Made by a program: the position numbers and the translations under genes
The notes under the pieces: model-generated
What the model was told of the DNA's origin: nothing
Databases searched by the model: none
The model's input: only the letters and a program-made list of their open reading frames with translations
Part shown: positions 1 to 53,615 of the stretch, one piece after another
Layout of the letters: each line of letters opens with the position of its first letter
How positions within the stretch are numbered: position 1 is the stretch's first letter
From: a virus
Direction: 5' to 3' (one strand)
Virus record (IMG/VR): IMGVR_UViG_3300045988_126023
Span: 1-53,615 of that record
Length of the DNA stretch: 53,615 nt

Positions 1-55
1 TGGAAAAAGGAGGGGTAATATGCAATATTACAATTTCACACGGCTTATAAAAAAA
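1..55. repeat. terminal overlap: 1-55 is identical to 53561-53615, so this is a circularly closed 53,560-bp genome
   Basis: Both ends read tggaaaaaggaggggtaatatgcaatattacaatttcacacggcttataaaaaaa. The ORF starting at 20 restarts at 53580. Bases 1-18 repeat the last codons (WKKEG*) of CDS 53075..53578. Confidence 0.95.
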
Positions 56-541
56 TACAGCAGTGAATTTACAGCTATTACCCTTACTGAGGGATATTAC
101 GACGATACAGGAGACTGGGTAAACGGCAGCTTGAGCGCAGTTAAGCTGAACGGTGCAATAATAAGCCATAAGGAAAGTAAAATCTTTCGGTCGGAGGGGG
201 CGCTTACAGAAAAAGACAAGCGCCTTTTTGTATTTCAGCCGATTGATGATAAATTGCACGGGGCAAAGGTCATTCATGATGATTACAGCGGGAAAAATGT
301 TTATAGCATTGTTGATAATGTTGAAAACTCAAAATTCACGGGGGTATTTGCTTATACCCTGAAATATGTATCAGCATTTAAAGACTTTGCGCCCGATTAT
401 GACTTGACCGAGGCTTTAGAGAGACTTGAAAAGAGGCTGGACGGTGTGTTGGTTGATACTGACCCGCCAAAGCCTGATAACGGCTTTTCTGAGGCGACGA
501 CAAGACTTGAAAAGAGATTGGGCGGTGTAGATTATGATTGA
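20..541 (+). CDS. head-tail joining / neck protein (family not recognised)
   Basis: 173-aa ORF with a GGAGGGG SD. Follows the connector-type genes across the circular junction. Duplicated LEKRL(D/G)GV motif near the C-terminus. Confidence 0.5.
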   Translation: MQYYNFTRLIKKYSSEFTAITLTEGYYDDTGDWVNGSLSAVKLNGAIISHKESKIFRSEGALTEKDKRLFVFQPIDDKLHGAKVIHDDYSGKNVYSIVDNVENSKFTGVFAYTLKYVSAFKDFAPDYDLTEALERLEKRLDGVLVDTDPPKPDNGFSEATTRLEKRLGGVDYD

Positions 542-1004
542 TTCCGAAAATTTAAGGCTGACCGTAGTAAAAGGGTTGAAAAAATACCTTGGTTGCCCTG
601 TAATTCGGTCAAATCAAGCCGCAGAGCCGCCGCCTTATCCTTATGTGTCTTATACAGTAACTACCCTTATGAGCGAAAATAAAGGCACATACGGCGAATA
701 TGAGGACGGTACATTACGAAAGCCTGTTATTCAGACTTGGAGTATAACCGTACAGGCCGACAATGACGCAGAAAGCGTAAAGCTTGCGAATATGGCGCAT
801 GATTGGCTTGACTGTGTAGGTACTACCTATCTCAATGACAATAAAGTTATTGTTCAATCTGTATCGAGTGTAACTAACCGAGATAATGTATTGACAACGG
901 AATATGAGTATAAAAACGGGTTTGATTGCTTCTTTTGGTGCTTTAACGAGGTTGAAAACGAGGTCGAAACAATAGAACAAGTGATACTCGACGGAGAAGG
1001 ATAA
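534..1004 (+). CDS. neck / tail-completion protein (position-based)
   Basis: 156-aa ORF overlapping the previous stop (ATGATTGA). Lies between connector genes and tail genes. No motif recognised. Confidence 0.4.
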   Translation: MIDSENLRLTVVKGLKKYLGCPVIRSNQAAEPPPYPYVSYTVTTLMSENKGTYGEYEDGTLRKPVIQTWSITVQADNDAESVKLANMAHDWLDCVGTTYLNDNKVIVQSVSSVTNRDNVLTTEYEYKNGFDCFFWCFNEVENEVETIEQVILDGEG

Positions 1005-1005
1005 T

Positions 1006-1356
1006 ATGGCAAATTTAAAACGAAACATAGAACAAGCTATATCTGATTTCAACGGCATAGAAAAAGCAATTGAAGCGGCTGGGGTTGATGTGCCTTATGA
1101 TACAGATACAAGCGAATACGGCAACAAAATAGCCGAAGTCTACCAAAAAGGAATGAGCGACGGGAAAACCGTTGTAAATGCTTTAACTCATTATGATTTT
1201 CCGTCAGTCGGCAAAACCGATGTGATATATAAAGCTGAAAGTGAAAAGCTCTTATATCAGTGGAATGAAACAGAGTTAAAGTATGAGGTCTTGGGTACAA
1301 CTGGGACTATGATTGATATTGATGTAATAAAAGGAGGTAACAGCACAAATGGCTGA
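1006..1356 (+). CDS. small fibre-associated protein
   Basis: 116 aa with a GGAGAAGGA SD. Has a fibre-like VIYKAESEKLLYQWNETELKYEVLG motif and a C-terminal IKGGNSTNG that resembles the ends of the next fibre ORFs. Confidence 0.4.
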   Translation: MANLKRNIEQAISDFNGIEKAIEAAGVDVPYDTDTSEYGNKIAEVYQKGMSDGKTVVNALTHYDFPSVGKTDVIYKAESEKLLYQWNETELKYEVLGTTGTMIDIDVIKGGNSTNG

Positions 1357-2581
1357 ACTCACAACCAGAATAATCATTAAAAATGATTCATCTGCGAATT
1401 GGCTTACAAACAAAAGCCATATATTGCTGAAAGGCGAAACCGCTTACGAATTCCTTGACAATGGCAAGGTAAAAATGAAAGTCGGTGACGGCGTTAAGAC
1501 ATGGGAGGAACTTGACTATTTCGGTGGTGAAGAATCTCATGTTTATGAGGCTACCCTTGAAGCAAGCGAGACAAAAGAACAGGCGATTAGCCGAGTGGTC
1601 GGCTCTGCAACGCCCGTTACTGGCGATATTGCGATAGTCAAGGCTCTTATTGCTGGCGAAAAGTACGAATACACAGGATATGTATATAACGGCACAGCAT
1701 GGGCGGCAATGGACGGCAATTACAACGCCAAAAACATTATTTTCGACACTGACTTGATGTTTACAAGACAGTTTGGCAAGTTTACACCCGACAGCTCGGG
1801 AAGCGTGACACTGCCGACAAGTGATACAAGTTTGTATGCGCTGCTTATGAGCGCCTATTCTGAGGAAAAGAACCCCACCACTACACAGCCGAGTGTAAGC
1901 GTGACACTGACAGAGGCGAAAGGCTATGAAGTGGGTACTACAGTAACCCCGAATTACAAAGCCACTTTCAATGAGGGCGATTACTCTTATAAGCCTGATT
2001 CTACAGGCGTTACGGTATCGGCTTGGGAAATCACCGACACAGCAGGTCACAGCGCAACAACCGCAAGCGGTAAGTTTGCTGATGTAACTGTAGCGGATAA
2101 CACAAACTACAAGATAACTGCAAAGGCCACTTATGGTGACGGTGCTATTCCTAAAACAAATATCGGTAACGATTATGCAGCAGGCCAGATTAAAGCAGGC
2201 TCAAAAACCGCAAACTCTGAGGCAATAACTGGCTACCGTAACTCTTTTTACGGAACAAAGGCAGAAAAAGCCACAGTAGACAGCGCAGCAGTGAGAAGTC
2301 TTACAGGCAAATCGGGCAAGGCGCTTACAAATGGCGCAAAGTTTAATGTCACCATTCCCGTGGGAGCTTTGAGAGTGGTTATTGCATACCCCGCAACCCT
2401 CCGAGATGTAACGTCTATTGCTGATGTGAACGGAATGAACGCAGAAATTAAAACAAGCTTTACCAAAACAACCGTGGCGGTAGAGGGTGCGAACGGCGCA
2501 GCAGCGATTGACTACAAGGTATATACGCTTGATTTTGCAAACGCAAATGACGCAGCGAATACATACGCAGTGACGATATAA
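1349..2581 (+). CDS. fibre-like structural protein with a HylP/Mtd-type N-terminal domain
   Basis: N-terminus TRIIIKNDSSANWLTNKSHILLKGETAYEF..KMKVGDGVKTWEELDYF matches the R-x-x-x-K/R..W..N..L..GE...KxGDG....L.Y pattern of the phage hyaluronidase HylP / Mtd N-domains. Confidence 0.55.
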   Translation: MAELTTRIIIKNDSSANWLTNKSHILLKGETAYEFLDNGKVKMKVGDGVKTWEELDYFGGEESHVYEATLEASETKEQAISRVVGSATPVTGDIAIVKALIAGEKYEYTGYVYNGTAWAAMDGNYNAKNIIFDTDLMFTRQFGKFTPDSSGSVTLPTSDTSLYALLMSAYSEEKNPTTTQPSVSVTLTEAKGYEVGTTVTPNYKATFNEGDYSYKPDSTGVTVSAWEITDTAGHSATTASGKFADVTVADNTNYKITAKATYGDGAIPKTNIGNDYAAGQIKAGSKTANSEAITGYRNSFYGTKAEKATVDSAAVRSLTGKSGKALTNGAKFNVTIPVGALRVVIAYPATLRDVTSIADVNGMNAEIKTSFTKTTVAVEGANGAAAIDYKVYTLDFANANDAANTYAVTI

Positions 2582-2599
2582 AACAGGGGGTGAATAAGA

Positions 2600-3835
2600 A
2601 TGTCAATGAATTTCGGAAAACTGAACTTTAGTACAAGTTTTAAACCTACCGCTGCATTTCCGTTAAATGCTAACTGCTATTTTGAAAGCTTGGAGCAGGC
2701 TATAGCAGCAGCAGCAACAGCGGAGGAAGTCGGAAGCTCAAATACCGTTTATCATTACGGTCAAGAAATTGCGGTTGTCGAGAACAACAAGGCCACAATA
2801 TACGTTATTCAGCCCGATAAAACACTGAAAGAGGTCGGGGCAACTCCCGCAGGAGACGGAACAAGTGTTGAGGTTGTTGACGGCAAAATCAGAATTATCG
2901 GCTTTGCAGGAGCAGAAAGCGGCTCACAGCCCCGCAAAAAGGCCGACGGAACAATAGAATGGGTAAAGCCTGATACTTCTACTGTAGAGGGCTTGCAGAC
3001 GCTTGTTTCTGGCCTTGAAAGTGACGTGGAAACACTTCAAACAAGTAAGGCAAATGCGGCTGATGTTTATACAAAGAACGAAGTCGATACAAAGCTGTCG
3101 GCAGTGTACAGATACAGCGGTTCTGTCAATTCGTATGCAGACCTTCCTACTGATTTGACAAACACAGATTCGGACATCGGCAAGACCTACAATGTAAAAA
3201 CCGCCAACAAAGCACACGGCATTAAAGCTGGTGATAACGTTGCTTGGACGGGCACAGAGTGGGACGTTCTTGCTGGTGAGGTTGATTTGTCCGCTTATAG
3301 CACAACGGAGCAGATTACAGCCGAACTCGATAAAAAGGTTGATAAGGTTGACGGGTCAAGACTTATCACAGCGGAAGAAGCCGCAAAAATCGCAACAGCA
3401 GAAGCGAATGTTATTGAAAGCGTTGATACGGCGCAGTTTGCTCTTGACGGCGACAAAAAGCTCACATTGCTTGATGTTGCTATGTCAAAGGTAACTGGCC
3501 TTACTGACGCTCTGGCCGACAAGGTTGATAAGGTCGAGGGTTCACGGCTCATAACAGAGGCGGAAGCCACAAAGCTGGGAGCAATCGAAAGCGGCGCACA
3601 GGCCAACATCCTTGAGGTTGTCAAACTCAACGGTGAAGCCCTTGCAATAAGCGAAAAAGGGGTTGATATTCCCGTTGCTGGGGAAAGCCTCGGCGTGGTT
3701 AAATCGTCCGCAGCCGAAAACAAAGTTTCGGTAGGTACAGACGGCGAAATGTCTGTAAACAATGTAAATGTAAACAAACTTGTTCAGACCGACGGAGAAA
3801 CACTGATTCTCAACGGCGGCACATCAGAAAATTAA
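2600..3835 (+). CDS. coiled-coil fibre protein
   Basis: 411 aa. Internal repeats DKVDGSRLITAEEAAKI / DKVEGSRLITEAEATKL. C-terminal NKLVQTDGETLILNGGTSEN motif shared with 3851..4954. Confidence 0.55.
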   Translation: MSMNFGKLNFSTSFKPTAAFPLNANCYFESLEQAIAAAATAEEVGSSNTVYHYGQEIAVVENNKATIYVIQPDKTLKEVGATPAGDGTSVEVVDGKIRIIGFAGAESGSQPRKKADGTIEWVKPDTSTVEGLQTLVSGLESDVETLQTSKANAADVYTKNEVDTKLSAVYRYSGSVNSYADLPTDLTNTDSDIGKTYNVKTANKAHGIKAGDNVAWTGTEWDVLAGEVDLSAYSTTEQITAELDKKVDKVDGSRLITAEEAAKIATAEANVIESVDTAQFALDGDKKLTLLDVAMSKVTGLTDALADKVDKVEGSRLITEAEATKLGAIESGAQANILEVVKLNGEALAISEKGVDIPVAGESLGVVKSSAAENKVSVGTDGEMSVNNVNVNKLVQTDGETLILNGGTSEN

Positions 3836-3850
3836 AAGGAGTAAAAGACA

Positions 3851-4954
3851 ATGGCAGAAAAAACACTTAACACAAGAATAGCTCTCAAGTATGACACCTA
3901 TGAGAACTGGAAAACACACAATCCCGTACTTAAAGCGGGCGAGGTTGCTATCGCAACTATTCCCTCTAATCAGGACGGAGTACAGAACGCCCCCTCGATT
4001 CTGATGAAAGTCGGTGACGGCACAAGCAAATATAACGCTCTTAAATTTGTCAGTGGCCTTTCGGCTGATGTTCACGATTGGGCGAAAGCGGCCACAAAGC
4101 CCACTTATGCCGCAAGTGAAATCACAGGCCTTGAGGCGTTTATCGCTGGCGAAATTCAGGACACTGACACACAGTATCGTATTACAAAGGTCGACGATTA
4201 CAACTACAAGCTCCAGTCTAAGGCCAAGGGCGAGGCCGACACTGCTTTTGCCGATGTCAGCACTATCGTAATTCCTAAATATGATGATACTACTGTAACT
4301 GCTGATATTGCCGCTCTTAAAACAAAGGTTGGCGACAAAACTGTTTCCCAGCAGATTGACTCTAAAATCACTTCTAATCTTAACAACGGAACGATTGCAA
4401 AGGGCGAGGACTTAACCACTCTGAGCGGTAAGGTAACTACTCTTATCGGCACTACTGAGGGAGACGACACAAAGTCTGCTCGTACCATTGCTTCTGAGGA
4501 AGTCGCTAAGATTGTGGCGGGCGCTGATACAGCCTATGACACACTCAAGGAAATTGCTGACTGGATTACAACCCACAAGTCAGACGCTACCGCAATGAAC
4601 ACCGCAATTACAGCCCTTGAAAACAAGCTTTCGGGAATTGCCGCAGGCGAGGGTACTGTTAAGACGTATGTAGACGACGCAATTACAGCTCTGAAAATCG
4701 GCGATTATGCCAAAGCCGCAGACCTGACCGCTCTTGCTGGTAGAGTTTCCGACCTTGAGGGCGACACTCACACCCATGCAAATAAGACTGTTCTTGACGG
4801 TATTACCTCTACAAAGGTTACTGCTTGGGATAAGGTTTCCGAGAAAGCAAATGACGCTGACCTTGCCGCTATTGCAAAGTCGGGTAATGTGAATGACCTT
4901 GTACAGACAAGCGGCGACGTGCTTGTGCTCGATTGTGGAGATTCTAACTGCTAA
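3851..4954 (+). CDS. fibre protein with a HylP/Mtd-type N-terminal domain
   Basis: N-terminus TRIALKYDTYENWKTHNPVLKAGEVAIA..LMKVGDGTSKYNALKF. Ala/Thr-rich coiled region. C-terminal NDLVQTSGDVLVLDCGDSNC. Confidence 0.55.
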   Translation: MAEKTLNTRIALKYDTYENWKTHNPVLKAGEVAIATIPSNQDGVQNAPSILMKVGDGTSKYNALKFVSGLSADVHDWAKAATKPTYAASEITGLEAFIAGEIQDTDTQYRITKVDDYNYKLQSKAKGEADTAFADVSTIVIPKYDDTTVTADIAALKTKVGDKTVSQQIDSKITSNLNNGTIAKGEDLTTLSGKVTTLIGTTEGDDTKSARTIASEEVAKIVAGADTAYDTLKEIADWITTHKSDATAMNTAITALENKLSGIAAGEGTVKTYVDDAITALKIGDYAKAADLTALAGRVSDLEGDTHTHANKTVLDGITSTKVTAWDKVSEKANDADLAAIAKSGNVNDLVQTSGDVLVLDCGDSNC

Positions 4955-4983
4955 AAAACCATAAAAAAAAGAGGTTTTAATAA

Positions 4984-5283
4984 ATGGCAATTAGTGTAAG
5001 AATTAAGCACAAAATTGATACTGCTGCCAACTGGACTACTCGAAATCCCGTTTTAATGGCTGGTGAAATGATTTTTGTCATTGATACAGACGGCCAAAAG
5101 ATAAAAATAGGAGACGGCACAAGCACATATACGCAACTGCCGTTTTTGCAGATAGGCGGAAGTTCGCCAACCATAACAAGCGAAATGGTAGAAGCTATGA
5201 TAAAGGCAAACTGGGGATTTTGTGAAAATGAATCTGATATGAATACCTTTGTCACAGCGTCCGCAGGTGGCGACAGTGAATAA
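4984..5283 (+). CDS. stand-alone HylP/Mtd-N-like domain protein
   Basis: 99 aa. VRIKHKIDTAANWTTRNPVLMAGEMIFVIDTDGQKIKIGDGTSTYTQLPFL is a third copy of the same domain. Confidence 0.5.
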   Translation: MAISVRIKHKIDTAANWTTRNPVLMAGEMIFVIDTDGQKIKIGDGTSTYTQLPFLQIGGSSPTITSEMVEAMIKANWGFCENESDMNTFVTASAGGDSE

Positions 5284-5287
5284 ACGC

Positions 5288-5316
5288 AAAACGGCTGAAC
5301 AAGCCGTTTTTATTTT
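5288..5316 (+). terminator. rho-independent terminator closing the fibre cluster
   Basis: aaaacggct-gaaca-agccgtttt is a 9-bp stem, followed by tatttt. Confidence 0.7.
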
Positions 5317-5338
5317 GAAATTTTAAGGAGGTCATATT

Positions 5339-6331
5339 ATGGCTAAAGATGTAAAAATCACAATTAACAAAGCCAAAACCGTTGGTAATGTCGGTTTTGG
5401 TTGCCCCCTCATTCTTGAGGAAAATGCAACAGAAGCCAAAGACTACGCAGAATATACAAGTCTGACCGCAATATCTGAGGCAGGATATGAAACAACTACA
5501 GATGTTTACAAGGTCGCTCAGCTTATGTTCATGCAGGAGCATTACCCTGAAAAGATTGCTATTTGTTCTACCGCCTCTACGGCTGATGTATGGCTCGGTG
5601 CGGAATCCAATGTAAGCAAGGGCTGGAGACAGCTTGTTGTTGTAAGGGGCGGAGAAACCGCAACAAATGTCGGAAAGGTTATGACCGCTATCGAGGCGCA
5701 GACCAAATATCCGAAATTCTATTATGCCAACATTGCTATGGACGATAGCACTGTCATAGCAAAAGACGGCATTGAAAGAACCCTGCTTTGTTACTACACT
5801 CCCACAGAAGATATTCCCGCTCCCGTTGCTGCCATTGCCGCAGAGGTCAGCGGTCTTGAGGTCGGTTCTTATACCATTAACAACCTGATTGTTAAAGGCG
5901 TACCCGCTCTTGAGCTTTCTGAGGAAGAAATCGAGGCTATTCACAAGAAAGGCGGCGTTACAATCGTGCTGGCCGCTGGCGATACCGTTGTATCTGAGGG
6001 CAAGGCCGTAGGCGGCGGATATGTCGACAATACCGACGGCAACGATTATATCAAGCAGCAGCTTGAATATAAGACCCAGAAAGTATTTAATACCAACCTG
6101 AAAGTTCCCTACACAAATGCGGGAATCGCAATGCTTGAAAGTGCAGCTATCGAGGTTATGACTGACGCAATGAATAAGACCATTATTGAGAGCTACACCG
6201 TAAATTACCTGCTCCGTGAAGATGTGGCCGAGGGCGACAGGTCAGCAAGAAAGTATATTGGCGGAAATATTGCTTATAGCATGGCTGGGGCAATTCACGA
6301 AATCGAAATTGATTGTGAGTGCTCTCTCTAA
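5339..6331 (+). CDS. tail sheath protein (short, DUF3383-like type)
   Basis: 330 aa with an AAGGAGG SD. N-terminus VKITINKAKTVGNVGFGCPLIL recalled as DUF3383-like. Sits directly upstream of a tube-like gene, and baseplate J/gp25-like genes lie downstream. Confidence 0.6.
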   Translation: MAKDVKITINKAKTVGNVGFGCPLILEENATEAKDYAEYTSLTAISEAGYETTTDVYKVAQLMFMQEHYPEKIAICSTASTADVWLGAESNVSKGWRQLVVVRGGETATNVGKVMTAIEAQTKYPKFYYANIAMDDSTVIAKDGIERTLLCYYTPTEDIPAPVAAIAAEVSGLEVGSYTINNLIVKGVPALELSEEEIEAIHKKGGVTIVLAAGDTVVSEGKAVGGGYVDNTDGNDYIKQQLEYKTQKVFNTNLKVPYTNAGIAMLESAAIEVMTDAMNKTIIESYTVNYLLREDVAEGDRSARKYIGGNIAYSMAGAIHEIEIDCECSL

Positions 6332-6350
6332 TTAAAAAGGAGGTAATAAA

Positions 6351-6749
6351 ATGAATGTAACAAGATACAATGCGAAAGATTGTTCTATCGTTGTCGGTGG
6401 CGTGTATATTACAGGTCTTGGCGAGGATATGGTTTCAATCGAAAAGGAAGAAGCCCTTGCAGAGAACAGCGTTGGCGCACAGGGTGATGTTGTTCGGTCG
6501 GAGATAAACAACTCCATTTATACAATCACTGTTACCGTACAGTCGACAAGCCCGCAATTCCCTTATCTTCTTTCCCTGAAAGACGCAACAGAGGCGTTCC
6601 CGATTTGGGTTATCAATAAGCCCCTTAAACTCCGTGCAGGCGGAACAATGGCGTTTATCACTGAAATGCCCAGCCTTTCCCTTGGCTCGGAGGCCGAAGA
6701 TGTAGAATTTTCGTTCTCGGTCTATGACGGTGATATTATCGTCGACTGA
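6351..6749 (+). CDS. tail tube protein (DUF3277-like)
   Basis: 132 aa. YNAKDCSIVVGGVYITGLGEDMVSIE...GAQGDVVRSE...ITVTVQSTSP pattern. Occupies the sheath-tube-chaperone-TMP position. Confidence 0.6.
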   Translation: MNVTRYNAKDCSIVVGGVYITGLGEDMVSIEKEEALAENSVGAQGDVVRSEINNSIYTITVTVQSTSPQFPYLLSLKDATEAFPIWVINKPLKLRAGGTMAFITEMPSLSLGSEAEDVEFSFSVYDGDIIVD

Positions 6750-6754
6750 TTTAT

Positions 6755-6786
6755 AAAACGGTATATTATATACCGTTTTTTCTTTT
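6755..6786 (+). terminator. rho-independent terminator or attenuator after the tube gene
   Basis: aaaacggtata-tta-tataccgtttt is an 11-bp stem, followed by a T-run. Confidence 0.75.
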
Positions 6787-6814
6787 AAAAACAAAATAAT
6801 ATAATAACAAAACA

Positions 6815-7138
6815 TTGGAGGATAATAAAATGGCTAAATTTTATACAGTAGAAAAGGAAATTAACGGAACTAAATATGTTGCTCAGTTTAACGGCATTTC
6901 GGCAGCTCTGAAAGCTGTAGACGAAAGTTATATTGAGGGAACAAACAACACAAGCGTTGAAAAGCTTTCAAGATACCTTTTCAGCAATGTAATTGTTGAG
7001 CCTAAAGGACTGACCGCAGACGATTTCGAGAGCATGGAGGAATTTAATGAGGTCATTAGCTTTGCCCGTGAGGTAATGCAGGGCGACTTTCGAGAAGAAA
7101 AAGACAAGAAGTCAGCTAAAGCGACAAGCAAGGAATAA
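6815..7138 (+). CDS. tail assembly chaperone (G-like short product)
   Basis: 107-aa acidic ORF between the tube and TMP genes. A downstream overlapping frame encodes a typical T-like extension. Confidence 0.6.
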   Translation: MEDNKMAKFYTVEKEINGTKYVAQFNGISAALKAVDESYIEGTNNTSVEKLSRYLFSNVIVEPKGLTADDFESMEEFNEVISFAREVMQGDFREEKDKKSAKATSKE

Positions 7139-7295
7139 TTGGCCGCTGTGGCGACTTGTATTATCAAAACGAGGATTTGATTATCAGACAGTGTTCGGCA
7201 AGCCGTTTATGACCCCGCAAGATGTGTATGAGGCAAATATAGCTCTTGATATGCAGCTTGAGGAAGAAGCAAAAGCGGCTAAAAAGAAACGGTAA
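7077..7295 (+). CDS. tail assembly chaperone extension (GT-like), reachable only by a +1/-2 frameshift
   Basis: The frame is open 7077-7292 with no start codon until 7209. It encodes WPLWRLVLSKRGFDYQTVFGKPFMTPQDVYEANIALDMQLEEE... An A5 run (7098-7102) lies in the overlap. A terminator follows directly after the stop. Confidence 0.45.
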   Translation, partial: CRATFEKKKTRSQLKRQARNNWPLWRLVLSKRGFDYQTVFGKPFMTPQDVYEANIALDMQLEEEAKAAKKKR

Positions 7296-7296
7296 G

Positions 7297-7320
7297 CCCC
7301 GCTATTACAGCGGGGTTTGC
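7297..7320 (+). terminator. stem-loop after the chaperone extension
   Basis: ccccgct-attac-agcgggg followed by tttg. Confidence 0.6.
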
Positions 7321-7357
7321 CTATTTGTAAAGACTTCCTAAAGAAAGGAGGTAAATA

Positions 7358-8131
7358 ATGGCTGATAATGTAATCAGAAACGACATTGTTAAACTTGATT
7401 TTGAGGTCGAGGGTTTAAAAGAACTCAAAAAACTTCAAGATGAAACCAACGAATTAAAAAAGAAACTAACAGGCGGAATAGGCGACGACGCTCTTGACGG
7501 CCTGAAAAAAGGGGCAAATGACAGTGTAAAGCCCTTGAAGAATGTTAAAGAGCAAGCGGAAAAAGTCAAAAAATCCGTCACTGATATAGGCAAAAAAGCG
7601 GCCACAACGGCCTTTAAAGGCTTAAAAAAACTGGCTGGCATTTCATTCAAAGCCCTGACCGCTGGCATTGGTACGGCGGCTACAGCACTTGGATTTCTTA
7701 TGAAAAATGCTGTGTCGGCGTATTCAGAATATGAGCAGTTATACGGCGGTATGCAAACGCTGTTAGGTGCAAAAGGCGCAAAAAGTGTTGAAGAATATGC
7801 AAAACTAACAGGAAAATCCGTTGACGCAGTACAAGGCGAATACCAAAAGATGTTAGATAGTGAAAACTATGTAATGACGAAAGCTAACGACGCATTTAAA
7901 ACGGCGGGAATGTCAGCTAATGAATACATGGAAACTATCACGTCATTTGCGGCAGCAATGGTAACGAGTGTAGGCGGAGACACAAAAAAAGCGGCTGAAT
8001 TGTCCGACATGGCAATTCAAGACATGGCCGACAACGCCAACAAAATGGGCACTCCCTTAGAGAATGTTTCTATTGTCTATTCAAACCTTGCAAGAGGTAT
8101 GTATATGACATTGGATAACTTAAAACTGGGT
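7358..8131 (+). CDS. tape measure protein, exon 1
   Basis: Coiled-coil K/A-rich N-terminus, ending ...MYMTLDNLKLG at t8131. The remaining 22 codons of the ORF (to 8197) are read-through into the intron. Confidence 0.8.
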
Positions 8132-8228
8132 AAAGAGGACTGCATTGCTCAGTATAAACCTTGTGAAAACGGGGAAACCCTTATGTTAGTAGCATAAGAC
8201 AATCCCGTGGCAAGTTGCAAAAAAAGTA

Positions 8229-8257
8229 TTGAATTTTCTGAAAACTTGTGATAAACT
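8229..8257 (+). promoter_or_regulatory. promoter-like element inside the intron, upstream of the HNH ORF (class Q)
   Basis: aaaaagtaTTGAAT-17 nt-TAAACT. Same architecture as 37547-37575 (aaaaagtaTTGAAA-17-TATAAT). Confidence 0.45.
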
Positions 8258-8293
8258 AAAAATAGCGAACACAAGGAAAAGGAGAAAATTCAA

Positions 8294-8899
8294 ATGACTT
8301 GGGTAAAAATCAAACAAAACGAAAACTATTCTATCAATGAGAACGGCGAGGTTAAGAATAACAAAAAAGGCACTTTGCTAAAATCTCATATTAACAAAAA
8401 AAGCGGTTATAAAATGGTTAGCTTGTGGCGCAATAACAAAGCGAAGCATTATACAATTCACAGGCTTTTAGCGGAAGCATTTATACCAAACCCGCAAAAT
8501 AAACCGACAGTAGACCATAAAGACGGAAACAGGCTTAATAATTCGCTTGATAATCTTAGGTGGGCTACATACGAAGAACAAAATTCAAGATTTGAAACAA
8601 TCGGAGTGAGAAGTCAAAAAGTAAAAGTAACTCACTATGAGGAAACAAGAAATTCAAGCGGTTGGGGTCATAAGTCTTGGGATAGAATAGATAGAACATT
8701 GTATTTTGACAGAATAAGTGATGTAGCCGCTTATTTTGAAGTGTCTATCGGAAACATATCTTTAATGTTAAAGAACGGCACAATCGGTAGACGAGGAAAA
8801 ATGAGAGGTTATAAGTTTGAATATGCCGAAAGTCAGAGAAAAACTTTTGCAAAAGCCCTAACGACTATCGAAAGCACAGAGAAATCTGGAAGTGAGTAG
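8294..8899 (+). CDS. HNH homing endonuclease (I-HmuI-like: NUMOD4 + HNH_3 motifs)
   Basis: WVKIKQNENYSINENGEVKN (NUMOD4-like) and TVDHKDGNRLNNSLDNLRWATYEEQN (HNH). AAGGAGAA SD. Confidence 0.85.
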   Translation: MTWVKIKQNENYSINENGEVKNNKKGTLLKSHINKKSGYKMVSLWRNNKAKHYTIHRLLAEAFIPNPQNKPTVDHKDGNRLNNSLDNLRWATYEEQNSRFETIGVRSQKVKVTHYEETRNSSGWGHKSWDRIDRTLYFDRISDVAAYFEVSIGNISLMLKNGTIGRRGKMRGYKFEYAESQRKTFAKALTTIESTEKSGSE

Positions 8900-9023
8900 A
8901 GTACACTCAAGCGAGTGGAAGTGCAAGGGGCGGCGAAAGCCGTCAAGATATAGTCTGAACTATATGGCGACATATAGCAGCCGAAAGGCGGTTACGGATT
9001 AGCGACCCGTAGCGAACATATTG

Positions 9024-12000
9024 TATGCAGGAACAAAAGAGGGCGCTACACAAATGGTTAATGACGCTGCAAAGATAGATAAAAGCGTCAAGGCAAATGA
9101 TATATCGTATGCCAACCTTGTAAAAGCTATACACGCTGTACAGGTAAAAATGGATATTTACGGTACAACGTCAAAAGAAGCCTTTGGTACTATTCAGGGT
9201 TCAATGAATACCTTTAAGGCGGCGTGGGGAAATCTTATGCCTGCCTTGATACAGGGCGGCGACGCATTTGACCAGTGTGTAAACAATCTCGTTGATAGTA
9301 TTGTCGGATTTAAAGATGAAGCGACAGGAGAAATAAAAGGCGGTCTTATTAACAACCTTATGCCCGCAGCCGAAAAGGCTCTTGAGGGTATAGGGACATT
9401 GATTGATAGATTTGTTCCGATTCTCGCTGAACAATTTCCGAAAATCGCAAAAAGATTGATACCGCCACTGATAAAAGCAGCGGTGGAGTTGGTTAAAGGT
9501 CTTGTTAAGGCGCTACCCGACTTGGTAAAAATAATAGGCTCAACCTTTTACGATATTTTCAGTGAACAATTCCCCGCTGTTGCAAAAATAGGAAAATTCT
9601 TTCAAGACAATTCCGAAAAAATAGCCAAGGGTATAAAGATAATTATACCTACCGTTCTCGGACTTGCTGCGGCATTTAAAGGCTTTAAAGCTGTAAAGTC
9701 TTTGAAATCCCTTTTCGGCAATCTGAAAGGCGGTAAGGGCGGAGCAAGTGGCAACGGCGGTATTTTGAGCACTTTTCAGAATCTCGCAAAGATGAAAACC
9801 ACAACCGTCTTAAAAGGAGTGGCAAATCTCGCTATAATTCTCGGCGCACTTGGCGGATTGCTTTATATAGCAACAAAAGTGTTCCAAAGTGGCGTTGACT
9901 TCAAAGAGATGTTACAAGTCATTATCTTGGTGGGAGCTTTGGGAGCTGTTGGAATTGCATTGGCTAAATTCATTGATATAGCGGGTAAAATCAAAATAAC
10001 GACAGCACTTAAAGGCGTTGCGAACATTGCAATCATCATAGCTGGCTTGGGAGCGCTTCTTTGGGTGGCAACAAAGGTTTTTCAAGGTGGAGTAGACTTT
10101 AAAGAAATGATTAAAGTAATCACCTTAATAGGCATTTTGGGTGTCGTTGGTACAGTTCTTGCGGTATTCGCTGGAATTGTAGGGTTAATACCCGTTTCAA
10201 CAGTCGCTTTAGGGCTGGCTAACATTGCGATTATAGTTGTCGGTCTCGGCGCTTTGCTGTTTGTTGCTACAGAGGTATTTAAAAACGGTGTTGATTTCGG
10301 AAAAATGCTACAGGTCATTTCGCTAATTGGTATTCTTGGCGTTGTAGGCAGCGTTCTCGCTGTAATGGCTGGTATCATTGGTATTATACCTTTCCCGTTA
10401 GTAATTGCGGGGCTTGCAAATATAGCGACAGTAATAGGAGGCTTAGAGCTTATCCTTGTGGCGCTTGGTGCTTTGTCTAAAATCCCTGGATTTAATGGTT
10501 TGATTGAAAGTGGTGGCGAATTGCTGGCAACGACTTTCAAGGCCATAGGTAAGGCTATCGGTTCTCTTGTAGGCGGCTTTGCAGAGGGCGTGACAAGCAG
10601 TCTCCCTCAAATAGGAGAACATTTCGCAGGATTCGCCAAAGCGTTAGAGGGTGTAGATTTTACACCGATGAAAAGTTTTTTTGACGCATTAACTTCAATA
10701 AGCGGGTTGCCGAGTTCAGGCGGAATATTCCAGTTATTTACTGGAGACCCCTACACAGGGCTTATGAAGATGATACCGATACTGCCTTTGCTTGCTGCTT
10801 CCGCAAAAGCCTTTATGGTTATTGTAGGCGATATAAAGGATTTCAGCCCGATAAGCTCATTGCTTAGCGCTCTTTCAAATGTAAGTGCTATGCCGAGTTC
10901 AGGCGGATTTTTCCAGCTATTCACGGGCACTCCGTATGAGGGTTTGCTTGAAATGGTTAAGATTTTACCGTCGCTTGGTGCAGCAGCAAGTATATTCTTT
11001 AAATTCGTGGGGGGAATAACGGACTTTAGCCCGATAAGTTCACTTCTTAATGCTTTGGCCAGCGTCAAAGAAATGCCGAGTTCGGGAGGTTTCTTTCAAC
11101 TCTTTACAGGAGACCCGTATGCAGGATTATGTAAAATGGTATCATTGCTTCCTCTGCTCGGTGCAGCAACAGGTATATTCTTTAAACTTGTAGGCGGTGT
11201 AACAGATTTCAGCCCGATTTCTTCTTTGTTGAACGCATTAGCTTCTGTTAAAGAATTGCCTAAGTCTGGCGGCTTTGCTCAGTTTTTCACTGGCGACCCA
11301 TACGCTGGATTATGCGAGATGATGTTATTGTTACCGCCGCTTGGTGCGGCAGTTAGCGCATTTTTCAAACTTGTTGACGGAATAACTGATTTTAGCGTTA
11401 TATCTTCTTTGTTTAATACTCTGTCAAGTGTTAAGGATTTACCAAAAGCGGGAGGGTTTGCTCAGTTATTTACGGGAGACCCGTACAAAGCCCTTATCTC
11501 AATGGTATTTATTCTTCCCACACTCGGACAGTCGGTAAAGGCGTTCTTTAAGGCGATTGACGGTATTGACGATTTCAGCAAAATTTCCGCTCTTTTTGCA
11601 GAGCTTGGGCAGCTCGACAAATTAGTCGGGAAAGACGGAGGACTATTCAACGCAATAGGAGACTTCTTTAACGGAAGTGAAGATTCCGCCGTGGTAATGC
11701 TTGGTGCAAGCCTCAAAAGTTTTGCTTCAGACACAAAGGACTTTTTTGCTTTAGTAAACAGTGCTAACCTTAACAAACTTAACGGAATGTGGCTTGCCTT
11801 TGCAAATGTAAAAGGCTTAGATAGCGCAGTTTCTCAGATAGTAACTAAGATTTCCGAGTTACCTAAAAAAATGGGTGACGCTCTTAAACAGGGTGGCTCA
11901 AGTCTTAGTGACGCACTTGTTAAAGTGTGGAAAGACGCTGTGCAAGCTTCGGTAGCGCCAGTAAATAAAGTGCTTGACGCTGCAAACTGGATATTGAAAG

Positions 12001-13121
12001 AGTTCGGCTCAAATAAGCGAGTGATAACATGGAAACCTTATGCAAAAGGCACAAACGGCCATAAAGGCGGAAATGCACTTGTGAATGACGGAAACGGCGC
12101 TGAATTAGTCCAAATGCCTAACGGAGAAGCGTTTATACCTACAGGTAAAAATGTGCTGATTCCTAATGCACCGAAAGGAATGAAAGTATTACCCGCAGAG
12201 CAAACCGCACAGCTTATGGGTAAGAAATCGCCTACATTTGCGTATGCAGACGGAATAGGCGACATTGATATTTGGAGCTACATAGATAATGCAAAAGGCT
12301 TGACCTCCAAAATAGCGGACAGTATCAGCTATGACGGCTTGAGCGGCTTTAGACTTGGTGTAAGTCAGGGTATGGTAACAACCTTTACAGGAGCAATGAC
12401 AAACTGGGTTGATAAGCTATTTAAAGAAGAAGGAGTTTTAGGGCTTGCAAATTATGCAGCGTCTAAGGGCGTTGCTCAATGGAAATCTACCGTTATACGA
12501 GCCTTGAAAATGGAGGGGCTGTATAGCGCCGCAAATGTCGAAAGAACTTTATTCCAAATGCAGACAGAAAGCGGAGGAAATCCGAAAGCAATAAATCTGT
12601 GGGACAGCAATGCTAAAAAGGGCATACCCTCAAAGGGCTTAATGCAGGTAATTGACCCGACTTTTAAAGCGTATGCAAGAGCGGGCTTTGACAAAAATAT
12701 ATATGACCCGTTGAGCAACATTTTAGCGGCTATCAGATACGCTGTTGCAAGATACGGCTCATTAGCAAGAGCTTTTAGAGGTGTAGGTTATGCAAACGGC
12801 GGTTTTGCAAATAAACCGAGTATATTCGGCGAGGACGGTCTTGAAGCGGCTATTCCGTTGTCGAGAAATAAACGCAGCAGAGGGTTAAACCTTTGGGCGC
12901 AGACTGGCGAAATGTTGGGCGTTTCTTATTCACCAGAGGGAGACGCAGGATATTCTAACTATATCGAGAACAACACATATTCGCCACAATTCACGCTTAA
13001 TATAAGCGGAACGAGTGATGATAGAACAATGGCACGCAAGGTTAAAAACTGGGTTAAAGAAGCGTGGGAAGATGTTCTTGACACTTACGAAAGTAAAACG
13101 CCACAGACACAAGAAGTATAA
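9024..13121 (+). CDS. tape measure protein, exon 2 (TM-hairpin repeats, 61-aa repeats, C-terminal lytic transglycosylase domain)
   Basis: Begins YAGTKEGATQMVNDAAK. SLT motif FQMQTESGGNPKAINLWDSNAKKGIPSKGLMQV...YDPLSNILAAIRY. The spliced protein is 1,623 aa. Confidence 0.85.
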   Translation, partial: YAGTKEGATQMVNDAAKIDKSVKANDISYANLVKAIHAVQVKMDIYGTTSKEAFGTIQGSMNTFKAAWGNLMPALIQGGDAFDQCVNNLVDSIVGFKDEATGEIKGGLINNLMPAAEKALEGIGTLIDRFVPILAEQFPKIAKRLIPPLIKAAVELVKGLVKALPDLVKIIGSTFYDIFSEQFPAVAKIGKFFQDNSEKIAKGIKIIIPTVLGLAAAFKGFKAVKSLKSLFGNLKGGKGGASGNGGILSTFQNLAKMKTTTVLKGVANLAIILGALGGLLYIATKVFQSGVDFKEMLQVIILVGALGAVGIALAKFIDIAGKIKITTALKGVANIAIIIAGLGALLWVATKVFQGGVDFKEMIKVITLIGILGVVGTVLAVFAGIVGLIPVSTVALGLANIAIIVVGLGALLFVATEVFKNGVDFGKMLQVISLIGILGVVGSVLAVMAGIIGIIPFPLVIAGLANIATVIGGLELILVALGALSKIPGFNGLIESGGELLATTFKAIGKAIGSLVGGFAEGVTSSLPQIGEHFAGFAKALEGVDFTPMKSFFDALTSISGLPSSGGIFQLFTGDPYTGLMKMIPILPLLAASAKAFMVIVGDIKDFSPISSLLSALSNVSAMPSSGGFFQLFTGTPYEGLLEMVKILPSLGAAASIFFKFVGGITDFSPISSLLNALASVKEMPSSGGFFQLFTGDPYAGLCKMVSLLPLLGAATGIFFKLVGGVTDFSPISSLLNALASVKELPKSGGFAQFFTGDPYAGLCEMMLLLPPLGAAVSAFFKLVDGITDFSVISSLFNTLSSVKDLPKAGGFAQLFTGDPYKALISMVFILPTLGQSVKAFFKAIDGIDDFSKISALFAELGQLDKLVGKDGGLFNAIGDFFNGSEDSAVVMLGASLKSFASDTKDFFALVNSANLNKLNGMWLAFANVKGLDSAVSQIVTKISELPKKMGDALKQGGSSLSDALVKVWKDAVQASVAPVNKVLDAANWILKEFGSNKRVITWKPYAKGTNGHKGGNALVNDGNGAELVQMPNGEAFIPTGKNVLIPNAPKGMKVLPAEQTAQLMGKKSPTFAYADGIGDIDIWSYIDNAKGLTSKIADSISYDGLSGFRLGVSQGMVTTFTGAMTNWVDKLFKEEGVLGLANYAASKGVAQWKSTVIRALKMEGLYSAANVERTLFQMQTESGGNPKAINLWDSNAKKGIPSKGLMQVIDPTFKAYARAGFDKNIYDPLSNILAAIRYAVARYGSLARAFRGVGYANGGFANKPSIFGEDGLEAAIPLSRNKRSRGLNLWAQTGEMLGVSYSPEGDAGYSNYIENNTYSPQFTLNISGTSDDRTMARKVKNWVKEAWEDVLDTYESKTPQTQEV
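9798..10490 (+). repeat. in-frame tandem repeat, about 198 bp x 3.5, encoding paired transmembrane helices in the TMP
   Basis: Units (T/S)T.LKGVANxAIIxxGLGxLLxVATKVFQxGVDFKEMxxVIxLxGxLGVVGxVLA... recur at 66-aa spacing. Confidence 0.7.
10710..11624 (+). repeat. in-frame tandem repeat, 183 bp x 5 (plus a degenerate sixth), in the TMP
   Basis: P(S/K)(S/A)GGF(F/A)QLFTGDPYxGLxxMxxxLPxLGAAxxxFFKxVGGxTDFSPISSLLNALASVKE. Unit starts at 10710, 10893, 11076, 11259 and 11442. Confidence 0.85.
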
Positions 13122-13180
13122 TTTTTTTGAAGTAAAGCGGTCGATTATGGCCGCTTTACTTTCTGAAAGGCGGTGTACTA

Positions 13181-13864
13181 TTGGCACTTATAAATAACAT
13201 TTATGTGAACGTAACAGATGAAAGTCTTTCAAGACCTGTCAATGTTACACAGCACCCAGTTGAAAAAGGTTTACCACTTACCAGTACCGTAAGAAGGCAA
13301 TCAAAAACGATAAGCATTAGCGGAAAGATTGTTGATACACCTAAATACAAAGCAGAGACGATTATATCTAAACTTGAAGCGTTTGAAACAAGCGGTTCTT
13401 TGATAGATTATAAAGGCCGAAATGTAGCGGGGAACTTTCAAATTAAGTCTTTCAATACATCTCACCCGAACACCATTTGGGGCGGCGCTGAATTTGACAT
13501 GGAGCTTGTAGAAACAAGAATATCCAAAAGTGCATATAATCCAAAACAGAATACACAAGAAAGTGCAAACGCACAGAAAAACAAGACAAACCCGACTTTA
13601 AAAGTGGGGGCAATAGTTGTATTTAAGGGCGGCTCTGTTTATGTTTCGTCAGACGCAAAACGCCCCGCAGCGACGAGGGGTAGAAGCACTTGTAAAATAA
13701 CCATTATAAATACCCGCAGTTGGTCTGTTCACAGCTATCACCTAATTTCCACAGACGGAAAAATGGTTTATGGCTGGGTAGATAAATCAAACATAGAGGG
13801 TACAGGAAATACAGGAACTTCGTCATTGACAAATGGCGGCACACAGCAAGTAACAACGAAATAA
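13181..13864 (+). CDS. tail / baseplate protein (XkdP position) with a beta-rich C-terminal domain
   Basis: 227 aa with a TTG start. First gene after the TMP. The C-terminus LKVGAIVVFKGGSVYVSSD...GWVDKSNIEG looks SH3-like. Confidence 0.4.
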   Translation: MALINNIYVNVTDESLSRPVNVTQHPVEKGLPLTSTVRRQSKTISISGKIVDTPKYKAETIISKLEAFETSGSLIDYKGRNVAGNFQIKSFNTSHPNTIWGGAEFDMELVETRISKSAYNPKQNTQESANAQKNKTNPTLKVGAIVVFKGGSVYVSSDAKRPAATRGRSTCKITIINTRSWSVHSYHLISTDGKMVYGWVDKSNIEGTGNTGTSSLTNGGTQQVTTK

Positions 13865-13865
13865 G

Positions 13866-14198
13866 GTGAATCAAGTGGAAATTATAGAAATTAACAAAAA
13901 TATAATTCCCTATGTTTTCAAAATCATGCTGGGGAATGAGTTGTTTGATGTCAGAATTGATTATAATAATACCGCTGATTTATTTACCGTTTCTCTGTCG
14001 AAAAATGGCGTTGACTTGTGTATAGGTGAGCCGATAATATACGGCGTTCCGCTGTTTGGCGATTTGCTGACACACGGGGAATATCCGAACGTAAAAATTA
14101 CGCCTATTGACGAAAGCGGCGAAATGTCGTCGGTCACATTTGACAATTTGTCAACAACCGTATTATTAAGTGTGACTGGTGGTGATTCTGTTGAATAG
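13866..14198 (+). CDS. small tail protein (hypothetical)
   Basis: 110-aa ORF with a GTG start, in the tail operon. No motif recognised. Confidence 0.35.
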   Translation: MNQVEIIEINKNIIPYVFKIMLGNELFDVRIDYNNTADLFTVSLSKNGVDLCIGEPIIYGVPLFGDLLTHGEYPNVKITPIDESGEMSSVTFDNLSTTVLLSVTGGDSVE

Positions 14199-15102
14199 GT
14201 CAAGACAGGTATTTGCAGGTAAAACCGACAAAACACGCAGTAGGCTTATAAAATCAATGGCCGAGGGGCTTGAATACCTTGAAAGCTACGATAAAAGGCC
14301 GAGCGGTGTTTTTGGAAGTGAAGCAAAAATCATTTGCGGTGATGTCGTTGTAAATTCAAACGATTTAGACCTTGAGTTTAATGTTAAGTTTGATGATGAT
14401 ATGGAAGCGAACGAGGCGGAAGTTGTCATATACAACCTGACAGACAACACAATAAACCAATTCAAGTATCATGCCAGAATATCAATCATAGCGGGCTTTA
14501 AAGGAGATACAGGGTTAGTATTCAGCGGTTATATAACTAAGGTTAAAACAAAGCAGGAGGACGCTGACAAGGTTACAACAATCACCTGCATTGATGATGT
14601 CGCAAACCACACAATAAGCGAAATCACATACGCAGCGGGCACTAAAGCAAGCTATATCTTGAGAGACTTACTGAAAAAAACAGGTATTCCGATAGCTGTA
14701 TTTAATATGCGCCGTGACTGGACTTACAAAGATGAAGAAAAAGTAGACGGCGACCTCATGGAAAATATCAAGAAATTCAGCGAGGTATGCGGAGTATCTA
14801 CCTATATCAACAAAGGTCAAATTTATTCAAGGTATATAAAAACGGGTGACAACCTGAGATTTAACCTTTCAGAAGAAACGGGCTTGATAGGTAGTCCGTC
14901 AGAGTTTACCGAAGAAAAGACCGCAGAAGATTATAAAGAAACAATAAACGGCTATGAATGTGAATGTATATTGCAGCACAGATTTTCAGCGGGCGGAATA
15001 ATCAATCTAAGCAGCCTTTACGCAAACGGTCAATATCGTATATGCAGCGGAGAACACACATTCAATGCCGACGAGGCTATTTCAAAAATCAAAATTTACT
15101 AA
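14179..15102 (+). CDS. baseplate hub / late-control-D (XkdQ)-like protein
   Basis: About 300 aa at the XkdQ position. ISIIAGFKGDTGLVFSGYITKV resembles gpD-family cores. The start is uncertain (GTG 14179 or TTG 14191). Confidence 0.45.
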   Translation: MVILLNRSRQVFAGKTDKTRSRLIKSMAEGLEYLESYDKRPSGVFGSEAKIICGDVVVNSNDLDLEFNVKFDDDMEANEAEVVIYNLTDNTINQFKYHARISIIAGFKGDTGLVFSGYITKVKTKQEDADKVTTITCIDDVANHTISEITYAAGTKASYILRDLLKKTGIPIAVFNMRRDWTYKDEEKVDGDLMENIKKFSEVCGVSTYINKGQIYSRYIKTGDNLRFNLSEETGLIGSPSEFTEEKTAEDYKETINGYECECILQHRFSAGGIINLSSLYANGQYRICSGEHTFNADEAISKIKIY

Positions 15103-15145
15103 CGCACCTATAAAGGGTGTGTTTTTGTATTAACGGAGTGATAAA

Positions 15146-15601
15146 ATGGGAAATTTGAGCTTTTTTGATAATATGCTTGAAAACAAGTTGAAAAACCTCC
15201 ACACAGCATATCTGGCGAAAGTTATTTCCACAAGTGGAACTACGGCAAAAATACAGCCTTTGGGGCTGGTAAAAGCCTACGGCGAAAATGCACAAGCGCA
15301 AGCGCCGTTATCAAATGTGCCTATTGCAGTACAAAAAATCAAGAACGGGGACAATTCTGTAAATGTCGTTACTGATATAGCAATGGAGTTAGTAAAAGAG
15401 GGCGACACAATCAAAGATGTAAAGCTCACAGTTACGAAATCCAATATATCAATTCCACAAATATCAAACATTGCAGCAGGTGACATTGTTATTTGCGTTT
15501 GTTGCGAGAGAGATATAACGGAGGCGAAAAACGGCAGAAACAGTACCCCCGCTATAGGCCACCACAGCATGAGCGATAGCGTAATTGTCGGCTGTTTGTA
15601 A
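15146..15601 (+). CDS. baseplate spike / XkdR-like protein
   Basis: 151 aa. Called on synteny, immediately before the gp25-like and J-like genes. Confidence 0.4.
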   Translation: MGNLSFFDNMLENKLKNLHTAYLAKVISTSGTTAKIQPLGLVKAYGENAQAQAPLSNVPIAVQKIKNGDNSVNVVTDIAMELVKEGDTIKDVKLTVTKSNISIPQISNIAAGDIVICVCCERDITEAKNGRNSTPAIGHHSMSDSVIVGCL

Positions 15602-15613
15602 AGAGGTGATTAT

Positions 15614-15976
15614 ATGAAAGGATTTGCTTTGCAAAATGGAGATGTACTCATAGAAAACAACGAAATACAAATGTCTTATGATACAGATTTAGCAATGCAG
15701 ACCATTAAAAGCGTTTTATCCACCGTAAAAGGTGAATGGTTCGTAAACTGGAATGAGGGTGTTGATTACGGCGAAATCTTAGGAAAAAAAGAAATTGCCG
15801 TAAGCGATGAGATAATAAAATCCAAACTTCTGGACGGACTAAAACAATATGATGAGAACCTGATTATTGATGTGTTTGAAAAGGCCTTTGACAAAGAGGC
15901 TCGAAAGCTACAAATAAAATTAGGCGTTATCAACAAGGAAACAGAAGAAAGAATGACAATCAATTTAGATTTGTGA
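15614..15976 (+). CDS. baseplate wedge protein (gp25/W, XkdS-like)
   Basis: 120 aa. ...IKSVLSTVKGEWFVNWNEGVDYGEILGKK pattern. Precedes the baseplate J gene. Confidence 0.5.
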   Translation: MKGFALQNGDVLIENNEIQMSYDTDLAMQTIKSVLSTVKGEWFVNWNEGVDYGEILGKKEIAVSDEIIKSKLLDGLKQYDENLIIDVFEKAFDKEARKLQIKLGVINKETEERMTINLDL

Positions 15977-15987
15977 GGTGATTAAAA

Positions 15988-17166
15988 ATGCCATTAACGG
16001 AACTGGGATTTAAGCGGCGCACCTATGATGAAATTCTGCAAAGCAAAATAGAAAAGGCTCGGGAGCTGTTCGGCGAAGATATTGACACCAGCGAATTAAC
16101 GCCATTCGGAAAATTTATTCGTATCAATGCTTACGACCAAGCGCTGACAGAAGAAGAAGCGGAGATTATCTATTTTTCCATATTCCCGAATACAGCCACA
16201 GGAACAAGCCTTGACCGTCTTTGTGTATTTGCTGGAATAAAGAGAAACCCCGCTACAAAGTCTCAATACAGGGTTACTGTACACGGTACAGCAGGGGCGA
16301 CAGTACCTAAAGGGTTTTTGTTCGGCACTGAAAGCGGGGTAAATTTTGCGGTTGTTGAAAACACAACGCTTAACGATAGCGGCACGGCTACCCTGAATGT
16401 GGAATGTGTGACAAGCGGAGATATTGGCAATGTTCCCGCCTCAAAGATAAATAAAATAGTCAACCCCGCTGCTGACATTGAAAGCGTTTCGGGCGTTGAG
16501 ATTATTACAAAAGGGCAGGAAACAGAAAACGACTACGAGTTAAGAACCCGATTTTCTGAGGCGAAAGAGGGGTTAGGGTCTTGTAATGAGATTGCTATAA
16601 AATCGGCTCTTTTGCGTATTCCTACCGTAACCCACGCAGGAGTTATAGTAAATGAGACAGATACCACAGACAGCGACGGCAGGCCAGCAAGAAGCTTTGA
16701 GTGTTATGTGAGCGGCGGCAACAATTACCATGAGCAAATTGCCGAAACGATATTTGAAAAGAAGCCTATAGGAATTAAAACTCACGGGAAAATATCGCAA
16801 GAAATAACCGACACTGGCGGTCATAAACATACCATAAAATTTTCTCATACTTCAAATGTCGAAGTATATATACGGGTTGCAATCAAGACAAATGTAGAGT
16901 TTGAGGGAATGACGGGTAAGCAAGAAATAAAACAAAACCTTGATACATTTATCGACCAAACAGGAATCGGAAAATCTGTAATTCTTTCTTCTTTGTACGG
17001 CCAAATTCATAAAGTGGTAGGTGTAACGGAAGTAACCGAGCTGCTGTTGTCAACTAACGGAACTACATGGAGCACTAACAATATTACAGCGGAGCAAGAC
17101 GAAAATTGTATATGTGCTCAAGTGCAAATCAAGCAGAACGACGGAAATTATGAGGTGATTTCCTAA
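15988..17166 (+). CDS. baseplate J-like protein (XkdT-like)
   Basis: 392 aa. The N-terminus FKRRTYDEILQSKIEKARELFGEDIDTSELTPFGKFI is typical of the Baseplate_J family. Synteny agrees. Confidence 0.7.
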   Translation: MPLTELGFKRRTYDEILQSKIEKARELFGEDIDTSELTPFGKFIRINAYDQALTEEEAEIIYFSIFPNTATGTSLDRLCVFAGIKRNPATKSQYRVTVHGTAGATVPKGFLFGTESGVNFAVVENTTLNDSGTATLNVECVTSGDIGNVPASKINKIVNPAADIESVSGVEIITKGQETENDYELRTRFSEAKEGLGSCNEIAIKSALLRIPTVTHAGVIVNETDTTDSDGRPARSFECYVSGGNNYHEQIAETIFEKKPIGIKTHGKISQEITDTGGHKHTIKFSHTSNVEVYIRVAIKTNVEFEGMTGKQEIKQNLDTFIDQTGIGKSVILSSLYGQIHKVVGVTEVTELLLSTNGTTWSTNNITAEQDENCICAQVQIKQNDGNYEVIS

Positions 17167-17798
17167 TGCAAGCTGAGTTTAACAAAGAAAATTTAGTAAA
17201 GAACTTGCCAGACGCTTACAAAAAGAATAATGAAAGCAATAACTTCAAAATTCTTGAGGTCGAGCGTATAGAGTGTGCAAATTTACGAGACGACTTGCAG
17301 AGCATAAACGAAATACTGGATATAAATAACGCAACAGGGAAAACCCTTGACCGATACGGCGAAAGGGTAGGGCAGCCACGGGGGCTTGCTACAGACGCAA
17401 AATATCTCTTGATGATAAAGGCTAAAATAATGCGGAATCTATCAAACGGAAGTTATCAGAGCATTATTGACGCATTATGCGAGACTTTTAATTGTGACCC
17501 GTCAGAAGTTTATATTCAGGACGAAGATGAGCCTTGTACCGTTAAATTAGTCTCTTTGCCTCTTGCCTTTATCATAGGTGCTGGATTATCTACGTCGCAA
17601 ACAGTAGCAATAATAAAATCTATGCTTCCTGTTGGCGTTAGCCTCTCTACATTTCTGTTTGAGGGCACATTTGAATTTGCAGACGGAGAAAACGAGCAAG
17701 ACACAGAAAAAGGGTTTTGCGACATTGAGGGCGGAACAATGGGCGGTTATCTCGGGGCGACTGATTCCGACTTAACAGATGAAATTCTGCCAATATAA
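17166..17798 (+). CDS. baseplate/tail protein (XkdU / gpI-like, DUF2313-type)
   Basis: 210 aa, start overlapping the J stop (TAATG). LVKNLPDAYKKNNESNNFKILEVE motif. Confidence 0.5.
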   Translation: MQAEFNKENLVKNLPDAYKKNNESNNFKILEVERIECANLRDDLQSINEILDINNATGKTLDRYGERVGQPRGLATDAKYLLMIKAKIMRNLSNGSYQSIIDALCETFNCDPSEVYIQDEDEPCTVKLVSLPLAFIIGAGLSTSQTVAIIKSMLPVGVSLSTFLFEGTFEFADGENEQDTEKGFCDIEGGTMGGYLGATDSDLTDEILPI

Positions 17799-17852
17799 CA
17801 GGTCAAAAAGACATCGTAAAGGTGTCTTATTTTTATTTTAGGAGGAGTAGAA

Positions 17853-18854
17853 ATGAACTTCAACAACATTTTCCCAGAATGGAAAAACAGCGGTACTGAG
17901 CCGAGCGCAGAACTCAAAACCAGCGGATTTAAGGCGGGATATAAACCCCCCGCAGCTATTTTTAACTGGTTTTGGTCTAAGGTGTGTAAGGCAATCACAG
18001 AAATTCAAACAAACCTGTCAAATGTAGACAACACAAGCGACCTTGACAAGCCCGTTTCAACGGCGACTACTTCGGCTATCTCAACCGCAGTCACAAACCT
18101 TAAAAACACATTCGTAACTGAAAAGGGAGGATTTCAAGGCGGTGTTGGAGCAACTGCTACAAACGGTGCGGCTATAGGGAACGGTGCAAGCTCTGGCGCT
18201 ACTGGCGGTGCTGTTGGTATGAAAGCAAAAGCAGGGACTGGTGGTTTCGCAGGAGGCTATAATGCAAGTGCTTCTACTGGCGGTACTATAGGTAAAGATT
18301 CCAATACCACAACTGGTGGTGCTGCTGGGCAGGGCGCTGTATCAAGTGCAGGCTTTGCAGGAGGCAACAAAGCCGTATGCGGAACAACCTCAGCTCCGAT
18401 TGACGCTATACAGCTCGGCACTGGCACAAATACAACGGCCAAATCGTTACAAGTGTACGATAAGCAGCTAATGGACGCAGACGGCAAAATACCGTGGGAA
18501 AGAATGACAAACCTTGTTATTGCTGGCTCTTATACTGGTACTGGCTATACTTCTCAAGGAACATACCAAAACAGAACATTTGTAAATTTGGGTTATGAGC
18601 CTAAATATGTAATGATTCGAGCAAACAGGGCTTCAAACGGCTATGTTTGGCACATTATTAAAGGCGCTGATTATGCAAGCGGTAATATAGCAAGCTCTAC
18701 AGCCGTTAATTCAGGTGTAGTCTGGGTCGATTCTGACGAATCATACCCAGTAGCCGCAAGTAAGTCTGTAGCAGGATTTTTCCTTAACGGAACAAGCGCT
18801 TCCGCAACAGCTAACGAAAGCGGCGTCGAATATTGTTATGTGATATTCAGATAG
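17853..18854 (+). CDS. tail fibre protein (Gly/Ala/Thr-rich)
   Basis: N-terminus FPEWKNSGTEPSAELKTSGFKAGYKPPAAIFNWFWSKV is typical of fibre attachment domains. Gly-rich repeats in the middle. Confidence 0.55.
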   Translation: MNFNNIFPEWKNSGTEPSAELKTSGFKAGYKPPAAIFNWFWSKVCKAITEIQTNLSNVDNTSDLDKPVSTATTSAISTAVTNLKNTFVTEKGGFQGGVGATATNGAAIGNGASSGATGGAVGMKAKAGTGGFAGGYNASASTGGTIGKDSNTTTGGAAGQGAVSSAGFAGGNKAVCGTTSAPIDAIQLGTGTNTTAKSLQVYDKQLMDADGKIPWERMTNLVIAGSYTGTGYTSQGTYQNRTFVNLGYEPKYVMIRANRASNGYVWHIIKGADYASGNIASSTAVNSGVVWVDSDESYPVAASKSVAGFFLNGTSASATANESGVEYCYVIFR

Positions 18855-18864
18855 GAGTAAGATT

Positions 18865-20619
18865 ATGGATAAATTATCAGTTGCACGACTTTTGGCTGAC
18901 GGCGAACTTCCCCCCACCCTATATTCTACTTATGAGATATATAGAAAGGACGATTTTGACAGGCGGCTCGAAGATGATTTAACTGCCGTTGAAAACGGTG
19001 TAACAGCATTGCAGAGCGGGAAAGCCGATGTAAACCATTCTCACGATACAGCCACAGCAGAAGCAAGCGGCTTTATGAGTAATGGAGACAAGAGCAAGCT
19101 TGACGGAATTGAGGCAGGCGCAAACAATTATTCTCACCCCGCCACACACCCCGCAAGCATGATAACGGGACTGCCGACAGAACTACCCGCCAACGGCGGA
19201 AATGCTGATACCGTTGACGGGAAACACGCTGCCGATTTTGCGACTGCAAATCATACACATACACAGTATGCAGCGACAGAGCACAATCACGACGGCAATT
19301 ATGCGCCTATATCACATACGCACACACAGAGCGACGTGACGGGGCTTTCCTCGGCTTTATCAGGAAAAGCAAATACAAACCATACCCACAGCAATTATGC
19401 CCTTGCAAGCGATTTAAACGGGCTTTCTGAGGAAGTCAGCGGAAAGGCTGCTGCAAGTCATACCCATACACTTGATAATATTTCAGAAACAGCAACCAAA
19501 AAGGTTATGACGGCAGATGAAAGAACAAAACTGAACGGAATCGCAACAGGAGCGAACCAATACACTCACCCGACTTCACACCCCGCAACAATGATTACGG
19601 GGCTTGCAGATGTAGCCATGTCGGGCAGTTATAATGATTTATCGGATAAGCCTACAAGCATGACACCAAAGGCACATACACACGCTCAAAGTGATATTAC
19701 GGGACTTGAAACAGCGTTAAGTGGTAAATCCGACACAGGGCACACTCATAGTGCCGCTTCAACTACTGCAAACGGCTTTATGAGCAAAGAGGACAAAACA
19801 AAACTTAACGGCATTGCAACGGGTGCGAACAAAACTTCCGTTGACACGGCGTTAAGTGCGTCAAGCACTAACCCCGTACAAAATAAGGTTATCAATACAG
19901 CCCTTGCGGGCAAAGCAAGTACAAGTCACAATCACAATTCCGCTTATATAGCTAAATCGTTGCAAATGACTGCGGACGACGGCGACGTTTATGTTAGTTG
20001 GTCAAATCAAGATGTTGTCGCAAAGATAAAAGCATTGCCCACAGGAATGTATACGGCTTATGCAAAGTCGGGAACAACAAACAACCCGAAAACTGTAGAA
20101 TCGTGGCGTTTTATGGTGCATAAAACAGGCGTTAATTTTGGTTGGACAATGGCTTTCGGCTCGTTCGGTAGTGTTTATACGGGATATGTAGATAGCGGCA
20201 ATTGGCAAGGTTGGAAATGTATTTACGATGATAGTCCTGCACCGCTTTGGACGGGTAAAATGTATATGTCAAGTCCTAACAGCACTCCGCAGACAGTTAC
20301 GCCGTCTAAAAAACTGTCGGAATGCCGAAATGGTTGGTTGCTGTTATGGTGCGATTATGACAAAGATACATCAACGGCTAATGATAGCGACTTTGTAACA
20401 ACAATGATACCAAAGAAAAATCCGACAGGTGGCAATTGGGGCGGTAAAGCGTTCTATTGCGATATTCCGAGGTATATAGGAAGCGACGTAAACGACGTTG
20501 ACACCGAACGCCGTATTATCAAGAGTATTTATATTCACGATAATTGTATCAAGGGAAGTTTTAACAACGATAAGGACGAGCGAAATGATGTAGTTTTGCG
20601 TGCGGTTTTTGAGTGGTAA
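18865..20619 (+). CDS. tail fibre / receptor-binding protein with HxH and DKxKL repeats
   Basis: Three copies of GFMSxxDK(S/T)KL(D/N)GI(E/A)(A/T)GAN..(H/T)P..HPA(S/T)MITGL and several (H/N)(T/H)H..SD(V/I)TGL..ALSGK repeats. Confidence 0.65.
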   Translation: MDKLSVARLLADGELPPTLYSTYEIYRKDDFDRRLEDDLTAVENGVTALQSGKADVNHSHDTATAEASGFMSNGDKSKLDGIEAGANNYSHPATHPASMITGLPTELPANGGNADTVDGKHAADFATANHTHTQYAATEHNHDGNYAPISHTHTQSDVTGLSSALSGKANTNHTHSNYALASDLNGLSEEVSGKAAASHTHTLDNISETATKKVMTADERTKLNGIATGANQYTHPTSHPATMITGLADVAMSGSYNDLSDKPTSMTPKAHTHAQSDITGLETALSGKSDTGHTHSAASTTANGFMSKEDKTKLNGIATGANKTSVDTALSASSTNPVQNKVINTALAGKASTSHNHNSAYIAKSLQMTADDGDVYVSWSNQDVVAKIKALPTGMYTAYAKSGTTNNPKTVESWRFMVHKTGVNFGWTMAFGSFGSVYTGYVDSGNWQGWKCIYDDSPAPLWTGKMYMSSPNSTPQTVTPSKKLSECRNGWLLLWCDYDKDTSTANDSDFVTTMIPKKNPTGGNWGGKAFYCDIPRYIGSDVNDVDTERRIIKSIYIHDNCIKGSFNNDKDERNDVVLRAVFEW

Positions 20620-20632
20620 GGAGGGCGACAAT

Positions 20633-20941
20633 GTGACAAATGAAACGATTGCGGTAAGACTTGAAAATCACGAACAGGAAATAAAAAGCCTTAAACACCG
20701 CATGACCGAACAAGAAGAAAAAACCGAATCACTCACAGAATTAACGACATCAGTTAAAACACTTGCCGTCAACATGGAATACATGGCAAAGGAACAAGAA
20801 AAACAAGGCGAACGCCTTGAAAAGCTTGAGCATGAACCGACCGACGATTTCAAGTATTATAAGCGCCTTATTATAGGTTGTATATTAACAGGCGTTGTAA
20901 GTCTTGTGTTGGGCGCTGTTCTTGCAAAGGTTATAATATAA
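20633..20941 (+). CDS. XhlA-like lysis-associated membrane protein
   Basis: Coiled N-terminus plus a C-terminal TM helix (LIIGCILTGVVSLVLGAVLAKVII). GTG 20633 sits 7 nt after AAGGAGGG. The track start at 20600 lies inside the fibre gene. Confidence 0.55.
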   Translation: MTNETIAVRLENHEQEIKSLKHRMTEQEEKTESLTELTTSVKTLAVNMEYMAKEQEKQGERLEKLEHEPTDDFKYYKRLIIGCILTGVVSLVLGAVLAKVII

Positions 20942-20961
20942 AATTTTAGGAGGGCTTTATT

Positions 20962-21258
20962 ATGGAAAACGTTTTCGGAATTGCGACAATCCCCAGCATT
21001 GTAATTATTTGTTATCTTGTTGCACAGGCGGTCAAGGTTACACCCCTCGACAATAAGTATCTCCCGATTATCAGCGGATTTGTCGGCGGTATTCTCGGAG
21101 TGGTTGCAATGCGTATTGTGCCTGACTTCCCCGCTACTGATTATCTTATGTCAATTGCAATAGGTATTGTATCGGGATTGTCTGCAACAGGTATCAACCA
21201 GATTTACAAGCAGCTAAGCAAAAACGACGATAACGGAGGCGGAGACATTGCTGACTAA
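20962..21258 (+). CDS. holin (LL-H / phage_holin_4-like)
   Basis: 98 aa with three hydrophobic segments and a charged C-terminus. Lies between the XhlA-like and hydrolase genes. Confidence 0.6.
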   Translation: MENVFGIATIPSIVIICYLVAQAVKVTPLDNKYLPIISGFVGGILGVVAMRIVPDFPATDYLMSIAIGIVSGLSATGINQIYKQLSKNDDNGGGDIAD

Positions 21259-21847
21259 TATCAAGTTTGCTGAAAAATGTGTTGATATTGCGGAACGATT
21301 CAACACATTTTATGTTGCTGATTGCTGCGGCGCACCTCTCAATGGGGATAACGTTGAAAGATATTGCATAAATTCCGTTTTTAATAAGCAGCGTGAAAGA
21401 ACAAGCCTTATTAAAGGAATCGCAAATAAAGACTATTTCGGTTTTGATAGTGCAGGAGTTATAAAGGCCGTCTTGTGGGGCTGGAATGGCGACATTTCAA
21501 AGCCTTACGGGGGCGCAAAGCTGAAAAGTAATGAAGTGCCAAACCTTGACGCTGACGGTCTTATACAAGAGTGTACAGATGTTTCTGCCGACTTTGCAAA
21601 AATTGAAATCGGGGAAATTGTCTGGAAATCGGGTCATATTGGCGTATATATCGGAAACGGCCTGACGGTTGAATGTGTACCCCGTTGGACGAACGATGTA
21701 CAAATTACCGCCGCAGGCAACATAAAGCGCAAATCTGGCTATAATACCAGCGTATGGGCAAAACACGGGAAACTGCCCTATGTATCATACGAAGCGCCTA
21801 AAAAGAAAGCAACCAGCAAAAAGACAGAAGAAAAAGAAAACGACTAA
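21248..21847 (+). CDS. putative cell-wall hydrolase (NlpC/P60-like fold?) in the lysis cassette
   Basis: 199 aa with a TTG start after GGAGGCGGAG. YFGFDSAGVIKAVLWGW and SGHIGVYIGNGLTVEC resemble the NlpC/P60 Cys and His motifs, but with DSAG instead of DCSG. Confidence 0.4.
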   Translation: MLTNIKFAEKCVDIAERFNTFYVADCCGAPLNGDNVERYCINSVFNKQRERTSLIKGIANKDYFGFDSAGVIKAVLWGWNGDISKPYGGAKLKSNEVPNLDADGLIQECTDVSADFAKIEIGEIVWKSGHIGVYIGNGLTVECVPRWTNDVQITAAGNIKRKSGYNTSVWAKHGKLPYVSYEAPKKKATSKKTEEKEND

Positions 21848-21887
21848 GAAAAAGAGGGTAAGCATAATGCTTACCCTCTTTTTTTAT
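21848..21887. terminator. bidirectional terminator between the lysis cassette and convergent minus-strand genes
   Basis: aagagggtaagcat/atgcttaccctctt is a near-perfect palindrome flanked by A-run and T-run. Confidence 0.8.
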
Positions 21888-22144
21888 TGCTCATTTTCTT
21901 CTAATTCGGACAAATGCCATTTCAAGTCAAATTTCATTTTAGCGAGTGTTTCAATCTCGGTTCTTTTCTTTCTGATAATCTCTTTGACTTCATGTTCTGA
22001 TTTTGGAATATTTGGCGCTTTGCCTTGCTCGAATTGTAAAAGATATTGCACACCCTTATTTACATATTTTTCTAATCGGTCAATTTCAGCGTCGATACCT
22101 TTAACAGCCCAACTAATAAGCTCTTGTTGTCTCATTTTTACCAC
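21884..22144 (-). CDS. hypothetical helical protein (minus-strand moron, gene 2)
   Basis: 86 aa. Start overlaps the stop of the upstream gene. Same orientation as the integrase and repressor. Confidence 0.55.
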   Translation of the reverse strand: MVKMRQQELISWAVKGIDAEIDRLEKYVNKGVQYLLQFEQGKAPNIPKSEHEVKEIIRKKRTEIETLAKMKFDLKWHLSELEENEQ

Positions 22145-22308
22145 CCTTTTTTATTTTGCCATTGCTCAAACTCTTTGTAAACCCGTTCATTATAATAGAC
22201 ATCTGATAAAAAGTATTCGGGGTGTGCCTCTAAAAACTTTTCAATCTGTTCAAATTTGGCTTTGCCGAGAGACTTTCTAATTTTTTCATATTCTTGTAAA
22301 GTGCTCAT
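22138..22308 (-). CDS. hypothetical small protein (minus-strand moron, gene 1)
   Basis: 56 aa starting from the internal ATG MSTLQEYEK..., preceded by AAGGGGG. The longer 98-aa track ORF lacks an SD. Confidence 0.5.
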   Translation of the reverse strand: MSTLQEYEKIRKSLGKAKFEQIEKFLEAHPEYFLSDVYYNERVYKEFEQWQNKKGW

Positions 22309-22378
22309 TTTCGTTGCCCCCTTTTCATTATTATTATACCACTCTTGTGTTACTTTTAAACAAAAAAGAAGCATAAAA

Positions 22379-22424
22379 TTTGTGCATTTTGCCAACTTGA
22401 TTTTTAACACAAAAGTGTTATAAT
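22379..22424 (+). promoter_or_regulatory. promoter cassette Pe1 (TTTGT-N4-TTTGC box, -35, extended -10)
   Basis: TTTGTgcatTTTGCcaacTTGATT-16-(gtgt)TATAAT. The conserved leader aaaggtacaaagtaaagaaagagg runs to the ATG at 22458. Confidence 0.65.
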
Positions 22425-22457
22425 AAAGGTACAAAGTAAAGAAAGAGGTACAAAAAA

Positions 22458-22766
22458 ATGAAATTGGTTACAAAAGAAATTGAGCGCAAATTCAACAGCA
22501 ACCCTATATATAGTAAAGACGGTCAAGGCGAAAACGCTGAAATTATTGTCAAGTTTTTCAACCCTTGCGGTGCGGCCACTTGGTTAATCACAGAGGCAGA
22601 AAAACAAGACGACGGCGACTACTTATTATATGGCTACATTACTTTGGGCTATGAATATGAATGGGGCTATGTATTATTATCACAACTTGCAAGTATTAGA
22701 AACGGTTACGGTTTAGGCATTGAGCGTGATTTATACGCACACGGCACAGTTAAGGCGAATATGTAA
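22458..22766 (+). CDS. DUF2958-family protein
   Basis: VKFFNPCGAATWLITEAEKQDDGDYLLYGYITLGYEYEWGYVLLSQLASI...GIERDLY matches the remembered DUF2958 pattern (F.P.g..tW...E....d..fG...lG..E.GY.sl.EL...veRD). Confidence 0.65.
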   Translation: MKLVTKEIERKFNSNPIYSKDGQGENAEIIVKFFNPCGAATWLITEAEKQDDGDYLLYGYITLGYEYEWGYVLLSQLASIRNGYGLGIERDLYAHGTVKANM

Positions 22767-22767
22767 A

Positions 22768-22808
22768 AGGGGCTTTACAGCCCCTACAATGCGCCGTATT
22801 GAAACATT
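22768..22808 (+). repeat. conserved intergenic element IE-a (hairpin - TGCGCC - N5 - GAAACATT)
   Basis: aggggct-ttac-agcccct, tgcgcc at 22790, gaaacatt at 22801, then the GAAAGGTG SD and the ATG at 22828. Confidence 0.7.
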
Positions 22809-22827
22809 ATAGAAAGGTGTGGTTAAT

Positions 22828-23067
22828 ATGTTAGTCAGAGACAAAGACAGCGCAGAGGGCTATATACACATTTGTAACGATTATAAAAGATATATCAAAT
22901 CGGCATTGAAAGAGCGTTTACCGATTTATGTACATGATGTGAAAGCTTACACCTTGATTGAAACAAAAAACGGTCACGAACTTAAAGACATTAAATTTTG
23001 CCCTTATTGCGGGGCTGAAATAGAGAAAGAAGAAAGAAAAGAGGTTTTTAATAATGAGATACTATGA
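22828..23067 (+). CDS. hypothetical protein with a C-terminal zinc-ribbon motif
   Basis: The ATG at 22828 is 9 nt after AAAGGTG. FCPYCGAEIEK motif. Confidence 0.55.
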   Translation: MLVRDKDSAEGYIHICNDYKRYIKSALKERLPIYVHDVKAYTLIETKNGHELKDIKFCPYCGAEIEKEERKEVFNNEIL

Positions 23068-23959
23068 AATCAATGAAACGGCAGCAAGACAGGCTAAAGA
23101 AATGTGGTCTTTTAGCGACTATGTAAACGGGTCAACAACAGCGGCATACAGGGCAAAGGTTGACGAGTGCTACAGCCTTGTTGACAAGCTCCCAGACGAC
23201 CTAAAAGAAAAAGGCGAAGTAATAGCCGACAGATACGCCCGCCGCCTTGCAGAGTGGTATAACAAGCAATTCAGAATTGAAATGATGTGCCCCTCAGTAA
23301 TGATATGCGGTGCAAGCAATTTCCCAGTGAAAAAGAAAGAAAAGCAGAACGCAGCGCAAGACAGACACTATCAGTTATATAACGAGATTCAGCAAATGCC
23401 CGAGAGAATCAACAAACTTTTGAGAGGTTCACACATAATCAAAGCGGGCGACGCTGACGCTTTAGAGCAGCTACAAAAGAAATTAGAAAAGGCCGAAGCA
23501 CTACAGGCCGAAATGAAAGCGGCAAACGCCTATTTCAGAAAGCACAAAACGCTGAAAGGGTATAAAGACTATACCGACGAAAAAGCGGCAGAGCTTGACG
23601 AGGCTATTAAAGATAGTATGTATGGCGTACCGTTTGCGCCTTACGCCTTGACGAACAACAACGCCAAAATCAGAAATACAAAGGCGAGAATTGCACAGCT
23701 CGAACGGGTCAAAAAAGAGGCAGAAACGGCCGCAGAACAACCGAAAGACGAATACAAGACAGATATGTTTAAGGTGGTCGAAAATGCCGAAATAATGCGC
23801 CTACAGCTCATTTTTGAGGGCAAGCCTGACGCAGATGTTAGAACAGTATTGAAGAAAAACGGCTTTAAGTGGTCGCCGTCAAACATGGCATGGCAGCGGC
23901 AACTGACAGCAAATGCCAAATACGCTTTGAAAAGAGTGATTGAAGAATTAGGGGCATAA
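23054..23959 (+). CDS. DUF3560-like protein
   Basis: 301 aa. The C-terminus LIFEGKPDADVRTVLKKNGFKWSPSNMAWQRQL matches the DUF3560 end motif (KP....R..LK..GF+W.....W). Confidence 0.45.
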   Translation: MRYYEINETAARQAKEMWSFSDYVNGSTTAAYRAKVDECYSLVDKLPDDLKEKGEVIADRYARRLAEWYNKQFRIEMMCPSVMICGASNFPVKKKEKQNAAQDRHYQLYNEIQQMPERINKLLRGSHIIKAGDADALEQLQKKLEKAEALQAEMKAANAYFRKHKTLKGYKDYTDEKAAELDEAIKDSMYGVPFAPYALTNNNAKIRNTKARIAQLERVKKEAETAAEQPKDEYKTDMFKVVENAEIMRLQLIFEGKPDADVRTVLKKNGFKWSPSNMAWQRQLTANAKYALKRVIEELGA

Positions 23960-24018
23960 CGCCCCTTTTTCTTAATGTATCGCCAGTGCGTCAATATACA
24001 CAAAAATATCGCCGTATA

Positions 24019-24065
24019 TTTGTACACTTTGCCATATTGACATTATATCGCATATGTTGTACAAT
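24019..24065 (+). promoter_or_regulatory. promoter cassette Pe2
   Basis: TTTGTacacTTTGCcataTTGACA-17-TACAAT, followed by the leader aaagacacagtaaagagag. Confidence 0.65.
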
Positions 24066-24114
24066 AAAGACACAGTAAAGAGAGTGACAAGCTCAAAGAA
24101 AGAGGTACAGAACA

Positions 24115-24333
24115 ATGAAAGAATTAAAAACAATAACAGAGTGTCAGCTTTTATACTTTGCTTATTACTCATTGCTTGAAAGAATATCTCACGAAGAAGA
24201 AATAAACGAGAGAACAAAAAAAGAGTGTGGTAGAGATAATTGTATTTGTCAAAGCCGATTAAAGATGTATAACGAGCAGTTAGAAGAAGTAAGAGAAAGA
24301 ATACTTGAAATAGAAAACAACAACGCAGAGTGA
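24115..24333 (+). CDS. hypothetical protein
   Basis: 72 aa with an AAGAAAGAGG SD. Confidence 0.55.
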   Translation: MKELKTITECQLLYFAYYSLLERISHEEEINERTKKECGRDNCICQSRLKMYNEQLEEVRERILEIENNNAE

Positions 24334-24402
24334 CCGCCGAAAGGCGGGTAATGCGGCGGCAGCGGTCACAAGCCCGCAGTAAAAAAGAAAGGTGAAGAAA
24401 AA

Positions 24403-24678
24403 ATGAAACTTATACCTACATTTTGCGACGGTAACTTTCACGGCTTTGAGACGCTAAAAGAAATCAGCAGATTAAAAAGCGAAGCGCACGAGCTGGCAAT
24501 GTGTAAGCAAGAAACCGATAAAGCAGACCACATGATATACGGCTATTTTGATTATGACAATAACGGCAATATTGTAACCGCACGACTTTACAGCGGCATT
24601 GCCAAAACAGAAAAAGAATTTGAAAAAATAGCGCTTATTGAAAAAGCGCACATTTACGCAATTCACAATCACAAATAA
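24403..24678 (+). CDS. hypothetical protein
   Basis: 91 aa with a GAAAGGTG SD. Confidence 0.55.
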   Translation: MKLIPTFCDGNFHGFETLKEISRLKSEAHELAMCKQETDKADHMIYGYFDYDNNGNIVTARLYSGIAKTEKEFEKIALIEKAHIYAIHNHK

Positions 24679-24791
24679 AACGCAGAGCAAGGCGGCACAG
24701 ACGCCTTAATGCGGGCTACCATTTTGCTGACATCGGCAAAATGGTAGGCGGTTGCAACCCCGCAAAAATTAAATATTGAAAGGCTGATTTA

Positions 24792-25223
24792 ATGAAAGCA
24801 GTATCAGTGAGAAACCCTTATGCACATTTCATTATGTGCGGCGAAAAGACAGTAGAATGTAGAAGCTGGCAAACCGACTACAGGGGTGATATTCTTATTT
24901 GTAGCAGTGCAAACCCCAAAATCAAAAACACGATTTGCGGGTATGCCTTATGCGTGGCGAAGCTTGACAGCATAGAGCCGTTTAAGAAAGAGCACTTAGA
25001 GGCCGCTTGTTTAGATGAAATTCCCGACGGTAAACAATATGCTTGGCACTTGAAAGACGCAAGAATAATAAAGCCGTTTCCCGTCAAAGGCAGGCTACAT
25101 TTGTTTGATGTTGATGATAGCCTGATAGAGGTTATTGATAACGAATCTTTGACAGATGAAGAAGCTCAGAAACTATGCGAAAAGTACATTGAGCCGCTCT
25201 TATACAAAGGTTCACAAAGATAA
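24792..25223 (+). CDS. ASCH (PUA-like) domain protein
   Basis: The N-terminus MKAVSVRNPYAHFIMCGEKTVECRSW..GDILICSS is typical of ASCH domains. Confidence 0.55.
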   Translation: MKAVSVRNPYAHFIMCGEKTVECRSWQTDYRGDILICSSANPKIKNTICGYALCVAKLDSIEPFKKEHLEAACLDEIPDGKQYAWHLKDARIIKPFPVKGRLHLFDVDDSLIEVIDNESLTDEEAQKLCEKYIEPLLYKGSQR

Positions 25224-25291
25224 AGATTGCAGACAATTACACCCCAAAAGGGGTGTAATTGTTGAAACAAATAAGAGAGGTGATAAAACAA

Positions 25292-25582
25292 ATGGGAGAA
25301 AGAGGGCTTTCACCAGAGCAGGCGAGAAAAATACGGGAGGCAAAAGGCATTGAGGAAACAAAGCTCCAAAAGCTGAGAGTAAAAAAGGGGCTATCTCAAG
25401 GCGAACTTGCGGCAGTATCGAATGTAAAAAAACGTTCCATACAATGTTATGAACAGGAAACAAGGTCAATTGACAACGCTCGTCTTGAGACGCTTTGCGA
25501 TTTGAGTATTGCGCTTGATTGTAAGATTGAGGACTTGTTAGAAAGCAAAGAACTTATTACAAAGTTGCGAATGACAAAATAA
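25292..25582 (+). CDS. XRE-family helix-turn-helix protein
   Basis: LRVKKGLSQGELAAVSNVKKRSIQCYEQETRSIDNARLETLCDLSIALDCKIEDLL. The ATG at 25292 follows AGAGGTGA. The TTG at 25259 in the track lacks an SD. Confidence 0.65.
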   Translation: MGERGLSPEQARKIREAKGIEETKLQKLRVKKGLSQGELAAVSNVKKRSIQCYEQETRSIDNARLETLCDLSIALDCKIEDLLESKELITKLRMTK

Positions 25583-25645
25583 GCTGTAAATACGGCTTGT
25601 TTTGTAGGTTAAGTTATCAGAATATTCAGAAAAGGAATGTAAACA

Positions 25646-25777
25646 ATGCTTGACAGCGACATTTTATTTTCAAACACTATAAAACTGTTATGCTTTGTAG
25701 CTTTGGCAATTATCTTTCAACGGTGGTGGATTGTATTTTTTGTAATACTGTTTTGGACGTATAAGGAGAACGATTAA
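25646..25777 (+). CDS. small membrane peptide (43 aa), below the ORF-track size cut-off
   Basis: MLDSDILFSNTIKLLCFVALAIIFQRWWIVFFVILFWTYKEND. Fills an otherwise empty gap. The SD is weak. Confidence 0.35.
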   Translation: MLDSDILFSNTIKLLCFVALAIIFQRWWIVFFVILFWTYKEND

Positions 25778-25779
25778 AA

Positions 25780-26061
25780 ATGAAAGCAAGAAGAACGGAG
25801 CTAAATAAAGCAAAGCAGTTTGCAATCATTCCCACGGTCGGTATAACTTGGGGGTCGTATAATTGCGACGACACAACGGCATTTGGCAAATGCGGGTACG
25901 GTTGTATATGTGACTATTGCGAGGATAATTCATATGGTAGACCCTGTGTGCGTGCGTTAAATGCGCTTTGCCGAGACAAACACATAACCATTGATTATCA
26001 GGATAGAAACTTTGAAGAAGTTTTTGCAATGGCAGACAGAACGAAAGGTGATAAAAAATGA
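25780..26061 (+). CDS. Cys-rich hypothetical protein
   Basis: 93 aa with an AAGGAGAA SD. Cys cluster CGYGCICDYCEDNSYGRPC. Confidence 0.55.
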   Translation: MKARRTELNKAKQFAIIPTVGITWGSYNCDDTTAFGKCGYGCICDYCEDNSYGRPCVRALNALCRDKHITIDYQDRNFEEVFAMADRTKGDKK

Positions 26062-26291
26062 ACTGTTATTCAACAAAAAAAGCACGGGAACGAGCAATTG
26101 AGGATATGGCACAGGTTATGTATGTGGCGGTGGCTAATGTACTGACCGACAAGCTCAATTTCGGCAAGGTGAAAGTACAACAGACCTTACGGCAGATTGA
26201 AAAAGTGTTCGATATGCTTGCAGAGGGCAGAATGTCCCTTGACGATTGTAAGGCGGTTTTACATCAAGAGTATGACATTACGATAAAATAA
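26058..26291 (+). CDS. hypothetical protein
   Basis: 77 aa, with an ATGA start/stop overlap with the previous gene. Confidence 0.5.
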   Translation: MNCYSTKKARERAIEDMAQVMYVAVANVLTDKLNFGKVKVQQTLRQIEKVFDMLAEGRMSLDDCKAVLHQEYDITIK

Positions 26292-26302
26292 GGAGCTTTT
26301 AT

Positions 26303-26689
26303 ATGAAAGAAAGATTGAAAGAACTGATTGACGGCAATCCCGCCTATGTGTCAAATTCGGAATTGCTGGCCGAATATCTCATTGACAACGGTATAGTTGT
26401 GCCGCCGTATAGCACGAAAGACGATAGATACGAAAAGGAGGTTTTGACCGCAGCAATAAGAACATTTGGCGAAACCCACCAAGAGTGTTTAGCGACTGAG
26501 GAATGTGCTGAACTTATACAGGCTATAAACCATAAGCACAGAGGTAGAAAACACAACATGGCGGAAGAAATAGCAGATGTAGAAATTATGCTTGAGCAGT
26601 TAAAAATCATCAATAATTGTCGTGATGAAGTTGAAGAAATACATAATCAAAAAGTTAATAGGCTCTTTAATGTTGTGATTGATAGGTAG
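26303..26689 (+). CDS. MazG-like nucleotide pyrophosphohydrolase
   Basis: ECLATEECAELIQAINH...MAEEIADVEIMLEQLK fits the all-alpha NTP-PPase E..E...EE..D pattern. Confidence 0.5.
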   Translation: MKERLKELIDGNPAYVSNSELLAEYLIDNGIVVPPYSTKDDRYEKEVLTAAIRTFGETHQECLATEECAELIQAINHKHRGRKHNMAEEIADVEIMLEQLKIINNCRDEVEEIHNQKVNRLFNVVIDR

Positions 26690-26696
26690 CTATAAA

Positions 26697-26726
26697 GAAA
26701 AGACGGGAATAAAACCCCGTCTTTTC
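26697..26726. terminator. bidirectional terminator between convergent units
   Basis: gaaaagacggg-aataaaac-cccgtcttttc is an 11-bp stem. Confidence 0.75.
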
Positions 26727-26728
26727 TC

Positions 26729-27013
26729 CTATTTAGCTAAAATCAGTTTTTTACCAAGTTTTCGCAAATATATATAGTAAAACAAAAATTCATCATAATC
26801 CTTGAAAACAACCCATTTGTCGTAAATTATCAATGCTTCAATTTCTTTGCTTGCGATAACCTTGTTTATTGCTTCGGTGAATCTATCACCCCGAATATCA
26901 AAAATTCTTCGTTCTATGGAATATCCGTATCGTTTGGCTTTTTCGTTACAAACATTGTGTTGCTCAAAAATGGATATTTTCGTATTATTAGACATATATA
27001 AAATACAATTCAT
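26729..27013 (-). CDS. resolvase catalytic-domain-like protein lacking the YxRxS nucleophile motif and any DNA-binding domain
   Basis: 94 aa. ...EKAKRYGYSIERRIFDIRGDRF..INKVIASKEIEALIIYD...LRKLGKKLI follows the serine-recombinase N-domain layout. The start lies 16 nt after the integrase stop. Confidence 0.45.
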   Translation of the reverse strand: MNCILYMSNNTKISIFEQHNVCNEKAKRYGYSIERRIFDIRGDRFTEAINKVIASKEIEALIIYDKWVVFKDYDEFLFYYIYLRKLGKKLILAK

Positions 27014-27028
27014 CTTTTCAAACCCCTT

Positions 27029-28612
27029 TTATTTTAGTGGCTGTTGGTGCGTTTTTCGTTTAATAGATTTGTTTATCAATAGGGGGTTTATCGGGTGGCT
27101 TGCCCCCCTGTTTTTCCTCTTATCACCCCCGAGGGTGGAAAAATCCACCCTTAAATTAACTTCAAGGGTATCAGGATAAACAACGATACTATCAACAAAT
27201 GTGTTAAATACAACTTGTGCAAAATCAAAGTCAGGGTTATCTTTTAATTCCTCACGGAACTCTAATATCATATCTTTTATATCTTGAATATCAATAATGT
27301 TTAATTGTTCTAAATATAAATTTCTTTCAATTTGTTCTTCAATGTGTTTTCTTTCTTCTTTTAATGCATTGTTCTTTTCGTCGAGTACCTTTCTTTCCAT
27401 TCCGCCGTCAAGATACAACTCCATTAGTCTTGCTTGTTTATCTTTTACTTTTTCAAGCTGCTTTCTTAACTTTGCTGTTGGAATTAACGGTGCTTTTCTT
27501 TCGTTTTCAAGTTGAGTTGTCACACTAACTGCTATTTCATCAATAGCGTTGTCTGTTAGGACATTTTCTGTTATATTATCAATTACAAGTTTTTCGTAAT
27601 AATCTTTGTTTAAAGATGTGTTAGTACAGCCGTTTTGATTTTTTATTTTACCTTGACATTTGTAATAAGCGGACATATCACCGTTCTTGTTTTTCTTTTT
27701 TGCACCACTTCCGCAATAAGTAAATCCGCAAATACCGCAACGCAATTTGCCAGTCATTAGATATTTTCTTTTTCGGTGTTTTGGTTTGTTTGCGTCTTTC
27801 CTCAATTTTTGTACTCTTTCCCATAAATCTTCATCAACTATTGGATTTTTGATAATACCCTCTAAACGAATAACTTCCGTTTGAGTGTGATTGTAAATGA
27901 AATTACCTATATACTTTTCGTTTTGCAATAAATCGGTAATTGTGCGAGTGTTGAACTTCCTGCCGTATTGGTTGCGGTAGCCCTCACTGTTTAAGCGTTT
28001 AACAATTTGTGTTTTAGGAACGCCGTCCGCATATTCTTTAAATATCCGATAAATAATCGGTGCGTTTTCATCAGGATAATAGTAACCCTCATCATCAACG
28101 GACAAGCCGAGCAGTTTGCCACCGCCTGTATGCTTGCCTTTTAAGGCGTTTTCTAACATTCCCTTTTTGACCTCTAAAGCAAGGTTTTCCGAATAGTATT
28201 CGTCCATTGCTTCAATAAGGCTTTCAAGAATACGCCCCTCGGGACTATCGTCAATCGGTTGAGTAACAGAAACAACCTTAATATCAATATCCCTTAAACG
28301 CTTCTTATATAAGGCACTATCATATTTATTACGAGCAAAACGGTTAAATTTATGCACTAAAACACCGTCAATATCGTGTTTACCCTTTAGAATATCATCA
28401 ATCATTATTCGGAAGTCGTCACGATTATCCGTTTTTGCTGATTGCGCTTCATCCGTATAAATTGCAACGAGTTTAATGTCGTTATCTTCACAGTAGTTAC
28501 GAATTGCCCTTAATTGAGCGTCGATACTTTCGTCACGCTGATTGTTGGAAGAAAATCGGGCGTATGCTACCACCCTTTTTATATCTGCTTTATTCTTGAT
28601 GAATTTCCCCAT
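27029..28612 (-). CDS. int: large serine recombinase (integrase)
   Basis: VVAYARFSSNNQRDESIDAQ (catalytic Ser motif), a recombinase domain (IIYRIFKEYADGVPKTQIVKRLNSEGY), Cys-rich zinc ribbon and a coiled coil. The start is ATG 28612 after AAAGGAGC. Confidence 0.9.
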   Translation of the reverse strand: MGKFIKNKADIKRVVAYARFSSNNQRDESIDAQLRAIRNYCEDNDIKLVAIYTDEAQSAKTDNRDDFRIMIDDILKGKHDIDGVLVHKFNRFARNKYDSALYKKRLRDIDIKVVSVTQPIDDSPEGRILESLIEAMDEYYSENLALEVKKGMLENALKGKHTGGGKLLGLSVDDEGYYYPDENAPIIYRIFKEYADGVPKTQIVKRLNSEGYRNQYGRKFNTRTITDLLQNEKYIGNFIYNHTQTEVIRLEGIIKNPIVDEDLWERVQKLRKDANKPKHRKRKYLMTGKLRCGICGFTYCGSGAKKKNKNGDMSAYYKCQGKIKNQNGCTNTSLNKDYYEKLVIDNITENVLTDNAIDEIAVSVTTQLENERKAPLIPTAKLRKQLEKVKDKQARLMELYLDGGMERKVLDEKNNALKEERKHIEEQIERNLYLEQLNIIDIQDIKDMILEFREELKDNPDFDFAQVVFNTFVDSIVVYPDTLEVNLRVDFSTLGGDKRKNRGASHPINPLLINKSIKRKTHQQPLK

Positions 28613-28631
28613 TATGTTGCTCCTTTGATGT

Positions 28632-28955
28632 TTATTCAGGCATTTCAAGATACATTTTCATTACTTCTTTATAAAGCCGTTCTCGTTCTTCTTTTGGAAT
28701 GTCTTTGTTGAGAAAAATATTTTTAGCACGGCTTAACAATTCAAAACTTTCATTTTCTGTTGATACACCGAAATAATCAAGCCCCACGCCGTAAAACTCT
28801 GCAAAGCGACGCAAATCGGATAAATGCGGTGAACGACGCCCGACCTCATAATTACTTATCGTTGCACGGCTTAACCCTAATCTTTCAGATAATTCTTGTT
28901 GTGTCAATTTTCGCCCCTTTCTTAAAGTTTTCAATTTGTGTCCTATCGTACACAT
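28632..28955 (-). CDS. CI-like repressor (XRE HTH)
   Basis: LKTLRKGRKLTQQELSERLGLSRATISNYEVGRRSPHLSDLRRFAEFYGV. AGGAGGCG SD. Divergent from the early rightward genes. Confidence 0.75.
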   Translation of the reverse strand: MCTIGHKLKTLRKGRKLTQQELSERLGLSRATISNYEVGRRSPHLSDLRRFAEFYGVGLDYFGVSTENESFELLSRAKNIFLNKDIPKEERERLYKEVMKMYLEMPE

Positions 28956-29050
28956 TAAATGTATCGCCTCCTATCAACAATGATAACATATTATCATATA
29001 ATGTTTACAATGTGTATCATCAAGTAACAAAATTCAACAAAATGCAAACA

Positions 29051-29095
29051 TTTGTTGAATTTGCTATTGATTAAGAATTGATATATTAGTATAAT
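29051..29095 (+). promoter_or_regulatory. promoter cassette Pe3 (rightward switch promoter)
   Basis: TTTGTtgaaTTTGCtaTTGATT-17-TATAAT. The box overlaps the right arm of a 12-bp inverted repeat (29030-29041 / 29051-29062). Confidence 0.6.
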
Positions 29096-29154
29096 ATTTT
29101 CATTGATTGCTATTGTTTACAAAAATCCGAATAATGTAACGAGGTGTAGCGTTT

Positions 29155-29352
29155 TTGAAAAATAAGAGAGGAAGCACCATACAAGATAGATTGTCGTTTG
29201 ATATTGAATTAGCTAAAAACGCAGAAGATAGAGAGAATAAAAAAGCGTTAGCATTTCAAGCACTTGGAGCAGTTGAATTAGCGGTTGATTTTGGACTAAT
29301 TACATATATAGAATTTGAGCAGTACATACATAAAATATTTGAAATCTTATAG
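29155..29352 (+). CDS. hypothetical early protein
   Basis: 65 aa with a TTG start 8 nt after GAGGTG. First gene rightward from the switch region. Confidence 0.45.
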   Translation: MKNKRGSTIQDRLSFDIELAKNAEDRENKKALAFQALGAVELAVDFGLITYIEFEQYIHKIFEIL

Positions 29353-29439
29353 GGCGGTAGCCCTTATCTTTTTTGCATTTTGTGTCATTATGTTATCAAG
29401 TATGTACTTTATGCAACATATACAAAAATAAATTTTAGA

Positions 29440-29484
29440 TTTGGTTACTTTGCGAATAGAAATTTGTTTCAAAATGACTATAAT
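29440..29484 (+). promoter_or_regulatory. promoter cassette Pe4
   Basis: TTTGGttacTTTGCgaATAGAA-17-TATAAT. Follows a weak terminator at 29351-29375. Confidence 0.55.
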
Positions 29485-29527
29485 AATAATGTCGCAAGAC
29501 GAAACAACAAAAGAGAGGTAATGACAA

Positions 29528-29743
29528 ATGACAAAAGCAGAAGTAAAGAAAGAGTTAGAAATCTTTGGTAACAAGTTTTATGCTGATACCTGCTACAAGC
29601 TCAAATTTGAGATTGTCAGAAAAGTAATGAACAGCAAAGCGATACCCGACTTTGACAAGCTGTGTTTGATTGAACAGTACATAACAAATAACGCAACAAA
29701 TAACAGCATTATAGAGCACATCAAGCAGTTTAACACAAGATAG
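29528..29743 (+). CDS. hypothetical early protein
   Basis: 71 aa with an AGAGAGG SD 9 nt upstream. Confidence 0.55.
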   Translation: MTKAEVKKELEIFGNKFYADTCYKLKFEIVRKVMNSKAIPDFDKLCLIEQYITNNATNNSIIEHIKQFNTR

Positions 29744-29748
29744 TCAAT

Positions 29749-29787
29749 AGGGGCTTAATTGCCCCTTTTGCGCCATAACGAAACATT
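29749..29787 (+). repeat. conserved intergenic element IE-b
   Basis: aggggc-ttaatt-gcccct, tgcgcc at 29769, gaaacatt at 29780, the GAAAGGGGG SD, and the ATG at 29807. Confidence 0.7.
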
Positions 29788-29806
29788 TTGAAAGGGGGTG
29801 AATAAA

Positions 29807-30046
29807 ATGCAAAGGACAAACTTAAAGGTTTTTCGCACCGCACACAAACTGCGGCAAACGGATATTGCTTATGAGTTGGGTGTAAGCCGTGCAACATATA
29901 GCTTTATCGAAAGGGGGCTGAGAGGTGGCACGGCTGAGTTTTGGCGAAATCTACAGAGAACATACAATATACCTGACGCTGAAATGTGGTTGCTTCAAAA
30001 ACTTGACGAAAGCGAGAATGGGAAATGCGAAACGAAAGAAAATTGA
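29807..30046 (+). CDS. Cro-like XRE HTH regulator
   Basis: FRTAHKLRQTDIAYELGVSRATYSFIERGLRGGTAEFW. ATG 29807 is preferred over GTG 29798 by analogy with IE-a and IE-c spacing. Confidence 0.6.
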   Translation: MQRTNLKVFRTAHKLRQTDIAYELGVSRATYSFIERGLRGGTAEFWRNLQRTYNIPDAEMWLLQKLDESENGKCETKEN

Positions 30047-30136
30047 TAGTCCGATTGATTGATAGTGACAAGGTACATAATCACAGACTGTTAGCGGAGT
30101 TTTTCGCAAAAAAATTTAATGAAAGAAGTGTAGAAA

Positions 30137-30355
30137 ATGACAAAATATGAAAGAGTATTCAGGTGGGAAGTTCTTGACAAAATTCGAGAGAAAAAGAGAG
30201 TTTATTTAATCGACCGTTTACTGGTGAATGATACTCGTGCTATTCAATCTTTAAACGATATGGAGACACAAAGAGTTTGCGAACTTCTCGACTACGATAA
30301 TGACGATAACAGATATGACTTTTTCACAATGGAGGCGGTAGCTGATGAAAAATGA
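30137..30355 (+). CDS. hypothetical protein
   Basis: 72 aa. Confidence 0.5.
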   Translation: MTKYERVFRWEVLDKIREKKRVYLIDRLLVNDTRAIQSLNDMETQRVCELLDYDNDDNRYDFFTMEAVADEK

Positions 30356-31175
30356 AATTATTGTGGTAAAGCAGCTCCCCGAGATTGAGGAACACCTGCA
30401 AGCAATCAAAGAAGAAGTCACCATAAAAGTAAATGACGCTTTAGGCCTTGTTTGCAACGAAACCACCGTTAAAGAAGTCAAGGCAGTAAGGGCAAGCCTT
30501 AACAAAGACCTGAAAGACTTTGAGGAACGGCGCAAAGCTGTAAAAAAGGCCATAATGACACCCTATGAAGCCTTTGAGAGCGTATATAAAGATTGCATTT
30601 CAGACACATACAAAAAGGCTGATATTGAGCTAAAAAATAAGATTGACAGCGTTGAAAACGAGCTTAAAGAGCAGAAAACGGCAGAAGTCAAAGGGTATTT
30701 TGATGAATACCGTGACAGCAAGATTGCAAACGGTATTACTTGGATTGGTTTTGCAAACGCAAATATCAATGTGACGCTTTCGGCAAGTATGAAAAGCCTG
30801 AAAGAGCAAGCGAAAGCATTTATTGACCGCATTTGTGATGATTTGAGCTTGATTGATACACAGGAACATAAAGACGAGATTTTGTACGAATACAAACAAT
30901 CTTTAAATGTATCAAACGCCATTACAATGGTTGCGAACAGATACAAGTCCATTGAAGCCGCCAAAGCCACAGAAGAAGAACGCAAGGCAAGAGAGCAGGC
31001 AGCAGCAGAAGCAGCCGCAAAGGTTGAAGCAGTCGCCCCGCCGACAGTAGAGCCGATTGCGCCGCCCGTTGAGGAAGAAAAGGTATATACCCTTAAATTC
31101 ACGGTCAAGGCAACAATGCCGCAGTTGAAAGCTCTTAAAGAATTTTTGAATAATGGAGGTTACGATTATGAGTAA
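30345..31175 (+). CDS. DUF1351-like protein (commonly precedes RecT in Firmicute phages)
   Basis: The IIVVKQLPEIEEHLQAIKEEV... N-terminus, an Ala/Glu/Pro-rich linker, and its position upstream of recT. Confidence 0.5.
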   Translation: MKNEIIVVKQLPEIEEHLQAIKEEVTIKVNDALGLVCNETTVKEVKAVRASLNKDLKDFEERRKAVKKAIMTPYEAFESVYKDCISDTYKKADIELKNKIDSVENELKEQKTAEVKGYFDEYRDSKIANGITWIGFANANINVTLSASMKSLKEQAKAFIDRICDDLSLIDTQEHKDEILYEYKQSLNVSNAITMVANRYKSIEAAKATEEERKAREQAAAEAAAKVEAVAPPTVEPIAPPVEEEKVYTLKFTVKATMPQLKALKEFLNNGGYDYE

Positions 31176-31869
31176 CGAAGAAAAAAAAGAAATAACGGTT
31201 CAGTACGAGGTTGACGGCGAAAATATTAAATTAACGCCTAAAATCGTACAAGAATATATAGTGGGAACAGACGCACAAATTACAATGCCCGAATTTAAAA
31301 TGTTTACTTCATTATGCAAGGCTCGAAAGCTCAACCCGTTTTTGAAAGAGGCATATTGTATCAAATACGGCAAGCAGCCCGCACAGATTGTCGTCGGCAA
31401 GGACGCAGTATTAAAAAGGGCAATACTCAACCCTCAGTTTGACGGTATAGAAAGCGGCGTTATTGCTCAGGTAAAAGAAACAGGCGAGATTATTGAACGC
31501 AAAGGAACATTTTATATAAAAGAGCAAGAAAATCTTGTCGGCGGTTGGGCTAAAGTGTTCCGTAAAAATTGGTCTCACCCGACATTCTGTAGCGTTTCAT
31601 TTGATGAAGTAGCACAGAAAAAGTCAGACGGCTCTTTAAATTCAAATTGGAGCGGTAAGGGCGCAACAATGGTTGAAAAGGTCGCAAAGGTAAGAGCTTT
31701 ACGAGAAACATTCATTGAAGATTTAGGCGGTATGTACGAGGCCGAAGAAATGGGCGTTGACCTACCGAGAGAAAACGCACCGCAGGAACAGGTTATTATT
31801 GAGCAAAACGAGCCTATTGAGGTTGAGGCAGTACCCGCTGATGATGTTGTGTCAATGAGCGAGATATAA
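31168..31869 (+). CDS. recT: RecT/Bet-family single-strand annealing protein
   Basis: FTSLCKARKLNPFLKEAYCIKYGKQPAQIVVGKDAVLKRA...FDGIESGV. The ATG at 31168 follows GGAGGT. Confidence 0.75.
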   Translation: MSNEEKKEITVQYEVDGENIKLTPKIVQEYIVGTDAQITMPEFKMFTSLCKARKLNPFLKEAYCIKYGKQPAQIVVGKDAVLKRAILNPQFDGIESGVIAQVKETGEIIERKGTFYIKEQENLVGGWAKVFRKNWSHPTFCSVSFDEVAQKKSDGSLNSNWSGKGATMVEKVAKVRALRETFIEDLGGMYEAEEMGVDLPRENAPQEQVIIEQNEPIEVEAVPADDVVSMSEI

Positions 31870-31870
31870 T

Positions 31871-32539
31871 ATGCGCTATAACATCATATCTACAGGCTCA
31901 CAGGGGAACGCCGTAGTCTTGAATGATTGCATTTTGACAGATTGCGGCGTTTCATTCAAAGCCCTAAAAGAAGTTTACAAGAATCTAAAACTTGTATTGC
32001 TGACCCACGAACACGGCGACCATTTCAAGCCGCAAACGATAAAACGGCTTGCACAGGAAAGACCTACATTGCGTTTCGGTTGTTGTGAATGGCTGGTAAA
32101 AGACCTTTTAAGTGCTGGCGTTGATAAAAAAAATATAGATGTCTATAAAATCGGCAGAATTTACGATTACGGCGCTTTTAAGGTTAGCCCTATCAAGTTA
32201 TACCACGATGTGCCGAACGCAGGCTACAGGCTATTTCTCGGGGCAGAAAAGGCAATATACGCAACCGACACAGGCCACTTGCGAGGTATCACAGCGAAAG
32301 ACTATTCGCTCTATCTAATCGAGGCGAACTATGACGAGGACGACTTAGAGCAAAGAATAATTGAAAAAACCGCCGCAGGTCAATATTGTTATGAATTGAA
32401 TGTAGCTGAACGGCATTTATCACATGAGCAAGCCTCTGAATGGTTAATGCAGAATATGGGGAAGCACAGCAATTATGTGTTTTTGCACGGCCACAAAGAC
32501 AGAGAAAAACCGAAAGAGTGGGAATATGCAGATACATAA
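31871..32539 (+). CDS. metallo-beta-lactamase-fold hydrolase (possible recombination exonuclease partner)
   Basis: LLTHEHGDHF motif. Immediately downstream of recT. Confidence 0.6.
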   Translation: MRYNIISTGSQGNAVVLNDCILTDCGVSFKALKEVYKNLKLVLLTHEHGDHFKPQTIKRLAQERPTLRFGCCEWLVKDLLSAGVDKKNIDVYKIGRIYDYGAFKVSPIKLYHDVPNAGYRLFLGAEKAIYATDTGHLRGITAKDYSLYLIEANYDEDDLEQRIIEKTAAGQYCYELNVAERHLSHEQASEWLMQNMGKHSNYVFLHGHKDREKPKEWEYADT

Positions 32540-32572
32540 TGTGTCACTTTGTTATCAAAAGGAGCTGATTTA

Positions 32573-32758
32573 ATGGACTACACAGGGAAGCTATTAAAAG
32601 GCTTGTATGCAGCCATTGACCTATTGAAAGACATTAAAAACCAAAACAAAGAGATTTTGAAAGAGCTGAAAGAGTTTCCGCACTTAGAAGAATACGACAG
32701 CGGAGATTGCGGCACATTTGGTATCGACGGGGGTGATTCCGACGATAACAACAGCTAA
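32573..32758 (+). CDS. hypothetical acidic protein
   Basis: 61 aa from the ATG after AAAGGAGC. Confidence 0.5.
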   Translation: MDYTGKLLKGLYAAIDLLKDIKNQNKEILKELKEFPHLEEYDSGDCGTFGIDGGDSDDNNS

Positions 32759-33383
32759 AATAGTAGGTTATGACGGTGAAATATTGCAGCTAAAGCCGCT
32801 CGGTTATATTGACCGTGAACTGCTGCAAAAGCAAGTTGATATTATCGAAATTCGCTTAGTGGACGGCAGGGAAATATCCGCAGAGCAGCGGAGAAAGATA
32901 TTTGCAACCGTGCGAGATATAGCAGCTTGGAGCGGACACGAACCCGAATACATACGGCAGTTTACAGAATTTGATTTCCGCCTGCAAAACGGCTTAGAAC
33001 CTTTCAGCCTATCAGATTGTGACAAGTCAACCGCAAGGGAGTTTATCAGTTATCTCATTGAGTTTTGCTTTAATCACGGTGTACCGACAAGAGACACCTT
33101 GCTCAACAGAACGGACGACATAGGAAAATACCTTTACTACTGCCTTGAGCATAGGCGCTGTGCCGTATGTAACGAAAAAGCAGATATACACCATGTTACC
33201 GCCGTTGGAATGGGGCGAGACCGTGAGCAAATTATACACGCTGGTATGGAGGCCATAGCTTTATGCCGTAAACATCATCAGGAGGCACACATAAAAGGAA
33301 AAGCTTTCTTTGATGAATACCACATTTACGGTATTAAGCTCGACAAATACCTTTGCGACATTTTGAACTTAAAAAAGGAGTAA
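32718..33383 (+). CDS. HNH/zinc-finger nuclease-like protein
   Basis: RRCAVCNEKADIHHVTAVGMGRDREQIIHAGMEAIALCRKHHQEAH. The start is uncertain (TTG 32718). Confidence 0.45.
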   Translation: MVSTGVIPTITTAKIVGYDGEILQLKPLGYIDRELLQKQVDIIEIRLVDGREISAEQRRKIFATVRDIAAWSGHEPEYIRQFTEFDFRLQNGLEPFSLSDCDKSTAREFISYLIEFCFNHGVPTRDTLLNRTDDIGKYLYYCLEHRRCAVCNEKADIHHVTAVGMGRDREQIIHAGMEAIALCRKHHQEAHIKGKAFFDEYHIYGIKLDKYLCDILNLKKE

Positions 33384-33390
33384 AAAGAAA

Positions 33391-33546
33391 ATGAAAAAGT
33401 ACGCTATTGAGTGGGAAACTTGCTATTGCGAAGATTACCCCGAAAGCTCGGGAGTGCAATATGTAGAGGCGGAAAATGAAGAACAGGCAGAAAAGAAATT
33501 TAATGTTTTTCATGCTGTGATTTTAGGTATAAGCGAGGTGAATTAA
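33391..33546 (+). CDS. small hypothetical protein (51 aa), below the ORF-track cut-off
   Basis: AAGGAG SD. MKKYAIEWETCYCEDYPESSGVQYVEAENEEQAEKKF... Fills the gap before ssb. Confidence 0.5.
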   Translation: MKKYAIEWETCYCEDYPESSGVQYVEAENEEQAEKKFNVFHAVILGISEVN

Positions 33547-33547
33547 A

Positions 33548-33964
33548 ATGCTTAATAATGTAAATTTGTGCGGCAGATTGGTAGAAAACCCCGAACTCAA
33601 GAAAACCACGAACGGAACAAGCGTTACCGCGTTTACAATCGCCGTAGACCGAGATTATACAAGCGGCGACGAAAAGCAAACAGATTTTATTAAAATTGTC
33701 GCTTGGCGAGGAACGGCCGAATTTGTCAGCAAGTATTTTACCAAAGGCAAGCTGATTATTATAAACGGCGCTATTCAAGTAAGAAAATATGTCAATCAGG
33801 ACGGCGAAAACCGATATATAACAGAGGTAATAGCAAACCATGTTTATTTTGCGGGGGATAAAAGCGAAAAGCCAAATGTAAATGTAAATGATGAACTGCC
33901 GACATATGCAAGTGACAACCGTTATGTTGAGGAAATTGAGGATATGGAAGATATGCCGTTTTAA
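33548..33964 (+). CDS. ssb: single-stranded DNA-binding protein
   Basis: OB-fold pattern NNVNLCGRLVENPELKKTTNGTSVTAFTIAV...DFIKIVAWRGTAEF and an acidic tail EDMEDMPF. Confidence 0.85.
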   Translation: MLNNVNLCGRLVENPELKKTTNGTSVTAFTIAVDRDYTSGDEKQTDFIKIVAWRGTAEFVSKYFTKGKLIIINGAIQVRKYVNQDGENRYITEVIANHVYFAGDKSEKPNVNVNDELPTYASDNRYVEEIEDMEDMPF

Positions 33965-33976
33965 GGGGGAATAACA

Positions 33977-34276
33977 ATGGCAAAATTAAAAACTATGGAA
34001 AAAGTCGTTTTGCAGGTTCTTGAAGAAAGCCCAGCAGCACGGGGCGACGACTATGTTTTAATGTGGCTTGTATGTGAAAAAATTAAGCCTGAATTAGTCG
34101 AAAAGCCGTTTGCAGATGTTTTATATCATCATGTTGCTTTAGGCTTACCGAACTGGGAAACAGTTACACGCTGCCGCCGCAAAATTCAGGAGAAGCGCCC
34201 CGATTTGGTAGCCCCTGAAACAGCAAAGAAACGCCGTAAAGAGGAACAGGAATACATTGAGTATTCACATACATAA
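33977..34276 (+). CDS. hypothetical protein
   Basis: 99 aa with a GGGGGA SD. Confidence 0.55.
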   Translation: MAKLKTMEKVVLQVLEESPAARGDDYVLMWLVCEKIKPELVEKPFADVLYHHVALGLPNWETVTRCRRKIQEKRPDLVAPETAKKRRKEEQEYIEYSHT

Positions 34277-34459
34277 TGCGACGAAACGAAACAATTTACA
34301 GTTTGTTCACAAATTGTGTTTCAAAATGAGATATAATATTCTTGTGGTAACGGTATTGCGCTACTGTTACACAGTAAACAGAATATTGTTATCACGGGCG
34401 TATTGTATGTGAGGGGCGCAAACCTCCATGCAGTGCGCTTTTTATTTTGGGGAGATTAT

Positions 34460-35281
34460 ATGCTTGAAATAATTTATAGAATATACGAGGTTGCAGACGA
34501 AGAAACAGCCGCAAAAAATTGCGAAAAAGATTTAGATTTTGGGTTGTATTCTTCAACAAGCAAAGCGCAAAATATAGAACTGCTTATGGATTGCTTGATA
34601 TGCGATAGCAGAGAGCAATTCAAAGAGATAATCAAAAGTCAGTACGGAGAAAATATTGCTTTCCGCTACTCAAAAAAACTAAAAGCGGGTGACTTGTACT
34701 GTATTATCATAGGGGAACATTGCTATAATACCGACCGATATTTCAATAAAATCACATTTACTTGCGATTGTTGCGGTTCAACAGTAGAAACATACTACGG
34801 CAAAGCGATATATTTCTCCGACTATGAATTGCGGCGTAAATTTTACGGAATAGAAGAATATGCAGAAAAACGGTTTTGCTGTGGCAAGTGCAAACAAGTA
34901 TACGAGGAACGGGAACGCCGTAAATTAAAGCCCGATGATGAACAAGAATTTTATATACAAAGAGATATGTTCACCGAGGATATAGCGGGATATATATACA
35001 AGATTTCAAAAAAATCAACGGGAGAATTTTATATAGGTCAAACAATGTATGCACCTGTTTTTCGTTGGGGGCAACACTTAAAAACGGCAAGGTTTCCGAT
35101 TAAGGATATAACAGATTATAAGTTTGAGGTTATAGAGATTGTTCCGAAAACTGAAAATATCCTTGAACGAGAAAAATATTACATCCAAAAGTATTACAGA
35201 GAAAACCCCGAAAAATCATTAAATATTGCGTGTACTGCAAATGTAGTAGACACAGAGCAAATGCAATTAACGGAGGTATAA
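34460..35281 (+). CDS. Cys-cluster protein with a C-terminal GIY-YIG nuclease domain
   Basis: GYIYKISKKSTGEFYIGQTMYAPVFRWGQHLK...EREKYYIQKY. Upstream CxxC pairs (CDCCGS, CCGKCK). The ATG at 34460 follows GGGGAG. Confidence 0.55.
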   Translation: MLEIIYRIYEVADEETAAKNCEKDLDFGLYSSTSKAQNIELLMDCLICDSREQFKEIIKSQYGENIAFRYSKKLKAGDLYCIIIGEHCYNTDRYFNKITFTCDCCGSTVETYYGKAIYFSDYELRRKFYGIEEYAEKRFCCGKCKQVYEERERRKLKPDDEQEFYIQRDMFTEDIAGYIYKISKKSTGEFYIGQTMYAPVFRWGQHLKTARFPIKDITDYKFEVIEIVPKTENILEREKYYIQKYYRENPEKSLNIACTANVVDTEQMQLTEV

Positions 35282-35284
35282 GCA

Positions 35285-36043
35285 ATGGCAGAAAAAAGAC
35301 GCTACTATTGGATAAAGCTTAAAGAAAATTTTTTTGACCTTGAAACCATTGATTGGTTAATGTCGCAAAAAAACGGGTGTGAATACATAGTTTTATATCA
35401 AAAGCTTTGTTTGTTGACAGCAAACAAAGGCGGTAAATTGGCAATGCAAATAGGGGAAATGATTATTCCCTATGATGTAAATAAAATCGCAAGGGACACC
35501 AAATTTTCGGTTGATACAGTAATAGTAGCAATGGAACTATTTAAAAAGATAGGACTGATATACGAACAAGAGGACGGAGTGTTAAAAATACCATACGTTG
35601 AGGAAATGGTTGGAAGTGAAACAACATCTGCTCAACGGGTAAGGGAATATAGGCAGAGGAAAGCGTTACAATGTAACAACAATGTAACACAAGAGATAGA
35701 TAACAGAGATAAGAGTATAGATAAAGATTTAGAGTTAGAGAAAGATAAAGATAATACGCCGCAAGCGGCAAAAAAGCCCGTCCGTCATAAATACGGAGAA
35801 TATAAAAATGTACTATTGTCTGATGAAGATATGGAAAAGCTTAAATCCGAGTTTCCAAACGATTATCTGGAGCGTATTGAACGATTAAGCGGATATATAG
35901 CAAGTACGGGCAAAAGCTATAAAAACCACCTTGCAACAATCAGAAATTGGGCGAGAAAAGACAAAGCAGCACAACAAAAGTCAAACAAGAATGACGGCTG
36001 GTGTATTAACAATAACGAGGATAGTCTGGACGACCTTTTCTAA
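35285..36043 (+). CDS. phage replisome organizer (DnaD-like N-terminal region)
   Basis: RRYYWIKLKENFFDLETIDWLMSQKNGCEYIVLYQKLCLLTANKGG is typical of the phage replisome-organizer N-domain. Confidence 0.65.
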   Translation: MAEKRRYYWIKLKENFFDLETIDWLMSQKNGCEYIVLYQKLCLLTANKGGKLAMQIGEMIIPYDVNKIARDTKFSVDTVIVAMELFKKIGLIYEQEDGVLKIPYVEEMVGSETTSAQRVREYRQRKALQCNNNVTQEIDNRDKSIDKDLELEKDKDNTPQAAKKPVRHKYGEYKNVLLSDEDMEKLKSEFPNDYLERIERLSGYIASTGKSYKNHLATIRNWARKDKAAQQKSNKNDGWCINNNEDSLDDLF

Positions 36044-36056
36044 AGGAGTTGATAAC

Positions 36057-36908
36057 ATGGATTTACAAAGCACTATTGACAACATAAATAAAAAATCCGA
36101 TTTGAATAATTCTAAGAGAGACGGCGATTATTACGACGAAAAAGGGCTTTTGATGTGCGGAAAATGTCATACAAGAAAGCAGGTTGAAATAACACTTTTT
36201 GATAAAGTCAGACGGCCATATTGCCTTTGCAAATGTGAAAAGGAAAAGAGAGACGCAGTAGAAGCAGCATTTAAGAGGGCAGAGAAAGAACGAAAAATCG
36301 CTGAAATGAAAATTACCGCCTTTCCTAAAGAAGAACGGGGGAAAATGGAAAAGTACACATTTGCAAACGACGATATGTCAAACGAGCGTATAACTCAGGC
36401 AATGCAGAATTATGTTGATAATTTTGCAGAATTGAAAAAGCAAGGTAAAGGCTTGTTGTTGTATGGCACTTGTGGAACTGGCAAAACATACGCAGCTTGT
36501 GAAATTGCAAACGCCTTAATAGAAAAGGGCTATACGGTCAAAGTAACCAATTTCTCAAGAGTGCTGAACGATTTACAAGGAACTTTTGAAAAACAAGAAT
36601 ACATAGACGGCTTTAGCAGATATAACTTGCTTGTGATTGACGACCTCGGCATAGAGCGCAACACGGAATATGCGAAAGAACAGGTTTATAATATCATAGA
36701 TAGCCGATACAGAGCGGGCTTACCAATGATTATAACTACCAATTTGACGATAGACAAAATCAAAAATCCCGAGGACATGGAGAACATCAGAATTTACGAC
36801 CGAATCCTTGAAAGGTGCTTTCCGATTGAAGTTACAGGAAGCAATAGACGCAGACGGTCAGTGAGAGAAAGCTATACCGATATGAAAGAATTGTTAGGGC
36901 TTGAATAA
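36057..36908 (+). CDS. DnaC/IstB-like helicase-loader ATPase
   Basis: Walker A LLLYGTCGTGKTY, Walker B LLVIDDLGIE. The ATG at 36057 follows AAAGGAG. Confidence 0.75.
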   Translation: MDLQSTIDNINKKSDLNNSKRDGDYYDEKGLLMCGKCHTRKQVEITLFDKVRRPYCLCKCEKEKRDAVEAAFKRAEKERKIAEMKITAFPKEERGKMEKYTFANDDMSNERITQAMQNYVDNFAELKKQGKGLLLYGTCGTGKTYAACEIANALIEKGYTVKVTNFSRVLNDLQGTFEKQEYIDGFSRYNLLVIDDLGIERNTEYAKEQVYNIIDSRYRAGLPMIITTNLTIDKIKNPEDMENIRIYDRILERCFPIEVTGSNRRRRSVRESYTDMKELLGLE

Positions 36909-37105
36909 TGGATATTAAAGAAGTAAAGAAAAACCTCAATAAAATGGTAGTTTACAAAGACATCTCGAATATTTATAAACTTACAGCCTGCATTTTGAGA
37001 AAAGGAAAACAGGGAATTTTCTATGAGGCCGAAATATTAGATACCAAACACGGAAATTCAATAATCATTTGCAAGCTGGACGACATAACGGAGAGTGAAC
37101 AATGA
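36908..37105 (+). CDS. hypothetical protein
   Basis: 65 aa, with a TAATG start/stop overlap. Confidence 0.5.
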   Translation: MDIKEVKKNLNKMVVYKDISNIYKLTACILRKGKQGIFYEAEILDTKHGNSIIICKLDDITESEQ

Positions 37106-37473
37106 ATACGTTGACAATCAATGCAGAACTTCCCTCGCTGAATGATTACATAAATGTGTGCAGACGAAACAAATATCAAGCGGCACAATTCAAGCGGGAT
37201 ATTGACGAACTTATAGGCTGGGCAATTAAACAGGCAATAATAAGCGGAACGCTTCACCCGATAGAAAGCCCCTGCTGTTTAGAAATAGACTGGTGGGAAA
37301 GTAGCAAGCGCCGTGATGTGGATAATGTGCATAGTAGCGTGAAATATATTCTTGATTCGCTCGTAAAAAATCAAGTATTAAAAAACGACAGCCCGAGATA
37401 TGTTAAGCAGATATATCACAAGGTCTATTATGGCGAAAAAAATAAAGTGATAGTTAGATTGATAGATTGCTAA
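37102..37473 (+). CDS. rusA: RusA-like Holliday junction resolvase
   Basis: LPSLNDYINVCRRNKY...RRDVDNVHSSVKYILDSLVKNQVLKNDSPRYV fits the RusA D-x-D-N...D motifs. Confidence 0.6.
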   Translation: MNTLTINAELPSLNDYINVCRRNKYQAAQFKRDIDELIGWAIKQAIISGTLHPIESPCCLEIDWWESSKRRDVDNVHSSVKYILDSLVKNQVLKNDSPRYVKQIYHKVYYGEKNKVIVRLIDC

Positions 37474-37546
37474 TTGTGCAATATATATAAATACAAAACT
37501 AATATTTGTGCAAAACAGAGAATAACCTAAAAATTCAAAAAAAGTA

Positions 37547-37575
37547 TTGAAATTATAACATTATTGTGATATAAT
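37547..37575 (+). promoter_or_regulatory. class-Q promoter
   Basis: aaaaagtaTTGAAA-17-(tga)TATAAT, upstream of the small ORF at 37608. Confidence 0.6.
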
Positions 37576-37607
37576 AAACATACCAAATGAAGAAAGAAGT
37601 GGTAAAA

Positions 37608-37739
37608 ATGACTGACAAACAAATCAAAGAACTCTTAGAGAGCCTTGCAAAAGCTTTTGAATCGCTCAACAAGGCAACCAAAGAGATTGAAGAAATTAAG
37701 CAAAAGCTTATTTCAATCGGTCACGAAATGACGAAGTAA
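37608..37739 (+). CDS. small coiled-coil protein (43 aa), below the ORF-track cut-off
   Basis: MTDKQIKELLESLAKAFESLNKATKEIEEIKQKLISIGHEMTK. Followed by IE-c. Confidence 0.45.
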   Translation: MTDKQIKELLESLAKAFESLNKATKEIEEIKQKLISIGHEMTK

Positions 37740-37753
37740 ACCCAAAAGCATAG

Positions 37754-37792
37754 GGGGCGATATTCGCCCCTTATGCGCCAAAATGAAACATT
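37754..37792 (+). repeat. conserved intergenic element IE-c
   Basis: ggggcga-tat-tcgcccc, tgcgcc at 37774, gaaacatt at 37785, the GAAAGGTG SD, and the ATG at 37812. Confidence 0.7.
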
Positions 37793-37811
37793 GTAAAGAA
37801 AGGTGTAAAAA

Positions 37812-37874
37812 ATGATAGGTGTTTTAGCTTTGTACATAATGATTATGATGTGGCTGTGGGAGGGCAAAAAATGA
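37812..37874 (+). CDS. 20-aa hydrophobic peptide
   Basis: MIGVLALYIMIMMWLWEGKK. Sits at the conserved IE distance from the SD. ATGA overlap with the next ORF. Confidence 0.35.
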   Translation: MIGVLALYIMIMMWLWEGKK

Positions 37875-38035
37875 CAACGAGCGATATAACCCGTATGTTG
37901 CGTGAAATGTCAAAGAAGGGTCATTTATCCCTTTATGAGCGCTTGGTTTGCAAAGAAGCGGCGGCAAAAATCAAGATACTTGAAAAAATGCTGAACGAAA
38001 AGGGGGTGAACCTTTGTGAAAACATAAAGGAGTAG
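37871..38035 (+). CDS. hypothetical protein
   Basis: 54 aa from the ATG after GGGAGGG. Confidence 0.5.
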   Translation: MTTSDITRMLREMSKKGHLSLYERLVCKEAAAKIKILEKMLNEKGVNLCENIKE

Positions 38036-38076
38036 GTTTAGAGCAGTGTTAAATTAGTAGAAAAGGAGTTTTTATT

Positions 38077-39000
38077 ATGGCAGTAAACAATTTCTCTCTT
38101 GCAAAAGAGGGCAACAACAAATTGACAGAGCACTTTCAGGTAAAGGAATTTGCTTGTCACGACGGCAGCGACTACATACCTATCGACATTGACCTTGCTT
38201 TTAAGCTTGAGGATATTCGCCAGCACTTTGGCAAGCCTATCACAATAACAAGCGGGTTCAGAACTGAAAGCTACAACAGAAAAATCGGCGGTACTTCCTC
38301 GTCATACCATGTTAAGGGCAGGGCTTTTGATATTGTTGTTAAAGGTGTTTCGCCCTATGATGTAGCCCATTATGCACAAGGTCTGTGGATAAACGGTATC
38401 GGTTGTTATTATGACAGCGGTTTTGTTCATATAGACAGCAGAAAGCAGCCGTTTTACTGGAAAAATCAGTCGGTAACTAAAGTATCTACCTTTGACAATA
38501 TGCCGTCTTGTGAGTGCAATGTGTGGAATGTACGCCTTACCCACATGACTGACGGCTGGAGCTTTCCACAGCATGGGCTGACTTGGAACGGTGACGACGA
38601 GGAATTTAGAAACGTGCTCAAAAATTCCGTTGTAAAACCCTCCAAAGAGTATTCTAATGTTGCTAAAATCGTTCAACATACGGTAGGTGCTTCGGTCGAC
38701 GGATATTTTGGTAACGGTACAACTCAGAAAGTCAAAGAGTGGCAGAAAAACCACGGTCTGACCGTTGACGGCGTTTGGGGTGAACAGTGCTGGCTTGAAG
38801 CACTTGGAATGAGAAAAAAGGAACAGCCCGCTCCCGTCGAGGTTAAATATTCTACAGCCGACGCTCTTTTAGCCTTGCAGGCAGCGGTTGACATAGCCAA
38901 ACTGACCGACGAGCAGAAGAAAAAGCTTGATGTGGACGGAGACGGCAAAGTTACTGTAAATGACGCACTTAAAATCCTACAGAAAGCTGTAGGCAAATAA
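38077..39000 (+). CDS. peptidase M15 (zinc D-Ala-D-Ala / L-Ala-D-Glu peptidase-like) with a PG-binding domain and a dockerin-like C-terminus
   Basis: TSGFRTESYN..SSYHVKGRAFDI...GFVHIDSR (M15 H-x-x-x-x-x-x-D...H). VDGYFGNGTTQKVKEWQKNHGLTVDGVWG (PG_binding_1). DVDGDGKVTVNDALKILQKAVGK (dockerin/EF-hand-like). Confidence 0.7.
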   Translation: MAVNNFSLAKEGNNKLTEHFQVKEFACHDGSDYIPIDIDLAFKLEDIRQHFGKPITITSGFRTESYNRKIGGTSSSYHVKGRAFDIVVKGVSPYDVAHYAQGLWINGIGCYYDSGFVHIDSRKQPFYWKNQSVTKVSTFDNMPSCECNVWNVRLTHMTDGWSFPQHGLTWNGDDEEFRNVLKNSVVKPSKEYSNVAKIVQHTVGASVDGYFGNGTTQKVKEWQKNHGLTVDGVWGEQCWLEALGMRKKEQPAPVEVKYSTADALLALQAAVDIAKLTDEQKKKLDVDGDGKVTVNDALKILQKAVGK

Positions 39001-39032
39001 AAAACAAAAATCTGTTTGTGGAGGTGAAATGA

Positions 39033-39131
39033 ATGTACATAAATCCTTTTGTGGCTGGTGTTCTCTCAGCAGTGTCAATAGGAATGGCAATATTCCTTAT
39101 TACAATCATTATTGTCGGGACAAAAAAATAA
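39033..39131 (+). CDS. 32-aa single-pass membrane peptide
   Basis: MYINPFVAGVLSAVSIGMAIFLITIIIVGTKK, starting 8 nt after GGAGGTGA. Confidence 0.45.
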   Translation: MYINPFVAGVLSAVSIGMAIFLITIIIVGTKK

Positions 39132-39144
39132 ATGAGGTGGCAAT

Positions 39145-39579
39145 GTGCGGGAATTAGATGAATGTTTAAGACTATCACGACAAATCAAGGAAAAAGAAGA
39201 ACAAATAATCGAATTAAGGTCACGCATAATGTCGCCAAAAAATCAAACAATATCCGATATGCCCAAAGGCGGCGGAGGCTATAACGAAATAGAGAGCTTT
39301 ATAATTAAGCTTGAACTATTAGAAAACAATGCCGAATATTTAAAGGTGCAACGGGCGTTACTGTGGAATAATATCAGGCTAATATTACATATTCGGCACA
39401 TTAAAAGCGATATAGAAAGGCTCTTGTATTTGAGATTTTACAATGGAAACTCATGGAACAAATGTGTTGAAACAATGAGCAAGGAATATCCAAATTGTAA
39501 GTGGAACGCCAACAAGTGTTTTAGGGCTTATCGTTATGTTGTCAAAGAAAACTCTGAAAAAAGCGAAAAAGTTTGTTAA
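39145..39579 (+). CDS. ArpU/RinA-like late transcription activator (sigma region-4-like)
   Basis: IMSPKNQTISDMPKGGGGYNEIE...ERLLYLRFYNGNSWNKC resembles the ArpU-family SP...MP.G motif. Lies immediately upstream of the late operon. Confidence 0.45.
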   Translation: MRELDECLRLSRQIKEKEEQIIELRSRIMSPKNQTISDMPKGGGGYNEIESFIIKLELLENNAEYLKVQRALLWNNIRLILHIRHIKSDIERLLYLRFYNGNSWNKCVETMSKEYPNCKWNANKCFRAYRYVVKENSEKSEKVC

Positions 39580-39590
39580 AAGTGACAATA

Positions 39591-39617
39591 GTAAAAAAAG
39601 TATTATTGTGATATAAT
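39591..39617 (+). promoter_or_regulatory. class-Q-derived late promoter lacking a -35 element
   Basis: aaaaaaagtatt|attgtgaTATAAT equals the 37541-37575 promoter minus the 14-nt gaaattataacatt segment, giving an extended -10 only. Confidence 0.45.
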
Positions 39618-39674
39618 TGTTACTGTGAAAAAGTGCATATCACAAGTCATTTTTCCACTATCTTTCTTTACAGG

Positions 39675-39716
39675 GAAAACCCGTTTTGCTTAATTGCAAG
39701 GCGGGTTTTTCTGTTT
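39675..39716 (+). terminator. intrinsic-terminator-like hairpin in the leader of the late operon
   Basis: gaaaacccg..ttgc-ttaatt-gcaa..cgggttttt ctgtttt. Lies 60 nt after the -10 and 30 nt before the next SD. Confidence 0.55.
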
Positions 39717-39748
39717 TAAGCATTACAAAGAAAAGGGGGTGAGGAATA

Positions 39749-39901
39749 ATGGCAACAACAGCAATGCAGGCGAGGGTAGAAAGAATGTCGGGAGTGTCGA
39801 GGTCTAAAGGAAACCGAGGATTTAGACGGTCGAGAAGCGCCACTAAGAAAGACGCTTTCAATTTCTATCGTAGAAAGTCGTCTGGTGGTTCGGGGGGTTA
39901 A
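39749..39901 (+). CDS. 50-aa Arg/Ser/Lys-rich basic protein, below the ORF-track cut-off
   Basis: MATTAMQARVERMSGVSRSKGNRGFRRSRSATKKDAFNFYRRKSSGGSGG. Strong SD AAAGGGGGTGAGG. The stop is 2 nt before the next ATG. Confidence 0.55.
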   Translation: MATTAMQARVERMSGVSRSKGNRGFRRSRSATKKDAFNFYRRKSSGGSGG

Positions 39902-39903
39902 TA

Positions 39904-40566
39904 ATGAGCAATCTATTGTTTGACCCTATCAAAACACAGTCAAGGGTTACTGATAGTGTCATTGTCGGATTTAGTGGCGGAAAAGACAGTATAGTAACCC
40001 TTGATTTATGTGTTAAGTATTTCAAAAGGGTCGTTCCGTTCTTTATGTATCTTGTGCCAGAACTGGAATTTCAGGAAAGAACGCTGAAATGGTATGAAAA
40101 CAAATACAACATTGAAATAATTCGTATTCCTCATTTCGAGTGCTCAAATTTTCTCAAATATGGCAGCTTCACAATGGCAGACTGGAATGTTGATATTGTC
40201 GGTATAAATGACACATACGAGTATTTAAGGCAGCAGACGGGCATTGAATGGATAGCCGCAGGGGAGCGGTGTGCCGATAGTATAGTCAGAAACGCAATGA
40301 TTAAGAAAAGCGGCAGTATTGATTATAAAAGGGGTAGATTTTACCCCCTTGCATATTGGAAGAAAAACGAGATATTACAATACATAAAACAGAAAAAACT
40401 GTATTTAAGCCCCGAACAACGCAAAATCGGGTTTTCTTTTCGCAGTTTAGCGGGTAGCGAACTGTCGGTAATAAAATCGCTTTATCCTGACGATTATAAA
40501 AAAATCTTAAAGGTATATCCATTCTGTGAAGCGGGTGTTAAACGCTTTGAGGAATACGGTAAATAA
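39904..40566 (+). CDS. PAPS-reductase-family (PP-loop) protein, IbrA/DndC-like
   Basis: PP-loop VIVGFSGGKDSIVTLDL. 220 aa. Confidence 0.65.
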   Translation: MSNLLFDPIKTQSRVTDSVIVGFSGGKDSIVTLDLCVKYFKRVVPFFMYLVPELEFQERTLKWYENKYNIEIIRIPHFECSNFLKYGSFTMADWNVDIVGINDTYEYLRQQTGIEWIAAGERCADSIVRNAMIKKSGSIDYKRGRFYPLAYWKKNEILQYIKQKKLYLSPEQRKIGFSFRSLAGSELSVIKSLYPDDYKKILKVYPFCEAGVKRFEEYGK

Positions 40567-40700
40567 AGTGAATGTTAATATTGAGTTCACATTTAGTTGT
40601 TAAAATATAATTAGCGGATAGCCTGACGGGGCGAAAAGGAAAAGCCTTATTCCCTGCCGCTAATTTTATTTATAAGGCGAATTACAGAAAGGCAGTAATT

Positions 40701-41168
40701 ATGAGTAATGAAATGACTTGCAGTAGGTGTGGGTTTGTAGGCACGGAGGAACATTTTTCAAAAAGCAACCGTACAAAAGACGGTAAAAGGGCATTATGTA
40801 AGAAGTGTAAAAGCGAAGCCGATAAGCGATACAGAGAAACGCATAAGGAACAATTGGCGGCTTATTTTCACAATGCTTGGATAAATAATGTTGGCGGTAG
40901 AAAAGAAAAAAACAGAGCAATTATTGACCGTAGGCGTGTGGGAATGACGGCGAAAGACCTTGAAAATGCAGTGTGCGAATGTTGCGGAATGACAAACGCT
41001 GAACACATAGCAAAATACGGCTGTCGTCTTGAAGTTCATCACGGGCAAAACACAGGGCGGCATAATTTGAACAAAGGGAAAAAGGCAATACATACTGATT
41101 TACACATATTATGCAAACCGTGTCACGCAAGAATAGGAAATTCAATGCGTAAGAAAGGGGCGGTATAA
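40701..41168 (+). CDS. HNH endonuclease with an N-terminal zinc ribbon
   Basis: CSRCGF...CKKCK and LEVHHGQN...LHILCKPCHARI. Confidence 0.6.
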   Translation: MSNEMTCSRCGFVGTEEHFSKSNRTKDGKRALCKKCKSEADKRYRETHKEQLAAYFHNAWINNVGGRKEKNRAIIDRRRVGMTAKDLENAVCECCGMTNAEHIAKYGCRLEVHHGQNTGRHNLNKGKKAIHTDLHILCKPCHARIGNSMRKKGAV

Positions 41169-41833
41169 TGTCAGAAAAAAGCAGATTTCAAAAAGGGGAA
41201 ATACAAACCCTTAAACGCTCACAACTTAAAGGTGCAGAATATAACCCCCGAATAATTGACGAAGAATCAAAAAAACGGCTCAAAAAAGGCTTACAACAAC
41301 ACGGTTTGGTATCGCCTATCACTTGGAATAAGCGAACAGGAAACATTGTGTCGGGTCACCAAAGAATTTCGCAACTTGACGCTTTAGAAAAGAATAAGGA
41401 CTATGAGCTTGATGTATGGGTGATTGATGTTGACGAAGCAGAAGAAGCTGTTTTAAATGTTCAGCTCAACAACCCGTCAATGCAGGGCGATTGGGATTTA
41501 GACAAGCTGGCCGAAATGACAGAGCAATTTGATGTAAGCTTTGACGATATGGGCTTTTCTAAACTTGATGTGGATTTTATGTATGACGGTGACGAACGAT
41601 TTACCGAAATGTTTGAAACGCCCGAAGCACAAGAGGTCAAGCAAGGTCTTGAAGCGGTCAAAGAAGCACGGCAGGCAGGCAATGAGCGTATGCAGGAAAA
41701 AAACAATATCAATTTTTATTCTGTTATAGTTTTTGAAGATGAAAAAGCAAAAGCCGAATTTTACCGTAAAATCAGCGTACCACTTTCAGAGGAATATATA
41801 ACCGCTGATAAGGTATTGAGGCTTGAGAAGTAA
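41168..41833 (+). CDS. ParB-like nuclease domain protein (IbrB-like)
   Basis: LKGAEYNPRIIDEESKKRLKKGLQQHGLVSPITWNKRTGNIVSGHQRISQL is a ParB N-terminal-domain GxxR-type motif. Confidence 0.6.
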   Translation: MSEKSRFQKGEIQTLKRSQLKGAEYNPRIIDEESKKRLKKGLQQHGLVSPITWNKRTGNIVSGHQRISQLDALEKNKDYELDVWVIDVDEAEEAVLNVQLNNPSMQGDWDLDKLAEMTEQFDVSFDDMGFSKLDVDFMYDGDERFTEMFETPEAQEVKQGLEAVKEARQAGNERMQEKNNINFYSVIVFEDEKAKAEFYRKISVPLSEEYITADKVLRLEK

Positions 41834-41845
41834 AGGAGTGTTACA

Positions 41846-42157
41846 ATGAGTAACGCAATAACAAGAGAAAAGGCAATCGAGACACTTTACAGCCTGATAA
41901 ACAGCGGTATTCTGTCGGTAGACGTTGAGGACGATTTGCAGGAAATAGCAAATGCAATCAACAACGAAAGATACGGGCTGCATATGTGGGGCGCTGATGA
42001 TAAGGAATACGATTTTCTGGCTACCTCTGTACGGGCTGATTTGGTAACAGATGAATACAAGGCAGAGGGTGAAAGAATCTGGAACAAGTATTCATTTAAG
42101 CCGTCGCCTTATGAAGAAAAAGAAATAAGCGACAACATAAAAGAAGCAGCAGAATAA
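41846..42157 (+). CDS. hypothetical acidic protein
   Basis: 103 aa with an AAGGAG SD. Confidence 0.55.
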   Translation: MSNAITREKAIETLYSLINSGILSVDVEDDLQEIANAINNERYGLHMWGADDKEYDFLATSVRADLVTDEYKAEGERIWNKYSFKPSPYEEKEISDNIKEAAE

Positions 42158-42186
42158 AAAAAGGCGGCCTACTCAGCCGCCTTTGC
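42156..42186. terminator. terminator between convergent genes
   Basis: aaggcggc-ctactca-gccgcctt is an 8-bp GC-rich stem flanked by an A-run and ttgc. Confidence 0.7.
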
Positions 42187-42190
42187 TTAT

Positions 42191-42391
42191 TTACTCTGAA
42201 AAAACCGCCGCCAGTATTTCATCTTGTTCGATGTAAGTCAATTCAAAATCAGCGTCAAAAGCTATCTTGCCGATACGGTTCATAATGTGCTGCACATAAT
42301 ACGGCGAATGGCTTAACTCATCAAGAGAATTGTATTTAAGCTGTTCGGCCATTTCAGTTTTTATAGTGTCAATAATTGTTTGCTTAGTCAT
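42191..42391 (-). CDS. hypothetical protein (minus-strand moron)
   Basis: 66 aa from the ATG after AAGAAAGAGGG. Driven by Pe5. Confidence 0.55.
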   Translation of the reverse strand: MTKQTIIDTIKTEMAEQLKYNSLDELSHSPYYVQHIMNRIGKIAFDADFELTYIEQDEILAAVFSE

Positions 42392-42424
42392 TTTTGAAGC
42401 CCTCTTTCTTTTGATTACATTCGT

Positions 42425-42470
42425 ATTATAACACCATTGTGTCACAAAGTCTATTGACAAAATACACAAA
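42425..42470 (-). promoter_or_regulatory. promoter cassette Pe5 (minus strand)
   Basis: The minus strand reads TTTGTgtatTTTGTcaATAGAC-18-(ggtgt)TATAAT. Back-to-back with Pe6. Confidence 0.6.
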
Positions 42471-42484
42471 TTTAAGCCTTAAAG

Positions 42485-42529
42485 TTTGTACACTTTGCGA
42501 ATTGAAATATATCTCAAATGTGTTATAAT
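42485..42529 (+). promoter_or_regulatory. promoter cassette Pe6
   Basis: TTTGTacacTTTGCgaaTTGAAA-16-(tgtgt)TATAAT, followed by the leader aaagacacagtaaagaaagagagg. Confidence 0.65.
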
Positions 42530-42561
42530 AAAGACACAGTAAAGAAAGAGAGGTTATAAAA

Positions 42562-42747
42562 ATGAAAAGTAGTTATGCAACAGCAAAAAAAGAAGTTAAG
42601 AAGTTAGTTGTTAAATATGGCATAGACGGTATTATGAATTATCATCTTAACGAAATAAGAGAAAGAACAGGCGTAAGCGTTACCGAGTTGCAAAACGCTT
42701 GCAGTTATTTCAGATATTCGCCCAAAACAGCGAAGTACAGAGCATAA
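42562..42747 (+). CDS. hypothetical protein
   Basis: 61 aa. First gene of the Pe6 cassette. Confidence 0.55.
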   Translation: MKSSYATAKKEVKKLVVKYGIDGIMNYHLNEIRERTGVSVTELQNACSYFRYSPKTAKYRA

Positions 42748-42762
42748 CGGGGGGCGCAGACA

Positions 42763-42924
42763 ATGAGAACGGTTAAAGTAATATATAGCAACGGTGACAG
42801 CGAAATAACACGAATAAACGGCACAGAGGCCGAAATAAGAGCCTATTATATAGGCAAGGTATTCAATATAGGCGTTTATACTGATTTGCTTGTAAAGGCG
42901 GTCAGCGTTGAATTTTTGGCGTGA
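42763..42924 (+). CDS. hypothetical protein (53 aa), below the ORF-track cut-off
   Basis: MRTVKVIYSNGDSEITRINGTEAEIRAYYIGKVFNIGVYTDLLVKAVSVEFLA, with a GGGGGG SD. Confidence 0.45.
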   Translation: MRTVKVIYSNGDSEITRINGTEAEIRAYYIGKVFNIGVYTDLLVKAVSVEFLA

Positions 42925-42937
42925 GGGGTGCGACAAC

Positions 42938-43213
42938 ATGACATTTGAATTCACAGTAAAAAGAGAGCGTAGCAGCGTAACGCAGGGCAGCGCAACGGTT
43001 TATTTGAACGGAGAAAAGGTTTTGACTTTTGCAGACGAAATAAAGCTCATAAAAGACGGTCAGACCTGTTACGGTGAAAATATAGGCGGCTGGGCGAGTA
43101 CAACACCTGACAGCGATTTTATAAACGCAACTTTATATCACCCGCTTGACAGCGTATACCATTTCAGCGACAAGATAAAAGAGATTATAAAAAGGCAGGG
43201 GGCGACGGTATGA
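42938..43213 (+). CDS. hypothetical protein
   Basis: 91 aa from the ATG after GAGGGGTG. Confidence 0.5.
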   Translation: MTFEFTVKRERSSVTQGSATVYLNGEKVLTFADEIKLIKDGQTCYGENIGGWASTTPDSDFINATLYHPLDSVYHFSDKIKEIIKRQGATV

Positions 43214-43389
43214 CAATAAATACAAAATATGATTTAGGGCAAGAGGTGTATTATGGCGATAAATACAACCGACAAAAAGGCGAAATTTTAGAGATAATCA
43301 TTGACGGCACATTCAACAACATTCCGAAATATGTAATAGAATATAACGGTAATATATGGGCAGAAGATGAAATCAGCGGCAAAGAATAA
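43210..43389 (+). CDS. hypothetical protein (59 aa), below the ORF-track cut-off
   Basis: ATGA overlap with the previous gene. MTINTKYDLGQEVYYGDKYNRQKGEILEIIIDG... Confidence 0.45.
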   Translation: MTINTKYDLGQEVYYGDKYNRQKGEILEIIIDGTFNNIPKYVIEYNGNIWAEDEISGKE

Positions 43390-43406
43390 ATAAAAAGGCA
43401 ACAGAC

Positions 43407-43440
43407 AAAAGCGGTTGAGCAAATCAACCGTTTTTTTGTG
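43407..43440 (+). terminator. rho-independent terminator closing the moron island
   Basis: aaaagcggttga-gcaaa-tcaaccgttttttt. Confidence 0.8.
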
Positions 43441-43480
43441 TTGTTTTTTCTCATAAAGCAAAAAGAAAGGGGCTGTTATA

Positions 43481-43882
43481 ATGGCAAACCCAAAAGGCAA
43501 CCCGCAAAACCTACAGCCCGTGCAAAGCAAAAAAGAAGCAATAAAGCGAGGGCGAAACGGTGGTAAGAAGTCGGGCGAGGTTAGACGGCAACGAAAACAA
43601 GCTAAAGAGTGTATGAATATGCTGTTATCTCTTGACGCAAAAGGCAGAAAAAGCAAAGAGCTTATGACGAATTTAGGCATAGCGGACAAAGAACAACAAA
43701 ACATAATGCTTTTAATGTCAACGCTGTTTATGAAAGCTGCAACAACAGGAGAACCGAACGCAGTAAAAGCCGTGCTTGAGATAGCAGGGGAATTGGAGGA
43801 AAAGCAAGCGGGAGGCAACGAAAAGCCCGTTATCAATATCAATGTATCAGAAGCGACGATAGAAGATACAAAAGAGCAATAA
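43481..43882 (+). CDS. terminase small subunit (putative)
   Basis: 133 aa with a basic N-terminus, MANPKGNPQNLQPVQSKKEAIKRGRNGGKKSG. Directly upstream of terL. Confidence 0.5.
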   Translation: MANPKGNPQNLQPVQSKKEAIKRGRNGGKKSGEVRRQRKQAKECMNMLLSLDAKGRKSKELMTNLGIADKEQQNIMLLMSTLFMKAATTGEPNAVKAVLEIAGELEEKQAGGNEKPVININVSEATIEDTKEQ

Positions 43883-43908
43883 AGAGGGTGTAAAAAACGG
43901 ATATAAAT

Positions 43909-45123
43909 GTGAAGATAAACCCCGCTTATTTTCAATATTTGAGTAAAAACCAGTTTGTTCAAATATTCTTTGGCGGTTCATCAAGCGGCAAATCCTATTT
44001 TTTAGCACAAAAGGTTGTCTTGGATAACATTAACGGCGTAAACTGGCTTGTTTGCCGTAATGTAGCGAGTACCATAAACAAATCTACATACAACGAAGTG
44101 TGCAAGGCCATTTCAAATATGGGGCTTATGGAATACTACAAAATCAACAAATCAAGTATGACTATTACTTGCACTCTGAACGGGCGGCAAATTCTGTTTG
44201 CAGGCTTGGACGACGCTGAGAAAATCAAGTCAATCACGCCCGCTGACAGCGTATTACATAGAGTATGGATAGAAGAAGCTACAGAGGTAAAGTATTCGGC
44301 ATATAAGCAGCTTACAAAGCGCTTGAGAGGTCACAGCGACATTTCAAAGTGCGTTATTTTGTCATTTAACCCTATTTTAAAGTCGCATTGGATATATAAA
44401 ACCTTTTTCGGCGCTTGGGTAGATGATAAAAACTACTATGAAGATGAAAACCTCTCAATCTTAAAGACGACATACAAGGATAATTTGTTTTTGACTGCTG
44501 ATGATATAAAGCAGTTAGAAGATGAAACAGACCCGTATTATTACAATGTTTATTCTCTGGGAAACTGGGGAATTCTCGGCCATGTTATTTTTAGAAATTG
44601 GCGAGTAGAAGATTTAAGCGAACAGATACCGCAGTTTGACCGTATATTTTGCGGCTGCGACTTTGGTTTTTCGAGTGACCCGAACGCCTTAATTAAAGTG
44701 CATTTAGATAAAACCCGTAAAAAGATTTATGTGTTTGACGAATGGTATCAAGCAGGAATGACAGATGATGAATTGCTGCAAGTATGCAATAAATTTGTAG
44801 GTAATCAGTATGTCACTTGCGACAGTGCCGAGCCTAAAACAATAGATTATCTTGCTTCAAACGGAATAAAGGCCGTCGGTGCGGTGAAAGGCGCTGACAG
44901 TATAAACAGAGGTATTCGGTGGCTACAAGGCTATGAAATTATTGTTGATGTTCATTGCCAAAACTTCAAGAACGAGATAGAACAATACCACTGGGCAGAA
45001 GATAAGTTCGGAAATGCTATGGCGAGACCTGTAGATATGAACAACCATTTAATTGACGCTTTGCGGTATGCGCTGTGTGATGAAATTCTGGCCGCAGAAG
45101 TGCAGGCGGGGAGAAGAATATAA
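43909..45123 (+). CDS. terminase large subunit (PBSX-type)
   Basis: GTG start. Walker A FFGGSSSGKSYFLAQK. Acidic nuclease motifs in the C-terminal half (CGCDFGFSSDP, HLIDALRYAL). Confidence 0.85.
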   Translation: MKINPAYFQYLSKNQFVQIFFGGSSSGKSYFLAQKVVLDNINGVNWLVCRNVASTINKSTYNEVCKAISNMGLMEYYKINKSSMTITCTLNGRQILFAGLDDAEKIKSITPADSVLHRVWIEEATEVKYSAYKQLTKRLRGHSDISKCVILSFNPILKSHWIYKTFFGAWVDDKNYYEDENLSILKTTYKDNLFLTADDIKQLEDETDPYYYNVYSLGNWGILGHVIFRNWRVEDLSEQIPQFDRIFCGCDFGFSSDPNALIKVHLDKTRKKIYVFDEWYQAGMTDDELLQVCNKFVGNQYVTCDSAEPKTIDYLASNGIKAVGAVKGADSINRGIRWLQGYEIIVDVHCQNFKNEIEQYHWAEDKFGNAMARPVDMNNHLIDALRYALCDEILAAEVQAGRRI

Positions 45124-45428
45124 TGGAAATACGAACATTATGTTTAAGGTGCAAAAGCGCATACGAGGGCGCAGGATATAAGGTCTATAAAATAAGTAAT
45201 CAAACCATAAAAGGCGAGTGTGATTTATGCTCAAGAGCGGGCTATGACTACTATATCAAAGAAGAAAAACAGCGAGGTAATATAATGTGTTCTCACTCAT
45301 GGCAAAAGATAAATGATGTTTTTGTGTGTACGAGGTGCGGAATAACCCGAACCTTTGACGGCAAAATCATTTTTGACCGCAAAATAGTAAACTACAAACC
45401 CAAAAAAAGAAAGAACAAAAAGAGGTAA
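45123..45428 (+). CDS. zinc-ribbon protein inserted between terL and the portal gene
   Basis: Two CxxC...CxxC units (CLRCK..CDLC; CSHSW..CTRCG) and a Lys-rich tail. Confidence 0.5.
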   Translation: MEIRTLCLRCKSAYEGAGYKVYKISNQTIKGECDLCSRAGYDYYIKEEKQRGNIMCSHSWQKINDVFVCTRCGITRTFDGKIIFDRKIVNYKPKKRKNKKR

Positions 45429-45432
45429 AAAT

Positions 45433-46890
45433 ATGGCAAGAAATAAACGGCAATACTATCCAGATTTGACGGCTTTTGTTGACGAAATCGAAAAAAACGG
45501 TATAACTCCCGTGCTGCTTTCCAAAATCATTGAGAGGCATAGACCAAATGCACGATATAACGAAGCTTTGTTTAATAGGTATGCCACAATGGACGGCGCT
45601 TTACCTATTCAAAAGCGTAAACCGAGATTTGAAGAAAGCAAGCCTATAAACAACAAAATCAATAACGACTTTTTCAGCGAAATCGTAGACTTTAAAACGG
45701 GCTATTTTGCGGGTGAGCCGATTGCATACGGCTATAGCAAAAGCGATGAAGCCGAAGATGTGACAGGCGGTAAAGAAGCTGTTGACGCAGCAACAAAGGC
45801 ATTGACAGACTTTACAACCCGCAGCAATATGTACGGTGTGGATATGGAAACAACCAAATATGCAAGTATCTATGGCTATGCTGGCCGATTATTCTATATA
45901 GACACCGAGGGCAATGAAAGAGTAATGCCCGTACACGGATTCCAGACTATTATACTATCGAAAACCGATATATCAGAGCCACAGTATGCAATACGCTATT
46001 ACAAAACATACGACATTAACAACGTTGAAACATGGATAGTAGAATTTTACGACGATAAAAACATTTATACTTTCAAGGGCTATTTGTCGCAGCTCCAACA
46101 AGACGGAGAGCCTAAACCGCATATGTTTGACTATTGCCCGTTACAAGGAATTGCAAACAACAAAGAAATGATGGGCGACGCTGAAAAGGTGCTTTCGCTT
46201 ATTGACGATTATGACAAAGTTTTGTCTGACAATTCAAATGAGGTCGAAGCTTTTGTACACGCCTATTTGATTTTTGAGGGCTTACGCATTGACGACAAAA
46301 CAATTGAAGAAGGGCAAAAGAGCGGCTCTTTTGTATTTCCCGCAAGCGGAACACAGCAAGGTAAAGCATATTTCCTTACAAAAGACATCAATGACGCTTT
46401 TACAGAGCACCATTTACAGCGTTTAGAGGATAATATATATCGTTTTTCTCGTACTCCCAACCTGACAGATGAAACCTTTGGAGACGCAAGCGGTGTAAGC
46501 CTTAAATTTAAGCTGCACGGCTTGGAGACAAAGTGCGGAATGTTCGAGGCCAAAATGTTAGACGCTGCACAGTATATGTTTAAAGTGCTTGCGAGTGCGT
46601 GGAGAAAAAAGGCTATACAGTTTGACCCGTTGCAAGCGACACTTGAATTTAGCCGTAATTTCCCGCTCGACAAATTAAGTGAAGCACAGGCGGCACAGGC
46701 ACAAATAGCCGCAGGGTTGCCGAAAGAGTGGGTATTCGCTCAGATTTCGGGCATTGATGATGTTGATTACATTATGGAACTGCTTGAAAGAGAAAAAGAA
46801 GATGTAACGTCAATGTATGAAAACAACGAAACAAACGAAACAGACAACAAAAAGCCAAATGAAAAGCAGGCCAGCAATGAGCAGCTTTAA
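45433..46890 (+). CDS. portal protein (SPP1 gp6-like)
   Basis: 485 aa downstream of terL. FFSEIVDFKTGYFAGEPIAYGY motif. Acidic/Asn-rich tail. Confidence 0.75.
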   Translation: MARNKRQYYPDLTAFVDEIEKNGITPVLLSKIIERHRPNARYNEALFNRYATMDGALPIQKRKPRFEESKPINNKINNDFFSEIVDFKTGYFAGEPIAYGYSKSDEAEDVTGGKEAVDAATKALTDFTTRSNMYGVDMETTKYASIYGYAGRLFYIDTEGNERVMPVHGFQTIILSKTDISEPQYAIRYYKTYDINNVETWIVEFYDDKNIYTFKGYLSQLQQDGEPKPHMFDYCPLQGIANNKEMMGDAEKVLSLIDDYDKVLSDNSNEVEAFVHAYLIFEGLRIDDKTIEEGQKSGSFVFPASGTQQGKAYFLTKDINDAFTEHHLQRLEDNIYRFSRTPNLTDETFGDASGVSLKFKLHGLETKCGMFEAKMLDAAQYMFKVLASAWRKKAIQFDPLQATLEFSRNFPLDKLSEAQAAQAQIAAGLPKEWVFAQISGIDDVDYIMELLEREKEDVTSMYENNETNETDNKKPNEKQASNEQL

Positions 46891-46915
46891 AATCAAGTAG
46901 AAAGGGGGTTTTATA

Positions 46916-48493
46916 TTGCCTGAATCAAAAACGAGCCTTAATGAAATGCTTTATGATGTTAAGCGGATTGCAAATCATAGAGAGCAGTTAAGCGAAAAGA
47001 AAATAAAGTCAATATATAGCTCCCTTATGAAAGATTTAAGGGCTTTTTTGGGTGAGAGCTATGAAAAGTACAGCGACAGTGACGGGCGTTTTTATTTATC
47101 ATACTTAGACGCACAAAACAAAAGAGCAAAATTCTTACAAGAAATAGCCGAAAGGATAGACACTATTTCGCCCAAACTCAAAAAGGAAATGCTTGACCTT
47201 GTAGATGATACATACAAAAGATGTTATGAGGGTATGTCTGAGGCCGTCAGAACCGCCGACACAAGGCGAAAGCTGGTAAATGCAACAAAGGACTTGAGTG
47301 TTCAGCCAGACGAGCTAAAACAGGCTGTAAACAACAATATAGACAAGCTGACATTGCCCGCCGTAATGGAAAAGCACCGTGCAGAGGTTATATATCAAGT
47401 GCAGCAGGCTTTGACAATAGGCCTGATAAACGGCGATAGGTACGAGCAAATGGCAAAGCGCATTTCTGAGCGGGTCGGTGTAAGTGAAACAAAAGCCCGC
47501 AATATAGCCCGCACAGAGAGCCACAGAAATGTTGAGAGCGGGTTTATGGATTGTGCTGAGCATATACAGAAAGGTATTGACGGCAGCGATTATATTTATG
47601 CTGCAACTTGGCACAACATGGGCGACGAAAGAGTTAGGCCACAGCAAAGGCGCAAGACAAAAAAAGGCTGGAAAACTACACTAAGCAGAAATGGCGCAAA
47701 CCATATTATAATGGAGGGGCAGACCGTTAAAGTCGGTGACGAGTTTAATTTAGGCGGTGGCGTTAAAGCAAAAGCCCCGTCAAAAAGCGGTGTAGCGGCT
47801 CATGACTGTAATTGCCGTTGCTTTCTTGAATACAATCTAATGACATTAGCGGAATTTGAAAAAGCAAGCGGTAAGACCGTTAAAACCGCAAGTATTAACA
47901 GCGCTATCAAACGACAAATGAATGATAACGGCATAGCAAACCTTGAGCTACAACGAACTACGGACACAGTAGCATTTGATAAGGCAATAAGAGAAATGAA
48001 AAAGCAAGGCGGGGCGGCGGCTTGTGTTGATACTCACCCGCTCGAAGAACTAAAAGACTTTAAACTGTTTCTTTCTGAAAATCAAATGGCAGGTGTAGCG
48101 GTTAAGCCTGACGGGGATATAACAGCAGTATTCAAAAGCGCAGATTACAAGGTAAAAGGTGGCGTAAATGACCTCATTATAACAGCAAGGGCAAACGGCG
48201 GCGAAAAAATGGATTGTTACGGCAGCTTTCTTGTGAACTCATATGAAAAATGCGGGTATAAACCTGTTGCCCGAATACCGTTTAATGCTGATTATGTGGA
48301 CGACGCTTATTTGCTTGCTACAAAGCCAGATGTTTACATAATGATGAAAAACACGGACGACTTAGAAACCGTTATAATGAAAAACGCAAAAAAATTATAT
48401 AAAACCTCTACACAAGAAATGCTCGATAACTTACCGACATTTACAGATTATGACGCAGGCCTGAAATATCGTAATACGCTTTTAGCAAAGTAG
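46916..48493 (+). CDS. MuF / SPP1 gp7-like minor head protein with a GNAT-like C-terminal module
   Basis: MuF core ARNIARTESHRNVESGF...ERVRPQQ...AAHDCNCRCFLEY (aa ~150-305). aa ~345-480, AGVAVKPDGDITAVFKS..VKGGVNDLIITARANGGEKMDCYGSFLVNSYEKCGYKPVARIPF, looks like a GNAT motif A. Confidence 0.75.
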   Translation: MPESKTSLNEMLYDVKRIANHREQLSEKKIKSIYSSLMKDLRAFLGESYEKYSDSDGRFYLSYLDAQNKRAKFLQEIAERIDTISPKLKKEMLDLVDDTYKRCYEGMSEAVRTADTRRKLVNATKDLSVQPDELKQAVNNNIDKLTLPAVMEKHRAEVIYQVQQALTIGLINGDRYEQMAKRISERVGVSETKARNIARTESHRNVESGFMDCAEHIQKGIDGSDYIYAATWHNMGDERVRPQQRRKTKKGWKTTLSRNGANHIIMEGQTVKVGDEFNLGGGVKAKAPSKSGVAAHDCNCRCFLEYNLMTLAEFEKASGKTVKTASINSAIKRQMNDNGIANLELQRTTDTVAFDKAIREMKKQGGAAACVDTHPLEELKDFKLFLSENQMAGVAVKPDGDITAVFKSADYKVKGGVNDLIITARANGGEKMDCYGSFLVNSYEKCGYKPVARIPFNADYVDDAYLLATKPDVYIMMKNTDDLETVIMKNAKKLYKTSTQEMLDNLPTFTDYDAGLKYRNTLLAK

Positions 48494-48593
48494 TTATAAG
48501 CGCAAAGTTGAAAAAGAGGTAATTGACGTTCAGAAAAAGGCGTCCAAAGAGGGAATAAAAGTCGCTGTTACAAAAGAAGATGTCACAGAGAAT

Positions 48594-49007
48594 ATGCGTG
48601 ATGTTGTTCGTTATACCTGCTTGAGTGAAAAAGGCGACCTTGTAAAAGATTATAATAAAATTATGGGTACTCTTGAAAATGACGGTTATAAGGTTGTAAG
48701 GGTAAAGAACACATTTAAGCCCGACGCACCATATAAGGGAATAAACACGATTGTTCAAGACCCAGACGGCTATAACTTTGAACTGCAATTCCATACCCCG
48801 CAGAGCTTTGAATTAAAGAACGGTATATTACATGAACTCTATGAAAAAGAGCGGCTTGTTACAACGCCACAGGCTGAAAAGGTAATCTTACAAAAGCGAA
48901 TGAAAGAAATCTCAGACAGCATTGTTTTCCCTGATAATGTTGATAAGATTAAGGCCTTTAATGATTTACCTGACTTATTAGAGAAATTAGCCAAAAAAAC
49001 AAAGTAA
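48594..49007 (+). CDS. RelA/SpoT-homologue (toxSAS-like) nucleotide pyrophosphokinase domain, N-terminally truncated or frame-broken
   Basis: DVVRYT, PYKGINTIV, ELQFHT and HELYEKER align with the SAS motifs D-x-x-G-x-R, GYRSxH, EIQIRT and H..YK. The frame is open back to 48486 (YKRKVEKEVIDVQKKASKEG) with no start codon or SD. Confidence 0.6.
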   Translation: MRDVVRYTCLSEKGDLVKDYNKIMGTLENDGYKVVRVKNTFKPDAPYKGINTIVQDPDGYNFELQFHTPQSFELKNGILHELYEKERLVTTPQAEKVILQKRMKEISDSIVFPDNVDKIKAFNDLPDLLEKLAKKTK

Positions 49008-49009
49008 AG

Positions 49010-49055
49010 TTTGTGCATTATGCGAATAGACTTTATACTGCAAAAGTGTTATAAT
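49010..49055 (+). promoter_or_regulatory. promoter cassette Pe7
   Basis: TTTGTgcatTATGCgaATAGAC-18-(agtgt)TATAAT, starting 3 nt after the stop of the RSH-like ORF. Confidence 0.6.
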
Positions 49056-49104
49056 AAGCTTGCAAGGTGAGAGAGACAACACCGAGCAGAAAGAGGTATT
49101 TATT

Positions 49105-49287
49105 ATGAAAGACTATGTTGTAAGAATTTTAAACTATACCGACGATATTATAGCTGGCGCAATAGTAAAGGCACGAAATAAAAAAGAGGCGATAGAAGCT
49201 TATAAGCGAGAACACCCTATAGAATCAAAATATATGTCAATCTATGATAGATTTGCAGTTTATGAATACGGCACAATTTTCAAATAA
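49105..49287 (+). CDS. hypothetical protein (60 aa), first gene of the Pe7 cassette
   Basis: The ATG follows AGAAAGAGG. MKDYVVRILNYTDDIIAGAIVKARNKKEAIEAYKREHP... Confidence 0.5.
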   Translation: MKDYVVRILNYTDDIIAGAIVKARNKKEAIEAYKREHPIESKYMSIYDRFAVYEYGTIFK

Positions 49288-49311
49288 TGTGATAAAGAAA
49301 GGGGTAAGTAT

Positions 49312-49512
49312 ATGCGATACTATGAAACTACAGCCGACCTATTAAGAGTTGACGACAGCGGCACTATTGAGCAGTACGACATTGATTTGAAGATGTGGCG
49401 ACCTGCTGACAGCGGTATGAGTGGCATTTATAGCGGTGATATTGAATGTACTGAAATAAGCAAGGCCGAAGCTGATAAAGCGCTCAAAAGGTGGGCTGCT
49501 AATGCTGATTAG
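49312..49512 (+). CDS. hypothetical protein (66 aa), translationally coupled to the hydrolase
   Basis: AAAGGGG SD. The stop overlaps the start of 49502..49918. Confidence 0.5.
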   Translation: MRYYETTADLLRVDDSGTIEQYDIDLKMWRPADSGMSGIYSGDIECTEISKAEADKALKRWAANAD

Positions 49513-49918
49513 GGCGTTTATAATTGCATATAAAGCGCACAGAGGGCAAAAAGACAAAGCGGGCAAGGCATATATATTGCACCCCGTTTTTGTTGCTATG
49601 CACACAAAGGGCATTAAGCGAAAAACCGTTGCATTGTTGCATGATGTTGTGGAAGATACCGAAATCACATTTGAAGATTTAAAACGAAAAGGATTTGATG
49701 ATGAAATAGTGAGAGCGGTACAGGCTATAACCAAAATCAAAGGTGAAAATTATCAAGACTATTTGCAGCGGGTAAAACAAAACACCATTGCAAAAGATGT
49801 AAAATTGGCTGATTTGCAGCACAATAGCGACTTGCACAGAATTAAAAAAGTAACAGAAAGTGACATTATAAGAAATCAGAAATATCAAGCTGCTATTCTT
49901 TACCTTAGTACAGCATAA
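49502..49918 (+). CDS. small alarmone hydrolase (HD-domain (p)ppGpp/(p)ppApp hydrolase, Mesh1/SAH-like)
   Basis: AHRGQKDKAGKAYILHPVFVA, ALLHDVVEDT and KLADLQHN give the H...H-x-x-x-x-x-x-HD...D layout of the RelA/SpoT hydrolase domain. 138 aa, single domain. Confidence 0.8.
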   Translation: MLIRAFIIAYKAHRGQKDKAGKAYILHPVFVAMHTKGIKRKTVALLHDVVEDTEITFEDLKRKGFDDEIVRAVQAITKIKGENYQDYLQRVKQNTIAKDVKLADLQHNSDLHRIKKVTESDIIRNQKYQAAILYLSTA

Positions 49919-50014
49919 TAAACAAAATAGTTTTGAAATCTTGCTCATAATATTGTCTATTTTGTCAATTTACTAAAAAAGTAATAAATGTTATAATAGT
50001 ATAGAGGTGAAATT

Positions 50015-50233
50015 ATGAGTTCTGATAACCTTTTCCGTAAATATCAAGGCTTGACGGCTGACGAAATAATTTCACAGCTCGAAAACCAGTACAAAGATGA
50101 TGAAGAAGCATTAGAAAGCATTGAAAGAGCAAAGACCGATATTGCATATATAAGAGCGCAAAAGGATTATGACGGCCAAACGCCCAAACAAAAAGCTTTA
50201 GAATGTGCGGGCACTCTGGACTACTGGAATTAA
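50015..50233 (+). CDS. hypothetical acidic protein
   Basis: 72 aa. AGAGGTGA SD, preceded by an extended -10 (tgtTATAAT 49989-49997). Confidence 0.5.
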   Translation: MSSDNLFRKYQGLTADEIISQLENQYKDDEEALESIERAKTDIAYIRAQKDYDGQTPKQKALECAGTLDYWN

Positions 50234-50309
50234 ACAGCACTTTTGACATTTCCTTTCTCTCGGGGGGCGTTGCGGCTTTCGGTTATCTCCCGCAGCGCTC
50301 CCAAAATTT

Positions 50310-50384
50310 GCTGATGTGGCGCAATGGCAGCGCAACTGATTTGTAATCAGTAGGTTGTCCGTTCAAGTCGGACTATCAGCTCCA
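50310..50384 (+). tRNA. trnT: tRNA-Thr (anticodon UGU), CCA-encoded
   Basis: Hand-folded cloverleaf: acceptor GCTGATG/TATCAGC, D arm GCGC-AATGGCA-GCGC, anticodon arm ACTGA-TTTGTAA-TCAGT, variable loop AGGTT, T arm GTCCG-TTCAAGT-CGGAC, then TCCA. U8, A14, GG, U33 and TTC are present. Confidence 0.85.
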
Positions 50385-50385
50385 T

Positions 50386-50420
50386 AAAAAGAGTGTTTCA
50401 TATCGAAACACTCTTTTTTT
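50386..50420 (+). terminator. rho-independent terminator after the tRNA
   Basis: agagtgtttc-atatc-gaaacactct followed by tttttt. Confidence 0.85.
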
Positions 50421-50523
50421 GCGTACAAATGGCACTTTTCTATATGGAGAGTGCTTTTTTTATAAACTTGGCTTTTCTATAAGGAAAGCGCAATAAATTC
50501 TATATGGATTTGGAGGAAAAAAC

Positions 50524-51153
50524 ATGGCAGAAGAAACAACTGCAACCAACACCGCAACAAATACCACAACACAGGCGACAGCCGCAACAAATACCACAAC
50601 AGCAGCGGCGAACACAGAAGCTAAAGAAAAGGCAGAACAGACCGTTTTATCAGCAGAGGAAATCCAAAAGCTGATACAGAAAACGGTAGACCAGAGAACA
50701 GCCGATTATGGTAAGAAGATTGCAACCTTGCAGGAGGAAAACAAAACACTCAAAAAGGCGAACATGACCGCAGAGGAAATTCAAAAGGCAGAGCGAGAAG
50801 AATTTGAAAAGCAGAAAGCCGAAGTTGAATTAGGAAAGAGGCAGTTACACGCTCACAGAGTAGTAGCAGGTGCAGGGTATGGCGACAATGCCGACGAGGT
50901 TGTTGAAATGGTTCTGGGTGATTCGGACGAAAAAACAGACGAGCGGTTAAAGAATTTTAAAGCGCTTGTTGATAAGCTTGTGGCCGACACCGTGAAAAAG
51001 ACTTTTGAGACAAACGGCAGAACGCCTAACAGTGGTAATTCAAACGGCGGTAACGAAAAAAAGGAAAACGGCTTTGCTGCTGAGTTAGGCAAAAAGCAGG
51101 CTGAAACCTTAAAACAGTCTAACGACATTCTAAAACATTATTATGGAGGTTAA
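50524..51153 (+). CDS. capsid scaffolding protein
   Basis: 209 aa. Thr/Ala/Asn-rich N-terminus, coiled-coil E/K-rich core. Sits upstream of the decoration and capsid genes. Confidence 0.6.
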   Translation: MAEETTATNTATNTTTQATAATNTTTAAANTEAKEKAEQTVLSAEEIQKLIQKTVDQRTADYGKKIATLQEENKTLKKANMTAEEIQKAEREEFEKQKAEVELGKRQLHAHRVVAGAGYGDNADEVVEMVLGDSDEKTDERLKNFKALVDKLVADTVKKTFETNGRTPNSGNSNGGNEKKENGFAAELGKKQAETLKQSNDILKHYYGG

Positions 51154-51159
51154 TGAACA

Positions 51160-51489
51160 ATGAAATTTACAACTAAAGGCGTTGTGCAGGGTGTAAATAT
51201 TCTTGCAAACGACCACTATGTAGCAATTCCTTATGATTGCTCTAAGCTGACAGCTCTTGCAACTGACGGCGTTATTAAAGAGGGAACTATTATCCCCTCG
51301 AATGATGATAAGGCAATAGGCGTACTTCTTAACCCTGTTGTTCTTGCAGAAAATCCGAACGGCACTATTGTTATTCACGGATTTATCGAAAAGGCAAAGC
51401 TGCCTGTAGCACCTACCGAAGATACAACAAGCGATAGCACTACTACTGTCGGCGCTGTTACCGTTCTTAAACAGATTACCTTTATGTAA
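51160..51489 (+). CDS. head decoration protein (lambda gpD position)
   Basis: 109 aa between the scaffold and an E-type major capsid gene. Assigned by synteny only. Confidence 0.4.
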   Translation: MKFTTKGVVQGVNILANDHYVAIPYDCSKLTALATDGVIKEGTIIPSNDDKAIGVLLNPVVLAENPNGTIVIHGFIEKAKLPVAPTEDTTSDSTTTVGAVTVLKQITFM

Positions 51490-51507
51490 TAAGGAGGAAT
51501 ACAAATA

Positions 51508-52584
51508 ATGAAACTCACAGATATTTTTACCGCAGACGCTATAGCCCTGAACTATACAAATGCGGCAAGTAACTCAATTCCTTATCTTGGTACAGGTCTT
51601 TTCCCCGCTCAGAAAAAGGCTGGTCTTGACCTGAAATGGATTAAGGGACACAACGGTCTCCCCGTTTCTCTTGCTCCGTCCGCTTTTGACGCAAAGTCTA
51701 AATTCCGTGACAGAGTGGGAATTTCTATCAATGAAACCCAAATGGCATTTTTCCGTGAGAGTATGCTTGTTAAAGAAGCAGACGAACAGGAAATCATGCG
51801 AGTACAGGACGCAAATGACCCCTATGCTGCACAGGTACTTACCAACATTTTCAACGACACTCAGACGCTTATCAATGGCGCAAATGTTGTCCCTGAAAGA
51901 ATGATTATGCAGCTCCTTGCCCCTATCGGAGGCAGTATGGGTATTGCCATTAAGGCGAACGGCGTTGACTATACCTACAATTACGACCCCGACGGCTCTT
52001 GGAAGAAGGAGCATTATGCAAAGATTGAGACTGCAACCGACAAATGGAGCGCCGCTGACACTTGCGACCCCGTTCGTGATATTGAAAACGCCCTTGACGC
52101 ACAGGAGCAGGCAACAGGCAACCGCCCCGCCGTACTTCTTATGTCTAAGGCAACATTTAACTATATCAAGAACAGCAAAAAGGTACAGGCTGGCGTTCTT
52201 GCTCGTAATACTACTTCGACCGTGGATTATATCAATTACACCACTGCCAGAGTACAGAGCTACATTCAAGAGGAACTCAACGTATCTATTGTTATTTACA
52301 ACAAGCAGTTTAAAGACGAGAGCGGCACAGCTAAGAAATTCTATCCTGACAATATCGTAATGATGTTGCCGCAGGGAACTCTTGGTAATACCTATTATGG
52401 TACTACTCCCGAGGAGCGCACACTTGCTCAGAAATCGTCTGCAAGCGTCTCTATTGTCAATACTGGCGTTGCTGTTGCTGTAACCATTACCGACGACCCT
52501 GTAAACACTAAAACTACTGTTTCGGAAATTGTTCTTCCTTCTTTCGAGAGAGCTAATGATTGTTACGCCCTTGAGGTGGTTTAA
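51508..52584 (+). CDS. major capsid protein (gpE-like family)
   Basis: 358 aa. LGTGLFPAQKKAGLDLKWIKGHNGLPVSLAPSAFDAKSKFRDRVG...ETQMAFFRES is typical of the Phage_cap_E family. Confidence 0.75.
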   Translation: MKLTDIFTADAIALNYTNAASNSIPYLGTGLFPAQKKAGLDLKWIKGHNGLPVSLAPSAFDAKSKFRDRVGISINETQMAFFRESMLVKEADEQEIMRVQDANDPYAAQVLTNIFNDTQTLINGANVVPERMIMQLLAPIGGSMGIAIKANGVDYTYNYDPDGSWKKEHYAKIETATDKWSAADTCDPVRDIENALDAQEQATGNRPAVLLMSKATFNYIKNSKKVQAGVLARNTTSTVDYINYTTARVQSYIQEELNVSIVIYNKQFKDESGTAKKFYPDNIVMMLPQGTLGNTYYGTTPEERTLAQKSSASVSIVNTGVAVAVTITDDPVNTKTTVSEIVLPSFERANDCYALEVV

Positions 52585-52586
52585 CA

Positions 52587-52769
52587 ATGTCAAAAATCAC
52601 ATTTGACCATGCTGTTATTTATAACGGCACTCTTTACCCTGCAAACGCAGAAATTGAGGTAAAAGAGCCAAAAGAGGCAGCAGAGCCGAACAAGCCCGAA
52701 AAAGAAGCGGTGAAAAACAATGACAAACGAACAAGTAAAAACTCTAAACCTCGGAATAGAGCCGATTGA
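52587..52769 (+). CDS. hypothetical small protein
   Basis: 60 aa with a Lys/Glu/Pro-rich tail. Overlaps the next gene by 50 nt, so the true end or expression is uncertain. Confidence 0.35.
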   Translation: MSKITFDHAVIYNGTLYPANAEIEVKEPKEAAEPNKPEKEAVKNNDKRTSKNSKPRNRAD

Positions 52770-53073
52770 CACAAAGACTTGTTTGAGGGTTGAGAGCGCC
52801 TTTAACTGGGTGCTTGATAATACTACACTTGAATTTGACATTAACAATATAGAAGAATTGCAAGCCTTACCTGCACAGGTACGGCTTTTTGTTTCCGATT
52901 ATTGCGAGTTATTATCACTTGGTGTAGGTGTTACAAGCGAAAGTATAGAGGGGCTTTCTCAATCGTTCAAATCTGAGAGCGCAAAAGCTCAGATATGGGA
53001 ATTGGCTGAAAATTATCTCGATAAATGGCTTTTGTCGCCCGTGAGGTTCGTTATCGCTTCAAGTAGGTGGTAA
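52720..53073 (+). CDS. head-tail connector (gp6-like) protein
   Basis: 117 aa. MTNEQVKTLNLGIE... and ...SESIEGLSQSF are typical of gp6/QLRG-type connector proteins. Confidence 0.5.
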   Translation: MTNEQVKTLNLGIEPIDTKTCLRVESAFNWVLDNTTLEFDINNIEELQALPAQVRLFVSDYCELLSLGVGVTSESIEGLSQSFKSESAKAQIWELAENYLDKWLLSPVRFVIASSRW

Positions 53074-53074
53074 C

Positions 53075-53578
53075 ATGGGCGTTAAATGGACGACAAAGGT
53101 AAACAAGCTGCCTGAAATTGCGAAAACCCTGAACACAATAGACGGTAAGGGTGTTAAGGTTGGCGCTCTGACAGGTAATCATGCGTGGTTAGCTGGAATC
53201 CATGAATATGGCTGTAACATTCGAGTAACGCCCAAAATGAGGGCTTTTTTACACGCTAACGGCTTACACCTCTCCCCGAATACAACGGTTATTAAGATAC
53301 CCGAACGCAGCTTTATTAGAACGGGACATGATAAAAACATAGACCGAATAATAATGCAGACAGAAAGGGCAATAGGGCAGGTTGTAGCTGGGAATATGAG
53401 TGTTGATGATATGCTCGACTTATACGGCCAGCAAATGGCAACGGCAATCAAGCTATATATGCGTAATCTTAAAACGCCGCCAAATCACCCATACACGGTT
53501 GAACAAAAAGGCTCGTCTAATCCGTTGATTGATACGGGAAATTTGCTTGAAAGCATAACTTGGAAAAAGGAGGGGTAA
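53075..53578 (+). CDS. HK97 gp10-like neck protein
   Basis: 167 aa. The C-terminal IDTGNLLESITWK matches the DTGxLxxS motif of the gp10 family. Confidence 0.5.
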   Translation: MGVKWTTKVNKLPEIAKTLNTIDGKGVKVGALTGNHAWLAGIHEYGCNIRVTPKMRAFLHANGLHLSPNTTVIKIPERSFIRTGHDKNIDRIIMQTERAIGQVVAGNMSVDDMLDLYGQQMATAIKLYMRNLKTPPNHPYTVEQKGSSNPLIDTGNLLESITWKKEG

Positions 53579-53615
53579 TATGCAATATTACAATTTCACA
53601 CGGCTTATAAAAAAA

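Follow-up and report, generated by a model that had tools for sequence, protein, structure and literature searches.

Three open reading frames on the + strand of a 53,615-nt viral DNA (the whole stretch analysed, hereafter the window), situated at 7358..8197, 8294..8899 and 9021..13121 in the program-made ORF list, raise the question of whether this locus encodes two tail proteins with an HNH enzyme between them, or a single tape-measure protein (TMP) whose gene is interrupted by an intron. The original prediction proposed the latter, with a td-like group I intron containing an endonuclease gene that has its own promoter. We find from the sequences of the window and its relatives that positions 8132-9023 are a td-like IA2 group I intron, and we put at roughly 0.9 the probability that it is a mobile, self-splicing element inserted after the Gly of LDNLKLG|Y(G/A)GTK, a reading in which the splicing chemistry, the activities of promoter and endonuclease, and the target of the enzyme are all predicted. 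The features of the locus are as follows.

7358..8131, + strand: tape-measure exon 1, 258 codons, matching TMPs of Lactococcus and Streptococcus phages
8132..9023, + strand: group I intron of 892 nt with td-like IA2 architecture, P2 being absent
8229..8257, + strand: candidate promoter TTGAAT-17-TAAACT, its -10 extended by TG, lying 36 nt ahead of the ATG, of putative function
8280..8284, + strand: ribosome-binding site AGGAG, as read from the sequence, 9 nt upstream of the ATG
8294..8899, + strand: HNH homing-endonuclease gene of I-HmuI type, 606 nt from ATG to TAG, 201 aa
9023, + strand: omega-G, the guanosine that ends the intron at the 3' splice site; all relatives likewise end in G before TAYGG
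9024..13121, + strand: tape-measure exon 2, 1,365 codons and a stop, encoding an SLT lytic transglycosylase domain at the C-terminus

Joining position 8131 to position 9024 is in frame, as had been proposed, and gives 1,623 codons plus a stop with zero internal stops. The joined frame reads ...MTLDNLKLG|YAGTKEGATQ (ligated exon sequence ...AAACTGGGT|TATGCAGGA..., GGT|TAT), and the intron-less form of the insertion site is ...GATAACTTAAAACTGGGTTATGCAGGAACA... The junction motif, which had been put forward as conserved among tape measures, is now verified, as it is unbroken in the TMP of Streptococcus phage SA01 (...AMLDNLKLGYGGTKAEMQ) and a junction-centred 160-aa query is covered to at least 80% by one tblastn place in 361 of 379 phage records. 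The TMP of the window is closest to those of Acutalibacteraceae and Eggerthella phages (53-55% amino acid identity), and a search of NCBIfam with the spliced TMP N-terminus gave no match. Without splicing, exon 1 would continue to a stop at 8195-8197 to give a 279-aa product. Exon 2 has neither an ATG nor a ribosome-binding site of its own at the junction, and the mechanical exon-2 ORF begins with a TTG straddling the 3' splice site (9021-9023, as against exon 2 from 9024).

Existing annotation describes the locus differently. The ENA gene calls for the scaffold are separate genes with 279-aa, 201-aa and 1,355-aa products, and the GenBank records of r1t, 28201 and Javan520 are also split, each into two or more tail-gene fragments and an HNH gene. 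Free-standing HNH genes are common in phages, and such calls would be expected if the HNH gene simply lay between two separately translated tail genes, the tape measure being made of two polypeptides. However, the motif broken at the junction runs on uninterrupted in intron-less homologues, the second polypeptide would lack its own start signals at the junction, about 290 nt of non-coding flanks are kept as RNA structure with 44 compensated pairs, and ORF-less versions of the insert (269-325 nt), located at exactly the same codon, pass the Rfam group I model RF00028, so that we give this arrangement almost no credence. Read as spliced, the DNA predicts a single 1,623-aa tape measure as the true product, and gene callers miss the intron; estimating tail length from the separate fragments would then give a wrong answer. 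The intron annotation is correct and useful. Two other kinds of insert are excluded: an intein by the stops that the insert carries in the frame of the exons, and a group II intron by the lack of an RT/maturase ORF, the sole intron ORF being that of the HNH enzyme.

The RNA structure of the intron was defined by hand from the window sequence for P1, P3-P9.2 and P10, with the ORF removed manually from the constructs. When this structure is placed on 22 diverse ORF-deleted relatives, 90.9% of cells are paired compared with 26.8-41.4% when the partners are slid, a comparison that is tilted toward structure because the structure was derived from the window itself. Compensatory changes occur in 44 of 77 pairs, those in the core being found in P3, P4, P6 and P8, and the covariation score is 0.412 against 0.05-0.08 for slid partners, with none of 500 shuffles reaching the observed value. 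The MFE fold of the ORF-deleted intron (z = -4.3 relative to shuffles) independently yields P3-P6a, P7.1, P7.2, P8, P9, P9.1, P9.2 and P10. The elements are listed below.

8125..8153, + strand: P1, exon ACUGGGU 8125-8131 with internal guide GCUCAGU 8147-8153, 7 bp, U8131.G8147 at the 5' splice site
8140..8145, + strand: P10 5' strand CUGCAU, partner exon-2 AUGCAG 9025-9030
8159..8165, + strand: P3 5' strand CCUUGUG, partner UGCAAGG 8922..8928; 99.4% paired, 2 pairs compensated (UA/CG/AU)
8169-8174 and 8203-8208, + strand: P4, ACGGGG with UCCCGU, enclosing P5; 100% paired
8180-8185 and 8193-8198, + strand: P5, CUUAUG with CAUAAG; the proximal part covaries, the distal part is out of register across the family
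8209-8211 and 8855-8857, + strand: P6, GGC with GCC; 98.5% paired
8216-8222 and 8845-8851, + strand: P6a, UGCAAAA with UUUUGCA, its loop holding the HNH ORF; 90% paired
8863..8867 and 8951-8955, + strand: P7, 5' strand GACUA with UAGUC, pseudoknotted with P3; invariant, 100% paired
8877..8888, + strand: P7.1 hairpin CAGA-GAAA-UCUG
8904..8917, + strand: P7.2 hairpin CACUC-AAGC-GAGUG; 99.1% paired, 4 of 5 pairs compensated
8929..8944, + strand: P8 hairpin GGCGGC-GAAA-GCCGUC; 89% paired, 6 of 6 pairs compensated
8945..8955, + strand: J8/7 AAGAUA and P7 3' strand UAGUC, together the best-conserved string of the group I core
8960-8977, + strand: P9 with a GCGA loop; P9-P9.2 (region 8960..9011) are jointly 97-100% paired, 11 of 15 pairs compensated
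8980-8989, + strand: P9.1 with a GAAA loop
8993-8997 and 9007-9011, + strand: P9.2, UACGG with CCGUA

Every string and coordinate of the original prediction is present in the sequence. These include the core strings aacggggaaaccc (8168-8180), tagtag (8187), acaatcccgtgg (8199-8210), gtcaagatatagtctgaac (8942-8960) and gaacatattg (9014-9023), the terminal G at 9023, and the two GAAA hairpins at 8931-8942 and 8980-8989. The proposed P1 with its U.G wobble, formed by ACTGGGT and GCTCAGT, is likewise confirmed, and P1 is 100% paired with the U.G kept in 22 of 22 sequences, although P1 and the P3/P4 5' strands are invariant partly by construction, as the pattern used to find relatives fixed 23 bases of the 5' core, including CTCAGT. 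Between P1 and P3 there is just AUAAA, leaving no P2. Compensatory change is seen in 9 of the 10 pairs of P6 and P6a together, and the P7.1 position is occupied in relatives by a hairpin of varying length that is out of register across the family. P10 covaries with exon 2 in two relatives, L010 (CACCAU/AUGGUG) and L042 (CGGCAU/AUGCCG), although over the whole family its pairing is only 61% and it is not conserved family-wide.

The same search pattern places the intron in a family found at one tape-measure codon. In 48 loci with readable upstream sequence the 5' core pattern lies directly after the CTGGGT of LDNLKLG, as it does in the window (...AAACTGGGT), and complete introns recovered from 45 loci, 35 of them distinct, are all at this one codon in phages of Lactococcus (r1t, 28201), Streptococcus and Clostridia. 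Core identity between the window and 21 relatives is 63-75.5%. The ORF has been lost from 10 of the 35 distinct introns, and there are decayed forms: on the scanned strand L033/L047 lacks any ORF above 42 aa, and all that is left in L006 is an ORF remnant. Among Lactococcus phages the intron is present in r1t, 28201, 50901 and 62501 and absent from phismq86, 86501, 63301 and phiLC3. We count this presence/absence polymorphism, together with the ORF-less derivatives, as support for mobility. A single intron family has thus colonised one conserved tape-measure codon across Lactococcus and Streptococcus phages and those of several Clostridia, and the coexistence of full, decayed and ORF-less forms fits the stages expected of a homing-endonuclease life cycle. 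A megablast search of a phage-genome collection with 25 kb of the window gave no match, the phage itself being absent from that collection.

The covariance-model check gives a divided result. At the gathering score RF00028 finds no group I hit in the whole window, and a permissive Rfam scan of the whole window gives none at E<=0.01. Scanning 1 kb yields 37 bits (E=1.2e-7) against a gathering threshold of 50, with an alignment that matches J6/7-P7, P3', P8, J8/7-P7' and P9, and J8/7-P7' (AAGAUAUAGUC) agrees with the RF00028 consensus. Four ORF-less homologues at the same codon do pass, with 57.9, 53, 52 and 51 bits. The low score of the window is due to the 606-nt ORF in the P6a loop, onto whose coding sequence the model's 5' half is pushed, and because the alignment shows this we do not count the missing gathering-score hit as a refutation. 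Taken at face value, the subthreshold score would fit a decayed relic, in which a group I-like RNA splices inefficiently and the contig is a defective prophage with a broken tape measure; the growth of the ORF 55 nt into the ribozyme core and the real decay seen within the family (L033/L047 and L006) point the same way. However, all core helices of the window are fully paired and its invariant core strings are intact, both exons are open over 1,623 codons, the HNH ORF is unbroken and retains the DH...N catalytic motif, and the low Rfam score stems from the ORF insertion and not from core mismatches. A relic is therefore very unlikely, and we retain the interpretation of an intact group I intron.

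The enzyme encoded in the P6a loop is of the I-HmuI type, as originally claimed, with the HNH_3 catalytic domain, at 39.9 bits against 24.8, and the N-terminal NUMOD4 module, at 31.7 bits against 23.4, both above their Pfam cut-offs. The I-HmuI structure PDB 1U3E aligns with E=5e-15, residues 1-94 to residues 1-94, and includes VDHKDGN...NLRW (DH...N); the alignment ends at residue 94, and the C-terminal DNA-binding part is without detectable similarity. We take the aligned Asp-His and Asn to be the catalytic residues of an I-HmuI-type enzyme. The protein also matches PHROG 59 (E=8e-42) and is 54-65% identical to ORFs of 24 distinct relatives (E 1e-63 to 1e-87); NCBIfam gave no match for it. 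The 201-aa protein is a predicted endonuclease of intron-less tape-measure alleles.

Whether the endonuclease has its own promoter is less clear. The site at 8229-8257 does belong to the same class as that at 37547: these are the only two places in the window with TTGAA-N12-14-TGTGATAWAMT (0.00 expected), and the TG-extended class has four window sites, all on the + strand, against 0.17 expected. Among 22 distinct relatives that carry an ORF, about 15 have a TTGAxx-17-TAxAxT site at intron position 88-111, in most cases together with the TG, and the stronger of these copies match 9-11 of 12 consensus positions in a loop that is otherwise divergent. The window copy is weaker, with 8 of 12 plus the TG extended -10, and the 8229 site is missed by a simple scan for the promoter consensus. 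It may be that the intron is real and the promoter non-functional, in which case the late tape-measure pre-mRNA or the excised intron would serve as message for the endonuclease. The poor -10 (TAAACT) and the absence from the simple scan would suit this, as would the readiness with which AT-rich intron loops yield promoter-like strings (12 sites in 6.5 kb in the simple scan, compared with 12.1 expected). However, the position shared by relatives despite the divergence of the loop and the three further + strand copies of the TG-extended motif speak against it, and I-TevI of T4 provides an analogy, as it is expressed from promoters within the td intron. On balance a silent promoter seems somewhat unlikely, and an intron-internal promoter for the endonuclease is plausible.

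In the model that we favour, that of a mobile intron, the late transcript would pass through the intron and the RNA would fold so that exon-1 ACUGGGU and the guide GCUCAGU form P1, placing the U.G at the splice site. Exogenous guanosine held in P7 would attack after U8131, P10 (CUGCAU with exon-2 AUGCAG) and the terminal G9023 would align the 3' splice site, and ligation of the exons would give a single mRNA for the 1,623-aa tape measure. The P6a loop would act as an autonomous cassette, with an extended -10 promoter, a ribosome-binding site and the 201-aa HNH/NUMOD4 endonuclease of I-HmuI type. In a mixed infection the enzyme would introduce a nick or a cut into intron-less tape-measure alleles close to the junction motif, and repair would copy the intron in (homing).

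The final 55 nt of the HNH ORF overlap P6a', P6', J6/7, the P7 5' strand and P7.1, and its TAG stop falls within the conserved GAGUAGAGUAC core; the two nearest relatives, L008 and L042, have ORFs extended through P6a', P6', P7 and P7.1 in the same way. Because of this overlap, HNH translation and ribozyme folding should exclude each other on one RNA, as the helix that binds guanosine would be opened by ribosomes translating the HNH ORF. Some 12 of 22 relatives have a longer P7.1 hairpin with six or seven T in a row after it, an arrangement similar to an intrinsic terminator that could end transcription ahead of exon 2. Should either mechanism be at work, the yield of full-length tape measure would be set by competition among ribozyme folding, HNH translation and termination, and tail assembly would be coupled to the expression of a selfish element. 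That the intron serves in this way as a timing or dosage switch, beyond a passenger role, is a doubtful proposition.

The nearest described relative is the intron of Lactococcus phage r1t (ORF40, ORF41 HNH and ORF42), which shares its insertion point with the window, as do the copies in the P335-type phages 28201, 50901 and 62501 and in the Streptococcus prophage Javan520; the location of the r1t intron in ORF40/42 comes from our own alignment of the r1t record. Introns of this type have 64-65% core identity to that of the window over about 292 aligned positions and HNH/NUMOD4 enzymes with 57-59% amino acid identity to its own, and both carry the ORF in the P6a loop with an identical promoter position. 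Compensatory differences separate them in P3, P4, P6, P6a, P7.2, P8, P9.1 and P9.2. The window has a short GAAA hairpin at P7.1 where r1t has a long hairpin and T-run, and its ORF runs 55 nt into P6a'-P7.1 whereas that of r1t stops before P7. The host clade also differs, the window being an ENA metagenome scaffold with its nearest TMPs in Acutalibacteraceae and Eggerthella phages. A group I-like intron in r1t is attributed to van Sinderen 1996 in a passage of PMC4177764. The intron described here is thus a fresh example of a family already known from r1t, and the rarity that had been claimed for introns in phage structural genes was an overreach, as such introns are documented and this family was first seen in r1t. 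Knowledge of group I introns is unchanged, both family and mechanism being already established.

The td-like core that had been proposed is borne out by direct alignment with the T4 td intron, which shares AAACGGGGAA, AGACAATCCCGTG, CCTAACGACTATC, GAGATATAGTCTG, GATTARCGACC and GAACATAWTG (pairwise alignments give 71% and 75% identity over aligned columns), and by covariation of P3-P9.2 in 22 relatives, including the IA2-specific P7.2. P7.1 and P7.2 are the defining helices of IA2, the subgroup to which the T4 td, nrdB and SPO1 introns belong. The order of core elements is the same in the two introns, P7.1/P7.2 following P7 and preceding P3' and P9.1/P9.2 being present, and in both the ORF lies in the P6a loop with its end reaching J6/7. 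However, td has a P2 hairpin where the window has none, its enzyme is a GIY-YIG protein (I-TevI) and not an HNH protein, and its host gene is thymidylate synthase as opposed to a structural gene.

The endonuclease type is instead that of the SPO1 and SP82 DNA-polymerase introns (I-HmuI and I-HmuII), although their host gene and target site are unlike those of the window. A group IA intron in the Streptococcus thermophilus phage lysin gene, with deletion derivatives, is credited to Foley et al. 2000 in passages of PMC3952083 and PMC5601072. As described there, it resembles the intron of the window in belonging to group IA and interrupting a late gene of Firmicutes siphophages, and resembles the family in being widespread at a single conserved site in both full-length and ORF-deleted forms; its host gene, lysin, is different. 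At the DNA level the 3' core of the window intron has matches in other phage records, among them SPO1 (gene 31, through the J6/7-P7 region), Aeromonas phage 25 (gene 43, for DNA polymerase) and a Pseudomonas phage feature annotated 'Intron_gpI'.

The tape-measure region of the window, from 7358 to 13121, contains three ORFs in a row:

7358..8197, +, ORF of 279 aa, the first
8294..8899, +, ORF of 201 aa, the middle one
9021..13121, +, ORF of 1,366 aa, the last

The original prediction was that 8131 and 9024 are joined in frame by splicing. The strings and coordinates it quoted were all found exactly where it placed them, and the join, across YSNLARGMYMTLDNLKLG and YAGTKEGATQMVNDAAK, does give a single frame with 1,623 codons and a stop. 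A domain search finds an SLT lytic-transglycosylase domain at the end of exon 2, a type of domain known from some Gram-positive siphophage tape measures. The uninterrupted tape measure of Streptococcus phage SA01 runs YQSLARGNYAMLDNLKLGYGGTKAEMQRLIKDAAS across the junction motif. When a 160 aa query centred on the splice point was searched against 50,697 phage records, 379 matched and one place spans at least 80% of the query in 361 of them, so that intron-less alleles are the rule. Against these homologues the junction holds, as the insert falls within a highly conserved motif, with no residue gained or lost. The window makes up an entire metagenome scaffold in ENA (ERZ28568063, scaffold_722, 53,615 bp). 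In its gene calls the three pieces are entered as separate genes, the tape measure being called as 279-aa and 1,355-aa products, and the RefSeq/GenBank records of r1t, 28201 and Javan520 likewise annotate it as two or more fragments. The two-gene annotation is a mis-annotation, as had been suspected, and a systematic one; the present finding corrects it.

We derived the following secondary structure by hand from the window sequence itself (all +):

8125-8131 / 8147-8153, P1
8140-8145 / 9025-9030, P10
8159-8165 / 8922-8928, P3
8169-8174 / 8203-8208, P4
8180-8185 / 8193-8198, P5
8209-8211 / 8855-8857, P6
8216-8222 / 8845-8851, P6a
8863-8867 / 8951-8955, P7
8877-8888, P7.1
8904-8917, P7.2
8929-8944, P8
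8960-8977, P9
8980-8989, P9.1
8993-9011, P9.2

Twenty-two diverse members were aligned with the loop that holds the ORF cut out by hand and with part of the 5' core fixed by the pattern used to find relatives. Standard pairs occupy 90.9% of cells in this alignment, against 26.8–41.4% once the 3' strands are shifted by 1–3 columns; the covariation score is 0.412 (0.05–0.08 when slid), both sides change in 44 of 77 pairs, and not one shuffle out of 500 attains any of the observed values. Compensatory changes are present in P3, P4, P6, P6a, P7.2, P8, P9, P9.1 and P9.2, P1 and P7 are invariant, and P10, P7.1 and distal P5 are out of register across the family. The minimum free energy fold of the ORF-deleted window, which is unable to represent the pseudoknot, independently gives P3–P6a, P7.1, P7.2, P8, P9, P9.1, P9.2 and P10 (z = -4.3). 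Taken case by case, the predicted P10 pairings are convincing:

window, intron CUGCAU / exon-2 AUGCAG
relative L010, intron CACCAU / exon-2 AUGGUG
relative L042, intron CGGCAU / exon-2 AUGCCG

The insert at 8132-9023 is a group I intron; guanosine would initiate its splicing. The observation is confirmed, with the anatomy, structural conservation, junction and enzyme homology of the intron all established, and its interpretation as a group I intron in the tape-measure gene is supported.

The covariance-model check gave a divided result. In the window the Rfam Intron_gpI model (RF00028) stays below its gathering score, reaching 37 bits on a 1-kb scan against a threshold of 50 (E=1.2e-7), whereas four ORF-less relatives exceed it (57.9, 53, 52 and 51 bits). 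The 1-kb alignment is clean over J6/7-P7 (AACGACUA), P3', P8, J8/7-P7' (AAGAUAUAGUCU) and P9, but the model's 5' half is pushed onto coding sequence because a 606-nt ORF lies inside one hairpin loop.

The label 'td-like' is apt. Aligning both halves of the intron with T4 td reveals common strings, among them AAACGGGGAA, AGACAATCCCGTG, CCTAACGACTATC, GGAGTAG and GAGATATAGTCTG, as well as ATGGYGACAT, GATTARCGACC and GAACATAWTG. In each of the two introns the P6a loop houses the ORF, and both have P7.1/P7.2 and P9.1/P9.2, although T4 td has a P2 hairpin where in the window AUAAA alone separates P1 from P3. Further phage records matched by the 3' core include Aeromonas phage 25 (DNA polymerase gene 43), SPO1 (gene 31) and a feature of a Pseudomonas phage that bears the label 'Intron_gpI'.

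The 201-aa protein is, as predicted, an I-HmuI-type HNH enzyme: HNH_3 and NUMOD4 both exceed Pfam cut-offs, PHROG 59 (HNH endonuclease) is hit with E=8e-42, and the sole PDB match is I-HmuI (1U3E, E=5e-15, residues 1-94, with VDHKDGN...NLRW aligned). It is 54–65% identical to the ORFs of related introns. Its stop codon (TAG, 8897-8899) falls within the conserved core string GAGUAGAGUAC, and the ORF therefore overlaps P6a', P6', J6/7, the 5' strand of P7 and P7.1, unlike that of most relatives, which ends before P7.

Relatives were gathered by searching public collections with a 25-base 5'-core pattern. Matches fell on 42 viral contigs and on 7 contigs of genomes, namely a Ruminococcus MAG, Pseudoramibacter porci, Clostridium celatum, a Clostridium MAG and Eubacteriales MAGs. 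Upstream sequence was readable at 48 loci, and there the pattern lies directly 3' of AAACTGGGT, the Leu-Gly codons of LDNLKLG, which shows a widespread family of introns occupying one codon of the tape measure. Complete introns came from 45 loci, 35 of them distinct; 25 have an ORF-sized insert (834–928 nt) and 10 are ORF-less (269–407 nt). Nine are mini-introns of 269–325 nt (L035, L028, L014, L018, L013, L016, L019, L010 and L053), L006 (407 nt) keeps an ORF remnant, and the full-length L033/L047 (865 nt) lacks, on the strand scanned, any ORF longer than 42 aa. Every one of these sits at the identical codon, and together they look like stages of endonuclease loss. An extra P1-loop hairpin (AUGCC-UUUAGC-GGCAU) occurs in L010, L016 and L041, and in shorter form in L014 and L039; the window has none. 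In about 12 of 22 relatives P7.1 is a longer hairpin followed at once by 6–7 T (alignment columns ~190–228, e.g. L001, L003, L025 and L043), which resembles an intrinsic terminator placed within the intron and upstream of exon 2. The AT-rich r1t version was not picked up by a simple scan. The window P7.1 is a short GAAA hairpin without the T-run.

The enzyme was also proposed to have its own promoter. A promoter-like TTGAAT-17-TAAACT at 8229, with TG at -15/-14, lies 36 nt upstream of the ATG, and an RBS (AGGAG) 9 nt upstream. The site is weak by consensus (8/12) and absent from the list of a simple promoter scan, but the same intron position (88-111) holds a TTGAxx-17-TAxAxT site in about 15 of the 22 distinct relatives that carry an ORF, mostly with TG (for the others the scoring chose another site). 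The r1t site, TTGACT-17-TAAAAT, scores 10/12 and those of L025/L043/L046 11/12. TTGA-N15-17-TGnTAWAMT occurs four times in the window, all on the + strand, against 0.17 expected, and a longer string is common to the 8229 and 37547 sites only. Three extended -10 sites of this class lie beyond the intron and probably indicate transcription units of the phage itself:

22397-22424, +, promoter-class site
37547-37575, +, promoter-class site
42502-42529, +, promoter-class site

A promoter inside the intron is likely, and would be used by the endonuclease gene.

A passage of PMC4177764, citing van Sinderen et al. 1996, names r1t as one of the phages that have group I-like introns. The record of r1t lists ORF40 (tape measure), ORF41 (HNH) and ORF42 (tape measure), and by our alignments the intron it carries is that of the window, at an identical site. 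Phage introns in structural or late genes are also documented in the Tuc2009 capsid gene and in mycobacteriophage capsid and tail genes (PMC3706429), in the LL-H terminase gene (a reference in PMC7838156) and, in passages of PMC3952083 and PMC5601072, in S. thermophilus lysin genes, deletion derivatives included. The window intron is therefore a divergent new member of a known family and no new kind of element; identity to the nearest relative found does not exceed 75.5% for the core and 65% for the enzyme. Related Lactococcus phages differ, as r1t, 28201, 50901 and 62501 have the intron whereas phismq86, 86501, 63301 and phiLC3 lack it; this polymorphism and the existence of ORF-less and decayed forms support mobility, in which the endonuclease would be active and direct homing.

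Other RNA elements in the window are:

24324-24377, +, type-P5 twister (RF02684), a self-cleaving ribozyme elsewhere on this phage-like contig, full-length, 61.4 bits (gathering score 37.6), E=2e-10
40611-40677, +, int-alpA RNA motif (RF02996), 56 bits (gathering score 35.8)
50310-50381, +, one tRNA gene, 66.3 bits

Follow-up and report, generated by a model that had tools for sequence, protein, structure and literature searches.

An Apk2-family MuF polymorphic-toxin locus of a metagenomic phage, most probably disarmed by a 149-nt deletion

The closest described relatives of the locus analysed here are the Apk2 MuF toxins with IapK/Tis1-like and Aph1 immunity, known from prophages of Streptococcus pneumoniae, Bacteroides caccae, Mannheimia haemolytica and Pasteurella multocida (PMC10083569; PMC12226406). 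A P. multocida member of the family has been characterised (PMC12226406), and (p)ppApp-specific signature residues have been defined for Aph1 (PMC10083569). For MuF-fused toxins two roles are under discussion, injection that aids infection and competition between bacteria (PMC10083569). A second relevant family is that of SaEAS, the exported alarmone synthetase of Streptomyces albidoflavus, which is Sec-exported and produces both (p)ppApp and (p)ppGpp; its members bear various N-terminal export domains, SPP1/MuF and XopAD being two of those listed (PMC12691689). MuF, GNAT and RelA/SpoT are all modules of head-packaged multi-effector polyvalent proteins (Iyer et al., 2017; PMC5512222), and the fusion of MuF to RelA/SpoT has already been described (PMC5512222; PMC10083569). 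Two GNAT families are reported in PMC5512222, one from gammaproteobacterial prophages, where it stands beside an ADP-ribosyltransferase domain, and the other from conjugative elements.

The window (the whole 53,615-nt stretch of viral DNA that was analysed) carries a region which, with a probability of roughly 0.87, is a disarmed and decayed copy of such an Apk2-family MuF polymorphic-toxin locus. Its features are collected in Table 1. The gene for the MuF head protein adjoins an SPP1_portal gene located directly upstream, which places it in the head-morphogenesis module, and the PHROG scan of the window ORFs returned head-protein matches for it. The Pfam hit bears out the MuF assignment of the first-pass annotation, and the coordinates and frames on which that annotation was built were reconfirmed. 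The ORF downstream of the head-protein gene (48594-49007, 137 aa) lies in a frame that is open back to 48486, with a TAG at 48483-48485; this frame is +1 relative to MuF, and the two overlap by 5 nt. Megablast of positions 46916-50000 against GenBank phages gave no match.

Table 1. Features of the MuF-toxin region in the window and the evidence for each
Feature	Position	Strand	Basis
MuF/SPP1 gp7-like head-morphogenesis gene, 525 aa	46916..48493	+	TTG start, TAG stop 48491-48493, PF04233
MuF domain, aa 161-304	47396..47827	+	Pfam PF04233, E=4e-12
GNAT-fold C-terminal domain, aa ~329-525, ~195 aa	47900..48490	+	AlphaFold2 and Foldseek
Apk2/EAS-type (p)ppApp-synthetase toxin-domain remnant, 173 open codons	48486..49007	+	Equivalent to residues 575-746 of the 746-aa fusion
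149-nt deletion junction, AAA microhomology	48487..48489	+	Comparison with intact sister loci
Promoter-like site TAGACT-17-TATAAT with upstream TG	49027..49055	+	Consensus match only; between toxin stop and immunity genes
60-aa ORF of the toxin-immunity cassette	49105..49287	+	Present in all intact loci
66-aa ORF, candidate IapK/Tis1-type inhibitor immunity gene	49312..49512	+	Synteny
Aph1-type (p)ppApp hydrolase, HD domain, 138 aa	49502..49918	+	7SMG E=3.7e-32 over full length; Pfam HD_4

The origin of the two frames becomes clear from comparison with four sister loci (L104-L107), each from a different sample, which align collinearly to the window and are 98.3-99.1% identical to it. Each of them encodes a single 746-aa MuF–GNAT-like–synthetase protein, and the one structural difference from the window is a 149-nt segment, absent from the window, which translates as ...LLAKQKKGILLDAPEKHYTLSVTKEPAITETLQKAVSKTNGKLSGLDFRLKTESSYKRK... 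With it the window has lost codons Q526-E574, which in the 746-aa protein encode the linker as well as the toxin domain's first helix and R570-x-K572. As 149 is not divisible by three, the downstream sequence is shifted to the +1 frame and the MuF–GNAT-like protein ends at a TAG two codons past the junction. The full-length form is represented by ten variants (746 aa in P0135 and P0137-P0141, 747 aa in P0127-P0130) on at least 16 contigs. Thus the single MuF–GNAT–RSH virion protein postulated earlier did exist, and in related phages the fusion is in frame: besides L104-L107, 72 of the 78 complete IMG/VR loci (92%) have the toxin domain fused in frame behind a long N-terminal part. Removal of one A from 48487-48489, previously proposed as the change that would fuse the two genes, does join the frames in silico into 697 codons; the true lesion is not a 1-nt slip in this A3 run but the 149-nt deletion, with about 49 codons gone.

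A search with an artificially fused C-terminal half had found no protein spanning both halves, its results being dominated by toxin-less MuF–GNAT-like proteins; the idea that the fusion never existed was overturned by an exact-sequence cluster look-up. Pattern scans of metagenomes and genomes found no relative closer than 57% identity.

A second lesion of the toxin domain is present in the sister locus L003, which keeps the same single reading frame but has one TGA in place of the AGA codon for the Arg of R-x-K; it is independent of the deletion. Recoding of this in-frame TGA was considered and rejected: TGA ends ordinary genes (4 of the 48 long + strand ORFs stop with it) and intact alleles have AGA at this position. 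Recoding, indel and decay had all been put forward as causes of the broken frame, and of these it is indel and decay that the data favour, there being no slippery site and TGA acting as an ordinary stop.

A programmed +1 frameshift at 48486-48490 could in principle yield the ~697-aa fusion in some translation events, so that a few MuF proteins per capsid would bear the toxin. The 5-nt overlap and the joining of the frames by a 1-nt shift invite such a reading, as does L004, the closest non-allelic relative, where a one-base offset, located in an A-run, likewise lies between MuF and an intact toxin domain. However, the offset in the window is fully accounted for by the 149-nt deletion relative to four 98-99% identical sister loci, inspection of GCA-AAG-TAG revealed no recognisable +1 shift site, and 92% of the complete related loci use a simple in-frame fusion. 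The fused product would moreover be devoid of 49 catalytic-domain residues, including the invariant K572, E546 and G566, so even a perfect +1 shift would give a truncated and most likely inactive synthetase domain. We therefore regard programmed frameshifting as extremely unlikely.

The possibility that the real phage has an intact 746-aa gene, with 149 nt lost in assembly or sequencing, has to be weighed as well, since the window is a metagenome scaffold, intact alleles predominate among its relatives and the deletion-bearing contigs may not all be independent. The deletion allele is known from assemblies, namely four contigs from two pipelines (ENA and Logan), of which at least two may share one sample, L002 being identical to L001 over 7,751 nt. 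Against an artefact stand its occurrence in both pipelines and the deletion endpoints, which share just three nucleotides (AAA), while repeat collapse by an assembler requires a repeat of k-mer length. The window contig also closes on itself by a 55-nt terminal overlap, which speaks for a clean assembly. On balance, an artefact appears quite improbable and the deletion is best taken as real.

The remnant in the window lacks the N-terminal quarter of an alarmone-synthetase domain and keeps the rest. Among PDB sequences its best solved relative is SaEAS (8VX3, E=6e-8); a profile of the domain matches 8VX3 over its whole length with E=5.7e-31, as opposed to 1.5e-3 for Tas1. The remnant also matches the XopAD C-terminus (E=1.5e-22), in agreement with the listing of XopAD among export domains in PMC12691689. 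For the model of the close homologue P0121, which has the closest full domain, Foldseek placed 8VX3 first (TM 0.72-0.75), followed by RelP, RelQ, Rel, Tas1 and CapRel. The sequence relatives of the remnant are the MuF "Apk2" (p)ppApp-synthetase toxins, the P. multocida MuF proteins included. The RSH synthetase domain recognised in the first-pass annotation is thus upheld by 8VX3, by the fold and by the homologues, while the Pfam check gave no RelA_SpoT (PF04607) match for either the window remnant or the intact P0135, and the P. multocida homologue reached it only with E=0.018, under the cut-off. As Pfam has no RelA_SpoT match for the window ORFs, the assignment relies on structure and closer homologues. 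Judged by its sequence, the toxin domain is a member of the Apk2/EAS polymorphic-toxin branch of the RelA-SpoT superfamily, and not toxSAS-like as had been suggested; it is accompanied by an Aph1-type hydrolase gene and a candidate IapK-type immunity gene. The intact toxin would be expected to make (p)ppApp.

The remnant retains the motifs with the catalytic Asp (MRDVVRYT) and Glu (FELQFHT), as well as S576 and K580. Since R570 and K572 are gone, so is the R-x-K half of the R-x-K-x-x-x-S-x-x-x-K motif; the 137-aa form starting at the ATG (residues 610-746 of the intact protein) lacks the motif entirely. The earlier alignment of the 36 codons upstream of this ATG with the start of a synthetase catalytic domain accordingly stands for the S-x-x-x-K half, the R-x-K half being missing from the window. 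Among eight aligned toxin domains K572, S576, R579 and K580 are invariant, and so are E546 and G566 within the deleted part; R570 is conserved in seven, P0125 having Asn there. As noted before, the 36 codons contain no in-frame ATG, GTG or TTG, and ATG 48594 has no Shine-Dalgarno sequence in front of it, whereas neighbouring genes have one.

These features bear on whether the 137/173-aa product is expressed and functional, be it as a stand-alone toxSAS or other small alarmone synthetase, or by acting as a decoy that ties up the immunity protein. Its 173 codons are still open with the catalytic Asp and Glu motifs kept, and the same 137-aa ORF has been called in several assemblies. We nevertheless find a functional fragment very unlikely: it would be devoid of the first helix and R-x-K, its ATG-initiated form has nothing of the motif, and there is no Shine-Dalgarno sequence. 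The sequence simply equals the C-terminal end of the intact fusion and shows nothing that would point to an evolution of its own, and searches recovered no stand-alone homologue starting at this point, except for contig-end fragments. The remnant is probably neither translated nor active. Its protein sequence is 100% identical to the L003 copy and has no additional disabling mutations, suggesting that the deletion event is recent and leaving some room for a residual role of the fragment. The 137-aa "hypothetical protein" of several databases is then a toxin stub, which may serve as a lesson for annotation.

The preferred reading, a disarmed Apk2-family locus, can be put as follows. The ancestral gene would have encoded a 746-aa virion protein made up of a MuF carrier, a GNAT-fold middle part and a C-terminal Apk2/EAS synthetase domain; in characterised relatives the latter pyrophosphorylates ATP/ADP to (p)ppApp and halts growth, and an IapK/Tis1-like inhibitor together with the Aph1 (p)ppApp hydrolase would shield the producing cell. 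The deletion between two AAA triplets took away the linker together with the toxin domain's first helix and its Arg-x-Lys motif for binding ATP phosphates. The 173 toxin codons that are left stand in the +1 frame and have neither a start codon nor a ribosome-binding site. Of these elements, the analysis shows directly that the domains are homologous, that the deletion is there, and that the sister genes and the hydrolase gene are intact. At 525 aa, the truncated head protein has a length typical of its toxin-less MuF–GNAT-like relatives (520-550 aa), so head function should be unaffected.

The C-terminal module of the head protein is larger than the ~140 residues originally assigned to it (~195 aa, approximately aa 330-525). 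Its AlphaFold2 model is of high confidence (pLDDT 95.8), and GNAT acyltransferases (2I00, 5JPH, 5GCN, 1GHE and others) make up nearly all top Foldseek matches in the PDB, with probability up to 1.0, best E=2e-4 and TM 0.35-0.5. Matches in BFVD reach TM values up to 0.84-0.95 and show that the domain recurs within polyvalent phage proteins of 1000-1400 aa, one of them annotated as 'Large polyvalent protein associated domain'. No sequence match to Pfam (including Acetyltransf_*), NCBIfam or PDB was found, nor did a profile match any PDB sequence. The GNAT module as first proposed is therefore backed by its fold and not by Pfam; with no GNAT match there for the window ORFs, the assignment draws on structure and closer homologues. 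Strand 4 and helix 3 are joined by a loop with the sequence K-x-K-G-G-V, for which the family consensus is K-x-x-G-A-V; this is only a partial match to the canonical acetyl-CoA loop Q/R-x-x-G-x-G/A. D-C-Y-G and K-x-x-G are invariant motifs of the domain.

The suggestion of a TacT/AtaT-type GNAT toxin did not hold: no homology to these proteins was detected in Pfam, PDB sequence or Foldseek searches, and the domain is the standard C-terminus in more than 100 toxin-less MuF protein clusters. At least one toxin-less MuF–GNAT-like locus, L112, has no immunity genes. None of the 80 IMG/VR Apk2-like loci examined has the GNAT-like domain. Comparison of the loci shows that the toxin cassette moves with the last ~100 residues of the GNAT-like domain, which act as a recombination handle. 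The combination of GNAT and RSH on MuF had been called unfamiliar; this applies to the GNAT-like insertion, which is the sole new element of the intact relatives and appears to be undescribed, while MuF–RelA/SpoT is known (PMC5512222; PMC10083569). Common in gut-phage MuF and giant polyvalent proteins, this uncharacterised domain is a candidate virion enzyme.

Downstream of the remnant, the order of a small ORF followed by an HD-domain gene matches canonical Apk2 loci. The hydrolase is 52% identical to that of the P. multocida locus, its alignment keeps the counterparts of Aph1 D24, R96, D116, R119, K133 and Y134, and the gene is, as far as its sequence tells, apparently intact. The 66-aa ORF runs into the beginning of the hydrolase gene, an arrangement shared with canonical Apk2 loci, and is syntenic with 69-72-aa ORFs of P. 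multocida and metagenomic Apk2 loci, with identity of just 26-35% between these very short proteins. It has no Pfam or PHROG profile match and no PDB support, and its product is a putative protein-type immunity factor, IapK-like. Kelch-repeat proteins, found with the family profile of this ORF in the PDB, were dismissed as spurious, the match coming down to a short "YD..W" motif in which no single stretch reached significance. The 89-aa ORF of L003 was rejected as an IapK candidate, being missing from the intact loci L104-L107. The 60-aa ORF upstream has no family match in Pfam, NCBIfam or PHROG.

A more far-reaching scenario, which we consider rather unlikely, is that the intact 746/747-aa relatives are two-effector head proteins, an active GNAT acyltransferase and a (p)ppApp synthetase being co-injected with the DNA, and that the window phage is a disarmed variant whose antidotes are kept under selection. 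Were this so, lysogens of the deletion phage would be guarded against armed sister phages free of the cost of the toxin, and the two knock-outs at one motif (149-nt deletion and AGA-to-TGA) would reflect recurrent counter-selection of the toxin, not neutral decay. At 98-99% identity, the armed 746-aa form, the form with the nonsense TGA at the motif Arg and the window deletion constitute a natural allelic series; the toxin-less form is a more distant relative (~75-79% identical) that has no immunity cassette. These forms could be directly compared for infectivity and lysogen protection.

Overall, the locus resembles the Apk2 MuF loci in the N-terminal MuF and the head-module place behind the portal gene, in the C-terminal synthetase domain, which is homologous and 38-43% identical to that of the P. 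multocida proteins, and in the small ORF followed by an Aph1-type HD hydrolase. It differs in that the window copy is broken by the deletion and encodes no fused toxin: the in-frame, complete adenosine 3'-pyrophosphokinase (RSH-type) domain on the MuF C-terminus is absent in the window and present in L104-L107 (P0135). Further differences are the ~195-aa GNAT-fold domain that the intact sisters add between MuF and toxin, and an additional conserved 60-aa ORF ahead of the IapK-like gene. SaEAS is the closest solved structure; unlike SaEAS, the domain here is carried by a phage head protein, and the hydrolase linked to it has a (p)ppApp-specific signature. Tas1/Apk1, a type VI secretion effector with Tis1 immunity (6OX6), shares the synthetase domain and a protein inhibitor, but is delivered by PAAR/T6SS, is much more distant in sequence and has no hydrolase-type immunity gene in its locus. 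The toxSAS modules (FaRel2, CapRel) have the RSH synthetase fold, and a SAH-type hydrolase can be their antidote; they are stand-alone toxins of two-gene TA operons, whereas the domain of the present locus forms the C-terminal part of a fusion to a structural protein, and sequence similarity is marginal (FaRel2, E=0.83). The order MuF–GNAT–RelA/SpoT was not found in the text of PMC5512222; the GNAT-like domain itself, recurring in large polyvalent phage proteins, connects the locus to the polyvalent proteins described there.

The MuF–toxin frame break noticed in the first-pass annotation is real and is largely explained by a recently decayed MuF polymorphic-toxin locus of the Apk2 ((p)ppApp synthetase) type with its immunity genes. 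Only two things are new: a GNAT-fold domain in the middle of the intact relatives, and the naturally occurring set of alleles, some armed and others disarmed.

The window sequence is ENA record ERZ28568063, scaffold_722, rotated. Its first 55 bases (1-55) recur as the last 55 (53561-53615), as would be expected if the phage genome is complete, at about 53.56 kb, and closes into a circle. Re-reading of the ORFs and frames reproduced the annotated coordinates and frame arithmetic: the MuF and 137-aa ORF frames are offset by +1 with a five-base overlap, where deletion of one A fuses 697 codons. The 137-aa ORF has no in-frame start codon among the 36 codons that precede its ATG, nor a Shine-Dalgarno sequence before that ATG, while neighbouring genes have GAGG/GGAGG-type sites. 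Pfam detects a MuF domain at aa 161-304 of the MuF ORF (E=4e-12); the hydrolase ORF matches HD_4, and no window ORF gives a GNAT or RelA_SpoT match.

Features of the MuF–toxin–immunity region (window coordinates)
Feature	Position	Remarks
MuF ORF	46916-48493	TTG start, 525 aa, TAG stop
GNAT-like module	47900-48490	residues ~330-525 of the MuF ORF; conserved unit
Toxin–immunity cassette	~48415-50000	extent from comparison with L112
137-aa ORF	48594-49007	toxin remnant; same frame open back to 48486
Promoter-like site	49027-49055	5' of immunity genes; match to consensus only
60-aa ORF	49105-49287	between toxin and IapK-like ORF; strong ribosome-binding site
66-aa ORF	49312-49512	overlaps hydrolase gene start
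Aph1-type hydrolase ORF	49502-49918	7SMG (solved (p)ppApp hydrolase Aph1), E=3.7e-32, full length

A phmmer search of PDB sequences pairs the 137-aa ORF with SaEAS (8VX3), a small alarmone synthetase that is exported, at E=6e-8 over chain residues 84-203 only, so the ATG-initiated ORF represents just about the C-terminal 60% of the domain. The NCBIfam match of the downstream frame is to the C-terminus of XopAD effectors (E=1.5e-22), a domain that a recent paper assigns, like SPP1/MuF-fused members, to the exported-synthetase family of SaEAS (PMC12691689). Homology searches recovered proteins of 473-556 aa in which MuF and synthetase are in frame, among them the "minor capsid proteins" of Pasteurella multocida; for a member of this Apk2 family from P. 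multocida, toxicity through (p)ppApp synthesis has been characterised (PMC12226406). A profile of eight toxin domains matches 8VX3 over the full domain (E=5.7e-31) and Tas1 with E=1.5e-3. The closest full domain, that of protein P0121, is 67% identical to the remnant, and its AlphaFold2 model superposes on 8VX3 with TM 0.72-0.75, followed by RelP, RelQ, Rel, Tas1 and CapRel. The SaEAS match, the profile and this superposition make the RSH assignment right, but the family is Apk2/EAS and not the proposed toxSAS.

An exact-sequence cluster look-up found at least 16 contigs that together carry ten full-length variants (746 or 747 aa). Four sister loci that encode such variants (L104-L107), each from a different sample, align collinearly to the window (98.3-99.1% identity) with the sole exception of a 149-nt segment missing from the window, bounded in the alignment by two AAA triplets. 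This deletion, rather than the suggested one-nucleotide slip, is the real history of the break. Since 149 = 3×49+2, the downstream part is in the +1 frame and the MuF TAG lies two codons past the junction. Lost with residues Q526-E574 are the linker and the first helix, whose E546 and G566 are invariant. The deletion also takes R570 and K572 from the R-x-K-x-x-x-S-x-x-x-K motif, which binds ATP phosphates in Rel/SAS enzymes. A frameshift product, if made, would still miss essential parts of the synthetase domain, and a functional role for the remnant as a fragment is very improbable. An assembly artefact is only marginally less so: as far as the assemblies tell, collapse is unlikely because the deletion flanks have just 3 nt in common and the allele is present on four contigs from two pipelines. 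Recoding that joins the two frames, another option of the annotation, is hardly credible, as TGA is a normal stop (ending 4 of 48 long plus-strand ORFs in this genome) and the toxin domain is in simple in-frame fusion at 72 of the 78 complete IMG/VR loci. We therefore favour a pseudogene produced by the 149-nt deletion, at a probability of about 0.87; the toxin of this Apk2-type locus would have decayed recently, with the immunity genes kept.

Other disrupted alleles were found. L003, a short contig 98% identical to the window (Logan ERR14842858), joins MuF and the toxin domain in a single frame (...RNTLLAKQKKGILLDAPEKHYTLSVTKEPAITETLQKAVSKTNGKLSGLDF, TGA, LKTESSYKRKVEKEV...), uninterrupted apart from this single TGA in 746 codons (L003:2417-2419), which replaces the R-x-K Arg codon, AGA in intact alleles. 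This knock-out is independent of the window deletion, and the lineage has lost the toxin at least twice at this one motif, by deletion and by a nonsense codon. L004:140-230 (a 999-bp contig of Logan SRR31464291) is from a more distant relative, the closest non-allelic one, whose toxin is 67% identical. Its MuF has no GNAT-like domain, and its complete toxin domain is one base out of frame with MuF. The offset sits in an A-run (GAAAAC); mutation, slippage at this site and an error from low coverage are all possible explanations. In about 8% of complete Apk2-like IMG/VR loci (L037, L039, L043, L060, L082 and L088), the toxin-bearing ORF is shortened inside the MuF part to 227-359 aa, so that disruption of MuF–toxin genes is no rarity.

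The GNAT-like module terminates more than 100 toxin-less MuF protein clusters (520-550 aa) and is also C-terminal in the non-MuF proteins P0110 and P0111. Sequence profiles found nothing for it in Pfam or PDB, but the annotated fold is supported by a high-confidence structural model (pLDDT 95.8) whose PDB matches are almost all GNAT acyltransferases (probability up to 1.0, best E=2e-4, TM 0.35-0.5). The acetyl-CoA loop motif is canonical in part only, and nothing ties the module to TacT/AtaT toxins. The model also matches domains of uncharacterised 1000-1400-aa phage proteins (TM 0.84-0.95, 33-52% identity), one annotated with a large-polyvalent-protein-associated domain. The module itself appears to represent a virion-associated domain that is widespread but uncharacterised. 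As it is absent from all 80 IMG/VR Apk2-like loci examined, the MuF–GNAT-like–Apk2 order seems confined to this lineage; no description of it was found in the literature searched.

In the toxin-less relative L112, MuF–GNAT-like is followed directly by backbone genes without an immunity cassette; by comparison with it, the 72-aa ORF at 50015 of the window seems to be phage backbone. The first 430 residues of P0127 (747 aa) are identical to toxin-less P0131 and the last 320 to the intact 746-aa protein P0135. Two MuF backbones about 75% identical share the cassette and the last ~100 GNAT-like residues, a pattern that suggests recombination with its breakpoint near residue 430 (window ~48200), within the GNAT-like domain. 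Judging by the P0127 mosaic, the toxin–immunity cassette has moved between MuF backbones by recombination within this domain, as expected of polymorphic toxins.

No family could be assigned to the 60-aa ORF, which is conserved in every locus of the lineage including all intact ones; it may act as an accessory factor or as a third immunity factor. In L003 an extra 89-aa ORF (L003:3047-3316; window site 49089-49114) separates the toxin from the 60-aa ORF. It is missing from the window and L104-L107, is flanked by repeated RBS-like AGAAAGAGGTAT sequences and has a weak, below-cut-off AbbA-antirepressor-like match (E=2e-4). All six Aph1 residues reported to give (p)ppApp specificity (PMC10083569) are kept in the hydrolase ORF when aligned with 7SMG. 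The 66-aa ORF is taken, with low sequence support, as a candidate inhibitor of the IapK/Tis1 type: in canonical Apk2 loci, 69-72-aa ORFs, to which it is 26-35% identical, overlap the hydrolase start likewise.

Follow-up and report, generated by a model that had tools for sequence, protein, structure and literature searches.

Probable immunity genes of an Apk2-type toxin module behind a putative promoter in a phage with a disrupted toxin gene

Why would a phage carry a gene for a small alarmone hydrolase, with what looks like a promoter of its own, directly behind an open reading frame (ORF) related to alarmone synthetases? This question is raised by positions 49010-49918 of the phage genome analysed here, a stretch of 53,615 nt that is referred to below as the window. 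In the initial annotation, the segment was regarded as an early-expressed candidate antidote unit which, in one of two models, would form a temporally split toxin-antitoxin (TA) pair with the upstream RSH-like ORF. From the analysis described here, it is highly probable that the segment is the immunity part of a polymorphic toxin module of the Apk2 type, located in the head cluster of a temperate phage of a gut-type host, and that the toxin itself was lost in this genome. The phage is temperate by its gene content, which includes a serine recombinase and an HTH repressor.

The Apk2-IapK-Aph1 module has already been published (Ahmad 2023 PMC10083569; Paulet et al. 2025 PMC12226406). Its toxin is a (p)ppApp synthetase fused to MuF, which is countered both by an inhibitor that binds it and by a hydrolase that acts on (p)ppApp; this system is also the subject of Bartoli et al. 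2023, as cited in PMC12226406. Regarding the hydrolase as the antidote of an adjacent RSH-type toxin was thus right in kind, as the locus matches the published layout, and the proposed split TA gives way to a known three-part polymorphic toxin-immunity module. By analogy with the published system, the MuF-X head protein of intact relatives would bear a C-terminal toxin domain (Apk2tox) capable of draining ATP and making toxic (p)ppApp, the IapK-type protein encoded by o66 would block the active site of this domain, and the Aph1-type hydrolase would turn (p)ppApp back to ATP/ADP. The features of the locus are compiled in Table 1.

Table 1. Features of the locus and its surroundings, with positions in the window and the basis of each assignment.
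Feature	Position	Strand	Basis or description
MuF-X head-morphogenesis gene, 525 aa	46916..48493	+	MuF at aa 161-304 and conserved C-terminal "X" domain; stop made by deletion
149-bp deletion junction	48486..48489	+	TTTTAGC^AAAGTAG, AAA microhomology; frame shifted, ~50 codons lost
Apk2tox ((p)ppApp synthetase) 3' remnant	48486..49007	+	tblastn vs Apk2, PDB 8VX3, phrog_7625
Promoter cassette (putative)	49010..49055	+	upstream box TTTGTGCATTATGCGAA, -35-like TAGACT at 49027-49032, extended -10 TGTTATAAT at 49047-49055
Strict-pattern cassette copies	22379+, 29440+, 42485+, 42470-, 49010+		
Hairpin in conserved 5' leader	49062..49087	+	MFE -7.1 kcal/mol, z = -2.75; weak
o60, 60 aa	49105..49287	+	first gene behind promoter; homologs only in this slot
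o66, predicted IapK/Tis1-type non-enzymatic immunity protein, putative Apk2tox active-site blocker	49312..49512	+	position, size, profile homology
Aph1-family hydrolase (predicted), single HD domain, 138 aa	49502..49918	+	Pfam HD_4, PDB 7SMG Aph1, signature residues
Second promoter-like site	49969..49997	+	TTTACT-17-TATAAT with TG; assigned to backbone gene o72
o72, backbone small gene	50015..50233	+	55% identity to a 69-aa L004 gene; L004 is without Apk2/IapK/Aph
tRNA-Thr(UGU)	50310..50384	+	Rfam tRNA 66.3 bits, ARAGORN; sole tRNA in genome, between o72 and terminator
Intrinsic-terminator-like hairpin	50431..50455	+	closes inserted transcription unit ahead of scaffold gene

The MuF-X gene and the remnant of the Apk2 toxin

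The gene that ends just before the RSH-like ORF encodes a head-morphogenesis protein with a MuF domain (Pfam Phage_Mu_F, 4.1e-12). In toxin-free relatives, MuF-X has its natural end at 527-558 aa, with the tail "...YRDxLLxAQxGK*". In other relatives the gene extends as one ORF to 746 aa (L005), 747 aa (L006) or 738 aa (L013), and MuF is fused in frame to the synthetase in L005, L006, L008-L013 and L091, but not in the window. Alignment by MAFFT with L005 (97.8% identical), L006 (84.5%) and L013 (67%) revealed a single gap of 149 columns, found in the window alone, and the deleted stretch includes the ATP-binding syn1 motif SGLDFRLKTE. The deletion would thereby have joined the near-native end of MuF-X to a stop codon, leaving behind a 3' remnant devoid of both start codon and syn1.

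The frame of this remnant is open from 48486, with its first start codon at 48594, where the 137-aa ORF was called. It retains syn2 (RYT), syn3 G-I-N (GIN), syn4 (FH) and a syn5-like HELYE, and it is without syn1; RYT and GxN are the signature motifs of Apk2 according to PMC12226406. By tblastn, the remnant is 40-43% identical to the Apk2 proteins of S. pneumoniae and Mannheimia (E = 2e-35 and 3e-34, respectively), and this homology begins 84 nt 5' of the ATG, in sequence that contains no start codon. The remnant also matches phrog_7625, a MuF C-terminus, and its relatives among annotated phages of Streptococcus, Mannheimia and Aggregatibacter are all MuF C-termini. The ORF is related to RSH/SAS proteins, as had been described, but it gave no match to Pfam RelA_SpoT, and of the SaSAS structure PDB 8VX3 (207 aa) only residues 88-203 are aligned. 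Its proposed role as an effector in this genome does not survive the comparison, as it appears to be what a frameshifting deletion has left of the 3' end of a MuF-X-Apk2tox gene. Read in this way, the toxin is predicted to be dead in the window genome and the 137-aa ORF to be a pseudogene remnant; with syn1 removed, no active toxin/antidote pair would be present here.

Two alternative readings of the MuF end were considered and rejected. The MuF tail DAGLKYR resembles syn1 (AGLDFR in Apk2); toxin-less MuF-X proteins share this tail, and the true syn1 lies in the missing 149 bp. A programmed frameshift at the MuF stop was the other candidate, and a -1 slip at A-AAG meets an early stop. A large-database search with the conceptual join of MuF and toxin returned only MuF-X proteins of ~530 aa, because the 746-aa forms lie in 90%-identity clusters under shorter representatives; the intact forms of 738-747 aa were located through the genomic neighbours of o66. 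For domain X, labelled "GNAT-like" in the initial annotation, no Pfam family and no PDB sequence match was found.

The hydrolase and the two small ORFs

The RelA/SpoT hydrolase motifs reported for the 138-aa ORF were all located in its sequence (AHRGQ, YILHP and LLHDVVEDT, together with the downstream Asp), and the profile searches that had been suggested as a check gave matches both to Pfam HD_4 (32.6 bits, with a cutoff of 27.2) and to TIGR00691 spoT_relA in its N-terminal hydrolase region (2.6e-18), in addition to phrog_990 (2.5e-48). The founding member of the Aph1 family, from B. caccae (PDB 7SMG), was matched by phmmer with E = 3.7e-32 and aligned without gaps over 135 residues, query 2-136 to chain 8-142, including the family-defining C-terminal 53 residues. 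The catalytic HD/ED set, comprising H13, H27, H47-D48, E51-D52 and D104, aligns with its counterparts in 7SMG. The protein is 55% identical to the Aph1 of S. pneumoniae and 51% to that of Mannheimia, and the best Aph in species-representative genomes, from Clostridia and Lachnospiraceae MAGs, is at most 58% identical.

The initial annotation named ppGpp, along with ppApp and pyrophosphorylated tRNA, as a substrate to be tested for this enzyme. The residues that determine specificity indicate (p)ppApp and not ppGpp: D18, R90, D110, R113, K127 and Y128 correspond to Aph1 D24, R96, D116, R119, K133 and Y134, the signature defined in PMC10083569, with six of six identical, and Aph1 K25, A26 and N114 are kept as well. 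In that study, mutation of D24 and R119 was required for ppGpp activity (PMC10083569). The 138-aa protein is accordingly predicted, from these residues and its homologies, to be a (p)ppApp-specific hydrolase of the Aph1 family.

The start of the hydrolase gene lies within the end of the 66-aa ORF, as had been noted, and the overlap amounts to 11 nt. The reference IapK proteins, of 69-72 aa, occupy the same slot and likewise overlap aph, and in L091 a 73-aa ORF in the position of o66 shows the same 11-nt overlap. When a family of 19 o66 sequences was compared with six IapK proteins by hhalign, a probability of 94% and E = 1.4e-7 were obtained over 65 columns. Shuffle tests of the homology gave p ~1e-3; a smaller profile of four o66 sequences yielded E = 0.02 only, which is too weak, and BLASTP of o66 against IapK gave no match. 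The AF2 model of o66 has a pLDDT of 90.2, and its Foldseek comparison with PDB gave no match at E <= 0.001, with Tis1 absent among the 50 matches listed, small folds being hard for Foldseek. PDB profile searches for the small ORFs returned noise only, and no match to o60 or o66 was found by tblastn against annotated phages. Taken on its profile homology, size and position, o66 is an IapK homolog that is predicted to block the toxin. The suggestion that it is an antidote to the GNAT-like module is disfavoured by this profile match and by L004, which has MuF-X and no toxin and is without either small ORF.

The 60-aa ORF has homologs confined to the same slot, 100% identical in L008 and 40% in L013, and it is absent in L006 and in relatives without the toxin module; in relatives, ORFs of 89 aa and 74 aa stand as the extra small gene. 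It moves together with the toxin-immunity module. Its AF2 model (pLDDT 86.5) has a beta-beta-alpha-alpha-beta layout for which Foldseek found no significant PDB fold match, and searches of Pfam, PHROG and NCBIfam gave no match.

Promoter cassette, end of the unit and cassette exchange

A conserved promoter cassette had been placed just 3' of the RSH-like ORF and ahead of the 60-aa, 66-aa and 138-aa ORFs, and the coordinates agree: with its last base at 49007, the RSH-like ORF is followed after 2 nt by the cassette, which starts at 49010 and has a promoter match of 10/12 (-35-like TAGACT plus extended -10 TGTTATAAT). The strict pattern TTTGNNNANTNTNNNAAN{22,23}TATAAT occurs in five copies in the window, compared with none in 100 shuffles. 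The cassette is therefore a repeated element, as its label Pe7 conveys, but this label implies at least seven copies and five clear ones were found. Directly 3' of the MuF-Apk2 stop, the cassette is kept in L005, L006, L008, L013 and L016, and it also follows the toxin stop in the distinct phage L091, whose toxin is 59% identical. The gap between toxin and immunity genes that holds the promoter measures 82-97 nt.

This arrangement suggests that a sigma-70-type promoter after the toxin stop serves the antidote genes, and having their own promoter would make transcription possible apart from the late head operon. No terminator was found between the toxin stop and the cassette promoter, so that late read-through would take in the antidote genes as well. 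The designation of the promoter as early-type is not sustained by the other copies, since one points towards the repressor that opens the set of RecT/replication genes and another heads small ORFs running into the terminase genes. The 5' leader behind the cassette is near-invariant, L013 included. An Rfam scan of 48400-50600 revealed no cis-regulatory family and only a tRNA, and annotated phages gave no megablast match to the region.

Downstream of the hydrolase, a cassette-type promoter also precedes the o72 homolog of L004, a phage with no toxin module, and o72 lies outside the exchanged segment of 93-99% identity; it does not belong to the toxin-immunity module. L005, L006 and L091 likewise carry a tRNA 3' of Aph, and in L091 an equivalent terminator follows Aph and its tRNAs. 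With its succession of putative promoter, genes and terminator-like hairpin, the unit appears moron-like.

A segment of ~1.9 kb, from ~48024 to 49940, shows 93-99% identity among backbones whose identity elsewhere is 50-84%. This pattern points to exchange of the toxin-plus-immunity segment as a cassette among diverged phage backbones. Compared with L013, dN/dS amounts to 0.18 for aph and 0.19 for o66, placing the antidote genes under purifying selection, and to 0.33 for o60. Between the toxin-dead lineage and L005 there are 0-10 differences per gene, too few for dN/dS to inform. In the remnant, only 2 of 516 nt differ from L005, which indicates that the deletion is very recent; for this reason, the intact immunity genes are not yet evidence for selection as orphans.

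Explanations weighed and relation to known systems

It is very unlikely that, in this genome, the 137-aa ORF is an active effector, made late or injected, which an early-made hydrolase keeps in balance as the other member of a temporally split pair. The genes do stand in this order with a separate promoter, and such a model is plausible for the intact relatives L005, L006 and L013; in the window, however, the ORF is without syn1 and the first ~85 residues of the SAS fold, the 149-bp deletion has put it in another frame than MuF-X, a clear ribosome-binding site is absent before its ATG, and homology to Apk2 runs 5' of that ATG through start-free sequence. The deletion itself could be an assembly artefact, the true phage having an intact 746-aa MuF-X-Apk2tox in which the assembler made the gap, given that a single metagenome scaffold is concerned, that the gap of 149 bp comes near the usual length of short reads and that the flanks have AAA microhomology only. 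This is a highly improbable account, as the identical truncated 525-aa product was found on four contigs and the 137-aa call on five, in ENA and Logan metagenome assemblies that are perhaps not independent samples, and as the toxin of L016 carries a separate, unrelated knockout at the same syn1 motif, AGA-to-TGA at the syn1 arginine.

Two further explanations detach the hydrolase from the toxin. The hydrolase, alone or together with the small ORFs, might mainly serve counter-defence during infection, against abortive-infection toxSAS of the host (FaRel, CapRel or PhRel) or against (p)ppApp toxins of bacteria, and would be kept after toxin loss for that purpose. The phage SAH PaSpo reportedly neutralises several toxSAS, the hydrolase unit has an independent promoter, and Apk2tox was found upstream of Aph in just 3 of 69 genome loci, in line with the published observation that most Aph1 homologs are without Apk2 linkage (PMC10083569); furthermore, Aph1 proteins cross-protect non-specifically (PMC12226406). 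Against this, the hydrolase is always accompanied in this lineage by an IapK-type, toxin-specific inhibitor and by the toxin or its remnant, in one recombining cassette, and its specificity residues are of the (p)ppApp type, so that a mainly counter-defensive role is considered unlikely. An extremely improbable reading is that of a general ppGpp hydrolase which reprograms the host stringent response together with a MazG-like enzyme, with no tie to a toxin. A MazG-like gene is indeed present, as the initial annotation held, the ORF at 26303-26689 matching phrog_2245 at 3.1e-24 and scoring 21.2 bits with Pfam MazG, just under the 22-bit cutoff; the HD_4/SpoT hydrolase domain match and the name "(p)ppGpp synthase/HD superfamily hydrolase" given to the protein by one source also fit. 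It is opposed by all six Aph1-distinguishing residues being kept, including D24 and R119 as D18 and R113, and by the tight linkage to Apk2tox and IapK.

The immunity half of an Apk2-type module thus remains the preferred reading, and with a dead toxin the antidote genes would be orphaned. These orphans may shield the lysogen or the infected cell from (p)ppApp toxins of co-circulating, toxin-intact relatives; alternatively, they may simply be too young to have decayed. A bolder proposal, which is put forward only tentatively, is that the antidotes form a self-sufficient, separately promoted and horizontally mobile unit that outlives the toxin, and that toxin-dead "cheater" phages recur through syn1 knockouts, retain the antidotes and, by expressing them from the prophage or early in infection, are shielded from the virion-borne synthetase of their toxin-intact relatives. 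If this were true, the Apk2 module would act as weapon and shield in phage-versus-phage or lysogen-versus-phage competition, opening a first way to approach the natural role of MuF toxins, which is an open question for the authors of PMC12226406.

Being a known module, the locus brings nothing new on the enzymes, and its new points, the predicted separate transcription of the immunity genes and the repeated loss of the toxin, are modest. Its natural variation gives three testable hints: the immunity genes have their own putative promoter, together with a terminator in L091 and the window, so that immunity may be made without the late-operon toxin, for example in lysogens or early infection; toxin and immunity genes appear to be exchanged as a cassette between diverged backbones; and the toxin was lost twice independently at the same catalytic motif with the immunity genes intact. 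The 137-aa "RSH-like" ORF would best be annotated as a pseudogene remnant, and the hydrolase as a predicted (p)ppApp, not ppGpp, hydrolase.

With the reference Apk2-IapK-Aph1 loci, the phages described here share the same head-module order (terminase, portal, MuF-toxin, small inhibitor, HD hydrolase, scaffold, capsid), a hydrolase of 51-55% and a toxin domain of 40-46% identity with RYT/GxN, an inhibitor homologous at profile level, and the overlap of inhibitor and hydrolase genes. They differ in that the toxin follows on a MuF protein which already bears domain X (738-747 aa in intact relatives), in that a promoter occupies the 82-97-nt gap, whereas the reference iapK lies 1-2 nt after the apk2 stop or overlaps it, in the extra small gene (o60, or the 89-aa and 74-aa ORFs of relatives), in the tRNA-Thr and terminator downstream, and in the inactivation of the toxin in the window genome. 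Tas1(Apk1)-Tis1 of P. aeruginosa is an effector-immunity pair of type VI secretion (Ahmad et al. 2019, as cited in PMC10083569). Tas1 is delivered by PAAR/T6SS, not by MuF, and hydrolase immunity is lacking, unlike in the module discussed here; PDB sequence and fold searches gave no direct match of the toxin or o66 to Tas1/Tis1.

The likeness to toxSAS with SAH antitoxins (FaRel-ATfaRel) and to PaSpo (Jimmy et al. 2020, as cited in PMC10083569) lies in a small HD hydrolase that detoxifies the product of an RSH-type toxin, but those TA systems are bicistronic and lie in chromosomes or prophages, with no MuF carrier and no second, binding-type immunity protein, and FaRel2 structures match the toxin described here at E ~1 only. 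In contrast with classical bicistronic toxSAS type II TA systems, the toxin of the intact relatives forms the C-terminus of a head-operon protein that serves virion morphogenesis, and two immunity genes stand behind a separate promoter. The Bxa-BAH system (PMC11699363) also combines a MuF-carried head-module toxin with one enzymatic and one binding immunity protein; its toxin is an ADP-ribosyltransferase, so that toxin chemistry and immunity enzyme differ.

Hydrolase and small ORFs of the toxin-immunity module

The 138-aa protein encoded downstream of the RSH-like ORF is best described as a putative Aph1-family (p)ppApp hydrolase, an activity predicted from its sequence. It scores 32.6 bits against Pfam HD_4 (curated cutoff 27.2), matches phrog_990 "metal-dependent phosphohydrolase" at 2.5e-48 and, with 2.6e-18, also passes against the hydrolase portion of the SpoT/RelA profile. 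Among solved structures the best relative is 7SMG, aligned without gaps across 135 residues (E = 3.7e-32); it is the Bacteroides caccae enzyme Aph1, with which the (p)ppApp hydrolase family was founded. Six residues part Aph1-type enzymes from ppGpp hydrolases (D24, R96, D116, R119, K133 and Y134), and D24R plus R119A enables ppGpp hydrolysis in Aph1 (Ahmad et al., PMC10083569). All six are identical in the phage protein (D18, R90, D110, R113, K127 and Y128), and the catalytic HD and ED residues are likewise kept. Among annotated phage proteins, the closest are Aph1 from the prophages of S. pneumoniae (55%), of Mannheimia (51%) and of Pasteurella (48%) that Paulet et al. studied (PMC12226406); the protein is filed in the Aph1 family on the strength of these homologs and of the specificity residues. 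Compared with the related contig L013, the gene is under purifying selection (dN/dS 0.18).

In those prophages Apk2 is a C-terminal (p)ppApp synthetase on the MuF head protein (Paulet et al., PMC12226406). It is followed by the small inhibitor IapK (or BcTis1), which occludes the toxin active site, and then by Aph1, which degrades the product. The synteny of the annotated reference loci is that of the window: terminase, portal, MuF-Apk2, a 68–72-aa ORF, a 137–140-aa hydrolase, and scaffold or capsid. The features of the initial annotation (three ORFs of 60, 66 and 138 aa, the last two sharing 11 nt, the hydrolase profiles and the promoter) are real and in the correct order, and what it had spotted is, in effect, the published toxin-immunity system rediscovered. 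What is new is modest: a conserved autonomous immunity promoter, one more small gene in the unit, transfer of the cassette from backbone to backbone and two independent toxin knockouts. In the literature examined, no discussion of native promoters or of orphan immunity for the Apk2-IapK-Aph1 system was found.

The 66-aa ORF, o66, is best described as a predicted IapK-type inhibitor, homologous to IapK. Direct BLAST against IapK gave no match, and a 4-sequence o66 profile reached E = 0.02 only. In shuffle controls the homology signal was modest and consistent: the IapK profile ranks the o66 family above 99.4–99.9% of shuffles, and in the reverse direction S. pneumoniae IapK outscores 3000/3000 shuffles against the o66 profile. 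With the family grown to 19 sequences by exhaustive HMMER search, profile-profile comparison with six IapK proteins gave a probability of 94%, E = 1.4e-7 and 65 co-linear columns, an alignment spanning nearly all of both families. The confident AF2 model of o66 (pLDDT 90) has no fold match in the PDB; dN/dS against L013 is 0.19, again purifying selection.

In related phages, homologs of the 60-aa ORF, o60, occur at this one position and nowhere else (100% identical in L008, 40% in L013); L006 lacks o60, as do relatives that have no toxin module. Searches of Pfam, PHROG and NCBIfam profiles gave no family match, and its model is confident, yet finds no fold match in the PDB. It had been suggested that o60 could be an antidote to the GNAT-like domain, that is, domain X, the extra C-terminal domain of the MuF protein; o60 co-occurs with the toxin module and not with X, which argues against this role. 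The "GNAT-like" label is itself unsupported, as domain X has neither a Pfam family nor a PDB sequence match. Over 100 related MuF proteins, 520–560 aa long, share the conserved domain X (about 200 aa).

Features of the phage genome
Feature	Coordinates	Strand	Remark
MazG-like ORF	26303-26689		accessory block
Large serine recombinase	27029-28648	minus	
HTH_3 repressor	28632-28955	minus	
Terminase	43909-45123		head module, first in order
Portal	45433-46890		head module, after terminase
MuF	46916-48493		head module, after portal; toxin-immunity region next
Domain X of MuF	~47900-48490		MuF residues ~325-525
o60	49105-49287		60 aa
o66	49312-49512		66 aa
Aph (hydrolase)	49502-49918		138 aa
tRNA-Thr(UGU)	50310-50384	+	
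Scaffold	50524-51153		head module, after toxin-immunity region
Major capsid	51508-52584		head module, after scaffold

Inactivation of the toxin gene

The RSH-like ORF had been taken for a synthetase-like domain, but it is not an intact one and is, judged from its sequence, a dead pseudogene remnant of the toxin. It covers only residues 88–203 of the 207-aa SAS (8VX3), and Apk2 homology runs at least 84 nt upstream of the ATG of this 137-aa ORF, through a stretch without an in-frame start. Its status was settled by the intact toxin genes found through the o66 neighbours in other contigs, where a single full-length MuF ORF (746 aa in L005 and L012, 747 aa in L006 and L008–L011, 738 aa in L013) ends exactly at the end of the window's 137-aa ORF. 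Alignment with these relatives leaves one 149-bp gap in the window, directly after 48486. What has been lost codes for ...KQKKGILLDAPEKHYTLSVTKEPAITETLQKAVSKTNGKLSGLDFRLKTE, with the ATP-binding motif syn1, which aligns with GFDQRLKS of SaSAS. As 149 cannot be divided by three, the reading frame shifts: MuF-X terminates at 48493, and the toxin sequence beyond is no longer in frame. Between the remnant and its intact L005 counterpart there are only 2 differences in 516 nt, which marks the deletion as recent.

The deletion has probably left head function intact, because the truncated protein now ends in ...YRNTLLAK(stop), much as toxin-less MuF-X proteins natively end in ...YRDxLLxAQxGK(stop); the exact truncated protein is present on 4 contigs. 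In the related contig L016 (logan:ERR14842858_17147), AGA has become TGA at the arginine of syn1 GLDFRLK (~2405-2420), in a toxin gene that shares 99.4% identity with its intact L005 counterpart and has intact immunity genes downstream. This stop is a second, independent predicted knockout at the same motif. Given so recent a deletion, the intact immunity genes of the window are not yet proof that selection keeps them in their own right.

Promoter and mobility of the cassette

A copy of the conserved promoter cassette does lie directly after the RSH-like ORF, as originally described: 2 nt past the stop stands a promoter-like site, TAGACT-17-TATAAT with an upstream TG, preceded by the conserved box TTTGTGCATTATGCGAA. 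The combined pattern has 5 copies in the genome and 0 in 100 shuffles. In the reference prophages iapK starts 1–2 nt past the apk2 stop or overlaps it, leaving no space for such a cassette, whereas in the window the promoter lies in between. The cassette directly follows the toxin stop in L005, L006, L008, L013 and L016, and is still conserved in L013, whose MuF gene is merely 67% identical to the window's. It is also found in L091, a different phage with a toxin 59% identical and a MuF without domain X, where the unit reads promoter, IapK-sized ORF, Aph, two tRNAs and terminator. Between toxin and promoter no terminator was found, so the immunity genes could be transcribed both autonomously and by late read-through.

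The "early" timing that had been proposed is not established by the genes behind other copies of the promoter. Cassette copy 29440 faces the repressor and heads RecT/replication genes, copy 42485 heads small ORFs leading into the terminase genes, and a related promoter stands in front of the backbone gene o72, as it does before the o72 homolog of L004. At 42425-42529 two copies stand back to back in opposite directions, the minus-strand one leading to a small gene (42191-42469) and the other to the small ORFs before the terminase genes. The 5' leader between promoter and o60 (49056-49104) is near-invariant even in L013 despite strongly diverged flanking genes; it holds a GGTG...CACC hairpin (-7.1 kcal/mol, z = -2.75) and has no Rfam match.

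Compared with L008, the backbone is 66–84% identical (portal, N-terminal MuF part) or about 50% (scaffold), and the segment from ~48024 to ~49940 is 93–99% identical with a sharp mosaic boundary. Such a segment within 50–84% flanks indicates recent recombinational exchange of a single cassette, which carries everything from the last part of domain X through the toxin domain and promoter to o60, o66 and Aph. Near-identical MuF-X is found both with and without the toxin among relatives. In module-less relatives the MuF-X/scaffold slot holds unrelated cargo (in L004 a 137-aa gene at 7638-8051, minus strand; in L092 four small ORFs at 5186-5959), which marks this position as a variable-gene hot spot.

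Genome setting

The first 55 bases of the window equal the last 55, so that the 53.6-kb sequence, the same as ENA scaffold BENG15-1_SAMEA2784510_METAG-scaffold_722, is a circularly closed phage genome; the serine recombinase and HTH_3 repressor mark the phage as temperate. The sole tRNA lies between the immunity genes (upstream) and the terminator. tRNA-Thr(UGU) also occurs 3' of Aph in L005 (5999-6073), L006 (6136-6211) and L091 (5488-5639, with tRNA-Gln), whereas L004 and L092, two relatives lacking the toxin module, do not have it, nor does module-carrying L013; so few genomes do not suffice to claim a link with the module. The MazG-like ORF matches phrog_2245 (3.1e-24) and scores 21.2 bits against Pfam MazG, just under the 22-bit cutoff; it lies downstream of cassette copy 22379, beside DUF2958 and ASCH-domain genes. 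At the start of the scaffold gene (50540-50601), short direct repeats CCGCAACAAATACCACAACA give the DUF4355 scaffold protein an N-terminus of low complexity that is rich in Thr, Ala and Asn. The longest ORF (1366 aa, 9021-13121), which we take to be a tape-measure or other tail protein, carries diverged repeat copies every 183 nt (61 codons) at 10699-11518.
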